A stretch of 64,000 bases of DNA from Candidatus Bathyarchaeota archaeon. Lineage in GTDB: Archaea; Thermoproteota; Bathyarchaeia; Bathyarchaeales; Bathycorpusculaceae. The stretch spans positions 480,001-544,000 of the forward strand of contig CAWEPZ010000011.1 of the NCBI GenBank assembly GCA_963811105.1, written 5' to 3'. Made by a program: the position numbers and the translations under genes. The notes below the pieces were generated by a model, which saw nothing but the letters and a program-made list of their open reading frames with translations, was not told the origin of the DNA and made no database searches. Each line of letters starts with the position of its first letter. Position 1 is the first letter of the stretch. Of the stretch, positions 1 to 64,000 are shown in pieces.

Positions 1-1150
1 CTTCAGGAATACTGCCCTGAGGCTGAGAAATATCATTTAAAACCTTAGGACCATAATCTATCAAGATCCCGTACAGATTTTCTGGACTATATTGCTGTAA
101 TCCTAAACTAATCTTTTGGCTAACAAAGGGTATCCAGCCAAAACCAGAAACTGCAGAATAGATTAATGTTGACAAAAGAGTTACTTTCTTGCTTTTTATG
201 TAACTTGAAGCCATACAGTAAAAAGACAGAGGCACCAAAGATGCAAATATAAGGCTATTTATCATCATTGCATTTACTGATGGAAATCCAGAAAAACGGA
301 ATAAAGCTAAATTATAAAGCTCATAAACCGACATTGATTTTATACTATAGAATTTTCCAACGGGCTCTAAAAAGGCAGAACCTTTATCAATATAGTTAGA
401 GGTTGCTAAATAATTCCAGTTGTCTCCTCTTATAAAAGGCTGATAAACAAACTGCTGAAGGTAAATTAGAAGTACTGATAAAATAACGATGAATCCAAGA
501 GCTAATAATAGATTAACATTTAGATTCTTAACCTGTTCATATAATTGATTCTTTCTTTTAGCTATATATCTAAAAAAATATAAAGTCACCAGAATCAAGT
601 TTACAGATACAAAGACAAATCCAGTAAAAAATGAATCAAGCGATATTAAAATCGTAAGATAGAGCATTTGGGAAGTCAGGAATATGCTCAAAATCACAGA
701 CAGTATAGAACGCGGTAAAATAGAAAGTCTATTCTTGTTATCAACTAAATTTACTATCAAAAAGCCTGGTATAAAACTCAAAAAAGTGTAGATAACGATA
801 AAGGATAACCAATCTGTCGTTGGTATACCAAGCCAATTAACATAGATTAAACCGGTTCCCGAAGCAAATATTGCAACCACAAATGACAAGAAAAACAGAA
901 TTATAGAAATGTGCAATAGAGTCGGCGGAATTCTTCGAATAGTCGCAATCCTTTCTTTCTTCTGCTTAAGGAAATAATATACAAACCCTGATGTTAAGCC
1001 GAATATAAATCCTAGATAAATCGACAAGGGATAGTCAGAAATTAGAATAACCCAAGCTGCAATTGCTATGGCAATTAGAATCGCGTCTAAATTTTTAAGT
1101 AGAGCTGAGCGTTTACCTAAGTTATTCACGAGCACTGAATTCAATACCAT
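1..1150 (-). CDS. Polytopic membrane protein (possible GT-C/polymerase of the glycan locus); runs off the window edge
   Basis: Hand translation of the N-terminal part from ATG at 1150: MVLNSVLVNNLGKRSALLKNLDAILIAIAIAAWVILI..., many hydrophobic segments; absent from the ORF track, consistent with a stop outside the window. Confidence 0.75.
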   Translation of the reverse strand, partial: MVLNSVLVNNLGKRSALLKNLDAILIAIAIAAWVILISDYPLSIYLGFIFGLTSGFVYYFLKQKKERIATIRRIPPTLLHISIILFFLSFVVAIFASGTGLIYVNWLGIPTTDWLSFIVIYTFLSFIPGFLIVNLVDNKNRLSILPRSILSVILSIFLTSQMLYLTILISLDSFFTGFVFVSVNLILVTLYFFRYIAKRKNQLYEQVKNLNVNLLLALGFIVILSVLLIYLQQFVYQPFIRGDNWNYLATSNYIDKGSAFLEPVGKFYSIKSMSVYELYNLALFRFSGFPSVNAMMINSLIFASLVPLSFYCMASSYIKSKKVTLLSTLIYSAVSGFGWIPFVSQKISLGLQQYSPENLYGILIDYGPKVLNDISQPQGSIPE

Positions 1151-1176
1151 TCCAAGAATCCATAGTATGCTGCAAT

Positions 1177-2430
1177 TTAACGATTCATTATTTCTATAAT
1201 CGTTTCAGCGACTCTCTGTATCGACTTTCCATCAATCGCCTTCAAGTAATCGCAATCAAATACATCTTGACGTTTCTTTAGAGTTCTTGCAAAATTATCA
1301 TCCTCGAGAATCTTTTGCGTCCAATTATTGAGTTGGAGGCTGTTGATTGCCTTTACTGCAGCACCCTTTTCAACAATAGCCTGTGTCGAGAGAAGAACAC
1401 CACCCGTTATTCCATCATTGAAAAAATCAATGACTATCAGAGGTATTCTCGCTAGCACCACATTAAGCATCGCAGTTGAAATCCAAGTGATTACTAAATC
1501 GCTAGAAGCAATTAGACGGGATAGATCTGAATTAGTTACATGTATTACATTATCATAATCAGTTTTCCAAATCAATGGAAAAATATTTTTTTCCACAGGA
1601 TGCAACTTTACAATTACGTCGGCATGATTTCGAAATTTGGCCAAAAGATCAAAAATCTCTTCATTGACTCGTTTTTTTTGCTCTAAAGACCACATTCCAT
1701 GCTCTACTTGTGAGCTTGACAGAAAAAGTATTATTTTCTTGTTTTCAGCGATATTAAACGACCGCTTAATTTCCTCTCGTATACTCATACGTTCCGTTAA
1801 AGACTGATTCACAGCCGCATCAAACCTTGCATCTCCGACTGCACGAATGAACCTGGGACGATTACACAACTTCCTCAATAATTTTGCATCCTCTTCAGTA
1901 CTCGTAAGGATGTAATCAGCGAATTCACCGGCAGTTGGGTTTGATAAGTGATCTATAAATCTACCAAACACTCGAGATAAATTCAAAAAATAGGTAGGTT
2001 TAATTTCAAGAATAGACCTAAAACAAAAGAAGTATTTAGCAAAAATACGCGGAAATTCACCTATTTTGCGAACGATTAACATAAACATTTGATCGAATTT
2101 CGGCTTAGTTACCATTACCATTTCACGTACGATCAGCACAGGAATGTCAAGCGTCTGTGCAGCTATTACAAAAGCGCCTCTAACAGGTTCTTGGTCATTA
2201 TCCGTCACAATTAAACTGGGATGCTCTTGATCAAGAATCTGCAGTGCGGTTTTCGAGTTATAGTCGGATAAGTCTCTGAAAATAACATTAGCTATTTTGT
2301 TTTCACGCAAAACATTGGTTTCATGTTCATCCAATAATACAATGATTGATACATTATTCTTTAAGAGCAGACCTGAAAGTGACTCAACTAACTTTATGAA
2401 CTCAATTCGTTCAGGAAAAATAAACAACAA
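1177..2430 (-). CDS. GT-B fold surface-carbohydrate protein (CDP-glycerol glycerophosphotransferase/capsule-synthesis-like)
   Basis: AVGDARFD, VIVKLHPVE, SDLVITWISTAMLNVVLARIPL motifs; glycan-locus context. Confidence 0.65.
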   Translation of the reverse strand: MLFIFPERIEFIKLVESLSGLLLKNNVSIIVLLDEHETNVLRENKIANVIFRDLSDYNSKTALQILDQEHPSLIVTDNDQEPVRGAFVIAAQTLDIPVLIVREMVMVTKPKFDQMFMLIVRKIGEFPRIFAKYFFCFRSILEIKPTYFLNLSRVFGRFIDHLSNPTAGEFADYILTSTEEDAKLLRKLCNRPRFIRAVGDARFDAAVNQSLTERMSIREEIKRSFNIAENKKIILFLSSSQVEHGMWSLEQKKRVNEEIFDLLAKFRNHADVIVKLHPVEKNIFPLIWKTDYDNVIHVTNSDLSRLIASSDLVITWISTAMLNVVLARIPLIVIDFFNDGITGGVLLSTQAIVEKGAAVKAINSLQLNNWTQKILEDDNFARTLKKRQDVFDCDYLKAIDGKSIQRVAETIIEIMNR

Positions 2431-2507
2431 TTTTTTTCCGCATCTTTCTTTTTGTTGCGGACCATCATTTTTGCCAGGGAGAGATGCTTCTTTATCGTAA
2501 ATTGCAG

Positions 2508-3596
2508 TTACAGGCTCCTGATTATAAAGTTTAAGCTTTTGCTTGAGTTACTTAAGGACAACTCTTTTTCCGATGTTTCCCTGGCTCGTTTACCTATTTC
2601 TAGTCGAAGATCGTCATTTTCAACCAGGGATCTGAGATAGCGGTACCATTCCTGCTCATTTGTGGCTAGAAAACCGTTCACTCCATGCCGGATGATATAT
2701 TTTTGTTCGCCAAATGGACTTGCTACCACTGGAATCCCCATGGCCATACCTGCGCTAACCCGCAAAGCGCTTTTGCCTTGATTCCAATCGCTATTTACTA
2801 GAGGTGAAACCAATATGTCAAAATCGAACATTTGCTCCGCAAAAAGCCCAAAAGAAAGCCAATGATCTGGCCCAAAATCTATCTCTATTAAGCGACCTAA
2901 TTTTGCAAACATTTGCTTAACTTTTTCATCCCCCATATAAGAGCATATTTTAAACCTAAAATCATGTTCTTCTGCTAGTTTTTGCAGTGGTTTCAATATT
3001 AAATTGAGGTTGTCATAATGATTTGCTGGATTGCCTTGCCAACCGATCGTAATTTTCTTTGAACACTTTCTTTTTGCAGGATTAAAAAGGTCGGTGTCTA
3101 CAGGTACATGTATAATAAATACACGCGATTTCCAGGATTTCGCATACGAATATAGGTAATTTCCGTTTACTATTACAGCGTCTGAATCTCTTAGCATCTT
3201 CTCAGCACAAACGTATGCAGGGCTTCTGATTCTTGCGCCTAGTAGCGAGAGTGAAGGTAGTATTACTGCATCATCTAGATCAAAAATTACTTTGATGCCG
3301 CGCAATTTTAGAAATTTTAAAAAAATAAACAAATTGATTGACGATGATCGACCTATAATGACCACATCTGGTTTTTTCCGGATTGTTTCAACATAGTCTC
3401 TGAATTTATGAAGCGAGAATATGGACAATATTTCTCCAAGAGTTGGTCCCGCAACAGAACACCAGTTTATTGGTAAAATGACTCTACAATTAATTCCATA
3501 AGCTCTTAAGGATCTAGCTAGAGGTAAAGCTCTTGCATGCAATGTAGCGCTTGATAGTTCCACAAAGTAGTCAACGTTGAGGATTTTATTCTTTAT
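2508..3596 (-). CDS. Glycosyltransferase family 4
   Basis: FDLDDA, GKSALR, MAMGIPVVASP, IRHGVNGFL; track start GTG 3563, but the frame extends to ATA 3596 (IKNKILNVDYF). Confidence 0.85.
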   Translation of the reverse strand: MKNKILNVDYFVELSSATLHARALPLARSLRAYGINCRVILPINWCSVAGPTLGEILSIFSLHKFRDYVETIRKKPDVVIIGRSSSINLFIFLKFLKLRGIKVIFDLDDAVILPSLSLLGARIRSPAYVCAEKMLRDSDAVIVNGNYLYSYAKSWKSRVFIIHVPVDTDLFNPAKRKCSKKITIGWQGNPANHYDNLNLILKPLQKLAEEHDFRFKICSYMGDEKVKQMFAKLGRLIEIDFGPDHWLSFGLFAEQMFDFDILVSPLVNSDWNQGKSALRVSAGMAMGIPVVASPFGEQKYIIRHGVNGFLATNEQEWYRYLRSLVENDDLRLEIGKRARETSEKELSLSNSSKSLNFIIRSL

Positions 3597-3622
3597 ATTT
3601 TTACGGTTTAAAGCATTAATAG

Positions 3623-4801
3623 CTATGCAATCATCCTATAAATATTCTCAAGAATGTCAACGACCTTTTCGGTATTATACTGAGTCTGAACTAGTTTTCT
3701 GCCATTTAATCCCATTTCGTTCGCTTTTTTGGGATCTCTTAATAATTTTATAATAGCATTCGCTAGCTTATCTGAAGATCGAACCTCAACCAAAAGGCCG
3801 GTAATGTCATCAATAACAAGATCATTTAGACTACCAACCTTCGAAGCAATAACAGATTTTGAGCAAGCATATGCTTCTAAAATTGTAACAGGGAATGTTT
3901 CATACGTGGACGGTAAAACATAAACGTTAGCATCTACAAAGGCCGCAAGTTTATCTGTGCCATATAAAGGTCCTACCAACAGAACATTATCATTTATTCC
4001 TAAATTATTGACTAACCTCTGAAGTTTAGAAAGATAACCATCATCCGGACCAGCGATAACAAGTACGGCACTATTTATTTCTTCAATCACTCTCCTAAAA
4101 GCACTCACGAGAGTATCAAGACCCTTTATTTTATTCAACCGTCCTAAGAAAAGAACAATCCGTTTGTTCTCATCCAAACCAAACTTTTGTCTAAAGCACC
4201 CTTCCTTTGGTAGGTTAACAAACTCAGATAAATCAAGACTATTAGGAACTATTGCAATTTTTTCGGATGGAACACCTGCGGCTTCATATTGGTCGAATTC
4301 CATACGGTTTAGTGCAATCACTCTTGAAGCGTCTCTTAACAGTTTAGGGCCGAAAAGAGTGTCAAAAAACCATCGTCTAGTTTCTCTACCTATTTTAGGC
4401 AAAGACCCATGAGCTTGAAGCACATATGGGATTTGATATTTTTTGGATAGATGATGTACAATGATATTTTGAAAAGTGGAATACTCATGGGAATGAATAA
4501 TATCAAATGCTCGCGGGTCTTTCAAGTCAACGTTTATTTGGTTATACATTTGAGGAGTAATAAATAGTCTTGATGTTTTTACCGTAAACATAGATATGTT
4601 TCTATAATAGTGGACATGCATTCCTTCGATTTCAGTTTTACAAGTTTTAATTCGATTATTTACATCCAAAGCGTCAGAAGTGTAAACGAAAACTTCATTG
4701 CCTTTCTCAACCAGCTTTCTCCCTAAATCAAAAGCCACTTTAACTGGACCCCCAAAGCATTCTGCCGGAAAGAAATACGGTATAACAAATAAAATTCTCA
4801 A
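3623..4801 (-). CDS. Glycosyltransferase family 4
   Basis: MRILFVIPYFFPA, FLGRLNKIKG, PSTYETFPVTILEAYA (EX7E). Confidence 0.92.
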   Translation of the reverse strand: MRILFVIPYFFPAECFGGPVKVAFDLGRKLVEKGNEVFVYTSDALDVNNRIKTCKTEIEGMHVHYYRNISMFTVKTSRLFITPQMYNQINVDLKDPRAFDIIHSHEYSTFQNIIVHHLSKKYQIPYVLQAHGSLPKIGRETRRWFFDTLFGPKLLRDASRVIALNRMEFDQYEAAGVPSEKIAIVPNSLDLSEFVNLPKEGCFRQKFGLDENKRIVLFLGRLNKIKGLDTLVSAFRRVIEEINSAVLVIAGPDDGYLSKLQRLVNNLGINDNVLLVGPLYGTDKLAAFVDANVYVLPSTYETFPVTILEAYACSKSVIASKVGSLNDLVIDDITGLLVEVRSSDKLANAIIKLLRDPKKANEMGLNGRKLVQTQYNTEKVVDILENIYRMIA

Positions 4802-4806
4802 ATTAG

Positions 4807-6012
4807 CTACCGCAGATTCCTAAAGATCTTATATAGCTTCTCACCAATTGCAATAATTGACCCCTCAGCTTCAACCCATTTTCTACCATTTTCACCATAA
4901 ATACTACAACGAACTGGATCTCGCTTTAACCCTAAAACCGCGTTTGCTAACGCTTCAAAGTCACCAGGATTAACAACTAGCCCTGAACCAGTATCTTCCA
5001 CGAAAACTGAAGGCAATCCCCTGCTACAACATATTATTGGCTTTCCAACTGCTTGATACTCATACAATTTGGACGACATACCCCGGTAAGGGGTCTTAAA
5101 ATTTGCGAGAGGCAAAATTAATACGTCCGCCTGACTCAAGAATCCAGCTACAGATTCTCTGCTTAGCAGCTTATCAATGATCTGTACGTTTTTCAGTTTT
5201 AGCTCACTAATTCTTGAACGCATGGAACCTAAAAGCTCGCCTTTACCCTGAATGACAAACTCTATATCAGGATCTAAATTCTCAAGCATTTTCGCAGCTT
5301 TGAATACCTGGTCAAAATCATAGGCAATTGAAAAGCCGCCTGAATACAAAACAACAAATTTGTTTCTATTATTCTGTTTTGGTTGTGGCTTGAAAACATC
5401 TAAATCTACCCCTCCTCGTACCACTTGGATGTGATACCTGTCTACGCCGTATTTGATTATTGTGGGTATATAACCGGGGCTTATTGGGGTGGCTGCTTTG
5501 ACTTTAGCGAATACTATTCTTGCAAAGATCTCTGCTAATTTTGAAATAGCGGAGCCTCTTTTTGCTAAGTCTAAATCGTATAAGTCTTCGATAATTAAGT
5601 CATCTACATTGGTCACTATCGGCTTTCTCTTTATGCTACTATACACAATTGCTGGAACAAGAATGAGCACATCTGGATTTGCCGCCCATATGACATCGAT
5701 TTTTCCAGTAAAAGGTATGACAAATAAAGATGAGACAATAAATGACCAGAAAACAAGTAAGCGTTTTAGCAATCCCTCAGATTCAATCGGAAGCACAAAG
5801 GTTCGGACGATTTTCGTTTTTCCTGAATATTCGACTTTAAGAGGTTTATACTTGTACTTTTTTGGAACCCTTCCTGTTGGGTAATGCGGGAAAGCTGTGA
5901 CAACTGTTACGTTACAATCGTTTAAGGAAAGACCTTTAGCTGCGTTGCTTGATCTTGTTGCTGCACCGCCTATGTCAGGTGGGAAGTATTCTCCTAAAAT
6001 GAGAACATTCAA
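4807..6012 (-). CDS. Glycosyltransferase family 4 (WbuB-like)
   Basis: YFPPDIGGAATR, FPHYPTG, SSKLYEYQAVGKPII. Confidence 0.9.
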   Translation of the reverse strand: MNVLILGEYFPPDIGGAATRSSNAAKGLSLNDCNVTVVTAFPHYPTGRVPKKYKYKPLKVEYSGKTKIVRTFVLPIESEGLLKRLLVFWSFIVSSLFVIPFTGKIDVIWAANPDVLILVPAIVYSSIKRKPIVTNVDDLIIEDLYDLDLAKRGSAISKLAEIFARIVFAKVKAATPISPGYIPTIIKYGVDRYHIQVVRGGVDLDVFKPQPKQNNRNKFVVLYSGGFSIAYDFDQVFKAAKMLENLDPDIEFVIQGKGELLGSMRSRISELKLKNVQIIDKLLSRESVAGFLSQADVLILPLANFKTPYRGMSSKLYEYQAVGKPIICCSRGLPSVFVEDTGSGLVVNPGDFEALANAVLGLKRDPVRCSIYGENGRKWVEAEGSIIAIGEKLYKIFRNLR

Positions 6013-6029
6013 AGCCGTAAATTATCACT

Positions 6030-8090
6030 CTATTTTTTGCGATAACGTTTAGGGGCAGCATTAATAATTTCAATGGCTTTATTGATGTCAAAATCAATCG
6101 CTTGCCCATACCATTCGATTGATTTAAACCGGGGCTTGTTTTCTTCCTTAATTATTTCGTACGCTTGTTCTCTAGTTAGTTTTCCCTCGCGTATTTGATG
6201 ACTTCTAAAAATATCGAATTCTGTGAACCCGGTCATTGTCATATATATGTAGTTGTAGAATGATGCTGTACCGTCATCTGTGCGCCAAGTTGCTATAGTA
6301 TCTGTTTCTTTTTCCCAGTTGAACTTTTCGGTTATTGTGCTTATAATTTTGTTCTCGTCCCAATCTAAATAATGGAAAAGATAAAGATAATCATCAGTCA
6401 ACACATAAGAAGAATAAAACGCGAAGAGCGTATCGATTATTGACCTATTTATGTAAGATGGATTTCGTATGAATTGTTTTAGGTAATAAAACATGATTTT
6501 TGCTTTGTTCTTTTTTGAGATGCCTGTCATTCGCTTTAGCGCATTCTTACTGCCTTGAGTGGTAACATTACAAAAGCCATATTTGAAAAGCCCTGTCCCT
6601 TCCTCGCCTTCATAACCACCGCAGAATATGAACAATTTTATGCCGGTTTGTTTTCGGACTTTATGGAAGTAATAATAGAATTGCTTATCGCCAGCCATTA
6701 GGATGGGAACCATCCCTAAATCAGGTCTTTTTAGCCAAGCTTTAAGATTCTTGCGAATGTTTGCCCTTTTTGTTTTGATGTCAGCCGAAATAACAATGTG
6801 TTCAATACCTAGTTTGCCGACGACGCGCGCTTGGTTTCGACGGGCAAGGTCATTTACCATTCCCCAATCATATGTGAATGTAATTGGATGTAATCCTAAT
6901 GTATTTTTGACATAATCAAGCCCGTATGCGCTGTCACGTCCGCCGCTAAAACCGATAAGAACATCAGGTTCGCCAGATTTATTTCTATATTGAGAGATAA
7001 ACTCTTCAAGCGCTCTTTCGCCTTTTAAGTAATTCCCTCGTGTTTCGTAGTCTCTGCAGTAGCTGCATACGCCTTCTTTGTCAAAACTAATGTAAGGCAT
7101 CGTTTCAGGCAGCAAACACATCGTGCATCTTAATGTATTTTCGCTTGAATAGATCGCTTCCCAATTTGCAGTCATGGATTTCTTTATGTCCTCACGTAAG
7201 AGGTATTGGCTTACGTCTATGGATGGAGATGTTTGCTGGTCATAGAGTTCAAAGATTTCAGCTTTCGATTTCAAAGGAACAGTATTTGAGTTGTCAGCTG
7301 AATGATCGTATAATGAGAACATTTGTTGTTGTAACAAGTTAAGGTCGAATATGTAGCCTTGACCCGCTTTGACTTGCATTATTGACTGCTCAACAAACAG
7401 GCCTCTTAATAATTTGTGATCTAAAACTTGTTTAAGTATGTATTTTTCTGATGCAAATACCAATATTTTTTGTCTTTGGCTTGAAGCCATGTAAAGTGAA
7501 CCAGTGTTGGATGCAAGAGCAAAGTTATTGATGTCATCGAATTGTAGAGCAACGGAAGCTGACCCTTCAATTTGTCCAAAGACAAGCTTGACAGCCTCAA
7601 TTAAAGATTTGCCCTGCGCACGATACATCTGCAATAAGCTAAGGAACACTTCAGTATCGACGTCATACGTCTTCTTAATTTGCGAAAAATGATTCCAAAG
7701 TTGAGAATCGTTAACGATGATTCCATTGTGAATTCCAACGGCGCCATCTTTAACAACAGGTTGGTTGTTGGTATTTATTTCGCTTTGACCATTCGTTTGT
7801 AGTCGCGAGTGACCCATAATTAAAAGGGGCGCCATTAATTGGGCGCCGTCATATGCTTGGGTTTTGAGAGTTTGATTGAATAGTTCTTTGTATTGTGGGG
7901 TTTTAACAAGTTTCGATGAGGTAATTGGTTCCTTGAAAACATAGATTGAGTTTTGAAATCTTGCAGCTATTCCTGATGCTTCCTTTCCGCGGGATTCGGA
8001 CAGTTTGAATATGCTATTTACGATTTGCATTAGCTCTTTGGGTGTAAGCTTTAGGTTTTCACCGATTGCTATGCCAAATATTCCACACAA
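6030..8090 (-). CDS. Class II glutamine amidotransferase fused to N-acetyl-sugar amidotransferase (PP-loop) domain
   Basis: N-terminal MCGIFG, GHSR, HNGII (Ntn glutaminase); C-terminal CTMC..CSYC and GFSGGRDS PP-loop. Confidence 0.8.
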   Translation of the reverse strand: MCGIFGIAIGENLKLTPKELMQIVNSIFKLSESRGKEASGIAARFQNSIYVFKEPITSSKLVKTPQYKELFNQTLKTQAYDGAQLMAPLLIMGHSRLQTNGQSEINTNNQPVVKDGAVGIHNGIIVNDSQLWNHFSQIKKTYDVDTEVFLSLLQMYRAQGKSLIEAVKLVFGQIEGSASVALQFDDINNFALASNTGSLYMASSQRQKILVFASEKYILKQVLDHKLLRGLFVEQSIMQVKAGQGYIFDLNLLQQQMFSLYDHSADNSNTVPLKSKAEIFELYDQQTSPSIDVSQYLLREDIKKSMTANWEAIYSSENTLRCTMCLLPETMPYISFDKEGVCSYCRDYETRGNYLKGERALEEFISQYRNKSGEPDVLIGFSGGRDSAYGLDYVKNTLGLHPITFTYDWGMVNDLARRNQARVVGKLGIEHIVISADIKTKRANIRKNLKAWLKRPDLGMVPILMAGDKQFYYYFHKVRKQTGIKLFIFCGGYEGEEGTGLFKYGFCNVTTQGSKNALKRMTGISKKNKAKIMFYYLKQFIRNPSYINRSIIDTLFAFYSSYVLTDDYLYLFHYLDWDENKIISTITEKFNWEKETDTIATWRTDDGTASFYNYIYMTMTGFTEFDIFRSHQIREGKLTREQAYEIIKEENKPRFKSIEWYGQAIDFDINKAIEIINAAPKRYRKK

Positions 8091-8119
8091 TGTAGATCTG
8101 TCTCAAACAGTTTATGGGT

Positions 8120-9124
8120 TTAGCTGCTTTTGTATGAAGCTTCTATGTTTTTCCAGTTTTGGAGAAACCAAGCGTTGACTTGTTTTAGTCCTTCTTTGAA
8201 ATCCATGTTCGGATTGTATCCAAGTATTTTTCGCGCTTTTTTAATGGATGCAAGAAGTCTGTTTTTCTTATCCCAGTCGCGACGTTCCTTGAATACTATT
8301 CCAGCTTTGTTTTCGGTTATTTCGTTAATCCATTGTGCTAAGTCGCCGATTCGGATCTCTCTGGAGGTTGCAAGGTTAATTGCTTCACCGATTGCTTCTT
8401 CGAAGTATGCCATTGCTAACAATCCGTTGATGATGTCTCCGACAAAGGTAAAGTCGCGTGTTTCATCACCTGTTCCCGTGATGGGTAGCGGTTGCCTATT
8501 TATTGACCAATAGAAGAAGTTGGGAATTACATTACGGTATTTTCCTGGAACTTCTCCTGGACCGTAAGAATTGAAGAATCGGGCATTCACGATCGGTAGA
8601 TGATACAGGTTGTAATAGTAGTTAGTGTAAAGTTCCCCTAGCATTTTGGTTACTTGGTACGGTGTATAGAGTTTCATTGATACATCGTCTTCTTCGAAGG
8701 GCATTTTTGAGTCTGCGCCATATATTCCGCAGCCTGAAGAAGCATAGATGAATCGTTCAACACCGACCAGATGGGCATGTTCGAGAACTTTCAGCGTTCC
8801 CATCCCATTTACCATCAGGTCCGTTTCGGGGTTATCAACGGAGTTTTGGTTCGCAAAATGGGCTGCCAAGTGATAAACAATTTGAGGCTTCGCTTTGAAT
8901 GCCCATTTCAGCTTTTCGTCGTCAAGAATGCTGCCCTTAACGAAGGTGATTTTTGGGCTTACTGGTATGTTCCATTCGTATGATGACGATAAGTCGTCGA
9001 TGATTATGATTTTTTTTGTTTCTAAGCTAGATAGTGTCTTTACCAAGTTGGAGCCGATTGAACCTGCTCCGCCAGTAACAAGCACAGTTTTTCCATCGAA
9101 TACATCTTGCACTTTCTTATTCAT
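8120..9124 (-). CDS. NAD-dependent sugar-nucleotide epimerase/dehydratase
   Basis: VTGGAGSIG, YQVTK (YxxxK), FFNSYGP; likely start at MNKKVQD. Confidence 0.92.
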   Translation of the reverse strand: MNKKVQDVFDGKTVLVTGGAGSIGSNLVKTLSSLETKKIIIIDDLSSSYEWNIPVSPKITFVKGSILDDEKLKWAFKAKPQIVYHLAAHFANQNSVDNPETDLMVNGMGTLKVLEHAHLVGVERFIYASSGCGIYGADSKMPFEEDDVSMKLYTPYQVTKMLGELYTNYYYNLYHLPIVNARFFNSYGPGEVPGKYRNVIPNFFYWSINRQPLPITGTGDETRDFTFVGDIINGLLAMAYFEEAIGEAINLATSREIRIGDLAQWINEITENKAGIVFKERRDWDKKNRLLASIKKARKILGYNPNMDFKEGLKQVNAWFLQNWKNIEASYKSS

Positions 9125-9140
9125 TTCAAGCTTCGCCTCG

Positions 9141-10067
9141 CTAAGCACTTTGCTTTTCATAGAGTTTCTTGAACCATGCCACAGTTCTACGTACGCCCTC
9201 TTCAGGGGAAACGGTCAGTTCTAAATTCAAATCTTTTCTAGCTTTGGATGCATCAGGAGTCTTGATTCGAGTTGTGAATGGCTCGCCTTCCTTGTAAGTA
9301 ACCTTAGAGTCATCCTTGCCTATGTTCTTGAGTATCAAATCCGACACGTATTTGACGTCATAATTTATTTCTCCTCCAAAGTTGTAGACTTCGCCTGCCT
9401 TGAAATTATCGATTATGTTAACGAACGCTCTGCAGAGATCCTCGACATATTCGAGTGTGCGCTTGTGTCCTAAATAAACAGTGTAGGGCTCGTCATGAAT
9501 TGCTTTGTAGATGAATTTTGGTATCCATCCACGATAAGGTGTGTAGTGTTCGCCAACTCCATAAACGTTGAATAATCGCATTCTAACTGATTCTGTTCCA
9601 AACATAGCCGCAGAATTAAGAATCTGTATTTCGTTAACCCATTTAGACATTGCATAATCGTTCATCTGTTTGATTGCGATAGTGTCCATTACGTCTTCCC
9701 GCATAACGCCTTCATAGTCGCCGTAGACTTCTGCGCTTCCGAAGAAAATCATCCTAAACTTTTTCCTCTCTTGCAACCGAAGAATATTTTTTGTTCCAAT
9801 TGCATTTGTCGCCCAGAGGTTTTCGTAGTAATCTTCTCCATTCCATCTACCGTATTCGGCTGCTGCATGGTAAACGTAATCGAAATCGTTTTCTGCAAGA
9901 AGACGTTCTACCTGAGAGAATTTGCTGATATCACAGCGGATACATTTTGGCTGCACAGAATGCATTAAGTCGCAAGCCCATGTGTCAAATCCACGTTTTT
10001 CCAATTCTCGAACTAAATTTGAGCCAATAAAGCCCAAGCCACCTGTTACAAGTACTTTTTTAGTGAT
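9141..10067 (-). CDS. NAD-dependent sugar-nucleotide epimerase/dehydratase, apparent ATC start
   Basis: ITKKVLVTGGLGFIG lies upstream of the track start; YAMSK, FNVYG; GAGGA SD-like motif 7 nt before ATC; in-frame TAG two codons upstream. Confidence 0.88.
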   Translation of the reverse strand: MTKKVLVTGGLGFIGSNLVRELEKRGFDTWACDLMHSVQPKCIRCDISKFSQVERLLAENDFDYVYHAAAEYGRWNGEDYYENLWATNAIGTKNILRLQERKKFRMIFFGSAEVYGDYEGVMREDVMDTIAIKQMNDYAMSKWVNEIQILNSAAMFGTESVRMRLFNVYGVGEHYTPYRGWIPKFIYKAIHDEPYTVYLGHKRTLEYVEDLCRAFVNIIDNFKAGEVYNFGGEINYDVKYVSDLILKNIGKDDSKVTYKEGEPFTTRIKTPDASKARKDLNLELTVSPEEGVRRTVAWFKKLYEKQSA

Positions 10068-10077
10068 GTGCTATTCC

Positions 10078-11061
10078 TCATGATTGTTTGCTGAATTTCT
10101 CTGACATTCTAGCTATTGCATAGAGTGTGATGGCAGTTGAAAGCATAAAGAAACCGATCAAAATAAAAGCTATCGATGCCAAAGCAATATTTGTTTGTAT
10201 CATATGCGTTACTGCATAATTCTGCATCATCCATACCCCAAAGCCTACGCCTGCAAGTAAAAAGAATAAACTAGGGATGCCTAACATAACTAGCGGTCTC
10301 TCTTCAACGATTAGGCGAATCAAAAACCACATGACACCCATACCGTGCGTTACAGCGTCTTGGCTCGAAGTGCTCCCCTTTGTATTGTATTTACAAGTGC
10401 TAGGAACCTCGACAATACGCAAATCAGTTTTGCTGGCGTTAAGCAAGATCTCAACGCTGGCACCCATGCCAGCCTCAAAAAAGTTAAGGCAATCCAACGC
10501 TACATGACTATAAGCTCTAAACCCACTTTGAGAGTCAGTAACCCCGTTCTTTGCTGATCCATTAACAATTTTAGTAATTAGTTTAGCACCAAATTGTCTA
10601 TAGAGTGGCATCTCTGCGGTTCCATCTTTATTGACAAAGCGACTGCCGATAACCACATCTGCCTCTCCTTCAATTATTGGTTTAATAACAATAGGAATCT
10701 CTCTTGGCTCGTGTTGTCCATCGGCATCTAATGTAACAAAAACGTCCGCGTTTAATTTATTAGCGCAGAGAAATAGACTCTTAAGAGAAGCGCCATAACC
10801 CTCATTTTCTTCATGTCTAACTACTATGGCGCCTAAACCTTCTGCAATCTTAGCGGTATAGTCGGTGGAGCCATCATCGCAAACAATAACCTTACTTGCG
10901 AACTTTTGCGCTTCTAAAACAACTCGTGCTATAGTTTGCTCTTCATTGAAGGCTGGGAAACCAACGACAACAAATGGTTTTGCCTTAGTTAAGGCGACTA
11001 CTTCAACAGCTTCAATTTCTACCATTATCCTTTCCTTCCTTGCCAGCCTACTTTTGCCCAA
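10078..11061 (-). CDS. Glycosyltransferase family 2, DPM synthase-like, with two C-terminal TM helices
   Basis: PAFNEE, CDDGSTD, LDADGQH, DSQSGFRAY; true start probably the internal MVEIE. Confidence 0.9.
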   Translation of the reverse strand: MGKSRLARKERIMVEIEAVEVVALTKAKPFVVVGFPAFNEEQTIARVVLEAQKFASKVIVCDDGSTDYTAKIAEGLGAIVVRHEENEGYGASLKSLFLCANKLNADVFVTLDADGQHEPREIPIVIKPIIEGEADVVIGSRFVNKDGTAEMPLYRQFGAKLITKIVNGSAKNGVTDSQSGFRAYSHVALDCLNFFEAGMGASVEILLNASKTDLRIVEVPSTCKYNTKGSTSSQDAVTHGMGVMWFLIRLIVEERPLVMLGIPSLFFLLAGVGFGVWMMQNYAVTHMIQTNIALASIAFILIGFFMLSTAITLYAIARMSEKFSKQS

Positions 11062-11136
11062 CGTTTAATGTATTGCCCAATTTAAAAAGACTATGTCAAA
11101 TAAGAGTTCTTTTCATCTTTTTCGTACAAATCGGCA

Positions 11137-12090
11137 TCACGTGAATTCATTACTATGTAATAACCTTTCTTTCAGCAAAATGCGCAAGCCAGCTTTCAAT
11201 GAAACCGTCGGTCTGTAACCTAAGAGTTTCTTAGCTTTTGAAATATCCGCATAACTATCTTTAATATCTCCCGCTCGAATATTCTCATGACGGATTTCCA
11301 AGTCCACGCCGGTTAATTCTAGAATTGTTTTAGCCAAGTCGTTAATGGAAGTGGGCTTACCAGAGCCAACGTTAAAAACTTCGCTCACGGCCTCCTTAGT
11401 TGTTATAGAAGCTAGAACAGCTTCAGCGATATCTTTCACATTTACAAAATCTCTGGTTTGCGAACCATCGCCATAAATTACAAGCGGTAACTGTTGTTTA
11501 GTAAATTCTATGAAACGCGTTATTACTCCACTATAATCATTCATGCCCTGCCTAGGCCCGTAAACATTAAAGAAACGCAGAACAACTGACTCCAAAAGTT
11601 TTCGCTCATTAAAGCCTAAACAATAACGCTCAACAATAAGTTTAGATTCAGCATATGGCGAAATCGGGCTGGTCGGAGCTTCTTCATTTACAGGTAGAAA
11701 TTCAGGGTCACCATTCACCGCGCAACTGGAAGCGAAAACAAATCTGTCAACTCGCTTCTCAATGCATGATCGAAGCAGATTCAAGGTTCCTAGAAGATTG
11801 ACGTCAAAAGTTAAATCAGGATTCTTGACCGACAAAGGCACACTTGTAACTGCTGCCAGATGAATTACTACATCAATGTCTTTAACGATTTTTTTGACGA
11901 GCGAAGCGTCACGAATGTCGCCTTTAACAAAATCCACTTTGCCTGAACTTACATGTCCTCGAATATTGTCTAGCTTGCCGGTGGATAAGTCATCAATGAT
12001 TCTTACAGCATAGCAGTCTTTAACTAATCGATCAACCACGTGGCTACCAATAAATCCAGCGCCGCCAGTTACCAAAACTCTTTTTGCCAT
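11137..12090 (-). CDS. UDP-glucose/UDP-GlcNAc 4-epimerase-like SDR
   Basis: VLVTGGAGFIG, PYAESK, RFFNVYGPRQ, GDGSQTRDF. Confidence 0.93.
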   Translation of the reverse strand: MAKRVLVTGGAGFIGSHVVDRLVKDCYAVRIIDDLSTGKLDNIRGHVSSGKVDFVKGDIRDASLVKKIVKDIDVVIHLAAVTSVPLSVKNPDLTFDVNLLGTLNLLRSCIEKRVDRFVFASSCAVNGDPEFLPVNEEAPTSPISPYAESKLIVERYCLGFNERKLLESVVLRFFNVYGPRQGMNDYSGVITRFIEFTKQQLPLVIYGDGSQTRDFVNVKDIAEAVLASITTKEAVSEVFNVGSGKPTSINDLAKTILELTGVDLEIRHENIRAGDIKDSYADISKAKKLLGYRPTVSLKAGLRILLKERLLHSNEFT

Positions 12091-12122
12091 ACTAATTAAT
12101 TACCGATTAAATATTTCATGAA

Positions 12123-12485
12123 TCATCTGTTTGTGTGCAATACTGCTAAGAAAAAAGCAAACGATAAGTCGGTACGCCAATTTTTCGCGGACATGTTGCC
12201 CCATTTTTGAGCCGTTAAACTATTTTTTTCCGCAAGAGGGCGACCTATCAATCTTAAAGATTTCAAGACGCTACTTTCTAATAACCCTTCCAACTTACCC
12301 ACGACAGCGAAGATACTTTTAGCTAAATGTGCACTACGTATGTTTTCTGACACTTTTATCGTTAAATCAACAAGCACTCTGTCAATCCTAGGCAAAGCTC
12401 TAAACCATACACCCGCGCGCATGGCTTTACTCTTAAGTTTAATCAATTGACTTCTATTAAGGAAGCTGGAAGAACTATCTTGCAT
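12123..12485 (-). CDS. Small basic hypothetical protein at the head of the epimerase operon
   Basis: 120-aa ORF co-oriented with the locus, ATG start. Confidence 0.65.
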   Translation of the reverse strand: MQDSSSSFLNRSQLIKLKSKAMRAGVWFRALPRIDRVLVDLTIKVSENIRSAHLAKSIFAVVGKLEGLLESSVLKSLRLIGRPLAEKNSLTAQKWGNMSAKNWRTDLSFAFFLAVLHTNR

Positions 12486-12789
12486 TAGTTAGCCCACTAC
12501 GTTAAATCAAAGTATTATCCACATGGTTATACCTAAAAAGACTTTTGGTAAGCAGCAAAAAAACTAACAAACAATGTCAGCAAGCAACTTTCGTCCATTA
12601 TTTTGTCAATTATTAATTAATAAAAAGAGCAAATAAACTACCTGGTTTAAAGAAAAATTATTTTTAGTTCATTTCAGTAGAAAATTTGGATATGAAAATA
12701 CTGCAGGAAAAAGCGATAGGAATAAGCTTTAATCGTTTGGCAGAGTCTCAATTTAGAAACATGCTTGTTTCATGAGACATGAGATTAAA

Positions 12790-13620
12790 CTAACTGTTGT
12801 TCTTTGCATAAACCATAGACATGTCAGATTTAGGTAGCTTCAAGGTTTTAACGCTAAAACCATTTCGGGACAGATAAGAAGTAAGTTTTGAAGTTATCGT
12901 TTCTGTGTGAGATTCCATCGAGATCCTGTCAATTCTAGAAAAGTATTCTGTAGGAAGATTAAGCAACATATCCAATTCTTCCCCTTCAACATCTATTTTA
13001 AGAAAATCGATTTTCAAAAGATTGTTCGAGTCCATTATTTCCTTCAAGGTGATCGTACGTACAATGATATCATTATCATTTTCCTTGCTTATCCGCCCTA
13101 GTCCTTGAGCATCCATACTGAAGTTTAGGTTACCAGAAATTCCTCCAACTGCAAATTGAAAGGTTTTTACGCAATCTGTAACATTATTGATGGAGACATT
13201 TTCCAAAAGTAATTCGAAATTATCGGGGCGCGGTTCGTAGCTGTAAATGCTGCAATTTGCAGATTTAGCTGAAAAAACGGTAAAAACCCCTATATGAGCA
13301 CCAATGTCCACGACTACATCGCCATCTTTTATTATAAAATCAGAGTTCGGAAAATACGCCCGTTCTAGAAAAATTTCGTCGATTATATACCTATCAAACT
13401 TAAAAGGGCGCACAACGAAGGTAATGCCGTTTTTCAGTTTATACCTGAAATGCATACCTAAACTTTTTTTTCGAACGACAGGTAAGCGAAACCCGACTAA
13501 ATCTATTATGTACTTGGGAAGCGAGCTAACGCTGTAAAGTCTAATCCTATTCACCAACTCAGGTAAAAACTGTTTAATTATAAGCCATTTACTATGGCCG
13601 TTGTATACTGAGCAAACCAT
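12790..13620 (-). CDS. FkbM-family methyltransferase
   Basis: VVVDIGAHIG, YEP..DNF, IDFLKIDVEGEE. Confidence 0.9.
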   Translation of the reverse strand: MVCSVYNGHSKWLIIKQFLPELVNRIRLYSVSSLPKYIIDLVGFRLPVVRKKSLGMHFRYKLKNGITFVVRPFKFDRYIIDEIFLERAYFPNSDFIIKDGDVVVDIGAHIGVFTVFSAKSANCSIYSYEPRPDNFELLLENVSINNVTDCVKTFQFAVGGISGNLNFSMDAQGLGRISKENDNDIIVRTITLKEIMDSNNLLKIDFLKIDVEGEELDMLLNLPTEYFSRIDRISMESHTETITSKLTSYLSRNGFSVKTLKLPKSDMSMVYAKNNS

Positions 13621-13684
13621 GAAATATGGTAGTTCAGATTTAGGCTTTAACTATTTCCATAACCCTCCAAGAAATGTTCGAGGC

Positions 13685-16462
13685 TCAGCGTTTCTTAAGC
13701 TTATTCATGATCTGAAGCATGCGGCCTCTGCTAACGTATGCTAAAAGTATTAGAAGCGTTATTGCAGAGGCAACCGATATTGCTGCTGCGTAGTAGAACC
13801 AAGTTTGAGGCTTGTATTCGAACATGATTTGGAATTGTCCTGTCTTGTTGATATTGTAGCCTTGAAATCCAAGATAAAGTGGAGTAGGACTAATTTGTTG
13901 GCCATTCACATTGGCGACCCAATAATTATCGAAGGCCTCAGTGGTTGCCAAAACAAAGGGGTGGTTTGCATTTACAGTGACTAGAATCTTGGTGGGATTC
14001 AGACGTTGCACATTCAATACTTCAGCAGTCTGATTCTGAACCGCCTGACTAAAGATGTTATCGAGCCCAGTAGTGTTCAGGGCAAAGTTTGTCCCAGTGA
14101 CCTTAACATCACCAATCCATAAAGAACATGGATATTTGTCGTCGGAGATGTCGAACCAAAGCTGTAGTTTAAAGTGATCGGTGGCCTTTGAGGGCTCAAA
14201 TGTGAAATTGATATTCCATGGGTAAATCCAACTTGAATTATGGGAACTGTAACTCGCCAGTTCAGCTATATGACTGGTTAACATAGAATTATCTTTTTCA
14301 TACTGAATTATCGTAATATTTACATTAGCAGTGGTATAAGCAAGGCCATTGACTGCAATCGTGTATAGGTTCTCATACTGTGACGACAATGAAGGAAAGT
14401 CTACTTCACACGAAGCACCTGCGACCTGAGGCAGGTCTATTCGTGCGTAGGGTCCAGATTGTTTCGGATTTGCGGATGACTTGGATCCATTAATATACAT
14501 TGATGCTTGCAAATCATTGATTGCTGTGGTGTTGCTGAAATCCCACTCTTTCTGAAAAACATTTTTGGTTTGAATTGAGATATTTGACTGCTGCAACAAT
14601 AGGGGCGTTGTCGCGTAAAACGAGGGCTTTGAGTCAGCATATTCGTAAATATCCAAATCACCAAACGCTTTTGTAAATTGAAGATACGGCTGTTTTTCAA
14701 AGAAGCCCTTCATTAGGGTGGTAGACATAATGGCGCTTTCCGATGTTAATGTTCCATCCGGCAAAGTAGTTCTGCCAGGCAAACTACTATTAACATCGTT
14801 ACGTTGCAAAATATACTTAACATTCAACAAATCAAGCAAAGCCTTAAACTCGTTAACCCTACCATAGCGGATTGCATAATTTAGTTCCTCTAATGTTGAA
14901 GCGGTCTGAGGATTAACAACATAACTATTCAAGACATCTGTTGAAACTATAGGTTTTTCAATTAACCTATCGATCAATTGGTCCGTTCCATAGTAACTAC
15001 TGTCGTTACCCCACATGTAAGGCATCTGGTAGAAATCGTCAAGAGGCGTCACGAGAACTCTCCAGTCACCTTGTTGATTATTTAGCCAGTTAGTTGCTTG
15101 GAACCAATAATCAGGAATTTGAACCCGCGATGAGAATTCAGAATTTTCAATACTAATTATGGTTTCGTTATCCAGGAGAGGATAGACCGAGGCAAGAAAA
15201 ACTAAAGCCAAAAGCACTAATGCGAAAATCTTGTAACCTCGAAAATCAACCCGCTTAAATTTAAGATTGGCGATATTGTCGCTTGCGTACCCAACTAACA
15301 AAGCTAGGAATGGCATCAATAGCAAAGTAAACTTGGAGACAGGTTCCCTGAATATAGTCATAAATGGAAGATTAAAAAGAAACTTGTTTGGTAGGCCAAA
15401 CGAATCTTGATAATGTAAACCTGTTGCAAGAAAGAGAAAACAAAGAATGACCATCATTAAATAAGCGTTAAAACGCGACTTATTGCTTCTGAAAAGTAGA
15501 GCTGTTCCTGCAACAATAAAAGGTACGAAAACCAAAATAGTCAGAACAGGCATTGAAAAATAGTTTGGCATTGAATAATATTTCCAATATGGGTAGTATT
15601 CAGGGAGCCAATTCCAATAACCATTCAGCCAAAACAAGTTTAGAAACGAGGCTCTAGATTGAGTCCACGACCAAGCCTCAATGCTGATTTTAGAAGTAAG
15701 CGTTTGAGACGGTGAAAAAACAAATGAACCCAGTACAGGAATTAACCACCACAGATTAAGTGGAAGAGTTACACCCACAGTTTTACCAAGCGACAACAAA
15801 AAGGGACGTAATTGGTTTCTGTGCTTAACTAAAAAATAAATTGCTAACGTAGCTAAACCAATGATGAGCAAAGCCACGTTTGCAGGGTTTATACTAGCAA
15901 AAGAAAAAGCCACAACCGAAACGATTGCAAAATAAATGATGTGTTTGTTGGCTGATTTCTTATTCTGTTGGTAAGTTGCTGTAATGGCAGTAAAAAATAA
16001 AGCTAGAAGTAAAGGCAGAAAAGCGTAAGTCCATATGAAGCCTACGTTGCTAAAGTCAAGAAGAACGAAGAAGTTAAAGAGATAGAAAAAGGCCGCCATA
16101 AAGGCTGATATTTTGTACATTGGGTATATTTTTTTGGTCAAATAGAACATTGAAAAGCCAGCTACTAGAAACAGAAGTATCTTCATTGCAATCTGAATTA
16201 AGCTTAGGCTGAGCCCTGTTGAGCTTAAGAAAGCACCTAAATACTGGTACAGAAGGTAGGCAGGCGCAGGAGTTGCGTACCCAAGGTAGTCAGTAGACCA
16301 TAAGTATGGTCCAGCTGCGAAAACTTTGTGGGCATTTAAGTATAGTGGAAAATCATCGCCATATGCTAAGATGTATCCTTGTCTGAACCAGAGAAGCGGA
16401 AATAACCCTGCAATAAAAAGAATGGCAATTTCGATTATAGTTATCTTTTGAGATTTGTCCAA
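13685..16462 (-). CDS. Large GT-C membrane glycosyltransferase (AftD/DUF3367/YfhO-like) with extracellular domain
   Basis: About 13 TM segments, early GDD, IFREPVSKF, LLNVKYILQRND, YfhO-like C-terminus (EAFDNYW...FEYKPQ plus TM). Confidence 0.7.
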   Translation of the reverse strand: MDKSQKITIIEIAILFIAGLFPLLWFRQGYILAYGDDFPLYLNAHKVFAAGPYLWSTDYLGYATPAPAYLLYQYLGAFLSSTGLSLSLIQIAMKILLFLVAGFSMFYLTKKIYPMYKISAFMAAFFYLFNFFVLLDFSNVGFIWTYAFLPLLLALFFTAITATYQQNKKSANKHIIYFAIVSVVAFSFASINPANVALLIIGLATLAIYFLVKHRNQLRPFLLSLGKTVGVTLPLNLWWLIPVLGSFVFSPSQTLTSKISIEAWSWTQSRASFLNLFWLNGYWNWLPEYYPYWKYYSMPNYFSMPVLTILVFVPFIVAGTALLFRSNKSRFNAYLMMVILCFLFLATGLHYQDSFGLPNKFLFNLPFMTIFREPVSKFTLLLMPFLALLVGYASDNIANLKFKRVDFRGYKIFALVLLALVFLASVYPLLDNETIISIENSEFSSRVQIPDYWFQATNWLNNQQGDWRVLVTPLDDFYQMPYMWGNDSSYYGTDQLIDRLIEKPIVSTDVLNSYVVNPQTASTLEELNYAIRYGRVNEFKALLDLLNVKYILQRNDVNSSLPGRTTLPDGTLTSESAIMSTTLMKGFFEKQPYLQFTKAFGDLDIYEYADSKPSFYATTPLLLQQSNISIQTKNVFQKEWDFSNTTAINDLQASMYINGSKSSANPKQSGPYARIDLPQVAGASCEVDFPSLSSQYENLYTIAVNGLAYTTANVNITIIQYEKDNSMLTSHIAELASYSSHNSSWIYPWNINFTFEPSKATDHFKLQLWFDISDDKYPCSLWIGDVKVTGTNFALNTTGLDNIFSQAVQNQTAEVLNVQRLNPTKILVTVNANHPFVLATTEAFDNYWVANVNGQQISPTPLYLGFQGYNINKTGQFQIMFEYKPQTWFYYAAAISVASAITLLILLAYVSRGRMLQIMNKLKKR

Positions 16463-16584
16463 AGGGTTATCCTCGGGTCATCTTTAATAAGGATTATAAT
16501 TGATGAATCCTGATAATAATTAAAACTTGCCTTTGAGGGAGTTTCAATTGCTGTCTTTTTAATTAGCCAAACAACTCGCGATTT

Positions 16585-17184
16585 TTACTTTGACGAAATT
16601 TCGATTTGAATATGCCATGGCTTAGGGAATTTTCTCGTCATCAAAGAATTTTTTATCGATTGAAAATCAAACGTATAGTATTTTGATTTTGCTTTAAATT
16701 GAAATAGTATTGCTTTCCAGTCCCCTGGATACATCAGTCTTTCGTTGCCGAAGGATTGCTCAGGAAAGTTAATTGAAGGAACGCTGAACAAAATTTTGCC
16801 TTTGACGGCTTTCTTAGTATCTAAAACGATGTCCTGTATAGTTTTGTTATCTAGGTGTTCAAGCAACCCCTGTGAAAAACTCAGCCCAAAAGATCCATTC
16901 TTAAAAGGGAGATAACGGGCATCTGCAACTACAAAGGTTACATCTTTAGAATTATAATATCGTGAAACCTTAGAAGCCATTTTTATAACTCTTGAATCAC
17001 AATCAATCGAAACTACCTTAAGCCCAAAATAACTAACAAAGCAACTTTGTAAACCGGTTCCGCTACCAATTTCGAGTGCTCTCTTTCTTAGCCCTAACAA
17101 AATACAATATAACAAAAACTGAAGATGAGCAAATACATCTTTCAATATACTAAAAGACCACTTGTCATACTCGCTCCAAGACAT
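16585..17184 (-). CDS. Class I SAM-dependent methyltransferase
   Basis: ALEIGSGTG, ADARYLPF, SQGLLEH. Confidence 0.88.
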   Translation of the reverse strand: MSWSEYDKWSFSILKDVFAHLQFLLYCILLGLRKRALEIGSGTGLQSCFVSYFGLKVVSIDCDSRVIKMASKVSRYYNSKDVTFVVADARYLPFKNGSFGLSFSQGLLEHLDNKTIQDIVLDTKKAVKGKILFSVPSINFPEQSFGNERLMYPGDWKAILFQFKAKSKYYTFDFQSIKNSLMTRKFPKPWHIQIEISSK

Positions 17185-17242
17185 GGATTGAACCTATGCC
17201 GCCTGGAATATATTAAGAATTCCAAGATCGCAGATTCGATAT

Positions 17243-18328
17243 CTAAACGAATCTGTTTAGTAGATTTTGGAGGTCCTTTCCGCTAGCACTAATCGAGAAT
17301 TTTCTAATAGCAGAGTTTCTTAGATCTTGAAAAGACATTTCTTCAGAGCTCAACGCATCGTGAAGTATATCTAAAAATTCCGCTTCGTTATTAGCTAGCC
17401 AACCTGTTCTTTCATCAACTGTTTCTTGGAAGCCCATACAATTAAATGCCACGACAGGAGTTCCACAAGCCATAGACTCTACCGGAACGAAACCAAATTG
17501 TTCCCATTTCTGAGGGCAGACTGTTAATTTGCTTTTGGAATATAATCTCGCTAGCTCTATGTCAGACAACTTTGGGTGATAGGAAACCTCGTTTTCTCCC
17601 TTGCTCACCAGTTCCTTAGCCATTTTAGCGTTTCCAAAAAGGTTCACAAGAAAACCGTCTACTTGAGCAAGTTTAATTATTTTTTCTGCGAAATCTTTTC
17701 TAGTATCGCCTAAATGAGAACCTAAATACACCGTAATCTCATTCCGCTCCTTTCCAATTGTGGGCTTGAAGATCTCTTCATCTATTGGAGGATAGACCAT
17801 CGAGCTAACCTCGACATTGTATAACACATGCAACAAGGAAGCCGTTATCTTGCTATTGGCAACAACTAAATCGCAAGCAGCAAGCAATTTAGCGTACCTT
17901 TCACTAAAGAAAAAAAAAGGAACATACCGCAAAAAACCATACAACGCCCTTTGTTTAAAGGTCAAAGAACTCATATCAAAACAATTTGCGATGGCATGAG
18001 AGCCGTATAGAACCTGCACATAAGAGATTGATTTCACCCTAATCGCTCTCTTGACATTGGCCAATAATCTTAATCTCTTTAAATCATCATCCGCAAAACA
18101 AAATTTGGGATTAATTCTTTTCACTTCTTCAATAACGCTATCTTTACTTCTGCAAACTGTAACTTCAAAACCGCTTTTTTCAAAAAAATCCGACAAAACG
18201 TCACTGCAGTTAACCAATAAAAAAGAAATCTCATACTTGCTTTTCAAACCCTTTGCAAAGTTGAAAAATGGCCGAACCACACCCTCATGAGGCTTGTCCT
18301 GGTCAGCGATTAGGAAAGTAATATCCAA
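17243..18328 (-). CDS. Glycosyltransferase family 4
   Basis: EQFGFVPVESMACGTPVV. Confidence 0.88.
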   Translation of the reverse strand: MDITFLIADQDKPHEGVVRPFFNFAKGLKSKYEISFLLVNCSDVLSDFFEKSGFEVTVCRSKDSVIEEVKRINPKFCFADDDLKRLRLLANVKRAIRVKSISYVQVLYGSHAIANCFDMSSLTFKQRALYGFLRYVPFFFFSERYAKLLAACDLVVANSKITASLLHVLYNVEVSSMVYPPIDEEIFKPTIGKERNEITVYLGSHLGDTRKDFAEKIIKLAQVDGFLVNLFGNAKMAKELVSKGENEVSYHPKLSDIELARLYSKSKLTVCPQKWEQFGFVPVESMACGTPVVAFNCMGFQETVDERTGWLANNEAEFLDILHDALSSEEMSFQDLRNSAIRKFSISASGKDLQNLLNRFV

Positions 18329-18333
18329 GTTTC

Positions 18334-19425
18334 TTAATCCAACTCTAACTTTTCTATAAACTCTTTAGCTGTCTTATCCCAATTAAATCCTTTCGCATAC
18401 CGCAAAGCATTAAAGCTGAGCGTTTGCCTCTTATGGGAATCTGCAAGAACAGTTAGAACTTTTTCTGCGAGGCCCTCAACATTGCCACTTTCAGCCAACA
18501 GTCCAGTCTCATTATTTATAACGCTATCCCTCAACCCATGTACATCATAAGCCACACAGGGCACACCAAGAGCATTAGCCTCAACAATATTCAAACCCCA
18601 ACCTTCACGTAAACCAGGATTAACCAAAATCCAACTCTTGGCAATCAAATCACGGCGATCCTCATTCGATAAGTTGCCAAAAAATTTAACGTTAGAACCA
18701 GCTATTCTTTCAAGCTTTTCCTTAAACGGACCATCACCCAAAACCCACAGCTTAGCGTTGGGTAACTTCTTCCTGACAATCTTAAACGCCTTAACCACAT
18801 GGTCAGGCCGCTTAGCACGCTTCAAACGCCCAGCATACACGACAACTGGCTCTGAACTCTTTTCAGGGATATCAGACAGGGGCTCAAAATTCAAACCCTG
18901 ATGAACGACGGAAACATGCTTAAACCCCAAACTTATTAAGTCCGTTCGAGTGCTTTCAGACACTGTCACAGTCGGAACATCGACATAATTTTTTAGCCAT
19001 CGGTTTTCAAGAAAATAATAGCCAAGATAACTTACTGGAAAAGGAGTTTCATAAAACCAAAATTCACGAGCCAACTGGTGAATCAAAGCAACCACTTTCT
19101 CACCATTCAACGCAAACTTCTGCGCAAAAAAAGGCCTAGTGTTAATTTCGTCTATGATTGTGTCAAAATGTTCAGCTTTGAAACGCTTCAAATACGCTTT
19201 TTTGGCTTGACCATAAACAGAAAAACGACCGCCGCCTCTAACAATTTTGACCCCATCTAAAACCTCCTCCTCTTTACATCCAGGAAATTCAGAAGTAAAC
19301 AATGTCACATCATGCCCAAGGCTTACCCAGCGCTTCGCCACCTCATGGGTAAAAACCTCTGCCCCACCCATCTCAGGATTAAGCCAGCAGCGCCAATTAA
19401 ACCAGAGTATCTTAGAACCCGTCAT
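18334..19425 (-). CDS. Glycosyltransferase family 4 (Rv0225-like)
   Basis: NWRCWLNPEMGGAE, GRLKRAKR, EGWGLNIVEANALGVP. Confidence 0.9.
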   Translation of the reverse strand: MTGSKILWFNWRCWLNPEMGGAEVFTHEVAKRWVSLGHDVTLFTSEFPGCKEEEVLDGVKIVRGGGRFSVYGQAKKAYLKRFKAEHFDTIIDEINTRPFFAQKFALNGEKVVALIHQLAREFWFYETPFPVSYLGYYFLENRWLKNYVDVPTVTVSESTRTDLISLGFKHVSVVHQGLNFEPLSDIPEKSSEPVVVYAGRLKRAKRPDHVVKAFKIVRKKLPNAKLWVLGDGPFKEKLERIAGSNVKFFGNLSNEDRRDLIAKSWILVNPGLREGWGLNIVEANALGVPCVAYDVHGLRDSVINNETGLLAESGNVEGLAEKVLTVLADSHKRQTLSFNALRYAKGFNWDKTAKEFIEKLELD

Positions 19426-19455
19426 CTTAATTTCACAAACAATTTTAGCAAGAGA

Positions 19456-20196
19456 CTAAATGACAGTTTCAGTCGAAATCTTATGTTGGTACCAGTGAAT
19501 AATTCTTAGCCTGTAAGCTATGCCAAGCAAATCAATAAACATTCGCCAAGCGTCTGTGGGCTTAAATGAAGCGTCTAACTTCATTTTCACAGGCATTTCC
19601 TTAATTTTTAAGCCGTAAAGATGAGCAACCGTCAATAATTCAACATCAAAAGCATAACGTTTCACTGCTAACCTTGGAAAGATTTTGTCGACAGCATTTC
19701 TATTCATTGCTTTCAAACCTACTTGAGTATCATTTAATTTGAAACCGGTTAGAATTCTAACTAATAAGTTGAAGGTTCGGCTCATCATCCTTCGACTCAA
19801 AGGTACGGAAACCAAAGATTCAGGGAGCCATTTATTTGCAATAACAATGTCAGCGTGCTCCAATGCTTTCATATATTCTGAAATTACGTTTAGGTCTATC
19901 TCCATGTCACCGTCAATAAACATGACTTTGTCACCAATGGCTTTCAAGCAACCAGTCTTAACCGCATGCCCTTTTCCCACATTCCTTTCATAACGAATAA
20001 CCTTTACATGACCATTTCTTTGAGCATAACCAAACGCCTTTGTAAACGTTTTATCACTGCTACCATCATCAACAACAACAATTTCGTACGGAAGCAGCTT
20101 ATTCTTAATAACCAAATCCAATGTGCCTAAGGTATCCTCAATGAAAACCTCTTCATTGTAAGCAGGAATTACAAACGACAATTCAACCTGACCCAT
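19456..20196 (-). CDS. Glycosyltransferase family 2 (dolichyl-phosphate glycosyltransferase-like)
   Basis: PAYNEE, DDGSSD, IDGDM, DTQVGLK, FDVELL. Confidence 0.9.
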   Translation of the reverse strand: MGQVELSFVIPAYNEEVFIEDTLGTLDLVIKNKLLPYEIVVVDDGSSDKTFTKAFGYAQRNGHVKVIRYERNVGKGHAVKTGCLKAIGDKVMFIDGDMEIDLNVISEYMKALEHADIVIANKWLPESLVSVPLSRRMMSRTFNLLVRILTGFKLNDTQVGLKAMNRNAVDKIFPRLAVKRYAFDVELLTVAHLYGLKIKEMPVKMKLDASFKPTDAWRMFIDLLGIAYRLRIIHWYQHKISTETVI

Positions 20197-20445
20197 TTAA
20201 TGAATCTCCTTCTTGGGCATTTTCCATAAACTAAAGCTTACCAATTGTAGAATAACGCCAGCAACCAAAACAAAATATGCGCAATCTCCTATCACTTCAG
20301 CTAAAAAAGCCTGCCCAACAGCCATAAAAACTGCTGCAATCAATAAAAGCACAATGAATCCAGCAATAAGGTGCAGACTCAATTTCTCCTTCACGTATAT
20401 TTTTAACTTTGCCAGAGACCTAGTAATCAATTCTCGTTTCCACAA
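20197..20445 (-). CDS. Small 2-TM membrane protein
   Basis: Hydrophobic ORF abutting the downstream GT2. Confidence 0.65.
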   Translation of the reverse strand: MWKRELITRSLAKLKIYVKEKLSLHLIAGFIVLLLIAAVFMAVGQAFLAEVIGDCAYFVLVAGVILQLVSFSLWKMPKKEIH

Positions 20446-20578
20446 AGGACTTTCAACGAAGCTTATAACATGATGTAGATTTAATAACTTTGCCCATATT
20501 CGACCTGCCCGTCAAATTAGTCAACACTATGTAGAATAGAAGAAAAATCAATACATCCGAAAATTGTTATTCTAACAA

Positions 20579-22072
20579 TTAAGCACTTGCAGAATAGTTG
20601 TATATAGCGATATTTCCGCTATTGTAAAGTTCTTTAAACGATTCAGGCAGAGTTGTTTGACCATACCACCCGGTTCCATTAACCCACCAAATTAAGTATA
20701 ACTCGTTTGAAGATTTGCTATTCTCCTGCGCTGCTTTAGCTGGGTCTTGAAAACCATAATTTATCAATCGGCTACTATCAACGATGTATGTTGCCCAACC
20801 ATAAAATGCAGCATGGGTAAGTAGAGATGCATGACTCGGCATGTTGTTTCGGGTCCAAACCAATGCGTTATTTGTGTCTTGGCAGTCGCTTAATTGTATT
20901 GTATTTTGCAGCATAGATTTAGGTACATATGATGGATAACTACCGAAATAATTAAGCGCACCACTGTTCGGAAAAACCAAAAAACCGGCACTTAAAATCG
21001 CTATGATAAAGGCAACTGCGACTTTATACCAGCTCCATTTCACCGCGCAAAGACCTTCTGCAGCGTAAAAGGCTAATGGAAAAATCAACAGTAGTATCCA
21101 CCGGTAAGGCAAAATGCCGCCAATAAAGAAAGCGTTAGGAATAAAAGCAAACAATATCGGAATAAAAAGCCAGACAATCCAAGCCTTAAGTTGAAAATTG
21201 CTTTTAAATCGCCTAAAACCGAATGCCAAGAATGGTAAAAGTGGAAGATAGCAAAAGGCAAGAAAACCCCAAGTATTAAAAACCAAATTAGAGTATGACG
21301 CACTGGCAAGAGACTCAAATCCAGATGAAAAATTCCCCGAAAAACCTAAGGCAGGAATCGAACTTGTAACAAATGTTGAATACAATACGCCTAAAAATAA
21401 AAGTGCTGCAGGTACAGAAAAACCAGCAATTTTAATTATTTCAGTTTTCTTCTTGGAAAAAGCTAAGCGTGCAATCGTAGCAACAATTATAGCAAACACG
21501 ACAATCGTAACCAATTGATGGGAAAAAACAATTAAAACCAAAAGTACAGATAGAAAAATGCCGTTCCTTAAGGAGACTGGCTTTTTCTGAAGCAAGATTA
21601 AAGCTAAAAACAAAAATATGAGCGCGAGTTCACTTCGAAACATGTCCCAAGAAATTCTTAGCGCCACAAAATACAAAGTTGCAAAAGGAACTGCAAGCAG
21701 GCTTTTTTTGTAAGACCAAGACAGACTTTTGTTGGCATAAAAGAAAATGGCGAGCCCTAAAAAGCCTAAAAGCATGGGAGGAAGGATTTTAAGTAATATA
21801 ACAATTGGGGCTCCAGCAGAAGTGAGGCCCAATAACAGTAGATAAAATAGGGGAGCAGACGATAAAAAAGGCCAAAGATTCACGCCGTTTTTCAGCCAAA
21901 TAAGTGTGTTAGGCATGTAATAGCCCACTGAATCAAACCCAACTAGAAATTGACCCATCAAAATTTCAGGAATAGCTCTGACTATGAAAGGTATGGCAAA
22001 TGCCAAAATAATAATAATAGTTTTACTATTTCGCTCAATCCATTTTTTTAGATTGTTTGGAGCTTTAATCAC
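20579..22072 (-). CDS. Polytopic GT-C-like membrane protein
   Basis: About 12 TM segments; VGFDSVGYY after TM1; PYRW; soluble C-terminal domain. Confidence 0.65.
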   Translation of the reverse strand: MIKAPNNLKKWIERNSKTIIIILAFAIPFIVRAIPEILMGQFLVGFDSVGYYMPNTLIWLKNGVNLWPFLSSAPLFYLLLLGLTSAGAPIVILLKILPPMLLGFLGLAIFFYANKSLSWSYKKSLLAVPFATLYFVALRISWDMFRSELALIFLFLALILLQKKPVSLRNGIFLSVLLVLIVFSHQLVTIVVFAIIVATIARLAFSKKKTEIIKIAGFSVPAALLFLGVLYSTFVTSSIPALGFSGNFSSGFESLASASYSNLVFNTWGFLAFCYLPLLPFLAFGFRRFKSNFQLKAWIVWLFIPILFAFIPNAFFIGGILPYRWILLLIFPLAFYAAEGLCAVKWSWYKVAVAFIIAILSAGFLVFPNSGALNYFGSYPSYVPKSMLQNTIQLSDCQDTNNALVWTRNNMPSHASLLTHAAFYGWATYIVDSSRLINYGFQDPAKAAQENSKSSNELYLIWWVNGTGWYGQTTLPESFKELYNSGNIAIYNYSASA

Positions 22073-22251
22073 TTTTATTCTCCGGTCTTGGGCAAACTAG
22101 AGTAATTAATCTGTTGTTTGCAAGCCTAAATGGCTTGCGCTTATAAAAACAATTATGGAAGTTCTATGATTACAAGGAGCCTATGAATTTGGCCAGACTC
22201 TATCGAATTGAAGAGCTATCAAGAATCTTGACAGGTTATGTACAAAAGTAT

Positions 22252-23493
22252 CTAGTTAGCTGCTAAGTTAGGGGTTATAAATCCTTTTTTATCCGTTTTG
22301 CTCCATACCCTTTTCTGTCTGAATATTAGTTTTACGAAAGCCCAACCTGCAATGACGACCTGAAGAACCCAATAAATGTAAATCGACGGTATCCAGAGAA
22401 TATTTTTAACTTTAATTGGCCGCTCAGATGCAGCTAAAGCTATCCCAACTGAAACTAGGGAGATCGCAGTTAAAGCTATCACGAGTCCTGTTAAACTTAT
22501 CAGTGGATTGCTTTCGGAGAGAAATAAAGCGATAAAAAACCAGTTTATGTAGCTGAGCAAAGATACAACCATCATGAAAGGCCCAGCAAGAGAAATTTCT
22601 GCATCCATTGTCTTCTTATTTAAATTATCTAGCAGACGCCCATATTTCAGAGCTGTTTCCATATATCCCCTGTACCAACGAACCCGCTGCTTGAATAGAT
22701 CACCTAAATTGTTTGGTGTTTCCTGCCCTGAACTTACGTCTGGGGCATATTTTATTATATGATTTTTCTCAACTATCCGTAATGCTAATTCTACGTCTTC
22801 GGTAAGAGAAGTTGCATCCCACCCGCCTAACTCGTCCAAGACGTTTCGTCTTACGAATTGGCAACTTCCATTTAAGGGAATAAACAGCTGGAGGTCTTCC
22901 CTTCCTTTTAGCAAAGCTTGAAACCAAGCTTTCTCCTCCATTGCTATAACCCGTGTTAGAATGTTCCTTCTCTCATTCAACGAAGTTGTCGTTCCTTGAA
23001 CAGCCATTATTTTCTTATCATTAAAGTAAGACGCCACTTTTTTTAATGCATTTCTTTCGGGAAGACTGTCCGCGTCAAAGACACCAACTATTTCCCCAGT
23101 CACGTGAGGCAGTGCAAGGTTAAGTGCGGCTGGCTTACCTTTGGCTCCTTGATTTTCACTAATTAAGCTGAAAACCTGGGAATATTTCTCTATAAAATCA
23201 GAGCAAACGGTGCGTGTGGAGTCACTGGAATTTCCGTCAACTATTATTATTTGCATTTTATCAGTTGGATAATCTAGATTAAGAAGCCCGTTTAAACAGC
23301 GACCAATAACAACCTCTTCATTTTTGGTTGGTACCAGAATTGAAATCTTTGGAAGCTCCTCCTTATTTTCACTCTCATTTGTAAAATGCTTTTTCTTGCT
23401 TCTAATGCCTACCCATATGATTGATCCGTTGTATGCCGTCCAAAAAAGCATAATCGAAAGCAGAATGCCTGTGATAAAATCGGTAATTATCAT
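22252..23493 (-). CDS. Processive-type GT2 (cellulose synthase/PgaC-like)
   Basis: D,D,D,QxxRW pattern: DGNSSD, FDAD, TED, QRVRW; TM helices. Confidence 0.9.
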   Translation of the reverse strand: MIITDFITGILLSIMLFWTAYNGSIIWVGIRSKKKHFTNESENKEELPKISILVPTKNEEVVIGRCLNGLLNLDYPTDKMQIIIVDGNSSDSTRTVCSDFIEKYSQVFSLISENQGAKGKPAALNLALPHVTGEIVGVFDADSLPERNALKKVASYFNDKKIMAVQGTTTSLNERRNILTRVIAMEEKAWFQALLKGREDLQLFIPLNGSCQFVRRNVLDELGGWDATSLTEDVELALRIVEKNHIIKYAPDVSSGQETPNNLGDLFKQRVRWYRGYMETALKYGRLLDNLNKKTMDAEISLAGPFMMVVSLLSYINWFFIALFLSESNPLISLTGLVIALTAISLVSVGIALAASERPIKVKNILWIPSIYIYWVLQVVIAGWAFVKLIFRQKRVWSKTDKKGFITPNLAAN

Positions 23494-23652
23494 TTAGATC
23501 CTGCCCCCAATTAGCGAGTCTGTATCTCTAAGTATTTGAGCTAGAAGAGATGCTGCTGACAAATTGATAAAAGAGATGCTAGTAATAGCCTGAAATCTTA
23601 TCAGATCATTTTTCCAGAGGAAAGAAGGACCCATTTTTATTACAGCAAACAT
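23494..23652 (-). CDS. Possible 52-aa ORF directly upstream of the GT2
   Basis: MFAVIKMGPSFLWKND...GGRI*; its TAA is immediately followed by the GT2 ATG. Confidence 0.3.
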   Translation of the reverse strand: MFAVIKMGPSFLWKNDLIRFQAITSISFINLSAASLLAQILRDTDSLIGGRI

Positions 23653-23946
23653 AGTTGTTCTCAGACTTTTTAAGTCTTGTCACGCTCAATCACATTTATA
23701 ATCAAGCAATACTCTAAACAGGTTACAATAAAAAAGTATCTGAATAAAACCGTTCTTATAAAAAAATAGAAAGTAGCTTGTTGTGATTAATGAAAATACA
23801 ACACTTTTCTATCGGAATCTTCCACGTTTTCATAAGAAAACTCTCACTTGCCTGCAAAAACAGGTTTATTTTAGAAAACATGTACAAAACATTCATACAT
23901 AAAAAACCTTAAAGGAGGCAAATGATTTCTTTTTGTTTGGAAAATT

Positions 23947-24870
23947 ATGCCAAGATACTTCTTGTTGCTGCTTCTGTTTTCAACCTTGTTTTTGCCAGCT
24001 GCTAGTTTTGCGTTAAATCTAGTTCATGCGCAGAGTGAAGACAATTATACTCTTCAGATTCAAGGAATCGCCTGGAATCGAAGCAACTTGAATGTTCTTC
24101 TCACAACTCCAAATAATGTATCTTGGTGGGATCCCAGTTTCCTCAATTCAACTCTTCGTGCTATTGGTCAATGGAATGATGCGATTAGTGACTTTGTATA
24201 CAATTACTCATCTTATGCATATCTTTCTAACCTTAAAATGCAACCAACTGTTTCGAATCAATCAGAAACTGGTTTTGACATATACATTAACTGGACTGAA
24301 ACGTCCTTAGAAAGCAACTCTAATGAAATAGGGCTCGAAACAGCAACGATTGAAAGCAACGCTATATTGTTCTGCAACATTAGTCTCGCTGCTCACACAA
24401 GCCATGGAAACTCGTTGAACGACATTGATATGCAGAATATTGCCCTTCATGAATTAGGGCATAGTCTTGGTTTAGGACACAGCAATTATACCTCTGACAT
24501 CATGTATCCGGTATATACGTTGCTGAGCCCACCAAAATTAATTTCAACTCTGGACGTCTATGGGGTAGCCGTTGTTTTTGCTTGGATGCAGAATTTTGTC
24601 AGTTTCTACCCAGTGGAACAATGGCTTCAAACAAGCCAGGTTTCTTCACCGACCGATATTTCATATAATGACTTTCCAGTTTCCTCTCAAAACGCCAGCC
24701 CTCAAACGTTAGCCAATAATCCAGCCATTGAAACTTTGACTTTAATGGCTGAAATTCTTCTGCATCCTGAAATTTTATCTATTGTCATATTGTTTATTGT
24801 AGCGTTGTTTATTATTGCAATTATTCCATCAAAACGCAAAAGAAAACAGGCATCTACGGCTGTTTCATAA
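23947..24870 (+). CDS. Matrixin-family (M10) zinc metalloprotease, secreted with C-terminal membrane anchor
   Basis: Signal peptide, HELGHSLGLGH, Met-turn IMYP, C-terminal TM and basic tail. Confidence 0.88.
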   Translation: MPRYFLLLLLFSTLFLPAASFALNLVHAQSEDNYTLQIQGIAWNRSNLNVLLTTPNNVSWWDPSFLNSTLRAIGQWNDAISDFVYNYSSYAYLSNLKMQPTVSNQSETGFDIYINWTETSLESNSNEIGLETATIESNAILFCNISLAAHTSHGNSLNDIDMQNIALHELGHSLGLGHSNYTSDIMYPVYTLLSPPKLISTLDVYGVAVVFAWMQNFVSFYPVEQWLQTSQVSSPTDISYNDFPVSSQNASPQTLANNPAIETLTLMAEILLHPEILSIVILFIVALFIIAIIPSKRKRKQASTAVS

Positions 24871-25480
24871 ATTCTATAAAATCCTCAAGGTTTCTGGGCT
24901 GTAATGTATAATTTGATTTTCTTTCTTCCCCAAGAGTTGACCAAGGCGTTAATCCATAATCATGCCCCGGGTAAACCTCCAAGGCATCATCAAGTCTCAA
25001 GAGCTTATGAAACAGACTATTATACATGCTTTTTGAGCTGCCCCCTGAAAAATCGGTTCTTCCACATTCGCCTACAAATAACGTGTCACCCGTCAATAGT
25101 TTTTTGTCATCAACCAGTAAGCAAATACTGTCCAACGAGTGCCCAGGAGTATAAATTATCTTAAATAAGACATTGCCAATATTCAAAGCGTCTCCGTCTT
25201 CAACTGGGAGGTCAAAGTTAACTTTTGAGAGTTTATACGCAACTATTTTGGCTCCAAAAATAGAACGCAACTCAAGGTTACCAGCGGTATGATCAGAGTG
25301 CCCATGAGTATTAATGACGTATTTCAGATCGAAAGCTTTAGCTTTTATTATTTTGATAATCTCACTAGCATTAAAGCTTGAATCCACAACTGCCGCTTCT
25401 TTCGTGTTTTCATCCGCCATAATGTATGAAAAATTGTCGCCGTGCTGCTGTATTTGCTTAAGATACACATATATCCCCAC
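24854..25480 (-). CDS. MBL-fold metallohydrolase (glyoxalase II/ETHE1-like)
   Basis: THGHSDH, TPGH, GDTLF..CGRTD, YPGHDY. Confidence 0.9.
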   Translation of the reverse strand: MGIYVYLKQIQQHGDNFSYIMADENTKEAAVVDSSFNASEIIKIIKAKAFDLKYVINTHGHSDHTAGNLELRSIFGAKIVAYKLSKVNFDLPVEDGDALNIGNVLFKIIYTPGHSLDSICLLVDDKKLLTGDTLFVGECGRTDFSGGSSKSMYNSLFHKLLRLDDALEVYPGHDYGLTPWSTLGEERKSNYTLQPRNLEDFIEFMKQP

Positions 25481-25505
25481 TTTGTTCTGTCAATAAAATA
25501 TAATC

Positions 25506-26249
25506 TTACACTAATAGCTTAAAAAGCAAATCTACATCTGAGGGAGGAAAACCTGAGTAATATTTGCCGAAATACCCGAAGACTTCCATTTGCTTGTTGA
25601 GGTAAGGTTTTATTCTGTCTGCCCATAGACTAAGATTCGTTGTCGTGTCAGCTTCTATTTTGCCTAATGTACCGCTGACTTTTTTCCGGTCCCCCTCCAA
25701 CCTGATATACAAAAAGTCAGAAGTTGCTTTTTCTATTGTGGGCATATTTGGGCTGTCAACCCATGCCAAAGCAACTTTGTTAGTTTGCAAAATTGAATAA
25801 AACTCTTCTTTTAGAAATTCTTCATCCCTTATCTCAACAACATAACAGTTCGATTTCGGAAGTTTCTCCAAAAAAATAGCTAAATCGGGCAAGTGTTCAG
25901 TTCCAAAATTAGGTGGGAACTGCAGCAGCAAAGGTCCAAGCTTTTGCCCGAGTAATTTTGCTCTGTCAAGAAAAACGTCAGTTTCACCTTGGCAATCTTT
26001 GAGCATTTTTATGTGGGTAATGATTCGCGGAAACTTTAGCGAAAAGATGAAACCATCTGATGTTTGTTTTTTCCAGTTGGTTATCGCTTGTGGAGTTGGG
26101 ATTCGATAGAATGTGCTGTCAACTTCTACTGTGCTGAATTTGGTTGAGTAGTAATTCAAAAATTTTTCGGAATCCATTCTATTGGGGTAAAAGTTGCCTT
26201 TCCAGAAATTGTAGCTCCAGCCTATTGTGCCCAAATGAAGCTTATCCAT
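25506..26249 (-). CDS. DUF72 (YecE/YunF) family protein
   Basis: GTIGWSY, TVEVDSTFYRIP, KLGPLLLQFPP, YIRLEG. Confidence 0.92.
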   Translation of the reverse strand: MDKLHLGTIGWSYNFWKGNFYPNRMDSEKFLNYYSTKFSTVEVDSTFYRIPTPQAITNWKKQTSDGFIFSLKFPRIITHIKMLKDCQGETDVFLDRAKLLGQKLGPLLLQFPPNFGTEHLPDLAIFLEKLPKSNCYVVEIRDEEFLKEEFYSILQTNKVALAWVDSPNMPTIEKATSDFLYIRLEGDRKKVSGTLGKIEADTTTNLSLWADRIKPYLNKQMEVFGYFGKYYSGFPPSDVDLLFKLLV

Positions 26250-26250
26250 G

Positions 26251-27678
26251 TTATTCTTTTCCTTTTAACATAAGCCATGATTTGCCGTCTTTAGCTGTCT
26301 TGAGCCGCACCAGAATGTAACGTCCTTTGAGTCGTTGACCATAAAGCGTAACTTCAATTTTGTCGTTATCCCAAAATTTTGTTTCATAATGACCATTATC
26401 CCAGATTTTCACCGTTCCGGCGCCATATTGTCCCTTAGGTATTGTTCCTTCAAAGCTGGCGTATTCATACGGGTGGTCCTCAGTTTCCACGGCTAAATGT
26501 TTTTGGCTATTGTCTTCAGGTATCCCTTTCGGGACAGCCCAACTCTTTAGAACACCACCGCTTTCAAGTCTGAAGTCATAGTGAAGTCTTCTCGCATGAT
26601 GCTCTTGAATAACAAAAATTGTCTTCTCATCCTTTTCTTCTCCGCCTTTGGGTTCAGGGGTCTGCTTAAAATTGCGTTTTAATTCATATTCAGAAAGACT
26701 AGCCCCTGCATCCTTTTCCACCTTTTTGTCTTCAATTATCTGGTCCATTGTACACTCTGCTGGTTTTTTATCAGTTCTTAATTGTTTGAAGCGTGGCATT
26801 CTTAACCGAGCATCCCCTGTAACAACTTGATAACCAACTTCGCAAACCAGCTCGGGCTTAAGCCAAGTTACCGTTTCCATGTTCTTGACACCAAATGGAG
26901 CAACATCAGTTTTCAGTTCTTCAAATTTGTTCATCAAAATTCTAAGAGTCTCTTCCGTAAAACCTGTCCCCACCTTGCCCACATAAACTGGTTTACCGCT
27001 TTTGTCATAAAGCCCCAAGATTAAAGCTCCTAAAGTTTTTTCTCGCGTTTGCTTTCCTCTTGTATAGCCGAAAATTACGCAGTCGCAAGTTTTTATTTTC
27101 TTAATTTTCAACCAGCTCCCTGTTCGCAAACCTTCTTCATAGTGGCTATCTTTCTTTTTCGCTACCACGCCTTCCAAGCCTCTTTCTAAAACCAGCTTGT
27201 AATACGCCTCGCCTTTCTCTTCAATATAATCGGAAAGAAGCACATGCGATCCTTCTTTTAAGGAATCTTTCAAAGTTTGTTTTCGTTCCATCAGCGTTAA
27301 GTTCGTAAGTGGTTTCCCATCCTTTTCTAAAACATCAAAAACAATGTAAGTTGCGGGTGCTCGATTAGATTGCCTTTGAATTTCGCTATCTGAAACAGCC
27401 TGGCCGCGTTCGAGAAGAGTTTCGAAGTCAGGTTTGCCCTCGGTCATCACAACAATTTCACCGTCAACAACTAAGGTATTAGCCAACTCTGTTAGCTCTT
27501 TTAATTCTGGAAAACTGTGTTTTAATTCTTTTTCATTGCGACTTTTCAAGCTTAACTGTGTGCCAATGTAGGCTATGGCTCTAAAGCCGTCCCATTTTAT
27601 CTCGAAAATCCAGTCTTTATTAGAAAAAGCTTCCGCGACAACTTTTGCAAGCATTGGCTTGTAAATGTGGCGGTTCAT
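26251..27678 (-). CDS. ligD: LigD ATP-dependent ligase domain fused to a C-terminal 3'-phosphoesterase (PE) domain
   Basis: EIKWDGFR, EGVVAKK, WLKIK, GKVGTGF; PE: YELKRNFKQTPEP, QEHHARRLHYDFRLE, SWAVPKG, TEDHP..Y. Confidence 0.93.
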   Translation of the reverse strand: MNRHIYKPMLAKVVAEAFSNKDWIFEIKWDGFRAIAYIGTQLSLKSRNEKELKHSFPELKELTELANTLVVDGEIVVMTEGKPDFETLLERGQAVSDSEIQRQSNRAPATYIVFDVLEKDGKPLTNLTLMERKQTLKDSLKEGSHVLLSDYIEEKGEAYYKLVLERGLEGVVAKKKDSHYEEGLRTGSWLKIKKIKTCDCVIFGYTRGKQTREKTLGALILGLYDKSGKPVYVGKVGTGFTEETLRILMNKFEELKTDVAPFGVKNMETVTWLKPELVCEVGYQVVTGDARLRMPRFKQLRTDKKPAECTMDQIIEDKKVEKDAGASLSEYELKRNFKQTPEPKGGEEKDEKTIFVIQEHHARRLHYDFRLESGGVLKSWAVPKGIPEDNSQKHLAVETEDHPYEYASFEGTIPKGQYGAGTVKIWDNGHYETKFWDNDKIEVTLYGQRLKGRYILVRLKTAKDGKSWLMLKGKE

Positions 27679-28502
27679 TTCTGCTCCAACTGCTTAAGAG
27701 TTTCTCGTAGAGCAACCATGAGGCTTTTAGCTTCTATTTCCGGTGGTTTTTCTATGTGTATTTTTTCGCCTTTAACTTTTTGCGCGATTAATTCTTCCAC
27801 TCTTTTCATGTATGTGTCTTCAAACTCACCTATGTCAAAGTCACCTGAGAGGTCGGTGACTATTTTGACTGCCATGTCTAATTCGGCTTTTTGCGGTTCC
27901 TTCAATTTTCCCAGGTCTTCAAAATCTTGCGGATCAACAACATCGTAAGAATAACGTAAGGTCGTTAGAACTAATGAGCCTTTATAGGCATGCAATAATG
28001 CAGGGTACTCTTTGGTTCTAAGTGTTATTCTTGCAGCGCCTGCTTTGTTTTTTCTTTCAAGCGCCGCCAATAATAGACTGTACGATTCCTTGTTTTTATC
28101 AGGCATTAAAGCGTAAGTTTTGTCAAAGTAAATTGGATCAACGGAGAAGTAATCAACAAATTTGCTGATTCGGATGCGGTTGTCGGATTCCGGTTTTGCA
28201 GCGTCTAACTCTGCCTTTTCCAACGTTACATACTCGTTTTTTGAGACTTCATATCCTCGGATAACTTCGTTCCAAGGGACTATCTTGTCGTCTTTAGTGC
28301 ACATTTTAACGTATTTTAAGGGTTGACCGTCAGTTCTATGTAAAAAATGGAAAGCGATGCCTTTATCATAAATCATTGAATACAACTTAACTGGAACATT
28401 AACCAAACCTATTGTTATGCTGCCTGACCAGATTGACCTTCGAGGGGCTTGGGCACTCACCTTTTTAGTTTCGTTTTTCTCAACATTTTTCTGCGTCATC
28501 AT
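27675..28502 (-). CDS. ku: Ku DNA end-binding protein
   Basis: RSIWSGSITIGLVNVPVKLY, RGYE, PIYFDKTY, FEDTY, LMVALRETL. Confidence 0.95.
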   Translation of the reverse strand: MMTQKNVEKNETKKVSAQAPRRSIWSGSITIGLVNVPVKLYSMIYDKGIAFHFLHRTDGQPLKYVKMCTKDDKIVPWNEVIRGYEVSKNEYVTLEKAELDAAKPESDNRIRISKFVDYFSVDPIYFDKTYALMPDKNKESYSLLLAALERKNKAGAARITLRTKEYPALLHAYKGSLVLTTLRYSYDVVDPQDFEDLGKLKEPQKAELDMAVKIVTDLSGDFDIGEFEDTYMKRVEELIAQKVKGEKIHIEKPPEIEAKSLMVALRETLKQLEQK

Positions 28503-29377
28503 TAAATCTCCAATTTACATGCTTTTTCAAAAAGGTTCTTCCACGGATCTCCTTTTCGCTCAACTACACTAAAAATATTGAACTCGGAGGGGTTTATTCC
28601 TTTCTTTACTTCACTCCACTCTAAAGGCGCAGAAACAGTTGCTTCTGGCGTTGGTCGAAGACTGTAAGGAACCACCATTGTTCTCATGGGAGAATTCTGC
28701 AGATAATCAGCGAAAACTTTGCCCGGTTTCTTAGTGTCTTTAAACTCGGAGACAATTAGATCGCTATCCTTTGCCAATTGGATTCCGATTTGATGTACAA
28801 AAGCTCTTACTACTTCGAAAGTATGTTCAGGAACTATGGGAATTACAACATGAAGCCCCTTTTTGCCTGAAGTCTTGATGAAAGGGGTAAGTCCTAAATC
28901 GATAAGCTTTTCTTTTAGCGAAAGCGAGACCTCTGCGGCATCGCCTAACGTTGCCGGTGGTTCAGGGTCAACATCAAAAAAAAGTAAATCAGGTTGGTCT
29001 AATTGATCAACCCTTGAGAAGGGCATATGAATTTCCAGTGCTGCCATGTTTGCAAGCCAAATAAGTGTGTCTAAGTCATTGCAAACGATGTAGTGGACAT
29101 CTCTTTTGGACGTTGTAGAGTAAATCGTTTTTGTTCTAGCCCATTGTGGTGTTCCTTGAGGGGCGTTTTTTTCAAAGAAACTCTCTTTGGCGCCTTCAAT
29201 GCCTTCAGGATATCTTGTTAACACTAAAGGTCTGTCTTTGATAACGGGTAGAATTTTGGGTGCCATTTTTATGTAGTATTCAACTACCTGGCCTTTCGTT
29301 ATCTTGATTTTTGGGTAGAAAATCTTATCCAGATTCGTAAGCTTGACCTTTGTTAATTCGTTTAGGTCGTCCGTCAT
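28502..29377 (-). CDS. ligD: Stand-alone LigD polymerase (AEP primase-polymerase) domain
   Basis: LTNLDKIFYP, RYPEGI, FFEKN, FFDVDPE, KTSGKKGLH, DYLQN, PYSLR. Confidence 0.93.
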   Translation of the reverse strand: MTDDLNELTKVKLTNLDKIFYPKIKITKGQVVEYYIKMAPKILPVIKDRPLVLTRYPEGIEGAKESFFEKNAPQGTPQWARTKTIYSTTSKRDVHYIVCNDLDTLIWLANMAALEIHMPFSRVDQLDQPDLLFFDVDPEPPATLGDAAEVSLSLKEKLIDLGLTPFIKTSGKKGLHVVIPIVPEHTFEVVRAFVHQIGIQLAKDSDLIVSEFKDTKKPGKVFADYLQNSPMRTMVVPYSLRPTPEATVSAPLEWSEVKKGINPSEFNIFSVVERKGDPWKNLFEKACKLEI

Positions 29378-29517
29378 AAATTTGCACCTAATCTCTTAAT
29401 TCGTTAGAGCGTTATGGAATTAATGTGATTTCTAGTTTTTTTCCTTTTTGGAAATAGAATGGTTAGTATCAAAACTTGTAAAATCGATTGTTAAAAGAGG
29501 AATTTTTTGTAGCTAAA

Positions 29518-29553
29518 CCTATATACTTAACACGTTACTATTAGTAATTGTTA
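29518..29553. promoter_or_regulatory. TATA-like box and adjacent palindrome in the divergent ligD/RPA intergenic region
   Basis: CCTATATAC followed by TTACTA-T-TAGTAA (29535-29547) flanked by TAACA/TGTTA. Confidence 0.3.
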
Positions 29554-29644
29554 GAAATAATTAAAAAAAAGTGAATTTTGGTACCCATAGTTTGCTTTTT
29601 TAAAGATTATTCGCTAGATAGAGAAGAAGGGAAGAAGAATAGTA

Positions 29645-30280
29645 ATGAAATCAAAAAAGCCGACACTGGAGGATCAGCTTTCTGTTCTTTCAGCTCAGCA
29701 TAACATTTACCCTACAGAATTGTTCCATGCTCTAGTTCAATCAAAAGAGCAAGGTAAATCAATGATGTGTGAAGACATAACTGTTGAATACCGTGGAAGT
29801 GTAAACAAACAAGCTATTTTCCTCATAACCAAGGCTAGTAAAGTAGTAGCCCAATTCCGAGTTCCTGAAGAAACGCTTTTGCAAAAGGACATTTCATTTG
29901 AAAGTGCGATGGATACGAACAGAGTTCGTAAAGAGATAGCAAAACAGCATCCAGCTCCGGCTCATTCAAAGATTGAGGATTTACATGTAGGTATGAAAAA
30001 AGTGAATATAATTGCACAAGTCTTGGAAACTTCTGAGCCGTCAAAGGTTCATACTCAATTTAGAGATAACGCACTTGTAACTAACGCATGGATTGGAGAT
30101 GAGACAGGAAAAATTATGCTTTGTCTTTGGGACCAACAAGTAAATGCAGTAGCATTAGGCGACTCGATAGAAGTGAAGAATGCCCACGTGGCTACATTTA
30201 AAGGTGAAAAGCAACTGCGACTTGGGAAGAATGGGTCAGTAATAGTGCTAGAGAAACCCTTACAAACTGAGACGGCATAA
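29645..30280 (+). CDS. Single OB-fold ssDNA-binding (RPA/SSB-like) protein with unknown N-terminal domain
   Basis: KIEDLHVGMKKVNI, GDETGKIMLCLW, NAHVATFKGEKQLRLG. Confidence 0.85.
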   Translation: MKSKKPTLEDQLSVLSAQHNIYPTELFHALVQSKEQGKSMMCEDITVEYRGSVNKQAIFLITKASKVVAQFRVPEETLLQKDISFESAMDTNRVRKEIAKQHPAPAHSKIEDLHVGMKKVNIIAQVLETSEPSKVHTQFRDNALVTNAWIGDETGKIMLCLWDQQVNAVALGDSIEVKNAHVATFKGEKQLRLGKNGSVIVLEKPLQTETA

Positions 30281-30302
30281 ACCATATTTTTCTGTTGAAA
30301 AA

Positions 30303-30824
30303 TTAACTTTGTTGTTGGGGGATCTCCCAATAACTAATTATATCGCCTTTTACCCATTTGCCACCTAAACTTCGGACAACTTCATTAATGTCATCCCACT
30401 CAGCCTTCAAAAACTGAATCGGCTTAACCACAATACAATCACCTTTAACATTAAAGCTAAGGACTTTGCGTTGTTCAGGGCTGAATTCATTTTCCATTTT
30501 GAGTGCAGTTTTACTTAGTTGAAGTGATTTAGTACTTACAGTTTTGGTTTCAGGTCTGGGTTCAATTTTGGTGGCTACGGGTTTTGAGATAGCTTTGGGC
30601 TGAATGGCAGTTTTTAGGTTGAATTCTGGAATTGGATATTCGGCGGTGTCTTCGAAACTATTGCTTCTAACTATTGCAAGAACTTGTTTGGAGAATAAGT
30701 CAAGCTTTAAATCTAATAATTCGGCGTCAATAGGTAGGTTTGAACTAAGAGTTGTTTTGCCTTGCAGAAGTTCAATGATAAATTCAGGGGTTAATTTTAT
30801 AAGCCTTATTTTCATATGCAGCAC
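30303..30824 (-). CDS. Hypothetical two-domain protein
   Basis: 173-aa ORF with low-complexity linker; C-terminal EWDDINEVVRSLGGKW..YWEIP. Confidence 0.7.
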   Translation of the reverse strand: MLHMKIRLIKLTPEFIIELLQGKTTLSSNLPIDAELLDLKLDLFSKQVLAIVRSNSFEDTAEYPIPEFNLKTAIQPKAISKPVATKIEPRPETKTVSTKSLQLSKTALKMENEFSPEQRKVLSFNVKGDCIVVKPIQFLKAEWDDINEVVRSLGGKWVKGDIISYWEIPQQQS

Positions 30825-30892
30825 TCAAACCGCTTCTAAGGTGATAAATAACTTAAAAGCCTTGCTTATCCGCAAAAGGAAAAGCGGATTTT

Positions 30893-31495
30893 TTACTGTT
30901 GCTTTAAATGGGCCTTGGCTCGAAGATTTCTCCATTCCGAAAAGTTGCCAAAGTACATGCCCCAGCTTCTTAGTTTCGGAGACACTGCCCTAATCAAAGC
31001 TGGACAAGCAATAATAACTATAGGTAAATTGAGAAAAAACGTGGGTAACAAGAAAGCCAAAGCGGTTTCTGTGGGAAACAGACTTACTGCTACGAACTCC
31101 CAGAGAATGAAAGCTGTACCGAGGAACAAGGTTAGCGCGTAAATGCTTGATAACATGAGGAGGCCCTTTTTTGTCTTAGCTTCAGCGGCTAACTCTGGGA
31201 TGAGTAACCAGTTTAAGCCGTATATGACAAAAGCAGTCGTTATTTCTACCCATGCGAGATAGAGAGGTAAGCCTTCCACGTAAACTCCGCCGATTAGGGC
31301 GCCTATCATGCTGCCGGCTAATCCGCTCCATCCGAACCAAAGCGGGAAGACGCCCAGAAGGATTATTGGCAGGTAGAGAAGAGTGAAGTTTGGAACTCCT
31401 ATCATGTATGATAACATGAAGAAAATGCCGTAAAGTGCTGCTGTAATAGCCATTATTGATGCATGTTTCGCTTTACTTTGTTTTTGCATTAGCAT
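30893..31495 (-). CDS. ECF transporter S-component-like (QueT-like) membrane protein
   Basis: AITAALY, PLWFG..G..GSMIGALI, about 6 TM. Confidence 0.6.
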   Translation of the reverse strand: MLMQKQSKAKHASIMAITAALYGIFFMLSYMIGVPNFTLLYLPIILLGVFPLWFGWSGLAGSMIGALIGGVYVEGLPLYLAWVEITTAFVIYGLNWLLIPELAAEAKTKKGLLMLSSIYALTLFLGTAFILWEFVAVSLFPTETALAFLLPTFFLNLPIVIIACPALIRAVSPKLRSWGMYFGNFSEWRNLRAKAHLKQQ

Positions 31496-31566
31496 TCAGG
31501 ATTCAATTCCTTTAGTTTGGCATCTGAACGCTACAAAGCAACGATTGAATAAAAGCATTTTTGTCC

Positions 31567-31584
31567 GTATTACATTTGTAATAC
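31567..31584. promoter_or_regulatory. Perfect palindrome GTATTACA-TT-TGTAATAC, candidate operator
   Basis: 8-bp inverted repeat in a divergent promoter; core also at 52806 and 53975. Confidence 0.4.
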
Positions 31585-31709
31585 AATTAATTGAAAACTT
31601 GAACGCCTTATACGCAAATGTCATTATGATTAACGAGCTGCATTAACCAAAATATTAAATGTTTCAGCATTATTGACGTATTAGACTCTGACAGCAGAGT
31701 CCGATACCT

Positions 31710-32639
31710 ATGATTAACAAGCTAAACCTTACCAAGATTGCGTTGATAATAGCGGTTGGAGTCCTCATCGTTTTAAACTTGTACACATTTATTGTTGCTT
31801 ATCCTGAAACTCACGCAATCGACTCTGGCATTAACACTTCGGGCACCATATTGGCGAAAGACTTCTCAGCTTACTACATGGGTGCATGGAGACTCTGGAA
31901 TAACCCTGCACATATTTACAATTTCGGTGCCTTAGGCGGCAAAGAACCAATCATCCTCCCCTATCCTGAGGAATATAAATACCTACCATCTTTCTTACTG
32001 ATTGTATCGCCACTGCTATCATTGAAATATCAAGATGCATTATTTGCCTTCGACATAATCCAGTTTATGCTATTACCCTTAGCGTCTTACATGCTGTACA
32101 AACTCTTGGATAATAAGCACGTTGCAATCACTCTCGTGGTTATGGCTATTGCGTTGCTACTTCCATTCCCAACCGTAAAATGGGGTTTATCGCCAAGCTA
32201 CTATTGGCAGTGGGGTGAAGGACAAGCCAAAGTATTCGTTACCTTTTTGCTTATCCTCAGCTTTTATCTAGGCAAACAGGGCAAGCCTATCCTGTCGGGT
32301 ATTGCATTGGCTTTTGGGTTCTTTGACCCAAGGTTCGGATTACTGGCAATGCCGTTATTTGTAATGTACAACCGCAAAAACCTAAAAACTGCAGCAGTAA
32401 GTGCAATTGGCTCTTTAGCAGTGTCAAATTTGATGCTGCTATACCCGGGGATGGCACCTAATTTCTTAAACATGGTTTTTGCTTCAGCCGTAACCACGCC
32501 TCTCTATTATTACTCCCTAATACCGCTCTTTACTCTATTGGCTTTGATTGTAGTTAACTTTAAAGAAGTGGTGGCTTCCATTGATTATAAAGGAACATTT
32601 GCCAGTTTTACTGGTGTAGCAAAAAAGCAAGAAAACTAA
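31710..32639 (+). CDS. GT87/DUF2029-like membrane glycosyltransferase
   Basis: KDFSAYY, YKYLPSFL, GQ motif, multiple TM. Confidence 0.7.
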   Translation: MINKLNLTKIALIIAVGVLIVLNLYTFIVAYPETHAIDSGINTSGTILAKDFSAYYMGAWRLWNNPAHIYNFGALGGKEPIILPYPEEYKYLPSFLLIVSPLLSLKYQDALFAFDIIQFMLLPLASYMLYKLLDNKHVAITLVVMAIALLLPFPTVKWGLSPSYYWQWGEGQAKVFVTFLLILSFYLGKQGKPILSGIALAFGFFDPRFGLLAMPLFVMYNRKNLKTAAVSAIGSLAVSNLMLLYPGMAPNFLNMVFASAVTTPLYYYSLIPLFTLLALIVVNFKEVVASIDYKGTFASFTGVAKKQEN

Positions 32640-32972
32640 CCCATCCAATTACTTGATCGATGTTTTGAAAACATTATGACTGCACGGGATCAATATCGCT
32701 CCGGGAAATTATAGCGCCAAATGCAAGCCAGTAATTGAGCCCAATCTTATCCAAAACGTCAATTGCCGCCTCATTAGCACCAAAAAATATAGGAAGCACT
32801 GCTAAGATCAAGCCCAAAAATTTTCAGTAAGATCTGCAGTTTTTTTCCGAAATCCATAAGTTTATTTCTGTCGAGAGAAACGCTTAACCAAATCTTTGAA
32901 TAACTTTTATTATTAAGAGTACTGAATATAAAAGTTGCATACCAAAAAGTTTTGCATTTTTGAGGCGTCTAT

Positions 32973-34184
32973 TTGAAGCGGTACCTAATCATAACGTTAG
33001 CATTTATTGTTGCCGTAGTGTTGGTTTTGGCTTCATTTGAGTTACTCTTGCCCTATCTTGATCATAAAAGCGAGAGCCAGCAGTTTAAGCAGTCGGGCTT
33101 TCATGTAGGTGTTTCTTTCTGCGGCAATACAACGGCACAAGCAAAACTATTGGTTGATAAAGTGAAGGGCTACACGAATCTTTTTGTTGTGCAGTCTGGT
33201 CCCGTGAGCATAAATGAGACCGCTATGAATGAAATAGTTGATTACGCCGTTGCCTCAGGTTTGGATGTAATTGTCTATTTCGGATTCTTTAATCATAAGT
33301 ATCCATGGCAGGTTCCTTGGCTTGATTATGCGAAGCAACAATGGGGCGACCATTTTTTAGGAATCTATTTGAATGACGAACCGGGAGGACAAACCATTGA
33401 CAACAACTGGATTAGCATCTTTGTACAATTAAAAATTCATAATGCCTCAGAATATTTCCAACATGAACCAGAGATTAATCTTGCCTTGACCAGTTCCCTT
33501 CTCATAGATAACAATTCTGCAGCTTACCACTTCGTCAACGACGTTAAAACCGGTTTAGGCCTAAATGAGCTGCAAAGCCGCTCCATTCACTCTTTCACCT
33601 CTGACTATGCGCTCTACTGGTTTGACTATTTAGGCGGGTATGACACGATTTTTGCGGAGTTCGGCTCCAACCAAAGCAGCACCCAGGCTATGGCTTTGGC
33701 TCGAGGTGCGGCGCGGCTACAAAACAAAACGTGGGGAACCATAATTACTTGGACATATAATCAACCTCCTTACATTGAAAATAGCACAGCAATTTATGAC
33801 GACCTAATTTCGGGTTACCTTGGGGGAGCAAAATATGAAGTAATTTTTGATTACCCACAAATTGATGACAACCCTTATGGCATTTTAACAGACCAACATT
33901 TTTTGGCTTTAGAGACGTTCTGGAATGACATACAGACACTTAAGGTTAACAATGTGCCTGAAGCCGCTTTGGTTCTTCCACACAATTACGGCTGGGCCAT
34001 GCGGGGTCTGGAAGACCCAATTTGGGGTGTGTGGAAACCTGATAGCACTTCAGATCAGATTTGGAATATTTCCCATAGGCTTATCTCCGAATACGGCTTG
34101 AATTTAGATATGATTTATGATGACCAACAGTTCCCATTTCAAGGAAAATACCAACAGATCTACTACTGGAACCAAACTACGTAA
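32973..34184 (+). CDS. Membrane-anchored extracellular protein, possible glycoside-hydrolase-like barrel
   Basis: N-terminal TM, GIYLNDEPGG, many N-x-S/T sequons. Confidence 0.7.
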   Translation: MKRYLIITLAFIVAVVLVLASFELLLPYLDHKSESQQFKQSGFHVGVSFCGNTTAQAKLLVDKVKGYTNLFVVQSGPVSINETAMNEIVDYAVASGLDVIVYFGFFNHKYPWQVPWLDYAKQQWGDHFLGIYLNDEPGGQTIDNNWISIFVQLKIHNASEYFQHEPEINLALTSSLLIDNNSAAYHFVNDVKTGLGLNELQSRSIHSFTSDYALYWFDYLGGYDTIFAEFGSNQSSTQAMALARGAARLQNKTWGTIITWTYNQPPYIENSTAIYDDLISGYLGGAKYEVIFDYPQIDDNPYGILTDQHFLALETFWNDIQTLKVNNVPEAALVLPHNYGWAMRGLEDPIWGVWKPDSTSDQIWNISHRLISEYGLNLDMIYDDQQFPFQGKYQQIYYWNQTT

Positions 34185-34255
34185 CATTATAGACCGAATG
34201 GAACAGCTTTATTAGCTGGTCTACCATAGGTGAATAAGCTAATTGGTGATTATTT

Positions 34256-34525
34256 TTGACCCAAACAGTCTACGGAAGAATAGTGAATTACAGAACAGGC
34301 CCAAAATCACAAACATCGAAAGAGTGCTTAATTGAATTTCAAAAGGTAAATTCTGCATCAATGGTTAGCCAACTTTTAGGGCAAAAAGTCACTTGGAAAA
34401 AAGGCAATTGCACAATTGTTGGAAAAATTATGGGTCCACATGGTAAAAATGGCATGGCTAGAGTAAAATTCACTCGGGGTGTTCCAGGCCAAGCAATAGG
34501 AACAATTGTTGAAACAATAGGTTAG
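34256..34525 (+). CDS. rpl35ae: 50S ribosomal protein L35Ae
   Basis: YRTGPKSQ, GKIMGPHGKNGMARVKF..GVPGQAIG; GGTGA SD before TTG. Confidence 0.93.
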   Translation: MTQTVYGRIVNYRTGPKSQTSKECLIEFQKVNSASMVSQLLGQKVTWKKGNCTIVGKIMGPHGKNGMARVKFTRGVPGQAIGTIVETIG

Positions 34526-34646
34526 TTTTGTTTCAGGATTAAACATCATCGGATTTCTTGATGAAGCAAAAAAGAAGTTTAATTTTCTTAATGTGTTTTT
34601 TCGTTCTTTAATCCATTGCGGATTTTATTTTTGGCGTGCTACTTTG

Positions 34647-34817
34647 TTATAGTTCGCCTAGGTCTTCTGTTTCATAAACGTAGTCTTGTAAGCAAACTTT
34701 GCCTTCTTTCACATGTACTCTGTAGTCAGCTTCGCAAATCGGGCAAGCTACGATCTCGCCGTCTTTAACACCGTCCTTCTTGAATGTATTTCCACATTCT
34801 GAGCATTTTAAGATAAT
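34647..34817 (-). CDS. LysW-like zinc-ribbon protein with no ATG/GTG/TTG start, in frame with aIF-1A
   Basis: IILKCSECG...GEIVACPICEADY...YETEDLGEL*, 56 aa; GAGGCG SD-like motif 6 nt before ATT. Confidence 0.7.
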   Translation of the reverse strand: MILKCSECGNTFKKDGVKDGEIVACPICEADYRVHVKEGKVCLQDYVYETEDLGEL

Positions 34818-34835
34818 ATTTTTCGCCTCTATTTC

Positions 34836-35156
34836 CTACATTTTTAGGTAGTTATGGTCTCTGAGCCAATCTGATTGGTTTTTTCTGTAGCGCCAAAAGA
34901 TGTCTCCTCTGGTGTCTGATTGAAAATCCCAAGGTGATACTAAAACGACATCTCCTTCCCTTATCCATACGCGTCTTTTTAGTTTGCCTCTGACTCGGCA
35001 TAATCGTTCTTTGCCGTCTTGGCATTTAACCGTGATTCTTTCGGCGCCAAGCATCTTAATTGCTACGCCTAAAACGTCATTTGAGGAAGGCAAAACCATG
35101 CTGTCGAGGTTACCTTCATTTGTAATTTTCCTTTTGCCCATTTTTTTAACCCTCAT
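34836..35156 (-). CDS. eif1a: Translation initiation factor aIF-1A
   Basis: KMLG, VKCQDGKERLCRVRGKLKRRVWIREGDVVLVSPWDFQ..RGDIFWRY. Confidence 0.96.
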   Translation of the reverse strand: MRVKKMGKRKITNEGNLDSMVLPSSNDVLGVAIKMLGAERITVKCQDGKERLCRVRGKLKRRVWIREGDVVLVSPWDFQSDTRGDIFWRYRKNQSDWLRDHNYLKM

Positions 35157-35503
35157 TTGGCTTGCGCCAAATTAATAATCAGAATAGTTTGAGAAAAAGC
35201 AAAAGCGCCCAGTGAATCTGACTCTTCCTCAAAAGATTCTAACCGTTAAAACATTATGGCTGTACCGACTATATTAATACAACAACTAAAAAAGACTTTA
35301 TTTTCAAGCATTTTTTTGATTTTACCTTGTTTTTAAACCGATTGGCGGAAAAAAATCTATTTTCAAAAGAACTTTTTTGTATCCATGAGTTTATAAGGGC
35401 GCAGACACAGTCGTTGTTGAAGAGTTTCTTTTATTCTTCGGGTAATCCTATCTGAGTAAATGATTCTTTTCAAAAAATCTAAACGATGAAGAGGTAAATA
35501 GCT

Positions 35504-35638
35504 TTGTGTATGTTAAGAGCAGGTCTAGTCAAAAACTGTCGAAGATGCAAGTCTTCGGTAAGACTAAATTGTGTCTATAGAAAGAAAATAAAACAGAAAA
35601 TGTTTACTGATAATAAGAAAAAGGGCGAAAAAGCTTAA
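35504..35638 (+). CDS. Putative 44-aa basic Cys-containing small protein
   Basis: GAGGT SD 8 nt before TTG; MCMLRAGLVKNCRRCKSSVRLNCVYRKK...; TTTATAA box near 35390. Confidence 0.4.
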   Translation: MCMLRAGLVKNCRRCKSSVRLNCVYRKKIKQKMFTDNKKKGEKA

Positions 35639-35808
35639 GGTTAACAAACATTTCCTGAGCTTACACTTCTTTTCTCTACTCATTTCCGGTTAAGGCACTA
35701 TGATGCAATCAACGATAGCCTCAAGCTTTTTCAGAAATGGAGATGGATTTGATAGAGAAAAATAGTAATTCTTCAAATTGAAAATCGTATTTTTGAGGTT
35801 GAAGGTAA

Positions 35809-36051
35809 ATAAGGTTAATTAAAGGTTGGAAAAAAATCAGCAATGAAGGCGGCTATGTTAACGAAAATACAGGGCAAACCCTAATTGTAACAAAAAAAGA
35901 GTTTACTGTACATTACCATGTATTGCTCTTTGTTGGAGAGCAGACAACCGAAAAAGAAGGCAAGGCAGTATCGCCAGTGTTTGAAACTAAAGTCAAAGCA
36001 GAAACTTTTGGCATTAACTGGATGGAAAAACACCCGAATGGAATTACATAA
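35809..36051 (+). CDS. Putative 80-aa hypothetical protein lacking a canonical start
   Basis: IRLIKGWKKISNEGGYVNENTGQTL...INWMEKHPNGIT*; in-frame TAA immediately upstream; GAGGT/GAAGGT upstream. Confidence 0.55.
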   Translation: MRLIKGWKKISNEGGYVNENTGQTLIVTKKEFTVHYHVLLFVGEQTTEKEGKAVSPVFETKVKAETFGINWMEKHPNGIT

Positions 36052-36080
36052 CCAAAGTAATTTTGGAGTCTAGCGAAGTA

Positions 36081-36155
36081 AGGTTGGCTTAAGTACAGAC
36101 AAAAAATTCGGGAAGAGGGAGGGGGGAATCGTTTTGTCTGTACTTAAGTTAACCC
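36081..36155. repeat. Long inverted repeat/hairpin with purine-rich loop
   Basis: GGTTGGCTTAAGTACAGACAAAA ... TTTTGTCTGTACTTAAGTTAACC, 17 bp perfect core. Confidence 0.8.
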
Positions 36156-36596
36156 TTGTTTCGATTCACGCTATAGATTAGATTGAATCTTTTTGCGTGC
36201 TTATTACACTATTAGGCGTCTTGAATGATAAATAATGATGTGACTGTGCATCCACAGTTACAAAGTTTGAATGGTGAATTCTTATTAAAGCTACAATTAT
36301 GTAACCTATTAATCCTCAAATCAGTTTGAACTAAACTTCATTAACTTTAGCAAAAAAAGTTAATGCATTTATAAGCAGCTTTAGGGTTTATAAACATGGG
36401 AGAATTAGAGTTTTTTACATTTGCAGCGAAGGTGATATTACTGCTAAACTACAAAAATCTTTTCAGAGAATCTTATAAATGCAGAATTTGTACGGCCCAT
36501 TTTGCTAGTCCAGAAGAATTAAGGATCCACAGAATTGTTAACCATAAGGGCCACATGCTAACCATCAAACGTTAAAATGCACAACTTTTTAATTAA

Positions 36597-36836
36597 TTAT
36601 TTAATTATTTCGCCAATCGCGGCTTTTTCTCCAACTTGTGTTAACTTTATTTTCACACAATCTCTTGGCTTGGCTTTTGGCACCATTATGATGTATCCTT
36701 GAATTTTTGACATTCCGTCTCCACTCGGACCTACGTCGGTGATATTTACTAATAATTCTTCTCCTAACTCGAAGGGACATTGCTTCCCGACGTGTTTAAT
36801 CTTGAAATGTCCCCCTCGTACTCTTCTATGAACCAT
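36597..36836 (-). CDS. Stand-alone TRAM-domain RNA-binding protein
   Basis: PFELGEE..VNITDVGPSGDGMSKIQGYIIMVP. Confidence 0.88.
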   Translation of the reverse strand: MVHRRVRGGHFKIKHVGKQCPFELGEELLVNITDVGPSGDGMSKIQGYIIMVPKAKPRDCVKIKLTQVGEKAAIGEIIK

Positions 36837-36973
36837 GCAAAAACCTTACCTTATTTTGTGTGGTAGATAGAGATGAGGGCTTAAATCTTCCGCAGCCTAT
36901 TATTCTTTTTCATTGGTTTTATTTAGAAAGATTAGTCGAAAGACACCTAAAGGAGTATTCATTTAGTTCTTGT

Positions 36974-37462
36974 TTAGTTTTTCATCAGCCTAAATTCGAT
37001 TTTGCCACATTGTGGACATATGTAAACTATTACATGCAATTCTTCTCCAAGCTTACCTGAGTCCCCAACAAATTTGGGATTCAATCCTTCCCACTCATTA
37101 ATGTTAAACTTGGTTTTTGCTTGTGACATTTCGATGTAACATTCAGAGCAAGTAACTTGGGCGTTTCTATCTTTGTATTTTTCAGGTTTTTTATCATCTC
37201 TAAGCACGTTTTCAGCCTCAGCTTTTTTAGCCTCAATTGCTGGGGAATCAGGTTCAATATTTCCTAAAAATTTGCATGGTGTCACACATTCTCGTCTTGA
37301 CGAGCAAAGGTAGCAACACGTCATCTTCTCGTCATTTTGGCATCGAAGCAACCTACTTGCCTTCGCTTTTTCACTTTCAGAAACAGCGGAACACAATTTC
37401 TCAATTGTTAAGTATTCACAACTATTCGCTAAATCCGACAAATTGCTTTCTTCCTGCTTCAC
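36974..37462 (-). CDS. Cys-rich zinc-binding hypothetical protein
   Basis: CCYLC..C..C, CSEC, YICPQCGKIEF. Confidence 0.7.
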   Translation of the reverse strand: MKQEESNLSDLANSCEYLTIEKLCSAVSESEKAKASRLLRCQNDEKMTCCYLCSSRRECVTPCKFLGNIEPDSPAIEAKKAEAENVLRDDKKPEKYKDRNAQVTCSECYIEMSQAKTKFNINEWEGLNPKFVGDSGKLGEELHVIVYICPQCGKIEFRLMKN

Positions 37463-37733
37463 AATCCAAATTGCAGTTTCTGCCTATGTGTTTTTTGGTC
37501 AAAGTGCAAAAAACAATGCCGGAATTCAAGTTAATCGAGCACGGTATCAAGTACAATGGCAGACTGGCAGGGATCTAATCTCGAGCCCGCTTTAGACTTC
37601 ACCCTCAAATCCCTTTTTGTCTTAGAATTATGTGAATACTTTCAAAGAGGTTAACAGGGAAAAAAACCTAAACTAATAATAGAATGACAATCTGAACAGC
37701 TGAATGTTTGAAATAAAAAAAAGGTTATGAAAT

Positions 37734-38030
37734 TCATCGATTGAGTTTTCTTAAGATCAGCAGTCCAATTATTGCGATTGCAATGATAATTGCTATTACT
37801 CCAGCGATTACAGTTGTCACTACGGTGTTGTTGACTGCATCTAAGTTTGCAGGTGCTGTTGTCGGTGAAGCTGAAGCGCTTCGACTACGCCTACTGCGGT
37901 TTCTGCCCATGAACTGCCATAAGATTCATCGCCAGCGAAGGCAGCGGTAACGACGTATTTCCCTGGTATGTCTGGCTTCCAAAGATAATTAAATGTTCCA
38001 CTCATGTCACTTGTAACAGTAGCAATATGT
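37734..38030 (-). pseudogene. C-terminal fragment of a membrane-anchored surface (PQQ-beta-propeller-type) protein
   Basis: IATVTSDMSGTFNYLWKPDIPGKYVVTAAFAGDESYGSSWAET, then a frameshift into an S/T/P linker and TM (VIAGVIAIIIAIAIIGLLILRK); no 5' part. Confidence 0.65.
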
Positions 38031-38365
38031 TTTGAGTTTTGAAAAATATTACGGCTTAACCGACACACCAAGTAGGCATTTCATGTATGGATAGTTATGA
38101 TGTTCTTATCCCTCTACCCATTCTGGTTCATTCTATGCTTCGAAACCGGAAAGAAATACAACTTTCCACCGAAGTTCTTCACACTCTTCATTATAGGAGT
38201 CTTGCTGTTGACAATACTTTCAATCATGCAATCGCAAATCCCAGTTTGAAGACGCCGACAATAGCCACATCTATCATGGCTCCGCCTAAAGTTTGGTCAA
38301 TTGAAAAAACTAAGTCGAATCCAGATAGGCTTAAGTCTCCATGTGATTTATCAGAATTTGATCCA

Positions 38366-39520
38366 TTATTTGAAACTCTGTTCAATTTCTCTTCTAGTCT
38401 TGGAGCCTAACTTAATTGGGGCATCCTGTAACCATGGGATATACTCCCATTTCCAAATCATGTTGTTTGCATCATGCTCAGCCATCGCGTGGTTCGATGT
38501 GTTTACAAACACAACAGGATGTTTGCTGTCTACAAAATAGTATTTGACAGGATGTTCGGGCGCCGGTGGAGGAGTTTTGTCTCCGTGAATTGAATCTGAA
38601 TTCATTGCCTCCTCATAACTGTATATCCCTTCGAAGGTAAACCAGTCACTTGCCGGATCCTTCCTGACAAGAATTTTAAATGACTCAAGATCCATCACCC
38701 TACCATAAATTAATCGTCGCAAGCCTGTGTAAATAGAATTCAAGATCCCGTGCTGACGAAGTCTTTCATTGTTAAAAAGAAGGGAGACCTCCATTTCATA
38801 AGATCCGTCTTGGTTGATAGGTCCTTTTGCACAGTGGACTTCGCGAATGAAGTTTTTTAAGGCGTCAACGCTCGGCTGATATATAACTGGTATCATCCTG
38901 TCGTCTTGCACATCCAATTGTACATCGAAAATATTATTTTGGCTCTTCGATGGATGGTCCAACTCATTTACTATCTCAAGGTACAAGCCGTAAATTATTG
39001 AATTTGTGATTTCGACTCCTTCTATTGCCCACTCCCAGATCCAATGTTTATCATCAAGCTGAAAGACCCATCGATTCTTTGGGCCTTCTTTTTTATTTGG
39101 AATATTATTTCTCGCAGTGTACATCTCGGTTTTGGGTTCTGAAGGTTTTCCCGAAATCTCAAAGCCCAGCATGTACCGAAGCATAACTTCTTTTTGCATG
39201 AAACTGCTAAGTATTGTTTGGGTGCTTCTGATAACAATCAAAGACTTATTGTCTAGAGTTCTTGCATAACTAACCGTGCAATTATCTGAGTCCCAAAACT
39301 CTTCCTTACCAGTCCAAGAAAACCTGCCAAAGTAATCAACCTGCCATTTCTTTTCTTTAACGGTGAACCAAACCGGCTTTGAAATCATTATTATCCTAAG
39401 TAATGTTAAAGCTTGAACTATTTGATGCTTCTTCTTCGAGCCTAATATTAGTTCCAAAAATTGAATTAAATGTCGATATGGTAGGGCTTTTGAGACGTGC
39501 CTCGTATAAACAAGGTGCAA
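38366..39520 (-). CDS. Hypothetical protein (likely start at MISKPVWF, about 39388)
   Basis: Long open frame; VFVNTSNHAM motif; no family recognised. Confidence 0.7.
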   Translation of the reverse strand: MHLVYTRHVSKALPYRHLIQFLELILGSKKKHQIVQALTLLRIIMISKPVWFTVKEKKWQVDYFGRFSWTGKEEFWDSDNCTVSYARTLDNKSLIVIRSTQTILSSFMQKEVMLRYMLGFEISGKPSEPKTEMYTARNNIPNKKEGPKNRWVFQLDDKHWIWEWAIEGVEITNSIIYGLYLEIVNELDHPSKSQNNIFDVQLDVQDDRMIPVIYQPSVDALKNFIREVHCAKGPINQDGSYEMEVSLLFNNERLRQHGILNSIYTGLRRLIYGRVMDLESFKILVRKDPASDWFTFEGIYSYEEAMNSDSIHGDKTPPPAPEHPVKYYFVDSKHPVVFVNTSNHAMAEHDANNMIWKWEYIPWLQDAPIKLGSKTRREIEQSFK

Positions 39521-40081
39521 TTTCTAAAACTAAATTGAGTTTTCACATATCTTGCAAGTAATTATTTTATTCACGATAAGTAGCCAATCGGATAAAGCAA
39601 AAGTAACATGTTGCATCCACTATCAAATCATTTCGAAATGTTTTTTCATCTTCAAATCCAATATTATGGCTGTCTTTTCGTGCCAACCTGAAGGATCAAC
39701 AAGAGCTTCAGTTTTGTGATTATTGCTTAATCTTTCTAGCCACCCATTTTGCAGGACTTTGTAAAAAGAAAAAGATAGCTCCGAACTCTCCATGTCAGGA
39801 TATCGAAGCTTTACAGAATTAATCATCCTGCATTGAGGTCTATTAAAAAAAGAAGCCATCTAACCAGCATTCCCGGTCAACCGCTGAGGCACCAAATATG
39901 TTTACTTGACTGACTGAGATTCTCCTCCAACCACACTTATCTGTTAGGAGAATTGCCATTTGCATCTTTAATGCCGTTTGCAGTCCAAATTCAGGCTGCT
40001 CTCTTTCGAGGTTAGGATGCACGGAGTAGAAAGTCTCATTTCAAGCTTAATTTTAAAAAATTAGGTGGAATTGTGTGCCTG

Positions 40082-40116
40082 GCGGGGATAGCTATGAGCC
40101 CTCGTTTGAACCCTCG
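40082..40116 (-). repeat. Degenerate tRNA-Arg 3'-arm copy with duplicated T-arm 12-mer (copy A)
   Basis: 40085-40116 matches 46225-46256 at 31/32 nt; TTTGAACCCTCG identical to the tRNA at 50167-50178. Confidence 0.7.
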
Positions 40117-40275
40117 CGTGGTTTATGCCAATAGCAAAGATGAAAAGCAGAACAAAGCTAATTATCCGAAGTAATTGAAGAGTCATAGTTTAGATATCAC
40201 TTGTAAACCCTTGCGCTTGGTATCAAGCTGCCTTAATTTTTATAGTTGAGAATTAACTTGTAATGGGGGAAGCAT

Positions 40276-41370
40276 TTGCCCAAGCAGACAGCTTTTGATT
40301 CGGATGAGGTTCTGGAAAAGGAGAAACAGGCTCATGAAGTAATAAAAGCGTGCCGAACAGATCGAGGTTTCAACGCTAGCACCCATCTTTATCATCAGCT
40401 TTGGCTAAGAGACCTTGTTTACTCGGAAGATGTCCTGCTACAACTTGGGTACCAAAAAGATGTTGAAAATCACTTGTCCGAATTTGTAACGCTGCAGCGC
40501 AGTAGCGGCCAGATCCCGACCGTTATTGATTACAGTGTAAGCAAAGTGATTCGTCAAAGATATCAGCGCTGCTCAGCTGATGCGGAAATTTTGTTTGTCA
40601 TTGGGATGCAAAAGCTCGTAGCTGTTGGGTGTGACGAGTTTCTTGATGAAAATTTGGAATCGGTGAAATTGTGCCTTCCCTTTATCGAGAATAAGCTGGA
40701 TCCGCATAGGCTTATTCCCGGCATGGATTGGAGGGATGCAATGCCAGTTTATGTAGGCAAGTACCTTTTAGCAAACCAGATGCTGTTGGCTGAAATGTAC
40801 GAATTGCAGGGAAACTTGTCGGCGTCAAATTTGGTTAAGGAAAACGTGAACAAGCTATTTTATTGTGGAGATTTAGGTTGGTATGCGGACAGCATTCATT
40901 GGAGGGGAAATGAGCTAAAACTAGATCGCCATTTTGACTGTCTTGGCAACGCTTTAGCAATCCTCAATGGAACAGCTTCGAAAAAAGTTTCACAAGACAT
41001 ACTTAGGGGGTTTAATGTTGCAAAAACGCCTTTCGGCTACAGAAACATCATGCCATACTACGTGTTCAACAGAGAGAAGGCACTGGCAACATGGTACAAG
41101 ACATGCCGAGTACCGTTTGCCGTATTCCTCAGAAACCGGATTGGCAAATACCAAAACTCAGCGATTTGGCCTTTTGTCGAGATAAGAGTGATTGATGCAC
41201 TAAAAAAATTGCAGACAGAAAATGAAGCTGAAGCAGCAGCTAACATAATGATTAAACGCAAAGAATTCAACGAGTTCTACGATCCAACAACTGGCACGCC
41301 TGAAGGAAGCGAAGGGCAGCTCTGGACAGCAGCCGCAACACTTTTGGTAATTAATTATTTCAGGTCTTGA
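40276..41370 (+). CDS. (alpha/alpha)6-barrel glycoside hydrolase (amylo-alpha-1,6-glucosidase/invertase-like)
   Basis: QLWLRD, DWRD, YQNSAIWPF, EFYDP..G...QLWTAA. Confidence 0.8.
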   Translation: MPKQTAFDSDEVLEKEKQAHEVIKACRTDRGFNASTHLYHQLWLRDLVYSEDVLLQLGYQKDVENHLSEFVTLQRSSGQIPTVIDYSVSKVIRQRYQRCSADAEILFVIGMQKLVAVGCDEFLDENLESVKLCLPFIENKLDPHRLIPGMDWRDAMPVYVGKYLLANQMLLAEMYELQGNLSASNLVKENVNKLFYCGDLGWYADSIHWRGNELKLDRHFDCLGNALAILNGTASKKVSQDILRGFNVAKTPFGYRNIMPYYVFNREKALATWYKTCRVPFAVFLRNRIGKYQNSAIWPFVEIRVIDALKKLQTENEAEAAANIMIKRKEFNEFYDPTTGTPEGSEGQLWTAAATLLVINYFRS

Positions 41371-41611
41371 AAACAATGGAACATTGATTCTATAACTTAT
41401 TTGTTATCGAAGTTTTACTCGTGTTATAACTTTGAGGTTTGCCATTTGAAAACTCAATCTGTAGCGGCTTTGATTCAGAAACTGAAAGTAAAGTAAAAAC
41501 TTCATTAATTCGTTAAAATATTAGTACATAAGCTATTTTCTATTTTTTTTCCTTCGTCGTTATTATAGCAATCGAGGTTTTCGGTTGAATAATTGACAAA
41601 TTATGTTTAAA

Positions 41612-41641
41612 GCGGGCGGGGAAAATTATGGACCCTCGGGT
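41612..41641 (-). repeat. Degenerate tRNA-Arg 3'-end copy (copy B)
   Basis: GCGGGCGGGGAaaattatggACCCTCG aligns without gaps, 21/27 nt, to 50152-50178. Confidence 0.5.
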
Positions 41642-41861
41642 ATGGGGTCGTACTGGACTCAACCCCCACGGTATGAATTCCTAACTCAAATCCTATTGAA
41701 TAATACTTATCTTGGTAGATTTTGGCCATGTTTGAAGGTGCCCGTCGCCATAGTACTCAAAAGTAAATATTATTTACCATAATCATGTGACTACACAAAC
41801 ATAGTAACATATTATTGTTTGTTTGAAACGCTTAACTTTTGATTTGCAAGAGGGCTATCAA

Positions 41862-43025
41862 ATGAAGGCTGAACCTTTTGAAATCAACATTTCGCAAGCA
41901 GTACTTGATGACCTTAGAGAACGCTTAACGCGTACACGATGGCCAGACGAGGTCACGAACGCAGGGTGGGATTATGGCACAAGTTTAAGTTATCTTAAAG
42001 AGTTCGTTAATTACTGGCAAAACGAATTTGACTGGCGCAAACAAGAGAAAGAGCTAAACAAATTTCCACAATTTAAGGCCGAAATTGATGACTTAAGCCT
42101 TCACTTTGTTCACGTTCGGGGTAGAGGACAAAATTCACTGCCTCTAATTCTTTTTCACGGTTGGCCTGATTCGTTCTATCGCTACTACAAAGTTATTCCG
42201 ATGTTGACTGACCCAGAAACGTTTGGAGGCGATTCAGCAGACTCTTTCGATGTTATTGTACCATCGCTTCCAGGGTTTGGATTCTCTGATCGCCCAAACA
42301 GTCGGGGCTACCGGCTTGCAGATTCAACCGAGAAATGGGCGAAGTTAATGAGTAAGGTGCTTGGTTACCAGAAATACGGAGTAGTCGGAGGAGACACTGG
42401 TAGTACGGTTGCTCAATTATTAACTCTGGCGCACCAGGAGGCAGTAGTTGGTGTTCATCTAACAGACTGGGGGCGCTGGCAAACCACAAACGAATCATAT
42501 CCAAATCTTACTCCGGCTGAGCAACAATACATTGGAGCATCACAGGGGTGGTTCTTTCAGGAAGGTGCATATGCACTCCTCCAATCCTCGAAACCCCAGA
42601 CGCTTGCCAATGCTTTAAACGACTCACCAGCTGGTTTGGCCTCCTGGATCTTAGAGAAGTTCTATAAATGGAGCGACTGCCAAGGAGATTTGAGTCGAAG
42701 CTATAACAAAGATGAACTAATCACAAACATAATGATCTACTGGGTCACCCAAACAATCAACTCATCATTTCGCCCTTACTACGAAGAAGCCCATAATCCT
42801 TCACTTGCCTTTGGAAAACGAATCGATCTGCCAGTAGGAATGTCGCTATTCCCCAAAGATCTTCCTCAGGGGCCTATGATGCCGCGCTCCTTGTCTGAGA
42901 GGGTCTTAAACATCCAACATTGGACGGAGATGCCGCGCGGCGGCCATTTTGCTGCTCTAGAAGAGCCAGATTTGTTCGTGAAAGATGTGCGAGATTTCTT
43001 CAGTAAAATTCTTTCGGAGTCATAA
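41862..43025 (+). CDS. Epoxide hydrolase (EHN domain plus alpha/beta hydrolase)
   Basis: DLRERLTRTRWP, HGWP, PSLPGFGFS, GGDTG, GGHFAALEEP. Confidence 0.93.
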   Translation: MKAEPFEINISQAVLDDLRERLTRTRWPDEVTNAGWDYGTSLSYLKEFVNYWQNEFDWRKQEKELNKFPQFKAEIDDLSLHFVHVRGRGQNSLPLILFHGWPDSFYRYYKVIPMLTDPETFGGDSADSFDVIVPSLPGFGFSDRPNSRGYRLADSTEKWAKLMSKVLGYQKYGVVGGDTGSTVAQLLTLAHQEAVVGVHLTDWGRWQTTNESYPNLTPAEQQYIGASQGWFFQEGAYALLQSSKPQTLANALNDSPAGLASWILEKFYKWSDCQGDLSRSYNKDELITNIMIYWVTQTINSSFRPYYEEAHNPSLAFGKRIDLPVGMSLFPKDLPQGPMMPRSLSERVLNIQHWTEMPRGGHFAALEEPDLFVKDVRDFFSKILSES

Positions 43026-43188
43026 ACTTCTTGCTAAAGCCATTTCTTAGATTGTTGGCAGGAGAAGAAACGATAGGTGAGCAAGTTTTAGTTTCAAACC
43101 CATCCTTCCAACAGACTGTGTGAAAACTATGTTAGGTTTTCGATAGAATGATAGTTTTATATGTATAATTGAGTGATATTAGCTATAT

Positions 43189-43374
43189 ATGCCTAAGAAA
43201 ATAGTTTTTGAGCCAGCAACAGAAATCAAAGTCACCGGAATAATAGGCTTCCTAAAAAGAAAAGTAACAGCCTACGGAACAGGCGCCAAAGTCACCTGCC
43301 CAAAAGAATACCTCGGCAAAACAGTCTACATAGTCATAGTAGATGAACCTGCCGAAGGAGACGAACAGCAATGA
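43189..43374 (+). CDS. DUF2080-family transposon-associated small protein
   Basis: KRKVTAYGTGAKVTCPKEYLGKTVYIVI; ATGA overlap with the transposase. Confidence 0.8.
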   Translation: MPKKIVFEPATEIKVTGIIGFLKRKVTAYGTGAKVTCPKEYLGKTVYIVIVDEPAEGDEQQ

Positions 43375-44834
43375 GCGAACACGTTGACGGAACACACCGA
43401 GACCAAACCATACTCTTCCCAGACACCCTCGACAAATACGTTGATGCAGAAAACCCAGTCAGGTTCATTGACGCCTTCATAGACAGCCTCAATCTAGAGA
43501 AGCTCGGCTTCAAACACTCAATTCTTGCTGACACAGGAAGACCATCTTACAATCCTTCAGACCTTCTAAAACTCTACACATATGGCTATCTGAACCAGAT
43601 CCGGTCCAGCAGAAAATTTGAAAGAGAATGCTACCGCAACGTCGAGGTAATGTGGTTAATGAAGAAGCTCGCTCCAGACCACAAAACCATTGCCGACTTC
43701 AGAAAAGACAACGTCGACTGTATAAAGCCTGTATTCAAAGAATTCGTCTACCTATGCCGATCACTCGACCTCTATGGTGCTCAGCTCATTGCCATAGATG
43801 GCAGCAAATTCAAGGCTGTAAACTCGAAGAGCAACAATTTCAACGAGAACACAGTTGCGTTGAGACTTAAACGGACCGAGGAGAAGATAGCAGAATACCT
43901 CAGGCTGATGGATGAGAATGACAAAGCCGACTCAGGCAAAAATGATAGCCTCAAAGTCAATGACCTTAAAGAAAGGATAGGCCGGCTTGAAGAGAAAAAG
44001 CAGCAGTACGAGCATGCTCAGAACCAGATGAAGGCGACAGGGCAGAAGGAGGTTTCGCTTGTGGATCCAGATAGCCGTTTGATGCGAGTCGACAGCCAAA
44101 GGCTGGATGTTTGCTATAATGTCCAAACGTCTGTGGATGCCAAGAAGCATCTCATTGTGGATTATGACGTGATAAACAATTCAACTGATCACCATCAATT
44201 AGTCAACGATGCTAAAGCAGCAAAGCAGACTCTTGGAGTTGAAAGATTGGAGGTAACGACCGACAAAGGGTTCTATGTTATGAAGGATTTGAAAGATTGT
44301 GAGGCTGAAGGCATAACTGTGTTTATGCCCATTCCTGCAGTTGTGAATCCGCATAAGCGTTTTGGGGTGCCGGAGCCTGGATTCTATACTGACAGGTTCG
44401 TGTATGACTCGGTTAGGGACGTTTATGTTTGTCCTGCTGGTGAGGATCTGGGGTTTTGGAAGTGCCTTCATAAGGGTAAACCGGAGCGAGGCAGAGTTTA
44501 CAAGACGCTTTGTTGCGAGGTGTGTGGTTTTAGGAGCAAGTGCACTAGGAATAAGCGTGGCAGGATTATTTTTAGGGGGGAATTCGAGGACGCTGTTGAA
44601 CGGCTCAGATCACGGTTGGGAACTTCTGAGGGAAAAGAGAAGTTGCACCGTAGAAGGGAGATAGTGGAGCATCCTTTTGGATCCATGAAGCGGGCTTTCA
44701 ATCAGGGTTATTTGCTCTTGAAGGGGCTTAGGAAGGTTAAAGGAGAGGTTGGGTTTACGATGTTGGCTTACAACATGCGAAGGGCTATCAACATTCTTGG
44801 GGTTGGCGTGTTAATGGCTTTAGTAAAAGCATGA
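43371..44834 (+). CDS. IS1182-family DDE transposase
   Basis: GRPSYNP, SSRKFE, PDHKTIADFR, AIDGSK, DPDSR, YNVQ, DKGF, VEHPFGSMK. Confidence 0.95.
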   Translation: MSEHVDGTHRDQTILFPDTLDKYVDAENPVRFIDAFIDSLNLEKLGFKHSILADTGRPSYNPSDLLKLYTYGYLNQIRSSRKFERECYRNVEVMWLMKKLAPDHKTIADFRKDNVDCIKPVFKEFVYLCRSLDLYGAQLIAIDGSKFKAVNSKSNNFNENTVALRLKRTEEKIAEYLRLMDENDKADSGKNDSLKVNDLKERIGRLEEKKQQYEHAQNQMKATGQKEVSLVDPDSRLMRVDSQRLDVCYNVQTSVDAKKHLIVDYDVINNSTDHHQLVNDAKAAKQTLGVERLEVTTDKGFYVMKDLKDCEAEGITVFMPIPAVVNPHKRFGVPEPGFYTDRFVYDSVRDVYVCPAGEDLGFWKCLHKGKPERGRVYKTLCCEVCGFRSKCTRNKRGRIIFRGEFEDAVERLRSRLGTSEGKEKLHRRREIVEHPFGSMKRAFNQGYLLLKGLRKVKGEVGFTMLAYNMRRAINILGVGVLMALVKA

Positions 44835-45133
44835 AAAAAGGCAAGACGAAAGCAACTATCAATTACAGACGAGTTTGAAGGTCAAGTATAATTCTTTCTA
44901 ATCCTAAGTTTTTACACAGTCTGCCAAGGGTGCAAATCCCAGCGGTCCGTTAAGTGAGAACTTGAAGATGAACCGCAAAGGACAGTGACGAAACACATAG
45001 AGGAATTAGCCTTCCTTGCCAAAATTATGATGGTGTCATAAGGAGCTTCGAAGGCTACACTATTGAATCAATCTTTGATTCAATTCAAGAAATAAATAAA
45101 GGAGCTTACTTGGTTACTAAGACCTTAGCCCTC

Positions 45134-45640
45134 TTATTCCCCGAGTACTGTGAATGCATAGTATAGATGAATAGCTAGAAGAATAAACAGGGTTGCTGCA
45201 AAGATTAAATGGATTTTAGAAGCCCATTTCCACTTCAAGGCTCGTCTCAACACAAGGGGATTAAGGCTTGCTGTAACCCAAGCTATTGCAGCAACAGAGA
45301 ATCCCAGAACTCCATGCATACTTCTAACAAAAGCAATGTTTCGAATTACTAAGCCGAAAATGAATTCTCCAGTCAGATACGCGGCCATTGTAACGACTAC
45401 CAACTTATGAATCGGCAAAGGCTTAACGCCAGCAATGCGCCCAAAGCGACCTGAAACCAAGAACCCTGCAGCTAGCGTTGCCATGACCAGAAGAAAACTT
45501 ATTCCGCCTAAAGAGCAATGAAATTCAAACCCTCCTTCTCCACCACCATTGTCCTCTGCCTGAGCCTGCACTCCAGTTATTGCTATCGAAACAAAGAGAA
45601 TTGACAATAAAATGACTAATATTAAGGGGGTTAGTTTCAA
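45134..45640 (-). CDS. Membrane protein with His residues in TM helices (cytochrome b561-like?)
   Basis: Signal peptide plus 4 TM, His in each (FHC, IHK, MHG, IHL). Confidence 0.6.
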   Translation of the reverse strand: MKLTPLILVILLSILFVSIAITGVQAQAEDNGGGEGGFEFHCSLGGISFLLVMATLAAGFLVSGRFGRIAGVKPLPIHKLVVVTMAAYLTGEFIFGLVIRNIAFVRSMHGVLGFSVAAIAWVTASLNPLVLRRALKWKWASKIHLIFAATLFILLAIHLYYAFTVLGE

Positions 45641-45798
45641 CTGGAGAACCTTCCAATGATTTTTTCTAAACCCACATCAAAGTACAGAACATATAAAAGT
45701 ATGTGACTGCAACCCGACAACAATAGCTTAGAAGCAAGCTGCAGGCAATTAGTTGCCAACTGCTAGCTCGTAAGGGTTCTTATGGCTTGGTGACAAAG

Positions 45799-45919
45799 CC
45801 AAGGCTTCGGCTTAGCTGTAATTAAGCGCATGACTGAATCGTTAGGCGGCACTGTCTCTTTTGAGAGCCAAGAGGGCAAAGGAACAACTTTTACAATACG
45901 TTTGCCGCCAAAGAGATAA
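45799..45919 (+). pseudogene. C-terminal HATPase fragment of a histidine kinase
   Basis: QGFGLAVIKRMTESLGGTVSFESQEGKGTTFTIRLPPKR*, paralogous to the ends of the kinases at 51398 and 61995. Confidence 0.8.
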
Positions 45920-46220
45920 ACCGTAAATGTGCATTCAAGTAGGAAAGCCTTCTGAATAAAATCATGTAACATCATGAAATCACTCTTTTCTTTTCATCGG
46001 AATTCTTGGAGGCTCGAACTTGCAATGACGAGGGCTCTATCGGACCCGGCCCTGAAAGAGTCTGAATCATAGTCTTTATGTCATTCATGATTAAACTTAG
46101 TTGCAATTATATTCAGCAGTTGATGAGTGAGAGGATTCAAACCAAACAATTTTCCTGAAATATCCTATTATTATGTCAGAAAACCAAAATTAGCCTTTTG
46201 TTGTGGTGGTATTGTTAAAA

Positions 46221-46259
46221 GCGCGGGATAGCTTTGAGCCCTCGTTTGAACCCTCGGGT
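46221..46259 (-). repeat. Degenerate tRNA-Arg 3'-arm copy (copy C)
   Basis: 31/32 identity with copy A; 46243-46259 is also present inverted at 50051-50067. Confidence 0.7.
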
Positions 46260-46582
46260 CGTAATGGCGTTGAAGACCGCACTCCCAACTTTTGGGTGAA
46301 GGGGGCGAAAACTGAAACAAATTGGAGATAACGCTCGCCCAAATATGTGGCGCAGTAGATATAGCTTTAACCTTAAAAAACTACCTCTTTGGTTAGTTAC
46401 CCTCTGCTCGCCGGATCTATGATTGACGATGTAGAAAAGAAAAAGAGCGTGCGGATTCCTTCTTGCAGGTTTAACTATTTTTCACTACTGAGCCGTGCTT
46501 GCACCCGCGCGCACACGCACCTTTAGGTTTTTTGAGCAGCTTTGCCATCTGCATGACTTGGGTAGACGAGAACGGTCCAGTA

Positions 46583-46711
46583 TTAATTTTTTCTCTTATT
46601 CCATCTGCGGTTACCAGGTGGTCCTATAAGAAAATAACCTATTAAAATAAGAGCAATGGTTACAACGATAATTATTACAATTGTTACTTCAGTCGTTACT
46701 CTCACCTCCAT
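46583..46711 (-). CDS. Putative 42-aa single-TM protein
   Basis: MEVRVTTEVTIVIIIVVTIALILIGYFLIGPPGNRRWNKRKN*. Confidence 0.4.
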   Translation of the reverse strand: MEVRVTTEVTIVIIIVVTIALILIGYFLIGPPGNRRWNKRKN

Positions 46712-46931
46712 TTTTAGTGTCTAAGTCTAAACACTTCCATTTAGCGCGAGCGTAATTTTTTTCGGTGTTTAGTGCTTCAACCTGGAACTTTTTTGGCAAT
46801 GACGAAAAGGATGATTCATTAACGACTTTTTTGCCATCCACTTCTATCTTGATGTATTTTAGAAACGCGCTCGCATTAACAATAATGGTGTGTTTTTCAT
46901 TTTCTCCTATTTCAAACTTAGCTTTTGTCAT
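46689..46931 (-). CDS. Small hypothetical protein, possibly truncated
   Basis: GAGGT SD and ATG; follows the ABC permease. Confidence 0.5.
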   Translation of the reverse strand: MTKAKFEIGENEKHTIIVNASAFLKYIKIEVDGKKVVNESSFSSLPKKFQVEALNTEKNYARAKWKCLDLDTKNGGESND

Positions 46932-46978
46932 TTACAAATACCTCTCATATGTGCTTTTCATTTCTTGGCGAAGAGCCT

Positions 46979-47722
46979 TTACTTCCATTTTGTCAATATT
47001 TCCTCCCTTTGGAAAGTCTTGGTGCTGACAAAGAAAAGCGCCACATCAACAGCTAAAATTATACCTGAAATTATGAGCAGGCTGTTTACGTCAAGGGTTA
47101 TTATGCTTGTCTCGCTGAGAAGGTATATGCCCAGAAGGGGGAAGAGGATAAAAACTCCAAAACTGTTAGCGCTGCGCACATCATTAACTCTCGATGAAAC
47201 AATAACGGCAAACAGAACACTCATAACAACGGCAGCCGGCATCAGAACTAACAGCAAAGTGGCGATGTTCCAGTTTGGAAAATAATAGGTGCCAAGCGTA
47301 TGGAAAGTAGCTTCATCAATGCCCACCATGAAAACTGCTGCCGCCGCATACATTGCGACTAAAGTTGGAATAATTGCGGAGATGGCTTTTCCAAGCAATA
47401 TTTCTCCATCAGTAAGGGGAGTGGCTAAAAGCGGTTCTAGGCTTTTCTCTACTTTCTCCCCCACTATACTGTAGGAGGCAATTCCCAAGGGAACGTAGGC
47501 TGCTCCTATGACTAAAAAGAAGGAAAAGGAGGTAAGCAAATTTGGAAGCACAGTCGGCGCTGCGAGTCCGTGGTTCCCCCTTATTGTTAAATATTCCAGT
47601 ATCACGGGAAACAGGACCGAGATAACAACCGGGAAAATAATGATAGAGGTCCAGACGTTTTTTACTCGCCTAAATATCTTGAAATCCCTAGCTGCAACAA
47701 TCCACGCCTTTGAGAGCCGCAT
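46979..47722 (-). CDS. ABC-2 type exporter permease
   Basis: SIVGEKVEKSLEPLLATP..EILLGK; 6 TM. Confidence 0.9.
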   Translation of the reverse strand: MRLSKAWIVAARDFKIFRRVKNVWTSIIIFPVVISVLFPVILEYLTIRGNHGLAAPTVLPNLLTSFSFFLVIGAAYVPLGIASYSIVGEKVEKSLEPLLATPLTDGEILLGKAISAIIPTLVAMYAAAAVFMVGIDEATFHTLGTYYFPNWNIATLLLVLMPAAVVMSVLFAVIVSSRVNDVRSANSFGVFILFPLLGIYLLSETSIITLDVNSLLIISGIILAVDVALFFVSTKTFQREEILTKWK

Positions 47723-47724
47723 AT

Positions 47725-48642
47725 TTATTTCCTCACAAGTTTTAGATAGGTTTCTTCCAAAGTTGAGCCTACCACATTGATTGATTTGACATGACCGCCC
47801 GCCAGCACTATAGCCTCTATAACAGGTGAATTTTCCTTGTCTGGGTTTTCCACGTCGAACGTTATTGTGTCGCCGCTGGTGGACAGGTTTTTGAGTGCCA
47901 GTTTTTTCAATGCCCCCAAAACTGCATCGTTCACTTGCTGCTCTAATCCAATAACTGTCTTTTTGCCGCTAACGGACCTTTCAAGTTCCTGCGGAGTCCC
48001 AATTGCCCTAAGACTCGTATGCATTATTGCTACCTTGTCGCAGATTCTCTGCGCCTCGTCGAGGTTGTGGGTGTTTAGAAAGATTGTTTTCTTCTCTTTT
48101 TTTAGTTGAAGAATGAACTCTCGGACTGTTTTTGAAGCCTCAGGATCTAGATTCGCGGTAGGTTCGTCCATGAAAATGACTTGCGGTTCATGAATTAGGG
48201 CGCGGGCTATGGCGAGTTTTTGTTTCATGCCCTTGGAAAAAGTTCCTGCCAAAACGTTTCTCTTATCCCAAAGCCCCAACATCTCAAGAAAACGCTGGAT
48301 GTTCTCTTTTCTTTGGGTTTCCGGACAATCGTATATCTTTGCAAAAAAGTCTAGGTTGTCGTAGGCTGTCAGATTTTCAGATAATCCAACGTTATCAGAG
48401 ACAAACCCGATGATTTTGCGGATTTTAATTGAGTCTTCCTTTTTTCCTATGTCATAGCCGCCTACGCTTGCGTTCCCACTAGTTTTGGATATTAGGCAAC
48501 AAAGCATTCTGACAGTCGTAGTTTTCCCTGCGCCGTTCGGACCAAGAAAACCGAAGACTTCGCCATCGTTAACATGAAGAGTGAGATTGTCTACGGCTGT
48601 TAGATCCCCAAACTTTTTTGTAAGGCCCTCAGTATCTATCAA
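47725..48642 (-). CDS. ABC exporter ATP-binding protein
   Basis: GPNGAGKT, FSKGMKQK, FMDEP, NTH. Confidence 0.95.
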   Translation of the reverse strand: MIDTEGLTKKFGDLTAVDNLTLHVNDGEVFGFLGPNGAGKTTTVRMLCCLISKTSGNASVGGYDIGKKEDSIKIRKIIGFVSDNVGLSENLTAYDNLDFFAKIYDCPETQRKENIQRFLEMLGLWDKRNVLAGTFSKGMKQKLAIARALIHEPQVIFMDEPTANLDPEASKTVREFILQLKKEKKTIFLNTHNLDEAQRICDKVAIMHTSLRAIGTPQELERSVSGKKTVIGLEQQVNDAVLGALKKLALKNLSTSGDTITFDVENPDKENSPVIEAIVLAGGHVKSINVVGSTLEETYLKLVRK

Positions 48643-48793
48643 TGCGATTACCCCTTGGACTAACGCAGCCCATTGTTTGTTAGTAAGAGGCTGGTGTTTT
48701 ATAAATAAGGTTCCACGGGTACAAAATTTGTACCGGGAAGATAAAAGTCAAAAGAGCCGTAGCACTCAGATATAGCAATTAAGGAGCTAAAGT

Positions 48794-49465
48794 ATGGTCG
48801 AGGACATTTCACCAGAGCATATTAAGCGGGTCGCAGAAAAAGCCCTAGTTATAGAACAGTACATAATAGAGAGAGCTTGGGGACTCTGTTATGCTGCAGT
48901 CGCCGCTGAAATTGTCCTTATAACTTTTCTGCCCTCGATTATCCTATTCCTTGGGGTTTCAGCTGGCTATTTTCTTGTTGTTGCGATCGTGGTTAACACA
49001 GCGGTGAGCATTGTGGGCGCTGCCATGATTGCCTGGATTTTCAAGAAGGCTTATAACTCCATGCTCGTACGCAGGGAAATTATGGATTCAATATGGACTA
49101 AATTGCTGAGGCCTTCGTGGATAGCGTTAGTTTGGACAGCCTACTATTTGCCGGTTCTTGCCGCAATTTTCTTGCTGCGCCACGAGTTTTTGGTTTTTAG
49201 ATTCGGACTTTTGGCCACAACAGTGATTCCGTTATTCTTTGCGTTTAAAGGTTCGTTCCCTGAGCGACTACCACGAGAAAGTATAGCTGTTGTGTCGGCA
49301 TTAACTATTTACACGTTAGGGGGTTTTGTTGTTTCTCTCATAAAAGCCAATGCGGGCTTTTACCTGATTCTTTGGGTAATCTTTCTTGTAATTCTTGTCT
49401 GGGCTTCTGCATATGCACGCAGACGGAAACCTCCCATCTCTTTGGAGGAACCCCAAAATTGGTAA
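48794..49465 (+). CDS. 6-TM membrane protein
   Basis: Hydrophobic ORF divergent from the ABC genes, overlapping the HTH gene start. Confidence 0.75.
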   Translation: MVEDISPEHIKRVAEKALVIEQYIIERAWGLCYAAVAAEIVLITFLPSIILFLGVSAGYFLVVAIVVNTAVSIVGAAMIAWIFKKAYNSMLVRREIMDSIWTKLLRPSWIALVWTAYYLPVLAAIFLLRHEFLVFRFGLLATTVIPLFFAFKGSFPERLPRESIAVVSALTIYTLGGFVVSLIKANAGFYLILWVIFLVILVWASAYARRRKPPISLEEPQNW

Positions 49466-49800
49466 CTGACGAACAACCCAACTTCAAAATCCCCATCACA
49501 GACACGATTAAATCATTAAACGAGCAGCTAAACGACCCTACCTTCAAATCATCAACCAGAATACTGATTTTGATCCTGCTTGCAATGAACAAGAAGTTGA
49601 CTTCTGTGGAGTTGCGTTCTTTCGTAGGGTTGGGAAAGGGTAGTTTGGAAAATCATTTGTCAAAGCTGGAGGCGGCTGGCTTAATCAGAGTTCGGTCGGT
49701 TAAGTCTTGGGGTGGCATGCACCAGGTTGTGGAGATAACTGAAAAGGGTCTGGAAGATTGCAGGTCGATACTTAAAAAAATTCACAGCTTGAATATATAG
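49459..49800 (+). CDS. Winged-helix transcriptional regulator (ArsR/MarR-like)
   Basis: STRILILILL, GLGKGSLENHLSKLEAAGLI, EITEKG; TTG at 49459. Confidence 0.85.
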   Translation: MVTDEQPNFKIPITDTIKSLNEQLNDPTFKSSTRILILILLAMNKKLTSVELRSFVGLGKGSLENHLSKLEAAGLIRVRSVKSWGGMHQVVEITEKGLEDCRSILKKIHSLNI

Positions 49801-50149
49801 AAATGGGATGTCAAAAAATAGTTTTAGTCCATATTCATTACCAATACGAGCAACAAGATTCCTGAGGCCAACATATAGGAATAAATTGAGAAAAATCCCA
49901 TGACTAAAAAGAAGACGCCAAAGAACAAAACGCTTCTAGCCTTGTTATCATACGTAAAATTTAGTCAGAAAAAGGGTGAGTGAAGAATCACCTTTGCGTA
50001 TTGATTCCCGTCCCAATAGCTTCACTTGCACTGGGTAATTTTGCGTGTTTACCCGAGGGTTCAAACGCTGAATTGAAAATGTAACCGATAACGAGAGTCA
50101 GAAAGCAGTAATTCTGATAGAAATAGCTTTATTTGCAGAAATAAGGCCG

Positions 50150-50281
50150 TGGCGGGCGGGGAGGGATTTGAACCCTCGACCCCCAACTTAGGAGGCTGGT
50201 GCTCTCTGCGGGGAAATATCAGAACAAAGCGGTAATCCCCTCTTTGCGAGAATTTTCCTATCCGTACTGAGCTACTCGCCC
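50150..50281 (-). tRNA. tRNA-Arg(CCT) with 54-nt non-canonical D-loop intron (50206-50259) and encoded CCA
   Basis: GGGCGAGTAGCTCAGTACGGAT^AGAGCACCAGC-CTCCTAA-GTTGGGGGTCGAGGGTTCAAATCCCTCCCCGCCCGCCA; relaxed bulge-helix-bulge at the junctions. Confidence 0.92.
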
Positions 50282-50294
50282 ACGACAAAGCTAA

Positions 50295-51190
50295 GTTTGG
50301 CTAGCTAAACAAATACCTATCGACCAACTTTTTAAAATTGAGAAGGTAGCCATTTTCTTCGAAGGAAAAGGAAAACAGCCTAGTACAATAGATTCATTCC
50401 TTAGGATTGCGGTTTTAGCTAGAAAAGCAAACTTGGACAATCCTCAAGAAGTAGAATTAGCAATCGCCAGACTAAGGAAGACTCACCTGAGTACCAAGAA
50501 ACTAGCCAACGTACCTGTTTCAAACACATACAAAGCAAAGTTGTGCTTCACATATCAACACTATACTAAATTCTATAAGATATTCTGGGAAGTGCCTCAG
50601 TATGTAGAGGAAGAGCGAAGCATCTAGCGACCGTCAGACGAAAAATGCCAGAACTAGTAGCATTTGCAAGAGGCGCCTTATCGCTGATGACTGACATTAG
50701 CGTTCGAACAGGATTAAGACCAATCGAAGTTCAAGGCTACGATGGATTAAGAGTGAAGGATATTCACTTTGACCAAAGTACAATTACAGCCTTAAGCATT
50801 AAAGGATGCAATGCCAGACGACAATGCAAATAACTGAAGAGTTAACAGCTAAACTTAGAACGTACATAACCATTCGCAATCTTCGAGAAAATGATTACCT
50901 GTTCAAAGGAGACGCTCGAAGATATGGGGAGCACTTCCGAAGAGCGAAACTAATTAGCCAAAAAACTCCAAGACCCAACGATTAAAAACATACTGCTTTA
51001 CGATTTGAGGCATCACTATATCGCACAACAATTAAGAAAAATACAAAATGTCGAATTTGTACGCCAAATAATAGGGCACAAACGTTTGGATACCGCACAA
51101 AAATAATTTCACCTTCTTGCAAATACAAACGGAGAACGGATAGTGGAAGGCACAACGGACAAAGAACGAGCAAGCACTGAACAAACGAGG
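50295..51190 (+). pseudogene. Decayed tyrosine recombinase/integrase
   Basis: RTGLRPIE, LYDLRHHY, VRQIIGHKRLDTAQK*FHL (TAA at the expected catalytic Tyr); several stops and frameshifts. Confidence 0.88.
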
Positions 51191-51397
51191 AAATGAGAGT
51201 TTTATATCAGTTTGAATAGCTCCGCTACTATATGGTAGCTTACAGCAAAACAAGTTAATAATTTTCACGAACGTTTAATAATTATAAACCTTGATACTTA
51301 AGTTGGGATTCTCACGAAAGAAGATATCAGGCTTACTAAGAAAACCTTTGAAAACAATAGTAAAGATGTTAACGATAAAGCCGAAAGATTTCCCGAC

Positions 51398-52384
51398 TTG
51401 TATGAAGATTTTGATGAAGCGTTCATTGCGACTGATTGGGATTTGACTATTATACACTGGAACAAGGCTGCCGAAAGGATTACAACCGTTAAAGCCAAAG
51501 ATGCTCTAGGAAAGAAGATTTACGATGTCCTACCTGAAATGACTACAGTTGACGTTACACCTTACTTAACTTTGCTTCAACAAAGAAAGCACGCACGTTT
51601 TATGATGAACACAATTAGCAGAGAAACTCAAAAACCATCGATATTTGAGATTTCAATGTATCCTTCTGAACAAGGAATCATAGTAGTCGTTGAAGACAAG
51701 ACTGAGGAAGAAAAAACAAAGAGGCTATCCGCTATTGGTGCAACTGCTGGCATGGTTGGTCATGACATCCGCAATCCACTACAAGCAATTATTGGAGATA
51801 TTTTCTTGCTTAAGCAAAATCTCTTATCAATTCCAGAATCAGAAACAAGAAAAGAAGTTGCTGAGAGTTTAGACAACATAGAGACAAATGTTAATTATAT
51901 TAACAAGATTGTGGCTGACTTGCAAGACTATTCTCGTTCAATAAATCCAGAGTATTCAGAATTTAACTTAAAGGATCCGATTAATAGCATTTTACAATCG
52001 GTTAATCGCCAAAATAATCTAGATATTTCATTGAATATCGAGCCCTCGTTTAATATCACTTCAGACCGCTCAATAATTAGGCGCATCTTGACCAATCTAA
52101 TTGTTAATGCGATTCAAGCCATGCCAAATGGAGGCAAACTGATACTAAACAGCAACAGAAAGGACAATAATATACTGATTACGGTAGAAGATACTGGCAT
52201 TGGGATTCCTGAGGATATTAAGCCTAAGCTGTTCTCACCTATGGTAACAACCAAGGCGAAAGGTCAAGGACTAGGTTTAGCGGTTGTTAAGCGCCTTGTT
52301 GAAGCATTGAATGGAACTATTACTTTTGAAAGCCAAGAAGGAAAGGGAACAAAATTCATTATTGCGTTGCCGACTAGTAATTAA
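51398..52384 (+). CDS. PAS-domain sensor histidine kinase
   Basis: WNKAAE (PAS), VGHDIRNPL (H-box), NLIVNAIQAM, DTGIGI, GQGLGL. Confidence 0.93.
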   Translation: MYEDFDEAFIATDWDLTIIHWNKAAERITTVKAKDALGKKIYDVLPEMTTVDVTPYLTLLQQRKHARFMMNTISRETQKPSIFEISMYPSEQGIIVVVEDKTEEEKTKRLSAIGATAGMVGHDIRNPLQAIIGDIFLLKQNLLSIPESETRKEVAESLDNIETNVNYINKIVADLQDYSRSINPEYSEFNLKDPINSILQSVNRQNNLDISLNIEPSFNITSDRSIIRRILTNLIVNAIQAMPNGGKLILNSNRKDNNILITVEDTGIGIPEDIKPKLFSPMVTTKAKGQGLGLAVVKRLVEALNGTITFESQEGKGTKFIIALPTSN

Positions 52385-52495
52385 CCGCTTTCTCAAGAAA
52401 TAAAAGACCTAAAATATCATAACTAGACAGCGACAATAGAAATATAGTGATTAAGAATGCGTGGAACACACAAGAGTAAAAAATTACAAAGCCTA

Positions 52496-52527
52496 AGGCT
52501 GGGCTCTATCCTATTGAGCTACTCGCC
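52496..52527 (-). repeat. Intron-less copy of the tRNA-Arg 5' half (att-like)
   Basis: GGCGAGTAGCTCAATA-GGATAGAGC-CCAGCCT versus spliced tRNA GGCGAGTAGCTCAGTACGGATAGAGCACCAGCCT. Confidence 0.8.
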
Positions 52528-52967
52528 TAATCCTTTTTTTAAAATTGTGCTTGGATTTGTCTCTCCTTTGTCAACATTAACTTTTTGACCAATGTGACCC
52601 ACTCTTATCTGAATTGATGGGATGCTCTTCCTTGGGCATTTAATCAAGTTTTTTCTGAATATGACAGAAGGACTGCTGATGATTCTCAAACCCTGACTCA
52701 CCATTCAACCTGCCTTAGTATTGTCTAGCTCTATCATAATTTATTGTTCCACTCTTATTATAGAAAAACTAGATAGAAGATAACTTCATATTTCACATTC
52801 AAACCTTACAAATGTAATCTTCATATTTGCTCCCAAGTTCGAGCTGAGTGGTAGATGAGCTATTTAATGACCATTAAAACAAATCTTGGGAGAGCTGAAG
52901 GAAAGAAAGAATTTTGATTTTTAACCAAGAATAAGAATGATGCGTTAAGAGACAGCTATAATGCTAC

Positions 52968-53221
52968 TATAGCAGTAGGTTGTATATTTTTACTTGCGCC
53001 CTATCATTTTTAATTAGAATATATGGTTCGTTTAACTTTATTTTGAATTCACCCTTATTTTTAGTTACCTTGGTGTAGTTTATGCCGCTTTTGATGTAAA
53101 GAGATTGATAGTTAATAATCAAAAGAGAGAAGCTGGTGTTTTGGTTGTTATTTTGATAATAGTGGTAATGGTTGCGTTACTGTTTACAATGCTAAGCCCG
53201 CTCTTCTGGGTTATTGAATAA
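52968..53221 (+). pseudogene. Probable decayed small membrane-protein gene
   Basis: Hydrophobic frame ...FTLIFSYLGVVYAAF...GVLVVILIIVVMVALLFTMLSPLFWVIE*, interrupted upstream. Confidence 0.35.
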
Positions 53222-53383
53222 GTTTGGTGTTTATAGCTAAAACTCTATACAATACAGCAATAAAACACAAACCTTTTGAAATATGTTCTAAATATGCAAA
53301 TCAGCTTAGATACATCATTTAGAATAGGCCGCTAATAACTAGTTTTGAGTACAAAAAGAAAACAAAAATTTTAAAGCATACTT

Positions 53384-53761
53384 ATGAGGAAATTGGCATT
53401 GATGACAATATTAGATAGCTTATTACAAATTGTCGTGGGATTGCTAGTTTTTATTCTTCCATATCCCATTTTCATAATGGGAATAGCGGTCTTTTTTTTG
53501 CAATCAATTCATAGATTAACCATAGGAATTTTATTAGTTGTCTTTGGAATCATGGGAGTTTGCTTTTGGACATCTCTTCTGGATTCTTATTCCAAAACAT
53601 TTGGCGCATATTCTTCTATTATATTGAGTGATATGAGTTCTTCCAAGTTACCCCTCACAATAGGAGTATTAAGCATAGTTTTAGGGGCCTTTTCCATAAT
53701 TCGTAGAAAGCATTACAGTGGATATTCTATCCCTAAAGCTAAAGATGAGCAATCAAATTGA
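53384..53761 (+). CDS. Small membrane protein
   Basis: 125-aa hydrophobic ORF with ATG. Confidence 0.65.
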   Translation: MRKLALMTILDSLLQIVVGLLVFILPYPIFIMGIAVFFLQSIHRLTIGILLVVFGIMGVCFWTSLLDSYSKTFGAYSSIILSDMSSSKLPLTIGVLSIVLGAFSIIRRKHYSGYSIPKAKDEQSN

Positions 53762-54202
53762 GTCAATATTCAAACTCTTGGCGCTGATATACAGATAAAT
53801 ACAACCGGTCTTATTGCCTATTTTAGAGAAGTATTTTCCGGTAGTTTCATCTTAAGTATGTAATCGTCATGTAAAAAGAAACAAAAATCAAAAGCTGTTT
53901 TATGGCTTAAATTTCTTGTAAATTACATATACAATGATTGATTTATAGTAACTTTGAAGTTATGGTGACATTTTTTACAATTGTAATCTTCAATGATAAA
54001 ACAATGATTTTTCAGAACCCTTGAAGGTCGATCAACTTCTTTGCCACAACTAGGACAATGAGCCATACGCATCAATCGTTTTCTTAGATAAATATGAATA
54101 TGAACATTATGAACCTAGAATAAGTAAAAAAATGATCATAACCGCAAACAACCTTAGATTGATATTTTAAGCCCTTCAACAATAAATTAGAAGCGAACAA
54201 AT

Positions 54203-54403
54203 ATGGCCAAAAAAACTAATTTGGCGCCTGAATTACGTCGTCGAAAACGAACAATCGGCATAATTGCAGTAGTTCTACTGTTGATTTTCACCATTTTGGC
54301 ACTCTTACAATACATTTCGCTTATACAGTGGCTTATAGCCGATTTGGTTGTTGGTTTGGTAGCCAACTTATTGTTAAAAAGAATTGGAAGGGTAATCCTC
54401 TAA
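54203..54403 (+). CDS. Small 2-TM membrane protein
   Basis: Basic N-terminus and two TM; TTTTAAG box upstream. Confidence 0.7.
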   Translation: MAKKTNLAPELRRRKRTIGIIAVVLLLIFTILALLQYISLIQWLIADLVVGLVANLLLKRIGRVIL

Positions 54404-54578
54404 AACATTATGTCAACGTGAGTGCAAAGCTAGAAAATTAGAAAAGAATTGTTGAAATTTATGAAAACATAATGCAGTGAAATATTTATGTGATACTGCT
54501 AAAGAGCATCAGTGAAAGTTAAATATCGCTTTTCACGTCAATCTCTTAAAACATTCGACAAAAAAACTGGAAGATTTC

Positions 54579-55058
54579 TTGATGAAAATGCCTAAAGATC
54601 CTAGCAAATTCAGTTTTGGAGCGACATCATCAACCGTCACAAGCTTAGGAATAATCTTTGGATTATTGACATCAGGCAACCCTAAAGCAAGTGTAATTGG
54701 GTCTTTGCTTGTAATAGCAGTAGCAGACAACATTGCAGATTCACTTGGCATACACATTTACAGAGAGTCAACCCCTACAAGGCAGGAAAACACTCGAATG
54801 TTCACTATTAGTAACTTCATCACCAGGTTCGGCATTACATTCACTTTTGTCGCGTTATTTGCATTTTTGCCATTAGATTACGCTGCAGTATTTTGTACAG
54901 CAATAGGGCTTGGAATACTGGTTTTTTTAAGCTACCTCATTGGGGTTCAACGAAATACCAGCATCTTGAAAGAAGTCGTTATTCATCTTGGAATTGCGAT
55001 TCCTGTAATAGTTATCAGCCATTTTCTGGGTCAACTGATCTTCAGCATTTTTGGATAG
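54579..55058 (+). CDS. VIT1/CCC1-like membrane protein
   Basis: FSFGATS..VTSLG, AVADNIADSLGIHIYRES. Confidence 0.75.
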   Translation: MMKMPKDPSKFSFGATSSTVTSLGIIFGLLTSGNPKASVIGSLLVIAVADNIADSLGIHIYRESTPTRQENTRMFTISNFITRFGITFTFVALFAFLPLDYAAVFCTAIGLGILVFLSYLIGVQRNTSILKEVVIHLGIAIPVIVISHFLGQLIFSIFG

Positions 55059-55310
55059 CTCCGCCTCCCTGTTTCTTTTTATTAATGATTTTGAGGCAGA
55101 AAAGCAAACCGCCTCGCTCATTAGCTGGTAAAATCTTATAACTAATTATTATCTTAGAACTCTCTAAGATCCCACTTTCAGCACGTCGAAAAACACTGCT
55201 TTCATCCCCAGCTCAGCCTGCAAGCGTAACCTATGGGAGTTACTAAGAATTATAGCAGAAAATTAATATCTGACGGCTGTGCACACTTAAGGAAATGTTG
55301 GTAAAGTAAA

Positions 55311-55523
55311 ATGAGTTTTGGACCGAAAGTCTTTAGTGGCATTCAAGAAGTGTTGGTTTTGGCGTTGATGCTTGTGTCTGTTTTTGCACTCTTCTATGTT
55401 AACATAGACATAACCTACAAAGTTGGCATTGCAGTAATGGCCTTCGCAGTCATCTTCCTAAGCACGTTAGCAACTCAAATTCTAAGGCAACAAAAAGAAA
55501 CAAAAAAAGTCACAGCAGCTTAA
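55311..55523 (+). CDS. Small 2-TM membrane protein
   Basis: 70-aa hydrophobic ORF followed by a T-rich terminator-like tract. Confidence 0.65.
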   Translation: MSFGPKVFSGIQEVLVLALMLVSVFALFYVNIDITYKVGIAVMAFAVIFLSTLATQILRQQKETKKVTAA

Positions 55524-55606
55524 AATTACCTTTTTCACTTTCAGCGTACCCTCCCCTGTTCCACAATGTCGTTTCGACAATGCCTTAAAAAGGCATTACG
55601 ACGTAG

Positions 55607-56359
55607 TTGCCAACGTTCATGAACAGGAGAGAAAATAGAATGACCCAAAACTTAATCGCCAAACCTACAATGGCTCAACCACTACTTTCTTTAAACATGC
55701 TAGGCGTAGACGAGCTTTTTCCAGGATTTGCACCAGGCGACTTCGCCGTGCTTTATGGATCACCGTCAGTTAACTCGTTAACTTCATTACTCTGTATCCG
55801 AGCACAGTTGCCAGCGCAGCTTGGCGGCTTACGAAGCAACGTTGTCTTTATTGATGGCGGAAACACGTTTAGACTCTACAAAATAGCCCGTTTAGCCCAA
55901 CTTCATCAGCTTAATCCAAAAGAAGTGCTTGAACGCATCTTTATTTCAAGAGCATTTACCGCTTACCAGTTAACTTCACTCATTCTAGATAAGCTGGAAG
56001 AAACCATAAAGAACTACAATGCCAAACTCGTAGTGATTTCAGACATAACAGGATTCTTTTTAGATAAAGACATTCCCAACGAAGAAGCCCAACGAGTATA
56101 CAGCCAAATAATCAGTTACCTCTCCAGCTTTGCTAAAAAACACCAGATAATTCTAATTACAACGTATCTTCCCTACTCTGATAGCCGAAGAAACAGTTTA
56201 CTTCAAGAAATCACCTGCGCCAGAGCAAACATCGTGTTGTCCTTCAGCAAAACCACATACACACGAGAAGTAACCCTAGAAAAGCATCCACATTTCGTTT
56301 TAGGCACAGCTGAACTTCCATCTGAAAACTTAACTTTAACTGATTTTATGGGCGCTTAA
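55607..56359 (+). CDS. Inactive RadA/Rad51-like protein with degenerate Walker A (likely start ATG about 55640)
   Basis: GVDELFPG, LYGSPSVNSL (no GKT), QLGGL...VFIDGGNTF, LERIFISRAFTAYQL. Confidence 0.85.
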   Translation: MPTFMNRRENRMTQNLIAKPTMAQPLLSLNMLGVDELFPGFAPGDFAVLYGSPSVNSLTSLLCIRAQLPAQLGGLRSNVVFIDGGNTFRLYKIARLAQLHQLNPKEVLERIFISRAFTAYQLTSLILDKLEETIKNYNAKLVVISDITGFFLDKDIPNEEAQRVYSQIISYLSSFAKKHQIILITTYLPYSDSRRNSLLQEITCARANIVLSFSKTTYTREVTLEKHPHFVLGTAELPSENLTLTDFMGA

Positions 56360-56360
56360 C

Positions 56361-56635
56361 GTTGGTAAAACAGTTGAATCATACCACATGTCAATTGTAG
56401 ATGAAATACGCTGTTGGAGTGGTTTCGTAAAAGTCCTGCGTAAAGAAGACAGGGGAAGCCTTTGACATACTCATCGATGCATGCAGAAGCTAAACGTCAG
56501 CTGGAAGTAACACCACTCAGCCGCTACCTTTTTGAACCGATGATAATGTCAATTCTTGTCTCTCAGCAAATCCACTCGCAAAGGCTACAAAAGGAAATGG
56601 ATGACCTCAAACAAAAACAGCGCAGTGACCTCTAA
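56361..56635 (+). pseudogene. Frameshifted small helical protein of the type found with RadA-like/PolB2 cassettes
   Basis: VGKTVESY...EIRCWSGFVKVLRKEDR/EAFDILIDACRS*TSAGSNTTQP/FEPMIMSILVSQ; two frameshifts and one stop. Confidence 0.65.
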
Positions 56636-56891
56636 CTTTTCATGCAATGAGTTTGAGCTTAGAAAAAGAGATCTTAGCCCCAATTTGCTATGAAAATCGT
56701 TGGAATTCCAAAGGGATTTTCATGTCGCTTCTATCGACGTTTACGTCATAAGTTTTATCAGTAAAAATGCATTACGGTGCAACATTAGATACTCCCTTAA
56801 ATAGCAATGATTGAATTCTGGAGTTGATTGGTAACCCTACACCATTTCACTAGGAAAAGCGCGCGAAGACCCTAATTTATAAAGATGCAGC

Positions 56892-57287
56892 TTAGGAGCC
56901 TGATTTTGGCGGCATCATGCCGGCTAACAATTCGGTCAGAGGCGGTGTACTTATCGGTTCATCTTCCACGATCTTCCCGTCAACGAGACGGTAATAGGTG
57001 ATAACTCGGGCAGAGACCTTTTTCCCGCCGGAGAGGGTGAAGTTCATGTTGCCCCGAAAAACGACCGAATCGCCCTCAGCTACTAGATCAGCGATTTCAA
57101 AATCACGTGCCGGCGCAGAGGCCTTCAGACTGGAAATCACAGCCTTAAAACCTTCGCGATTGGTGACGCCCATACTCGGATTCATATAGTCAGGCGCAAG
57201 CAATACGTCGATAATGTCAATATTGCCGCCGCCCAACACCTCTTTGATGAATCTGAGGACGATGGCTTTGTTCTCATCGGTGGTCAT
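56892..57287 (-). CDS. SnoaL-like/NTF2 (ester cyclase) protein
   Basis: ENKAIVLRF, LLAPDY, DLVAEGDSVV, YRLVDGKIVE. Confidence 0.88.
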   Translation of the reverse strand: MTTDENKAIVLRFIKEVLGGGNIDIIDVLLAPDYMNPSMGVTNREGFKAVISSLKASAPARDFEIADLVAEGDSVVFRGNMNFTLSGGKKVSARVITYYRLVDGKIVEDEPISTPPLTELLAGMMPPKSGS

Positions 57288-57535
57288 TTCAAAAATTCTC
57301 CTATACTGTGAGATGGTAGCGCAGCCAATATAACTTTATTGGCCCACATTTCGTTACGAAACAGTGACCCTTACCAGTAAAAAGATGCTAAATGTGAGCC
57401 CGGAGCGGATTTACCCCCAAAAGGTCTAAGTCCCCTTCCTAAAATTCTAATATTTTACTCTCTTATCTAAACACGTTGTAGAAAAGACACCAAAGAGTCA
57501 ACTAAGCGCTTTGCTAAAGTTTTCGTCGTCTGATC

Positions 57536-59080
57536 CTATTGCTTTTTTTCTTCAAGGGCTTTTTGGTCGAGATAGTATTTTCCGTTGATTTCCACGAAGA
57601 TTTTTGTTTGTTCTTTTCGTCTTTCCATGATTCTTACAAATATTCGTGACAAACCCAGTTCTTTAGCTGTCATTGCAGTTTGGGGGCTAATGGCTCCTTT
57701 CTCTTGAAATTTTTGGATGATTTCCTGGATTTTCTCATCTCTCCAACCTTGTGGCTCTGCTGGTTCTTGTGGGTTGGGTGGAGGAGGAGGGGTTGGAGCA
57801 AGGATTGGCGCAGATTGTATTGGAATTTGGGGATGTTGTTGTTGGGCTACTAGGCCGTTTGTTTTACCTTCATTGTCAGGGGCATTTCCACTGTTGGTTA
57901 TTTTTGGTGCTTCAGAGGGTGATGCAGCAGCCTTATGTTGACGTTTGCGCAAAAAGAGAATTACGAGGATCAGTACTAGAACAACAACTATTATCACTAT
58001 TAGCCAGTCAATCATACTAAAACTGGGTGAGCCTGAGCTTGGGGTAGGCGAAGCAGAGGTAGTTGTGCTTGTTGAAGAAGATGTAGTTGGATTAACGGAA
58101 GGGGAGGTTTCTGAGCTACCTGATATTACTTTTACCGTATTGCCGGCGTTGATGAGGGCAAAAATTTCGCCTCTGCCAAGGTCGTAAACTAAATTATTAA
58201 CATTTATGGAGGCTTCATCAACTATGGCATTGTTGCTCTCAGAAATAATGATAAGATGCTGGACTGGCACGATTATTTCGCCTCTAGGAGGATTATAAGC
58301 TAGGCTTTGGGGATCCCCTCCGTAGACGCCCAGTGAAATTTCTTTTACCACCGAGTTAGTTTGGTCTGATATTACGGAAACCGCTGCGGCATTATAATCA
58401 GCTACGAAAATCTCGCCCTTACCGGAAGCATAAGCTAAACCTTCAACGGCGTTTCCTCCCATATCAATGGTTGCAACCACTGTATTGTCGCTGTCTCTTA
58501 TCACCGAGATACTTGGGGAGCCCGAATTGGATACGAATATTTCGTTTTTGCCAGAATCATATGCTATGCCAGTAGGTGAGTCTCCTACAGTTATTGTTGC
58601 AACCACGGTGTTAGTGCTGTCTGATATTACAGATACAGAGTGGGAATCGGCATTGCACACAAACACTTCACCTTTAGAAGAATCATAAGCTACTCCACGG
58701 GGGTTACTTCCCACAGTCACGGTTGCGACAACACTGTTAGTGCTGTCTGAAATTATTGAAACTGTGTTGTCACCAGAATTAGCGACGAAAATCTCACCCT
58801 TCCCTGAATCATAATCTATTTCTCGAGGATATCGCCCGACGGGTATAGTTGCAACAACAGCATTGGTGATATCCGAAATAACAGAAACATTGCCGTCACC
58901 AAGATTGCATACAAAAATCTCGCCCTTGCCCGAATCATAAGCTACACCGTTAGGAAATTGTCCCACGGTTATCGTGGCAGATACCGCAAGTGTTGATCTA
59001 GCGTTAACCAGATTGACCGCTGACAAAGCAAAAATCATAATGAATAATAAGACTAAACGTTTCGAAACTTTAACTTTCAT
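57536..59080 (-). CDS. YVTN/YncE beta-propeller membrane protein with Pro-rich linker and cytoplasmic C-terminal domain
   Basis: Signal peptide from MKVKV, repeated VAYDSGKGEIFV..N...VSVISD, S/T stalk, TM, PPPPP, 65-aa C-terminal domain. Confidence 0.88.
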   Translation of the reverse strand: MKVKVSKRLVLLFIMIFALSAVNLVNARSTLAVSATITVGQFPNGVAYDSGKGEIFVCNLGDGNVSVISDITNAVVATIPVGRYPREIDYDSGKGEIFVANSGDNTVSIISDSTNSVVATVTVGSNPRGVAYDSSKGEVFVCNADSHSVSVISDSTNTVVATITVGDSPTGIAYDSGKNEIFVSNSGSPSISVIRDSDNTVVATIDMGGNAVEGLAYASGKGEIFVADYNAAAVSVISDQTNSVVKEISLGVYGGDPQSLAYNPPRGEIIVPVQHLIIISESNNAIVDEASINVNNLVYDLGRGEIFALINAGNTVKVISGSSETSPSVNPTTSSSTSTTTSASPTPSSGSPSFSMIDWLIVIIVVVLVLILVILFLRKRQHKAAASPSEAPKITNSGNAPDNEGKTNGLVAQQQHPQIPIQSAPILAPTPPPPPNPQEPAEPQGWRDEKIQEIIQKFQEKGAISPQTAMTAKELGLSRIFVRIMERRKEQTKIFVEINGKYYLDQKALEEKKQ

Positions 59081-59520
59081 AGACAGCTCCCTTCCCCTTC
59101 GTTCTGAATCGGGAAGTTTCAAAATAGATTTAAAGCTTTCGTTTGCCCGCTTGGGGTACCCGTCAACGAGTTGATTCTGTATGACCATATCTACAAATTG
59201 ACATTTGCCTGCAAACAGAATGTCCATACCCCGATTAGCTCTTTAGTTTGGAAATATCTTCTGAAACATCGTCCTTAATTTTGTATGAATTGTTCCATTT
59301 GGTTTTTCCAGTGCTGTTGAGATTATGCATTTGGAGATGCTATTCATTTTGTCGGCGAATTCGCCAGTGGGATGGAAGAATGCCGAACCGGTTTAGGGTT
59401 CAAAGAAGTGTTGCATATGATTGTCTTGATCCTGTAGTAGTTAAACTGGCATATAAAAATGGGCTTGTGGAGCATTATTCTGGCAAAGTGTTAAGTACGT
59501 TCTCTACAAAATAAGTTGCT

Positions 59521-61236
59521 ATGTCAAGCAAGCGGAAACTTGAGGCTGCGCCTGAAAAGGCTTTTCCAAAAACTGCGTCTGGAATCCGAGGATTAGACGA
59601 GATTACTTTTGGTGGATTACCAAAAGGGCGTCCTACATTGATTGCGGGAGGTCCAGGAAGCGGCAAGACATTGATGTCTATGGAGTTTCTTGTCCGAGGG
59701 GCTATGGATTATGAAGAGCCTGGCGTTTTCATGGCCTTCGAGGAAACTACCGAAGAACTATCCCAAAACGTCGCCTCTTTGGGTTTTGACTTAAATGAAC
59801 TAATTGCAGAAAAAAAAATTTTAGTAGATTACGTTAGAGTTGAACGAAGCGAAATTGAAGAAACAGGTGAATACGACCTCGAAGGTCTATTTGTTCGCCT
59901 TAATTACGCAATCGAAAGCATTGGCGCCAAACGAGTCGTACTCGACACTATTGAATCCTTGTTCGCAGGCTTAGGTAACGAAGCTATTTTACGTGCCGAA
60001 CTTCGCAGATTGTTCCGTTGGCTAAAAGACAAAGGCGTAACAGCGATAATTACTGCCGAGCGTGGTGAAGCCACTCTTACCCGCTATGGATTAGAAGAGT
60101 ATGTTTCCGACTGTGTAATTGTTCTTGATCATAGAGTTCAGAACCAGATTTCTACAAGGCGCTTACGAATTGTAAAGTATCGAGGCTCAGTTCACGGCAC
60201 AAATGAGTATCCTTTCTTGATTGATGAAAAGGGCATTTCAATATTGCCAATCACTTCACTGACACTAAATTACCAAATTTCTACCAAACGTGTTTCAAGC
60301 GGCATCGCTAGATTAGACGGGATGCTTGAGGGAAAAGGCTTCTACCAAGGCAGCACCGTATTGGTTTCAGGCACTGCAGGAACAGGCAAAACCAGCATTG
60401 CATCGAGCTTTGCCTATGCAACCTGTCAAAGAGAGGAGCGATGCCTTTATTTTGCCTTTGAGGAGCCACCAAACCAAATAATGCGAAACATGAAATCAAT
60501 AGGCATAGACCTTCAACCATTTGTCCAAAAAGGATTGCTAAAGTTCCACGCAGTACGCTCTACATTTTATGGTTTAGAAACGCATTTGGTGCAAATGCAA
60601 AAATTGACAGATGAATTCAAACCTGCCTCTGTAATCGTGGATCCAATTACTAATCTTATTAATGCGGGAGATCAAAACGACGTAAAATCTATGCTGACAC
60701 GTCTAATTGACTATTTGAAATCCAAGCAAATTACAACGGTATTCACGAACTTGACTCATCTAGCTGGTCTTGAGTCTACAGAATCTGAGGTTTCGTCAAT
60801 AATGGATACGTGGATCCTGCTAAGAGATATTGAACTAGGTGGAGAACGTAACCGAGGAGTTTATGTCCTGAAATCCCGAGGCATGGCTCACTCTAACCAG
60901 ATACGTGAGTTCCTTATAACGAGCAAAGGCGTCGACATAATAGATGTTTACACAGGATCGGCAGGCGTGCTTACAGGTTCGGCAAGGCTTGCTCAGGAAA
61001 TAAAGGATCAGGCTGCAGAAGATTCACGTAGAGAAGAAATTGAAAAGCTTCAACGTGACCTAGAACGCAAACGCAAGCTAATGGAAGCTCAGGTTACTGC
61101 TCTGGCAGCAGAATATACAGCTCAAGAGGAAGAAGTGAAGCAACTCCTCAACCAAGAAAAACGCCATGAAAATGCGATAGATGAAAATAGGAAAGAAATG
61201 GGCCGCATGCGCAAAGCAGACAAAAAAAAAATTTAG
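59521..61236 (+). CDS. kaiC: Double-domain KaiC with C-terminal coiled-coil extension
   Basis: GGPGSGKT and GTAGTGKT, FEE twice, KYRGSVHGTNEYPF, VSSIMDTW, KSRGMAHSNQIREF. Confidence 0.95.
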   Translation: MSSKRKLEAAPEKAFPKTASGIRGLDEITFGGLPKGRPTLIAGGPGSGKTLMSMEFLVRGAMDYEEPGVFMAFEETTEELSQNVASLGFDLNELIAEKKILVDYVRVERSEIEETGEYDLEGLFVRLNYAIESIGAKRVVLDTIESLFAGLGNEAILRAELRRLFRWLKDKGVTAIITAERGEATLTRYGLEEYVSDCVIVLDHRVQNQISTRRLRIVKYRGSVHGTNEYPFLIDEKGISILPITSLTLNYQISTKRVSSGIARLDGMLEGKGFYQGSTVLVSGTAGTGKTSIASSFAYATCQREERCLYFAFEEPPNQIMRNMKSIGIDLQPFVQKGLLKFHAVRSTFYGLETHLVQMQKLTDEFKPASVIVDPITNLINAGDQNDVKSMLTRLIDYLKSKQITTVFTNLTHLAGLESTESEVSSIMDTWILLRDIELGGERNRGVYVLKSRGMAHSNQIREFLITSKGVDIIDVYTGSAGVLTGSARLAQEIKDQAAEDSRREEIEKLQRDLERKRKLMEAQVTALAAEYTAQEEEVKQLLNQEKRHENAIDENRKEMGRMRKADKKKI

Positions 61237-61262
61237 ACTATTGATCGGGAAAATGAAAGTTA

Positions 61263-61589
61263 ATGAGCCAAAAAGATGAATCTCCAAAAGAAACAGGAAA
61301 CAAATCAGACACTTGGGAACTACGGCTTTATGTTGCTGGACAAACCCCGAATTCTATGAAAGCCTTGGCTAATTTAAAGAAACTTTGTGAGGAATATCTC
61401 AAATCCAAATACACAATAGAAGTTATTGACCTTTGCAAAACGCCTCAGCTAGCTGCAGGCGACCAAATATTAGCTATACCTACGCTAGTGCGAAAGCTTC
61501 CCGAACCCATCAAAAAGATAATTGGCGATCTATCAAACACAGAACGTGTACTTGTTGGGCTTGATATACGTTCAAAATCGCAGGCTTAA
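61263..61589 (+). CDS. kaiB: KaiB
   Basis: [38 protein letters not shown]. Confidence 0.95.
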
Positions 61590-61628
61590 AATATTCAAAA
61601 AATACTCTTAAAAGAGAGGAACATTTTC

Positions 61629-61982
61629 TTGAAGGAAACCAAAGAAAATAGCTCGTCAAGCGAAATCGAAAAGTCATTGCAAGCAACTGGTGCCGAAAAA
61701 TACGTTCTTCGTTTGTACGTTACAGGCATAACTCCAAGATCAATTAATGCTATTGAGAACACAAGGAAAATCTGCGAAGAAAACCTCCGAGGAAGATACG
61801 AGCTTGAAGTTATTGACATTTATCAACAACCGCAAGAAGCAAAGAAAGAACAAATACTCGCTGCCCCAACGCTTATCAAAAAGTTACCGTTACCTTTGAG
61901 AAAATTCATCGGCGACATGTCAAACAAAGAAAAAATGCTTATTGGATTAAATGTGGTTCCTAAGAAAGATAAGAATGAATAA
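61629..61982 (+). CDS. kaiB: KaiB, second copy
   Basis: LRLYVTGITPRS, LEVIDIYQQP, ILAAPTLIKKLPLPLRKFIGDMS. Confidence 0.93.
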   Translation: MKETKENSSSSEIEKSLQATGAEKYVLRLYVTGITPRSINAIENTRKICEENLRGRYELEVIDIYQQPQEAKKEQILAAPTLIKKLPLPLRKFIGDMSNKEKMLIGLNVVPKKDKNE

Positions 61983-61994
61983 GACGGTTTATCG

Positions 61995-64000
61995 ATGCAA
62001 AAGAAAGCTCACGAAGATTTGGTAGCAGAGGTTCATGAGCTACGAATTCAACTGGAAGAAGCTCAGGAAACTCTCAATGCCATTAGGCGAGGAGAAGTCG
62101 ACGGATTAGTCGTTTCCACTCATAAAGGCGAGCAGGTTTATACCATAAGTGGCGCTGACAGACCTTACCGAGTTCTAATTGAAGAAATGAGGGAAGGCGC
62201 CGTTATGCTCTCAAGCGATAACACCATTTTATATTGCAACAGTGGCTTTGCAAAAATGATTAAATACCCGATGGAAAAAATCGTTGGCAGCTGCGTTCAA
62301 AACATGGTTTTGTCCACTCATATGACAGATTTCGAGGAACTCTTGGCACAAGGCAGAACTGGCAAAGGCAGCATGACCAAAGAAATTACTCTTCACGCGA
62401 ACGACGATAAACTTGTTCAAACATTAATGTCAATTAACTCTTTTAAAATGGACAACATAGAAACCACTTTTCTCATTACAACCGACCTAACTGAACATAT
62501 GGAAGAAGACCTAAAACGCTACACAAACAAATTAGAAACAGAAATCACTGAACGCAAGAAAGCCGAAGAAACTCTACTCTCTAAGAAACGCGAACTTGCC
62601 TCAATTTACGCCAGTGTTCCCGAAGTTCTGTTTTTCTTGTCCATTAACCCAGGAAACTGTTTTCGTTTCTTATCTGTTTCCAAATCCTTCCTGCAGGTTA
62701 CAGGATTAAACGAAAATCAAGTCGTAGGAAAAAGAGTTCAGGAAGTAATTCCCCAGCCGTCTTTATCGCTCGTTCTCGAGAAGTATGAAGAAGCGATTAG
62801 TGAACGTAAAACGATGAGGTGGCAAGAAGTTACAGATTATCCCGCTGGCAAAAAATACGGTGAGGTTTCTGTGACGCCAATCTATGACTTAAATGGTCAC
62901 TGTACAAACCTCATAGGTTTGGTTTATGATATTACTGAGCGTAAGAAAGCTGAAGAAGCGCTGAAGGCTTCGGAAGAAAAAGCTAACCAACTCATAAAAT
63001 ATGCGCCAAGCGGAATCTATGAGCTTGACTATCGTATTCCTCCCAAGTTCAGAAGCGTCAATGATGCAATGTGCCAAATTCTCGGATACACCAGAGAAGA
63101 ATTGCTTGCTACAAGCCCATTTGCCTTATTAGATGATGAAAGCCAGCGGCGTTTCCGAGAAAGAATCATGAAAATGTTGGCAGGCGAAAAAGTAGATGAA
63201 ACGGTCGAATTCAAAGTAATACCTAAAGATGAGCGAGAAATCTACGCTGTACTGAATACAACATTCACTTACAAGAATGAAAAGCCAGATGGGGCATTGG
63301 TAATTGCACATGATGTTACGGAACGCAAGAAAGTTGAAAGGGCGCTTGAGAAGCGGGCTAAGAATTTAGAAAGCTTAGTTGAAGAACGAACGAAAGCATT
63401 ACGAGATTCTGAGCGTTTAGCAGCTATCGGTGCTACTGCTGGTATGGTTGGACATGATATTCGTAATCCCTTGCAGGCTATAATTAGCGATGTCTACTTA
63501 GCTAAAACTGAGTTAGCTTCTATTTCTGATAGTGAAGAGAAAAAGAATACATTAGAAAGTCTGCAAGAAATTGAAAAGAACGTTGATTACATTAACAAGA
63601 TTGTGGCAGACCTGCAGGACTTTGTCAAGCCTCTTAATCCTCATACAGAGGAAACCGATCTGCAATTAGTTATTCGTGATTTGCTTTCAAAAAATAGTTT
63701 GCCTAAAAATATTAACGTAAGCGTTAAGGTTGATGATGAAGCTCGAAAGATTGTTGCTGACGCCACATTCATAAATCGTATTCTGTATAATTTGGTTACT
63801 AATGCTGTTCAAGCCATGCCTAATGGAGGAGAACTGAAAATACATGCTTCCAAAGAGGCAAATGATGTCATAATGACGGTTAAAGATACAGGCGTTGGCA
63901 TTCCTGAAAAAGCGAAAGGCAAGTTGTTTACGCCACTATTTACTACTAAATCTAAAGGTCAAGGTTTCGGTTTAGCTGTAGTTAAGCGAATGACTGAATC
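61995..64000 (+). CDS. Multi-PAS histidine kinase, truncated by the window end
   Basis: MQKKAHEDL...LEEAQETLNAIRRGEVDGLVV; three PAS-like units (DLTE, DITERK, DVTERK); in-frame H-box GHDIRNPL at 63453; GQGFGL. Confidence 0.9.
   Translation, partial: MQKKAHEDLVAEVHELRIQLEEAQETLNAIRRGEVDGLVVSTHKGEQVYTISGADRPYRVLIEEMREGAVMLSSDNTILYCNSGFAKMIKYPMEKIVGSCVQNMVLSTHMTDFEELLAQGRTGKGSMTKEITLHANDDKLVQTLMSINSFKMDNIETTFLITTDLTEHMEEDLKRYTNKLETEITERKKAEETLLSKKRELASIYASVPEVLFFLSINPGNCFRFLSVSKSFLQVTGLNENQVVGKRVQEVIPQPSLSLVLEKYEEAISERKTMRWQEVTDYPAGKKYGEVSVTPIYDLNGHCTNLIGLVYDITERKKAEEALKASEEKANQLIKYAPSGIYELDYRIPPKFRSVNDAMCQILGYTREELLATSPFALLDDESQRRFRERIMKMLAGEKVDETVEFKVIPKDEREIYAVLNTTFTYKNEKPDGALVIAHDVTERKKVERALEKRAKNLESLVEERTKALRDSERLAAIGATAGMVGHDIRNPLQAIISDVYLAKTELASISDSEEKKNTLESLQEIEKNVDYINKIVADLQDFVKPLNPHTEETDLQLVIRDLLSKNSLPKNINVSVKVDDEARKIVADATFINRILYNLVTNAVQAMPNGGELKIHASKEANDVIMTVKDTGVGIPEKAKGKLFTPLFTTKSKGQGFGLAVVKRMTE

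Follow-up and report, generated by a model that had tools for sequence, protein, structure and literature searches.

Integrons are arrays of short cassettes, each carrying a recombination module bounded by inverted repeats, and the cis-mobilisable elements (CIMEs) of streptococci are islands between att sites that carry genes for neither recombination nor transfer. Their proposed way of moving is accretion with a related autonomous element on the same att site, such as an integrative conjugative element, which then excises both together. In archaea, elements with tyrosine recombinases at tRNA genes, and tandem arrays of them, are described for Thaumarchaeota, Sulfolobales and Thermococcales in parts of two articles (PMC6563490, PMC8371274); there, the thaumarchaeal att sites are short direct repeats with a median of 17 bp, and the term 'arm-type' is absent from the main text of the review on archaeal elements. 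For Prochlorococcus, sections of a preprint describe islands built by tycheposons, bacterial elements with their own tyrosine (or serine) recombinase and often replication genes (bioRxiv 10.1101/2020.12.28.424599).

The locus investigated here lies in a window of 64,000 nucleotides from Candidatus Bathyarchaeota archaeon. As in the archaeal islands, to the extent covered by the parts of the articles mentioned (PMC6563490, PMC8371274), the 3' part of a tRNA gene serves as target, intron-bearing tRNA genes included, the tRNA is regenerated with a displaced 3' fragment at the far end, and repeated use of one site results in arrays. As in the described portion of the tycheposon islands (10.1101/2020.12.28.424599), cargo is found at particular tRNA genes, newcomers push older elements into the island, partial tRNA copies stand between neighbours, and niche-adaptive cargo and degenerate remnants pile up. 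We consider it probable that positions 40076-50281 of the window constitute a flexible island anchored at tRNA-Arg(CCT), in which cassettes that lack an integrase accumulated through one site-specific integration after another, with mobilisation in trans or by accretion and with reshuffling through recombination.

Anatomy of the tRNA-anchored array

The anchor (attB side) of the island is a tRNA-Arg(CCT) gene on the minus strand (50150..50281; exon 1 50281-50258, exon 2 50203-50150, CCA encoded), which reads as exon 1 GGGCGAGTAGCTCAGTACGGATAG, a non-canonical 54-nt intron in the D-arm (50257-50204, minus strand) and exon 2 AGCACCAGCCTCCTAAGTTGGGGGTCGAGGGTTCAAATCCCTCCCCGCCCGCCA. Owing to this intron, ARAGORN and Rfam (gathering) each reported no tRNA in the window. 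The gene was confirmed by relatives in which both exons are contiguous (G001, G005, G012, G019, G022), by ARAGORN calls of tRNA-Arg(cct) in two of seven orthologous loci scanned, namely the intron-less G001 and G005, and by one environmental DNA contig from which 50204-50257 is precisely absent. It is intact and conserved, with a match in 40 of 41 relatives.

The copies of the tRNA 3' arm that a sequence-only reading had proposed in this region are real: sites A, B and C all lie on the minus strand, in the orientation of the tRNA, and are accompanied by an inverted motif. Composite site A (46221..46256; CGAGGGTTCAAA-CGAGGGCTCAAAGCTAT-CCCGCGC) forms the right end of cassette 1, site B (41610..41638; CGAGGGTCCATAATTTTCCCCGCCCGC), a family member without the 12-nt first unit, forms the right end of cassette 2, and composite site C (40076..40116) is the outermost site of the array. 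The reported agreement of A and C at 31 of 32 nt was borne out, and the genome of 3.49 Mb has no second pair of this kind (blastn-short, E 1.8e-9). A special relationship between the two did not hold, since composite sites across the genus, with the layout CGAGGGTTCAAA-CGAGGGCTCAWMGCTAT-CCCCGCCCGCCA, are all about as alike, with many exact 22/22 matches; likewise, the tandem duplication seen in A and C is present but is the conserved composite site of the genus and not peculiar to them. Site B matches the tRNA 3' end at 21 of 27 positions and is closer to the composite sites and flanks of G091 (51/74) and G012 (62/98) than to the tRNA. As the cores of B and A are damaged, at least parts of the array in the window are probably inactive today.

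The sites separate unrelated cargo, in agreement with the first description, as identified by Pfam. The cargo of cassette 1 (46401..50053, mixed strands) comprises a wHTH regulator (49372-49800, plus), a membrane protein (48794-49465, plus), an ABC ATPase (47725-48642, minus) and an ABC-2 permease (46979-47722, minus). That of cassette 2 (41639..46129, mixed strands) comprises a membrane protein (45134-45640, minus), an IS (43112-44923; DDE transposase 43371-44834, plus) with three 100%-identical copies in the genome, and an epoxide hydrolase (41823-43025, plus) found in only one of the 120 genus genomes, the window's own. Cassette 3 (40117..41609, plus) carries a GH100-like glycoside hydrolase (GH; 40276-41370), which is 91.6% and 85% identical in nucleotides to those of G020 and G001, respectively, and adjoins tRNA-Arg in both. 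Accessory genes, own regulators and genes on both strands are features of the cassettes. The homology of the GH region to G020 ends at 40153, and in G109 a composite stands ~210 nt before the GH. The GH is present in 22 of 120 genomes and lies beside the tRNA in five of nine close-homologue loci; as a composite on the far side of the GH is missing from most genomes in which the GH adjoins the tRNA, we only infer that site C is the end of the GH cassette.

An inverted T-arm motif, GCGTTTGAACCCTCG (50054..50068, minus), forms the left boundary of cassette 1; the inverted 17-mer of the earlier reading, at 50051-50067, agrees with A at every position (genome-wide E 0.003-0.007). A spacer of ~82 nt of the S1 family (50069..50149, minus) separates the motif from the tRNA 3' end; this spacer is 88-90% identical to the tRNA trailers in G010, G049, G078 and G118 and near-identical in G092. 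A degenerate inverted motif, TGGTTTGAATCCTCT (46130..46144, minus), with four mismatches to the 15-mer, follows A at ~76 nt after an S2-like spacer and forms the left boundary of cassette 2. Of 46 sites, 12 are followed by the inverted motif at a distance of 69-96 nt, which is 81-83 nt in ten of these 12, while the upstream and reversed-motif controls each gave 0/46 and ~0.13 would be expected from its genome-wide frequency. The exact pattern was met 12 times, in 10 of the 120 genomes, and not once in the control. The motif marks the left end of a cassette but is not obligatory, because it is absent (≤2 mismatches) after the tRNA in G019, G075, G091 and G112, whose arrays still end in composites.

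Composite A is preceded by the F1 flank (46257..46400, minus), in which an AT-rich segment resembling a promoter is followed by a degenerate module that resembles a whole tRNA (GGGCGAG ... AAGTTGGGAGT ...). The flank recurs at ~80-88% identity beside composites with other cargo (G074, G127, G105, G107 and the second and third composites of G012) and holds no conserved ORF in six frames. The inter-cassette modules (~130-145 nt, tRNA-derived) are bounded by 12-16-bp inverted repeats and pair through these terminal repeats only, with no attC-like bulged hairpin, and terminal composites have neither spacer nor inverted motif.

Recurrence in the genus and transfer between species

The elements form a genus-wide family with a common anatomy, a fixed geometry and no integrases of their own. 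The composite site recurs in 31 of 120 genus genomes (three hits for the reversed control), and the motif does not occur dispersed through the genome. A sample of the order contained the composite in 9 of the 56 genomes from the genus, in 1 of 91 from the rest of the family and in 0 of 153 from the 11 other families. The arrays hold one to three sites, which with few exceptions share the orientation of tRNA-Arg(CCT) and stand downstream of it; 12 of 16 fetched loci have their composites at a distance of 0.7-14 kb beyond a tRNA-Arg 3' end, oriented like the tRNA. Three composites were counted in G012, two within the fetched locus of G075, and three on a single contig downstream of the tRNA in G019. 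The arrays occupy one chromosomal slot: a DEAD-box helicase comes after them in G092, G019 and G095, together with a MIP channel in the first two. The native trailer ATTTTGCT stands directly after the terminal composites of G075 and G049 (...CCCGC, then ATTTTGCT) and also follows the G019 tRNA and the G016 attR. A terminal composite running into the native trailer is predicted by a core crossover, and this arrangement, together with the order of the sites, fits the serial integration proposed earlier.

The sites also coincide with synteny breakpoints, as had been suggested: the GH stands directly beside the tRNA in G020, G001, G096, G009 and G113, and the same ABC/wHTH cassette occupies different array positions, being first in the window and in G092 and third in G012. 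This cassette is 98.1% identical over 3701 nt to G092 (position 1, tRNA exon 2 included) and 97.5% over 3572 nt to G012 (position 3), against a core-gene background of ~69% and 64-73%, respectively. A TetR+390-aa cassette is 91-95% identical among G100, G075 and G023, with flanking core genes at 78-79% between G100 and G075, and its homology begins at or 30 nt past the inverted motif and ends at the composite end. These data demonstrate recent transfer of cassettes between species, and such near-identity in distantly related species indicates a working gene-exchange route and not chance repeats.

The identity of 97.5% to G012 begins at the inverted motif (50054..50068), where the breakpoint falls: the ABC cargo is associated with the S1 spacer in the window and G092 and with S2 in G012. 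Spacer and cargo are not linked, which a simple core-only crossover does not predict. Further, cassette 1 is mosaic, following G092 and G012 at 98% down to 46515 and then G127; homologous recombination therefore acts here as well, and some of the pattern could be due to it.

Recombinases and competing explanations

No integrase was found among 119 ORFs around composites in 16 loci or among 20 further ORFs (0/139 in total). The array contigs of G019, G012 and G075 have no PF00589 match, and on those of G107 and G112 the nearest match is weak and at least 108 kb from the array. The integrase remnant noted earlier on the other side of the tRNA does exist, as a tyrosine-recombinase pseudogene (50310..51112, plus) with frameshifts and stops and a weak PF00589 match containing 5 TAA. 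It is followed by a PAS histidine kinase (51398..52384, plus; Pfam), probable cargo of the 5'-side element, and by a displaced degenerate tRNA 5' part with native upstream flank (52496..52552, minus) at the far end of this insertion, which is 84% identical to the tRNA 5' exon and upstream flank of G001 and G019 and agrees with the tRNA 5' end over 13 nt without mismatch. Since the integrase family of the pseudogene lies at the tRNA-Arg 5' end or a 5'-fragment copy in 10/10 loci examined, and 5'-fragment repeats flank it in the window (52496-52552), G105 and G069, the pseudogene belongs to a separate element that targets the 5' half of the tRNA. Strong homologues of this integrase (E<1e-12) are present in 7 of the 31 genomes with a composite and in 10 of the remaining 89, with no clear association.

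Concerning the mechanism, small cargo elements would integrate one after another into the 3' end of tRNA-Arg(CCT), each newcomer displacing older elements outward and having its distal end marked by an attR-type site of tRNA origin (A, B, C). The portable recombination region may consist of the 'composite', which is a tandem pair of 12-nt units resembling the T-arm, then the core TCCCCGCCCGC(CA), which the tRNA has as well, the ~82-nt spacer and one inverted T-arm-like unit; the crossover would take place within the core, and the repeated units are putative binding sites for the recombinase or an accessory protein. Insertion and removal could be carried out by a tyrosine recombinase from autonomous elements on the same tRNA, either in trans or through accretion with such an element and subsequent co-excision. 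A candidate type of enzyme source is the SSV-type element at the same tRNA in G016, which has a split int at the tRNA-Arg 3' end and, distally, a canonical repeat of 31 nt. Spacers, cargo and right ends would be re-assorted afterwards, through recombination among cassette variants and at or close to the inverted motif. Neither excision nor a circle junction was seen, which weighs against this explanation.

The island could instead be a fossil, made of decayed stumps of once-complete integrase-bearing elements without current site-specific mobility, with inter-species similarity arising from homologous recombination after DNA uptake and with the tRNA and modules as homology arms. Arrays without integrase everywhere, the damaged cores of B and A, the IS insertion and the mosaic identity inside the ABC cassette are consistent with this, as is the homologous-recombination module exchange between tandem integrated archaeal elements discussed in a part of the literature (PMC8371274). 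However, random decay would not produce one and the same derived 12-nt duplication, nor a constant spacing of 81-83 nt, in many species whose cargo is unrelated, and no Int(N)/Int(C) stumps were found flanking the cassettes. Moreover, the 98% block has its right breakpoint at 46515, past which G092 and G012 show no homology, and cargo unique to 1 of 120 genomes needs a way of entry independent of two-sided flanking homology. We regard a fossil island as unlikely.

The earlier reading had also raised an integron-like system. In such a platform, a dedicated resident recombinase would capture, excise and reshuffle cassettes at an attI-like tRNA 3' end, each cassette bearing an attC-like module (composite, spacer and inverted motif) with crossovers at the inverted motif and the core. 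The short cassettes (1-4 genes) without integrase, ending in a conserved module with 12-16-bp inverted repeats, agree with this, as do the different positions of one cassette in different arrays, the breaks of homology at the inverted motif (window vs G012, G100 vs G023, G100 vs G075) and an integrase remnant next to the tRNA, divergent from the array, in the window, G075 and G012. However, the family of this neighbouring integrase targets the 5' end, with its 5'-fragment repeats, and is distributed as described above, and the arrays and their surroundings contain no integrase. Own regulators and both-strand genes in the cassettes, modules that do not fold like attC, and the spacer and inverted motif missing from terminal composites also argue against a platform of this kind, which appears quite improbable and, as first worded with the neighbouring integrase, was not upheld.

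Finally, chance resemblance among generic T-arm-like motifs without biological linkage, which might be suspected since 12-13-nt T-arm words match many tRNA genes genome-wide, is ruled out for practical purposes by the unique 32-nt match of A and C, the genus recurrence well above the control and the fixed geometry with both controls at zero.

Comparison with known systems

The claim of an undescribed system was overstated in that serial re-use of one tRNA site is known; the conserved composite site, the inverted motif at a fixed distance and the consistent absence of integrases are features of which we found no description. Compared with the archaeal tRNA-targeted elements, as far as portrayed in the parts of the sources cited above, neither an integrase nor int stumps belong to the cassettes of this island, and the distal sites are a conserved derived composite with an inverted copy at a fixed ~82 nt and not plain tRNA fragments. 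The differences from the tycheposons, within the described portion, are the archaeal host, the cassettes without recombinase and the composite/inverted site architecture.

As in integrons, array content and order differ between relatives. In contrast to integrons, there is no linked intI-type gene, the cassettes bring regulators of their own and are of mixed orientation, the module derives from a tRNA, measures ~130-145 nt and pairs at its ends only, and the anchor is a functional tRNA gene; the island is integron-like in outcome and is not a member of the integrons. The CIMEs are bacterial and have plain att repeats, unlike the composite sites here. By analogy with them, the mechanism that we favour for this island would be CIME-like accretion and co-excision by an autonomous partner.

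The tRNA-Arg(CCT) anchor and the sites derived from it

The array is anchored at a minus-strand tRNA-Arg(CCT) gene (50281-50150) whose D-arm is interrupted by a non-canonical intron of 54 nt (50257-50204), and the inserted DNA begins directly past the CCA, on the 3' side of the intact target tRNA. ARAGORN and Rfam reported no tRNA anywhere in the window; with its intron option, ARAGORN gave a wrong tRNA-Gly for this gene, and tRNA-Arg(cct) was returned only after in-silico removal of an interval in this region. Both exons were recovered in 40 of the 41 relatives searched, mostly at 96-100% identity. The intron varies among the species of the genus, being present, absent or different: the exons are contiguous in G001, G005, G012, G019 and G022 (G numbers denote other genomes of the genus), and an environmental DNA contig omits exactly the 54 nt (joint 50203>50258), corresponding to an intron-less tRNA allele; no other clean joint was seen among the contigs. 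When ARAGORN was applied to seven orthologous loci, tRNA-Arg(cct) was named in two, namely those of the intron-less G001 and G005. Anchors of genomic islands may hide in tRNA genes with non-canonical introns, which the usual tRNA finders overlook. The acceptor stem has an A6.C67 mismatch common to most relatives, with G6 in G092 and G093. The genome of the window comprises 3.49 Mb at 41% G+C and encodes an archaeal eIF-1A and a RadA paralogue; a scan for the archaeal AmoA family gave no matches in this genome and none in the controls as well.

The tRNA-derived site copies and the inverted 17-mer described in the sequence-only reading were borne out. Site A (46256-46221, minus strand) reads CGAGGGTTCAAA-CGAGGGCTCAAAGCTAT-CCCGCGC, site B (41638-41610, minus strand) reads CGAGGGTCCATAATTTTCCCCGCCCGC, and site C (40116-40076, minus strand) reads CGAGGGTTCAAA-CGAGGGCTCATAGCTAT-CCCCGCC..., and the 17-mer at 50051-50067 is an exact match. 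The complete site, hereafter the composite, consists of two tandem 12-nt T-arm-like units, the unit being CGAGGGYTCAAA, and a core shared with the tRNA. B agrees with the tRNA 3' end at 21 of 27 nt and is closer to composites with their flanks (51/74 in G091 and 62/98 in G012), the first 12-nt unit being absent from it. Each of the three sites repeats the tRNA 3' fragment in the orientation of the tRNA and stands at the distal end of an insertion. The same was observed in 12 of the 16 loci fetched around composites in other species, where the tRNA-Arg 3' end lies upstream and co-oriented at a distance of 0.7-14 kb. The serial integration proposed earlier is supported.

In a census of 120 genomes of the genus with a 22-nt core at up to 3 mismatches, using the reversed sequence as a control, the composite core was present in 31 genomes, compared with 3 control hits, and exact matches occurred in 15 genomes, including that of the window. 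In an order-level sample, the composite was found in 9 of 56 genomes of the genus, in 1 of 91 from other genera of the family and in none of 153 from the 11 other families. Its consensus is ACC-CGAGGGTTCAAACGAGGGCTCA-WMGCTAT-CCCCGCCCGCCA, the end of which resembles the tRNA, CCA included. Several composites can occupy one locus: three in G012, two in the fetched locus of G075, and three in G019, on a single contig downstream of its tRNA. A scatter of the motif over the genome, the outcome that the earlier reading had set against itself, was not seen, the copies being confined to tRNA-linked arrays. A and C are identical at 31 of 32 nt (E 1.8e-9), and the genome has no other pair of this kind. 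Since the composite recurs throughout the genus, this likeness reflects conservation of a site family and not a private event between A and C.

Two further loci carry unusual forms of the site. A second composite variant, CGAGGGTTCAAACGCGGGTTCG..., lies outside the window in the same genome (contig C11, 1303996-1304017), where a broken integrase (C11:1302080-1302494) is located at a distance of about 1.5 kb. The variant continues as ...AACCTATACGGACCCGC... in G046 and G079, with a conserved flank of its own that is common to G046. This variant may mark a sister family with another target, in which case the first 12-nt unit would be element-specific. A chimeric locus in G004 (L053, C16:~11769-11860) has a tRNA-Arg 5' half that is near-intact to the anticodon loop and is fused to TTCATACC and a composite; the junction sequence also precedes two composites of G019. 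The chimera is possibly a tRNA gene inactivated via recombination at a different point.

Unit architecture, cargo and the nearby integrases

The inverted motif GTTTGAACCCTCG, an inverted T-arm unit, was scored at up to 2 mismatches downstream of 46 sites and was found after 12 of them: 9 of the 22 canonical tRNA 3' ends had it, as did 3 of the 24 composites. Its distance from the site was 69-96 nt overall and 81-83 nt in 10 of the 12 cases, while both controls (the upstream side and the reversed motif) gave 0/46 each and about 0.13 occurrences were expected from the genome-wide frequency. The exact pattern of core, N76-90 and motif occurred at 12 places in 10 of the 120 genomes, with none in the control. 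Past copy A, a version with 4 mismatches lies about 76 nt away. Sites without the motif are mostly the final composite of an array or a tRNA without a cassette; in the arrays of G019, G075, G091 and G112, the motif is absent past the tRNA despite a downstream composite. This geometry indicates a typical unit composed of a site core, a spacer of about 82 nt, an inverted unit, cargo, a flank, two tandem units and a core. With this site architecture, metagenomes can be searched for cassettes of this type, and archaeal integrases can be offered a defined substrate.

The flank before A (F1, 46257-46400, about 140 nt) recurs at 80-88% identity beside composites with other cargo. It retains islands of the whole tRNA (GGGCGAG, AAGTTGGGAGT, the T-arm and the core), and an AT-rich promoter-like box lies about 25-45 nt ahead of GGGCGAG, both in the window and at loci L039, L062, L063, L064 and L072. 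F1 looks like a degenerate full copy of tRNA-Arg. A functional multi-intron tRNA is unlikely, as D-stem and T-stem closure is absent and putative acceptor changes are uncompensated when inspected by eye. An integrase N-fragment or other ORF was ruled out by stops in six frames and the absence of a conserved peptide.

The cargo of the three cassettes in the window is unrelated: a wHTH regulator, a membrane protein and an ABC-2 exporter in cassette 1 (the ABC cassette), a membrane protein and an epoxide hydrolase in cassette 2, and a GH100-like glycoside hydrolase (GH) in cassette 3. Arrays of the relatives contain other ABC exporters, TetR with a 390-aa protein, PAS/MASE3 histidine kinases, nitroreductases, DUF169, MscL, PIN proteins and others. 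The cassettes hold 1-4 genes on both strands and have their own wHTH or TetR regulators. Cassette 2 received a later IS insertion (43112-44923), with a DDE transposase (DUF772/DDE_Tnp_1_6) and imperfect terminal inverted repeats of roughly 20 bp; three copies in the genome (two on contig C11, one on C9) are 100% identical, indicating that the IS was recently active. Just past composite C, a 384-aa ORF (38366-39520, minus strand) has no Pfam match, and the stretch holding it (37500-40153) is not syntenic with G020.

The integrase family PF00589 is absent between 40076 and 50150 in the window, integrase families were found in none of 139 ORFs of the relatives' arrays (119 around composites in 16 loci and 20 further), and the array contigs of G019, G012 and G075 bear no PF00589 match; on those of G107 and G112, the closest match is weak and at least 108 kb from the array. 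Packets with a conserved site and no enzyme point to mobilisation in trans or by accretion.

An integrase remnant does neighbour the tRNA, and a reading of the array as an integron served by it was not supported. The tyrosine-recombinase pseudogene at 50310-51112 has several frameshifts and stops, and the expected catalytic-tyrosine codon reads TAA by eye. Its family has open, full-length members (e.g., 362 aa in G097 and 372 aa in G068), and in each of the ten best loci the gene lies directly against a tRNA-Arg(CCT) 5' end, or against a copy of a 5' fragment, and reads away from it. In the window, a degenerate 5' part of the tRNA with its native upstream flank lies at 52496-52552. Therefore, the segment 50282-52495, comprising the integrase pseudogene and a PAS histidine kinase, is a separate insertion in the tRNA 5' half and not the source of the array's enzyme. 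Among genomes bearing composites, 13 of 31 contain this 5'-side family (E<=1e-5), compared with 35 of 89 others, so no association is visible. In the available text of PMC6563490, the 5' part of a tRNA is described as a rare target of integration.

At the tRNA-Arg 3' end of G016, a different, SSV-type element was found, whose int starts right past the tRNA and in which an ORF reads through the canonical distal repeat. This intact-looking element of about 5.4 kb (L027, G016:C6:582001-587500) has a split integrase, with a 295-aa C-part at the tRNA and the ORF running through a 31-nt distal repeat, and also encodes a protein of 444 aa whose family is unknown. As a provider of an integrase acting in trans, this element is a candidate.

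Exchange between species and the points of recombination

The ABC cassette (50077-46515) matches the cassette at the third array position of G012 with 97.5% identity over 3572 nt. Its match to G092 reaches 98.1% over 3701 nt, in a block that includes the spacer and tRNA exon 2. For syntenic core genes, by comparison, identity is 64-73% with G012 and about 69% with G092. Likewise, the cassette of TetR and the 390-aa protein is 91-95% identical among G100, G075 and G023, and the core genes flanking it are 78-79% identical between G100 and G075; its homology starts at the inverted motif or 30 nt past it and stops at the composite. Judged by these sequence identities, the cassette family has demonstrably been exchanged between species. 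One chromosomal slot at tRNA-Arg(CCT) holds packets that are 91-98% identical across species whose core genes are only about 65-79% identical, and these packets bring exporters, regulators, hydrolases, sensor kinases and nitroreductases. For archaea of this kind, little is known of the routes by which accessory genes are exchanged.

Occupancy of the slot differs among genomes, with one cassette in G092, three in G012 and the GH directly at the tRNA in G020 and G001. On the far side of the arrays, host genes are found repeatedly: G092 and G019 both have a DEAD-box helicase and MIP there, and G095 has a DEAD-box helicase. The epoxide hydrolase was found in the window's genome alone among 120. 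The GH is patchy (22/120 genomes; 91.6% nucleotide identity to G020) and is convergent to the canonical tRNA-Arg 3' end in 5 of 9 loci of close homologues. Its position beside the tRNA in relatives indicates that the GH is a frequent first resident of the slot, pushed inward in the window's genome. The spacers between the GH and the site are not alignable among the window, G020 and G001, including G020 versus G001.

Two sets of observations bear on the points of recombination. The terminal composites of G075 and G049 run on from ...CCCGC into ATTTTGCT, and this trailer is also present past the tRNA of G019 and past the distal repeat of the integrase-bearing element of G016. Such continuations fit a crossover within the shared core, left of the CCA, with the composite as the element-borne arm. 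The spacer between site and inverted motif is not linked to cargo: one spacer of family S1 stands ahead of four different cargos, and the ABC cargo has an S1 spacer in the window and G092 but a spacer of family S2 in G012, where identity breaks off at the inverted motif. The ABC cassette is itself a mosaic, being 98% identical to G092 and G012 down to 46515 and then following a variant of G127, with local identity of up to 95-97%; the G092 copy ends in a degenerate canonical remnant. Either a second crossover takes place at the inverted unit, or variants recombine frequently with one another. Among public sequencing runs, all in the form of short assembled contigs and none with more than 24% of the sampled words, no contig joined two sites, which speaks neither for nor against excision; loose contig ends at 40079/40114 and 46246/46304 show no more than that the modules carry other flanks in environmental relatives. 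Activity in the window's array is doubtful for B and A, the cores of which are damaged.

A broader reading is possible but tentative, and we regard it as rather unlikely to hold in full: a genus-wide cassette-exchange system in which a portable module of about 150-270 bp derived from tRNA-Arg would act as a stand-alone recombination site. Its parts would be a pseudo-tRNA in degenerate form, a tandem pair of T-arm units, the acceptor core, a spacer fixed at 82 nt and a single T-arm unit in inverted orientation. Through a recombinase acting in trans, gene packets without an integrase would enter at tRNA-Arg(CCT), form stacks, change their order and spread to other species, the two crossover points being the core and the inverted unit. 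If true, the system would be a functional analogue of integron cassettes with an independent origin from a tRNA gene.

Comparison with known systems

Casposon-like and SINE-like readings were dropped because the repeat arrangement on the two sides of the core is asymmetric and the copies stay within tRNA-linked arrays instead of being dispersed. In an integron, an integron-type integrase gene adjoins the primary site and acts on the array, whereas the adjacent integrase here is a pseudogene of the 5'-end family and the relatives' arrays carry none. Integron attC sites are imperfect inverted repeats that form a bulged hairpin; by contrast, the modules examined as single strands (five modules, L062 being left out) have no pairing other than that between their terminal repeats (about 10-16 bp), and the interior of about 100 nt is unstructured. 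Integron cassettes are mostly single promoter-less ORFs in one orientation, unlike the multigene, mixed-strand cassettes with their own regulators observed here. In elements with an SSV-type ("suicidal") integrase, att lies within the int ORF, and the integrated element is consequently flanked by Int(N) and Int(C) fragments. The G016 element has this organisation, but the cassettes do not, since F1 and the composite contain no conserved ORF in six frames and no int fragment trails the tRNA.

Tycheposons, according to the available text of 10.1101/2020.12.28.424599, encode a tyrosine recombinase that is associated with the tRNA, in many cases together with a replication module; they build islands of Prochlorococcus in a like manner, but they bring recombinases of their own and the cassettes here bring none. 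For archaeal integrase elements, both tandem re-use of a tRNA site and module exchange between tandem elements by homologous recombination are described in the accessible parts of PMC6563490 and PMC8371274. The composite/inverted-motif site and integrase-less archaeal tRNA arrays were found described neither in literature searches nor in the portions available of PMC6563490, PMC8371274 and 10.1101/2020.12.28.424599; in these papers, archaeal mobilisation in trans or by accretion does not appear either.

Our results describe integrase-less cassettes that form a genus-wide family, in which the composite site derived from the tRNA is conserved and the inverted unit stands at a fixed distance. Cis-mobilisable elements (CIMEs) are att-flanked, lack recombination genes and are moved by a related autonomous element via accretion. 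The cassettes share with them the att flanks and the missing integrase, although mobilisation by a partner is inferred here. CIMEs are the nearest mechanistic model for the cassettes at tRNA-Arg(CCT).
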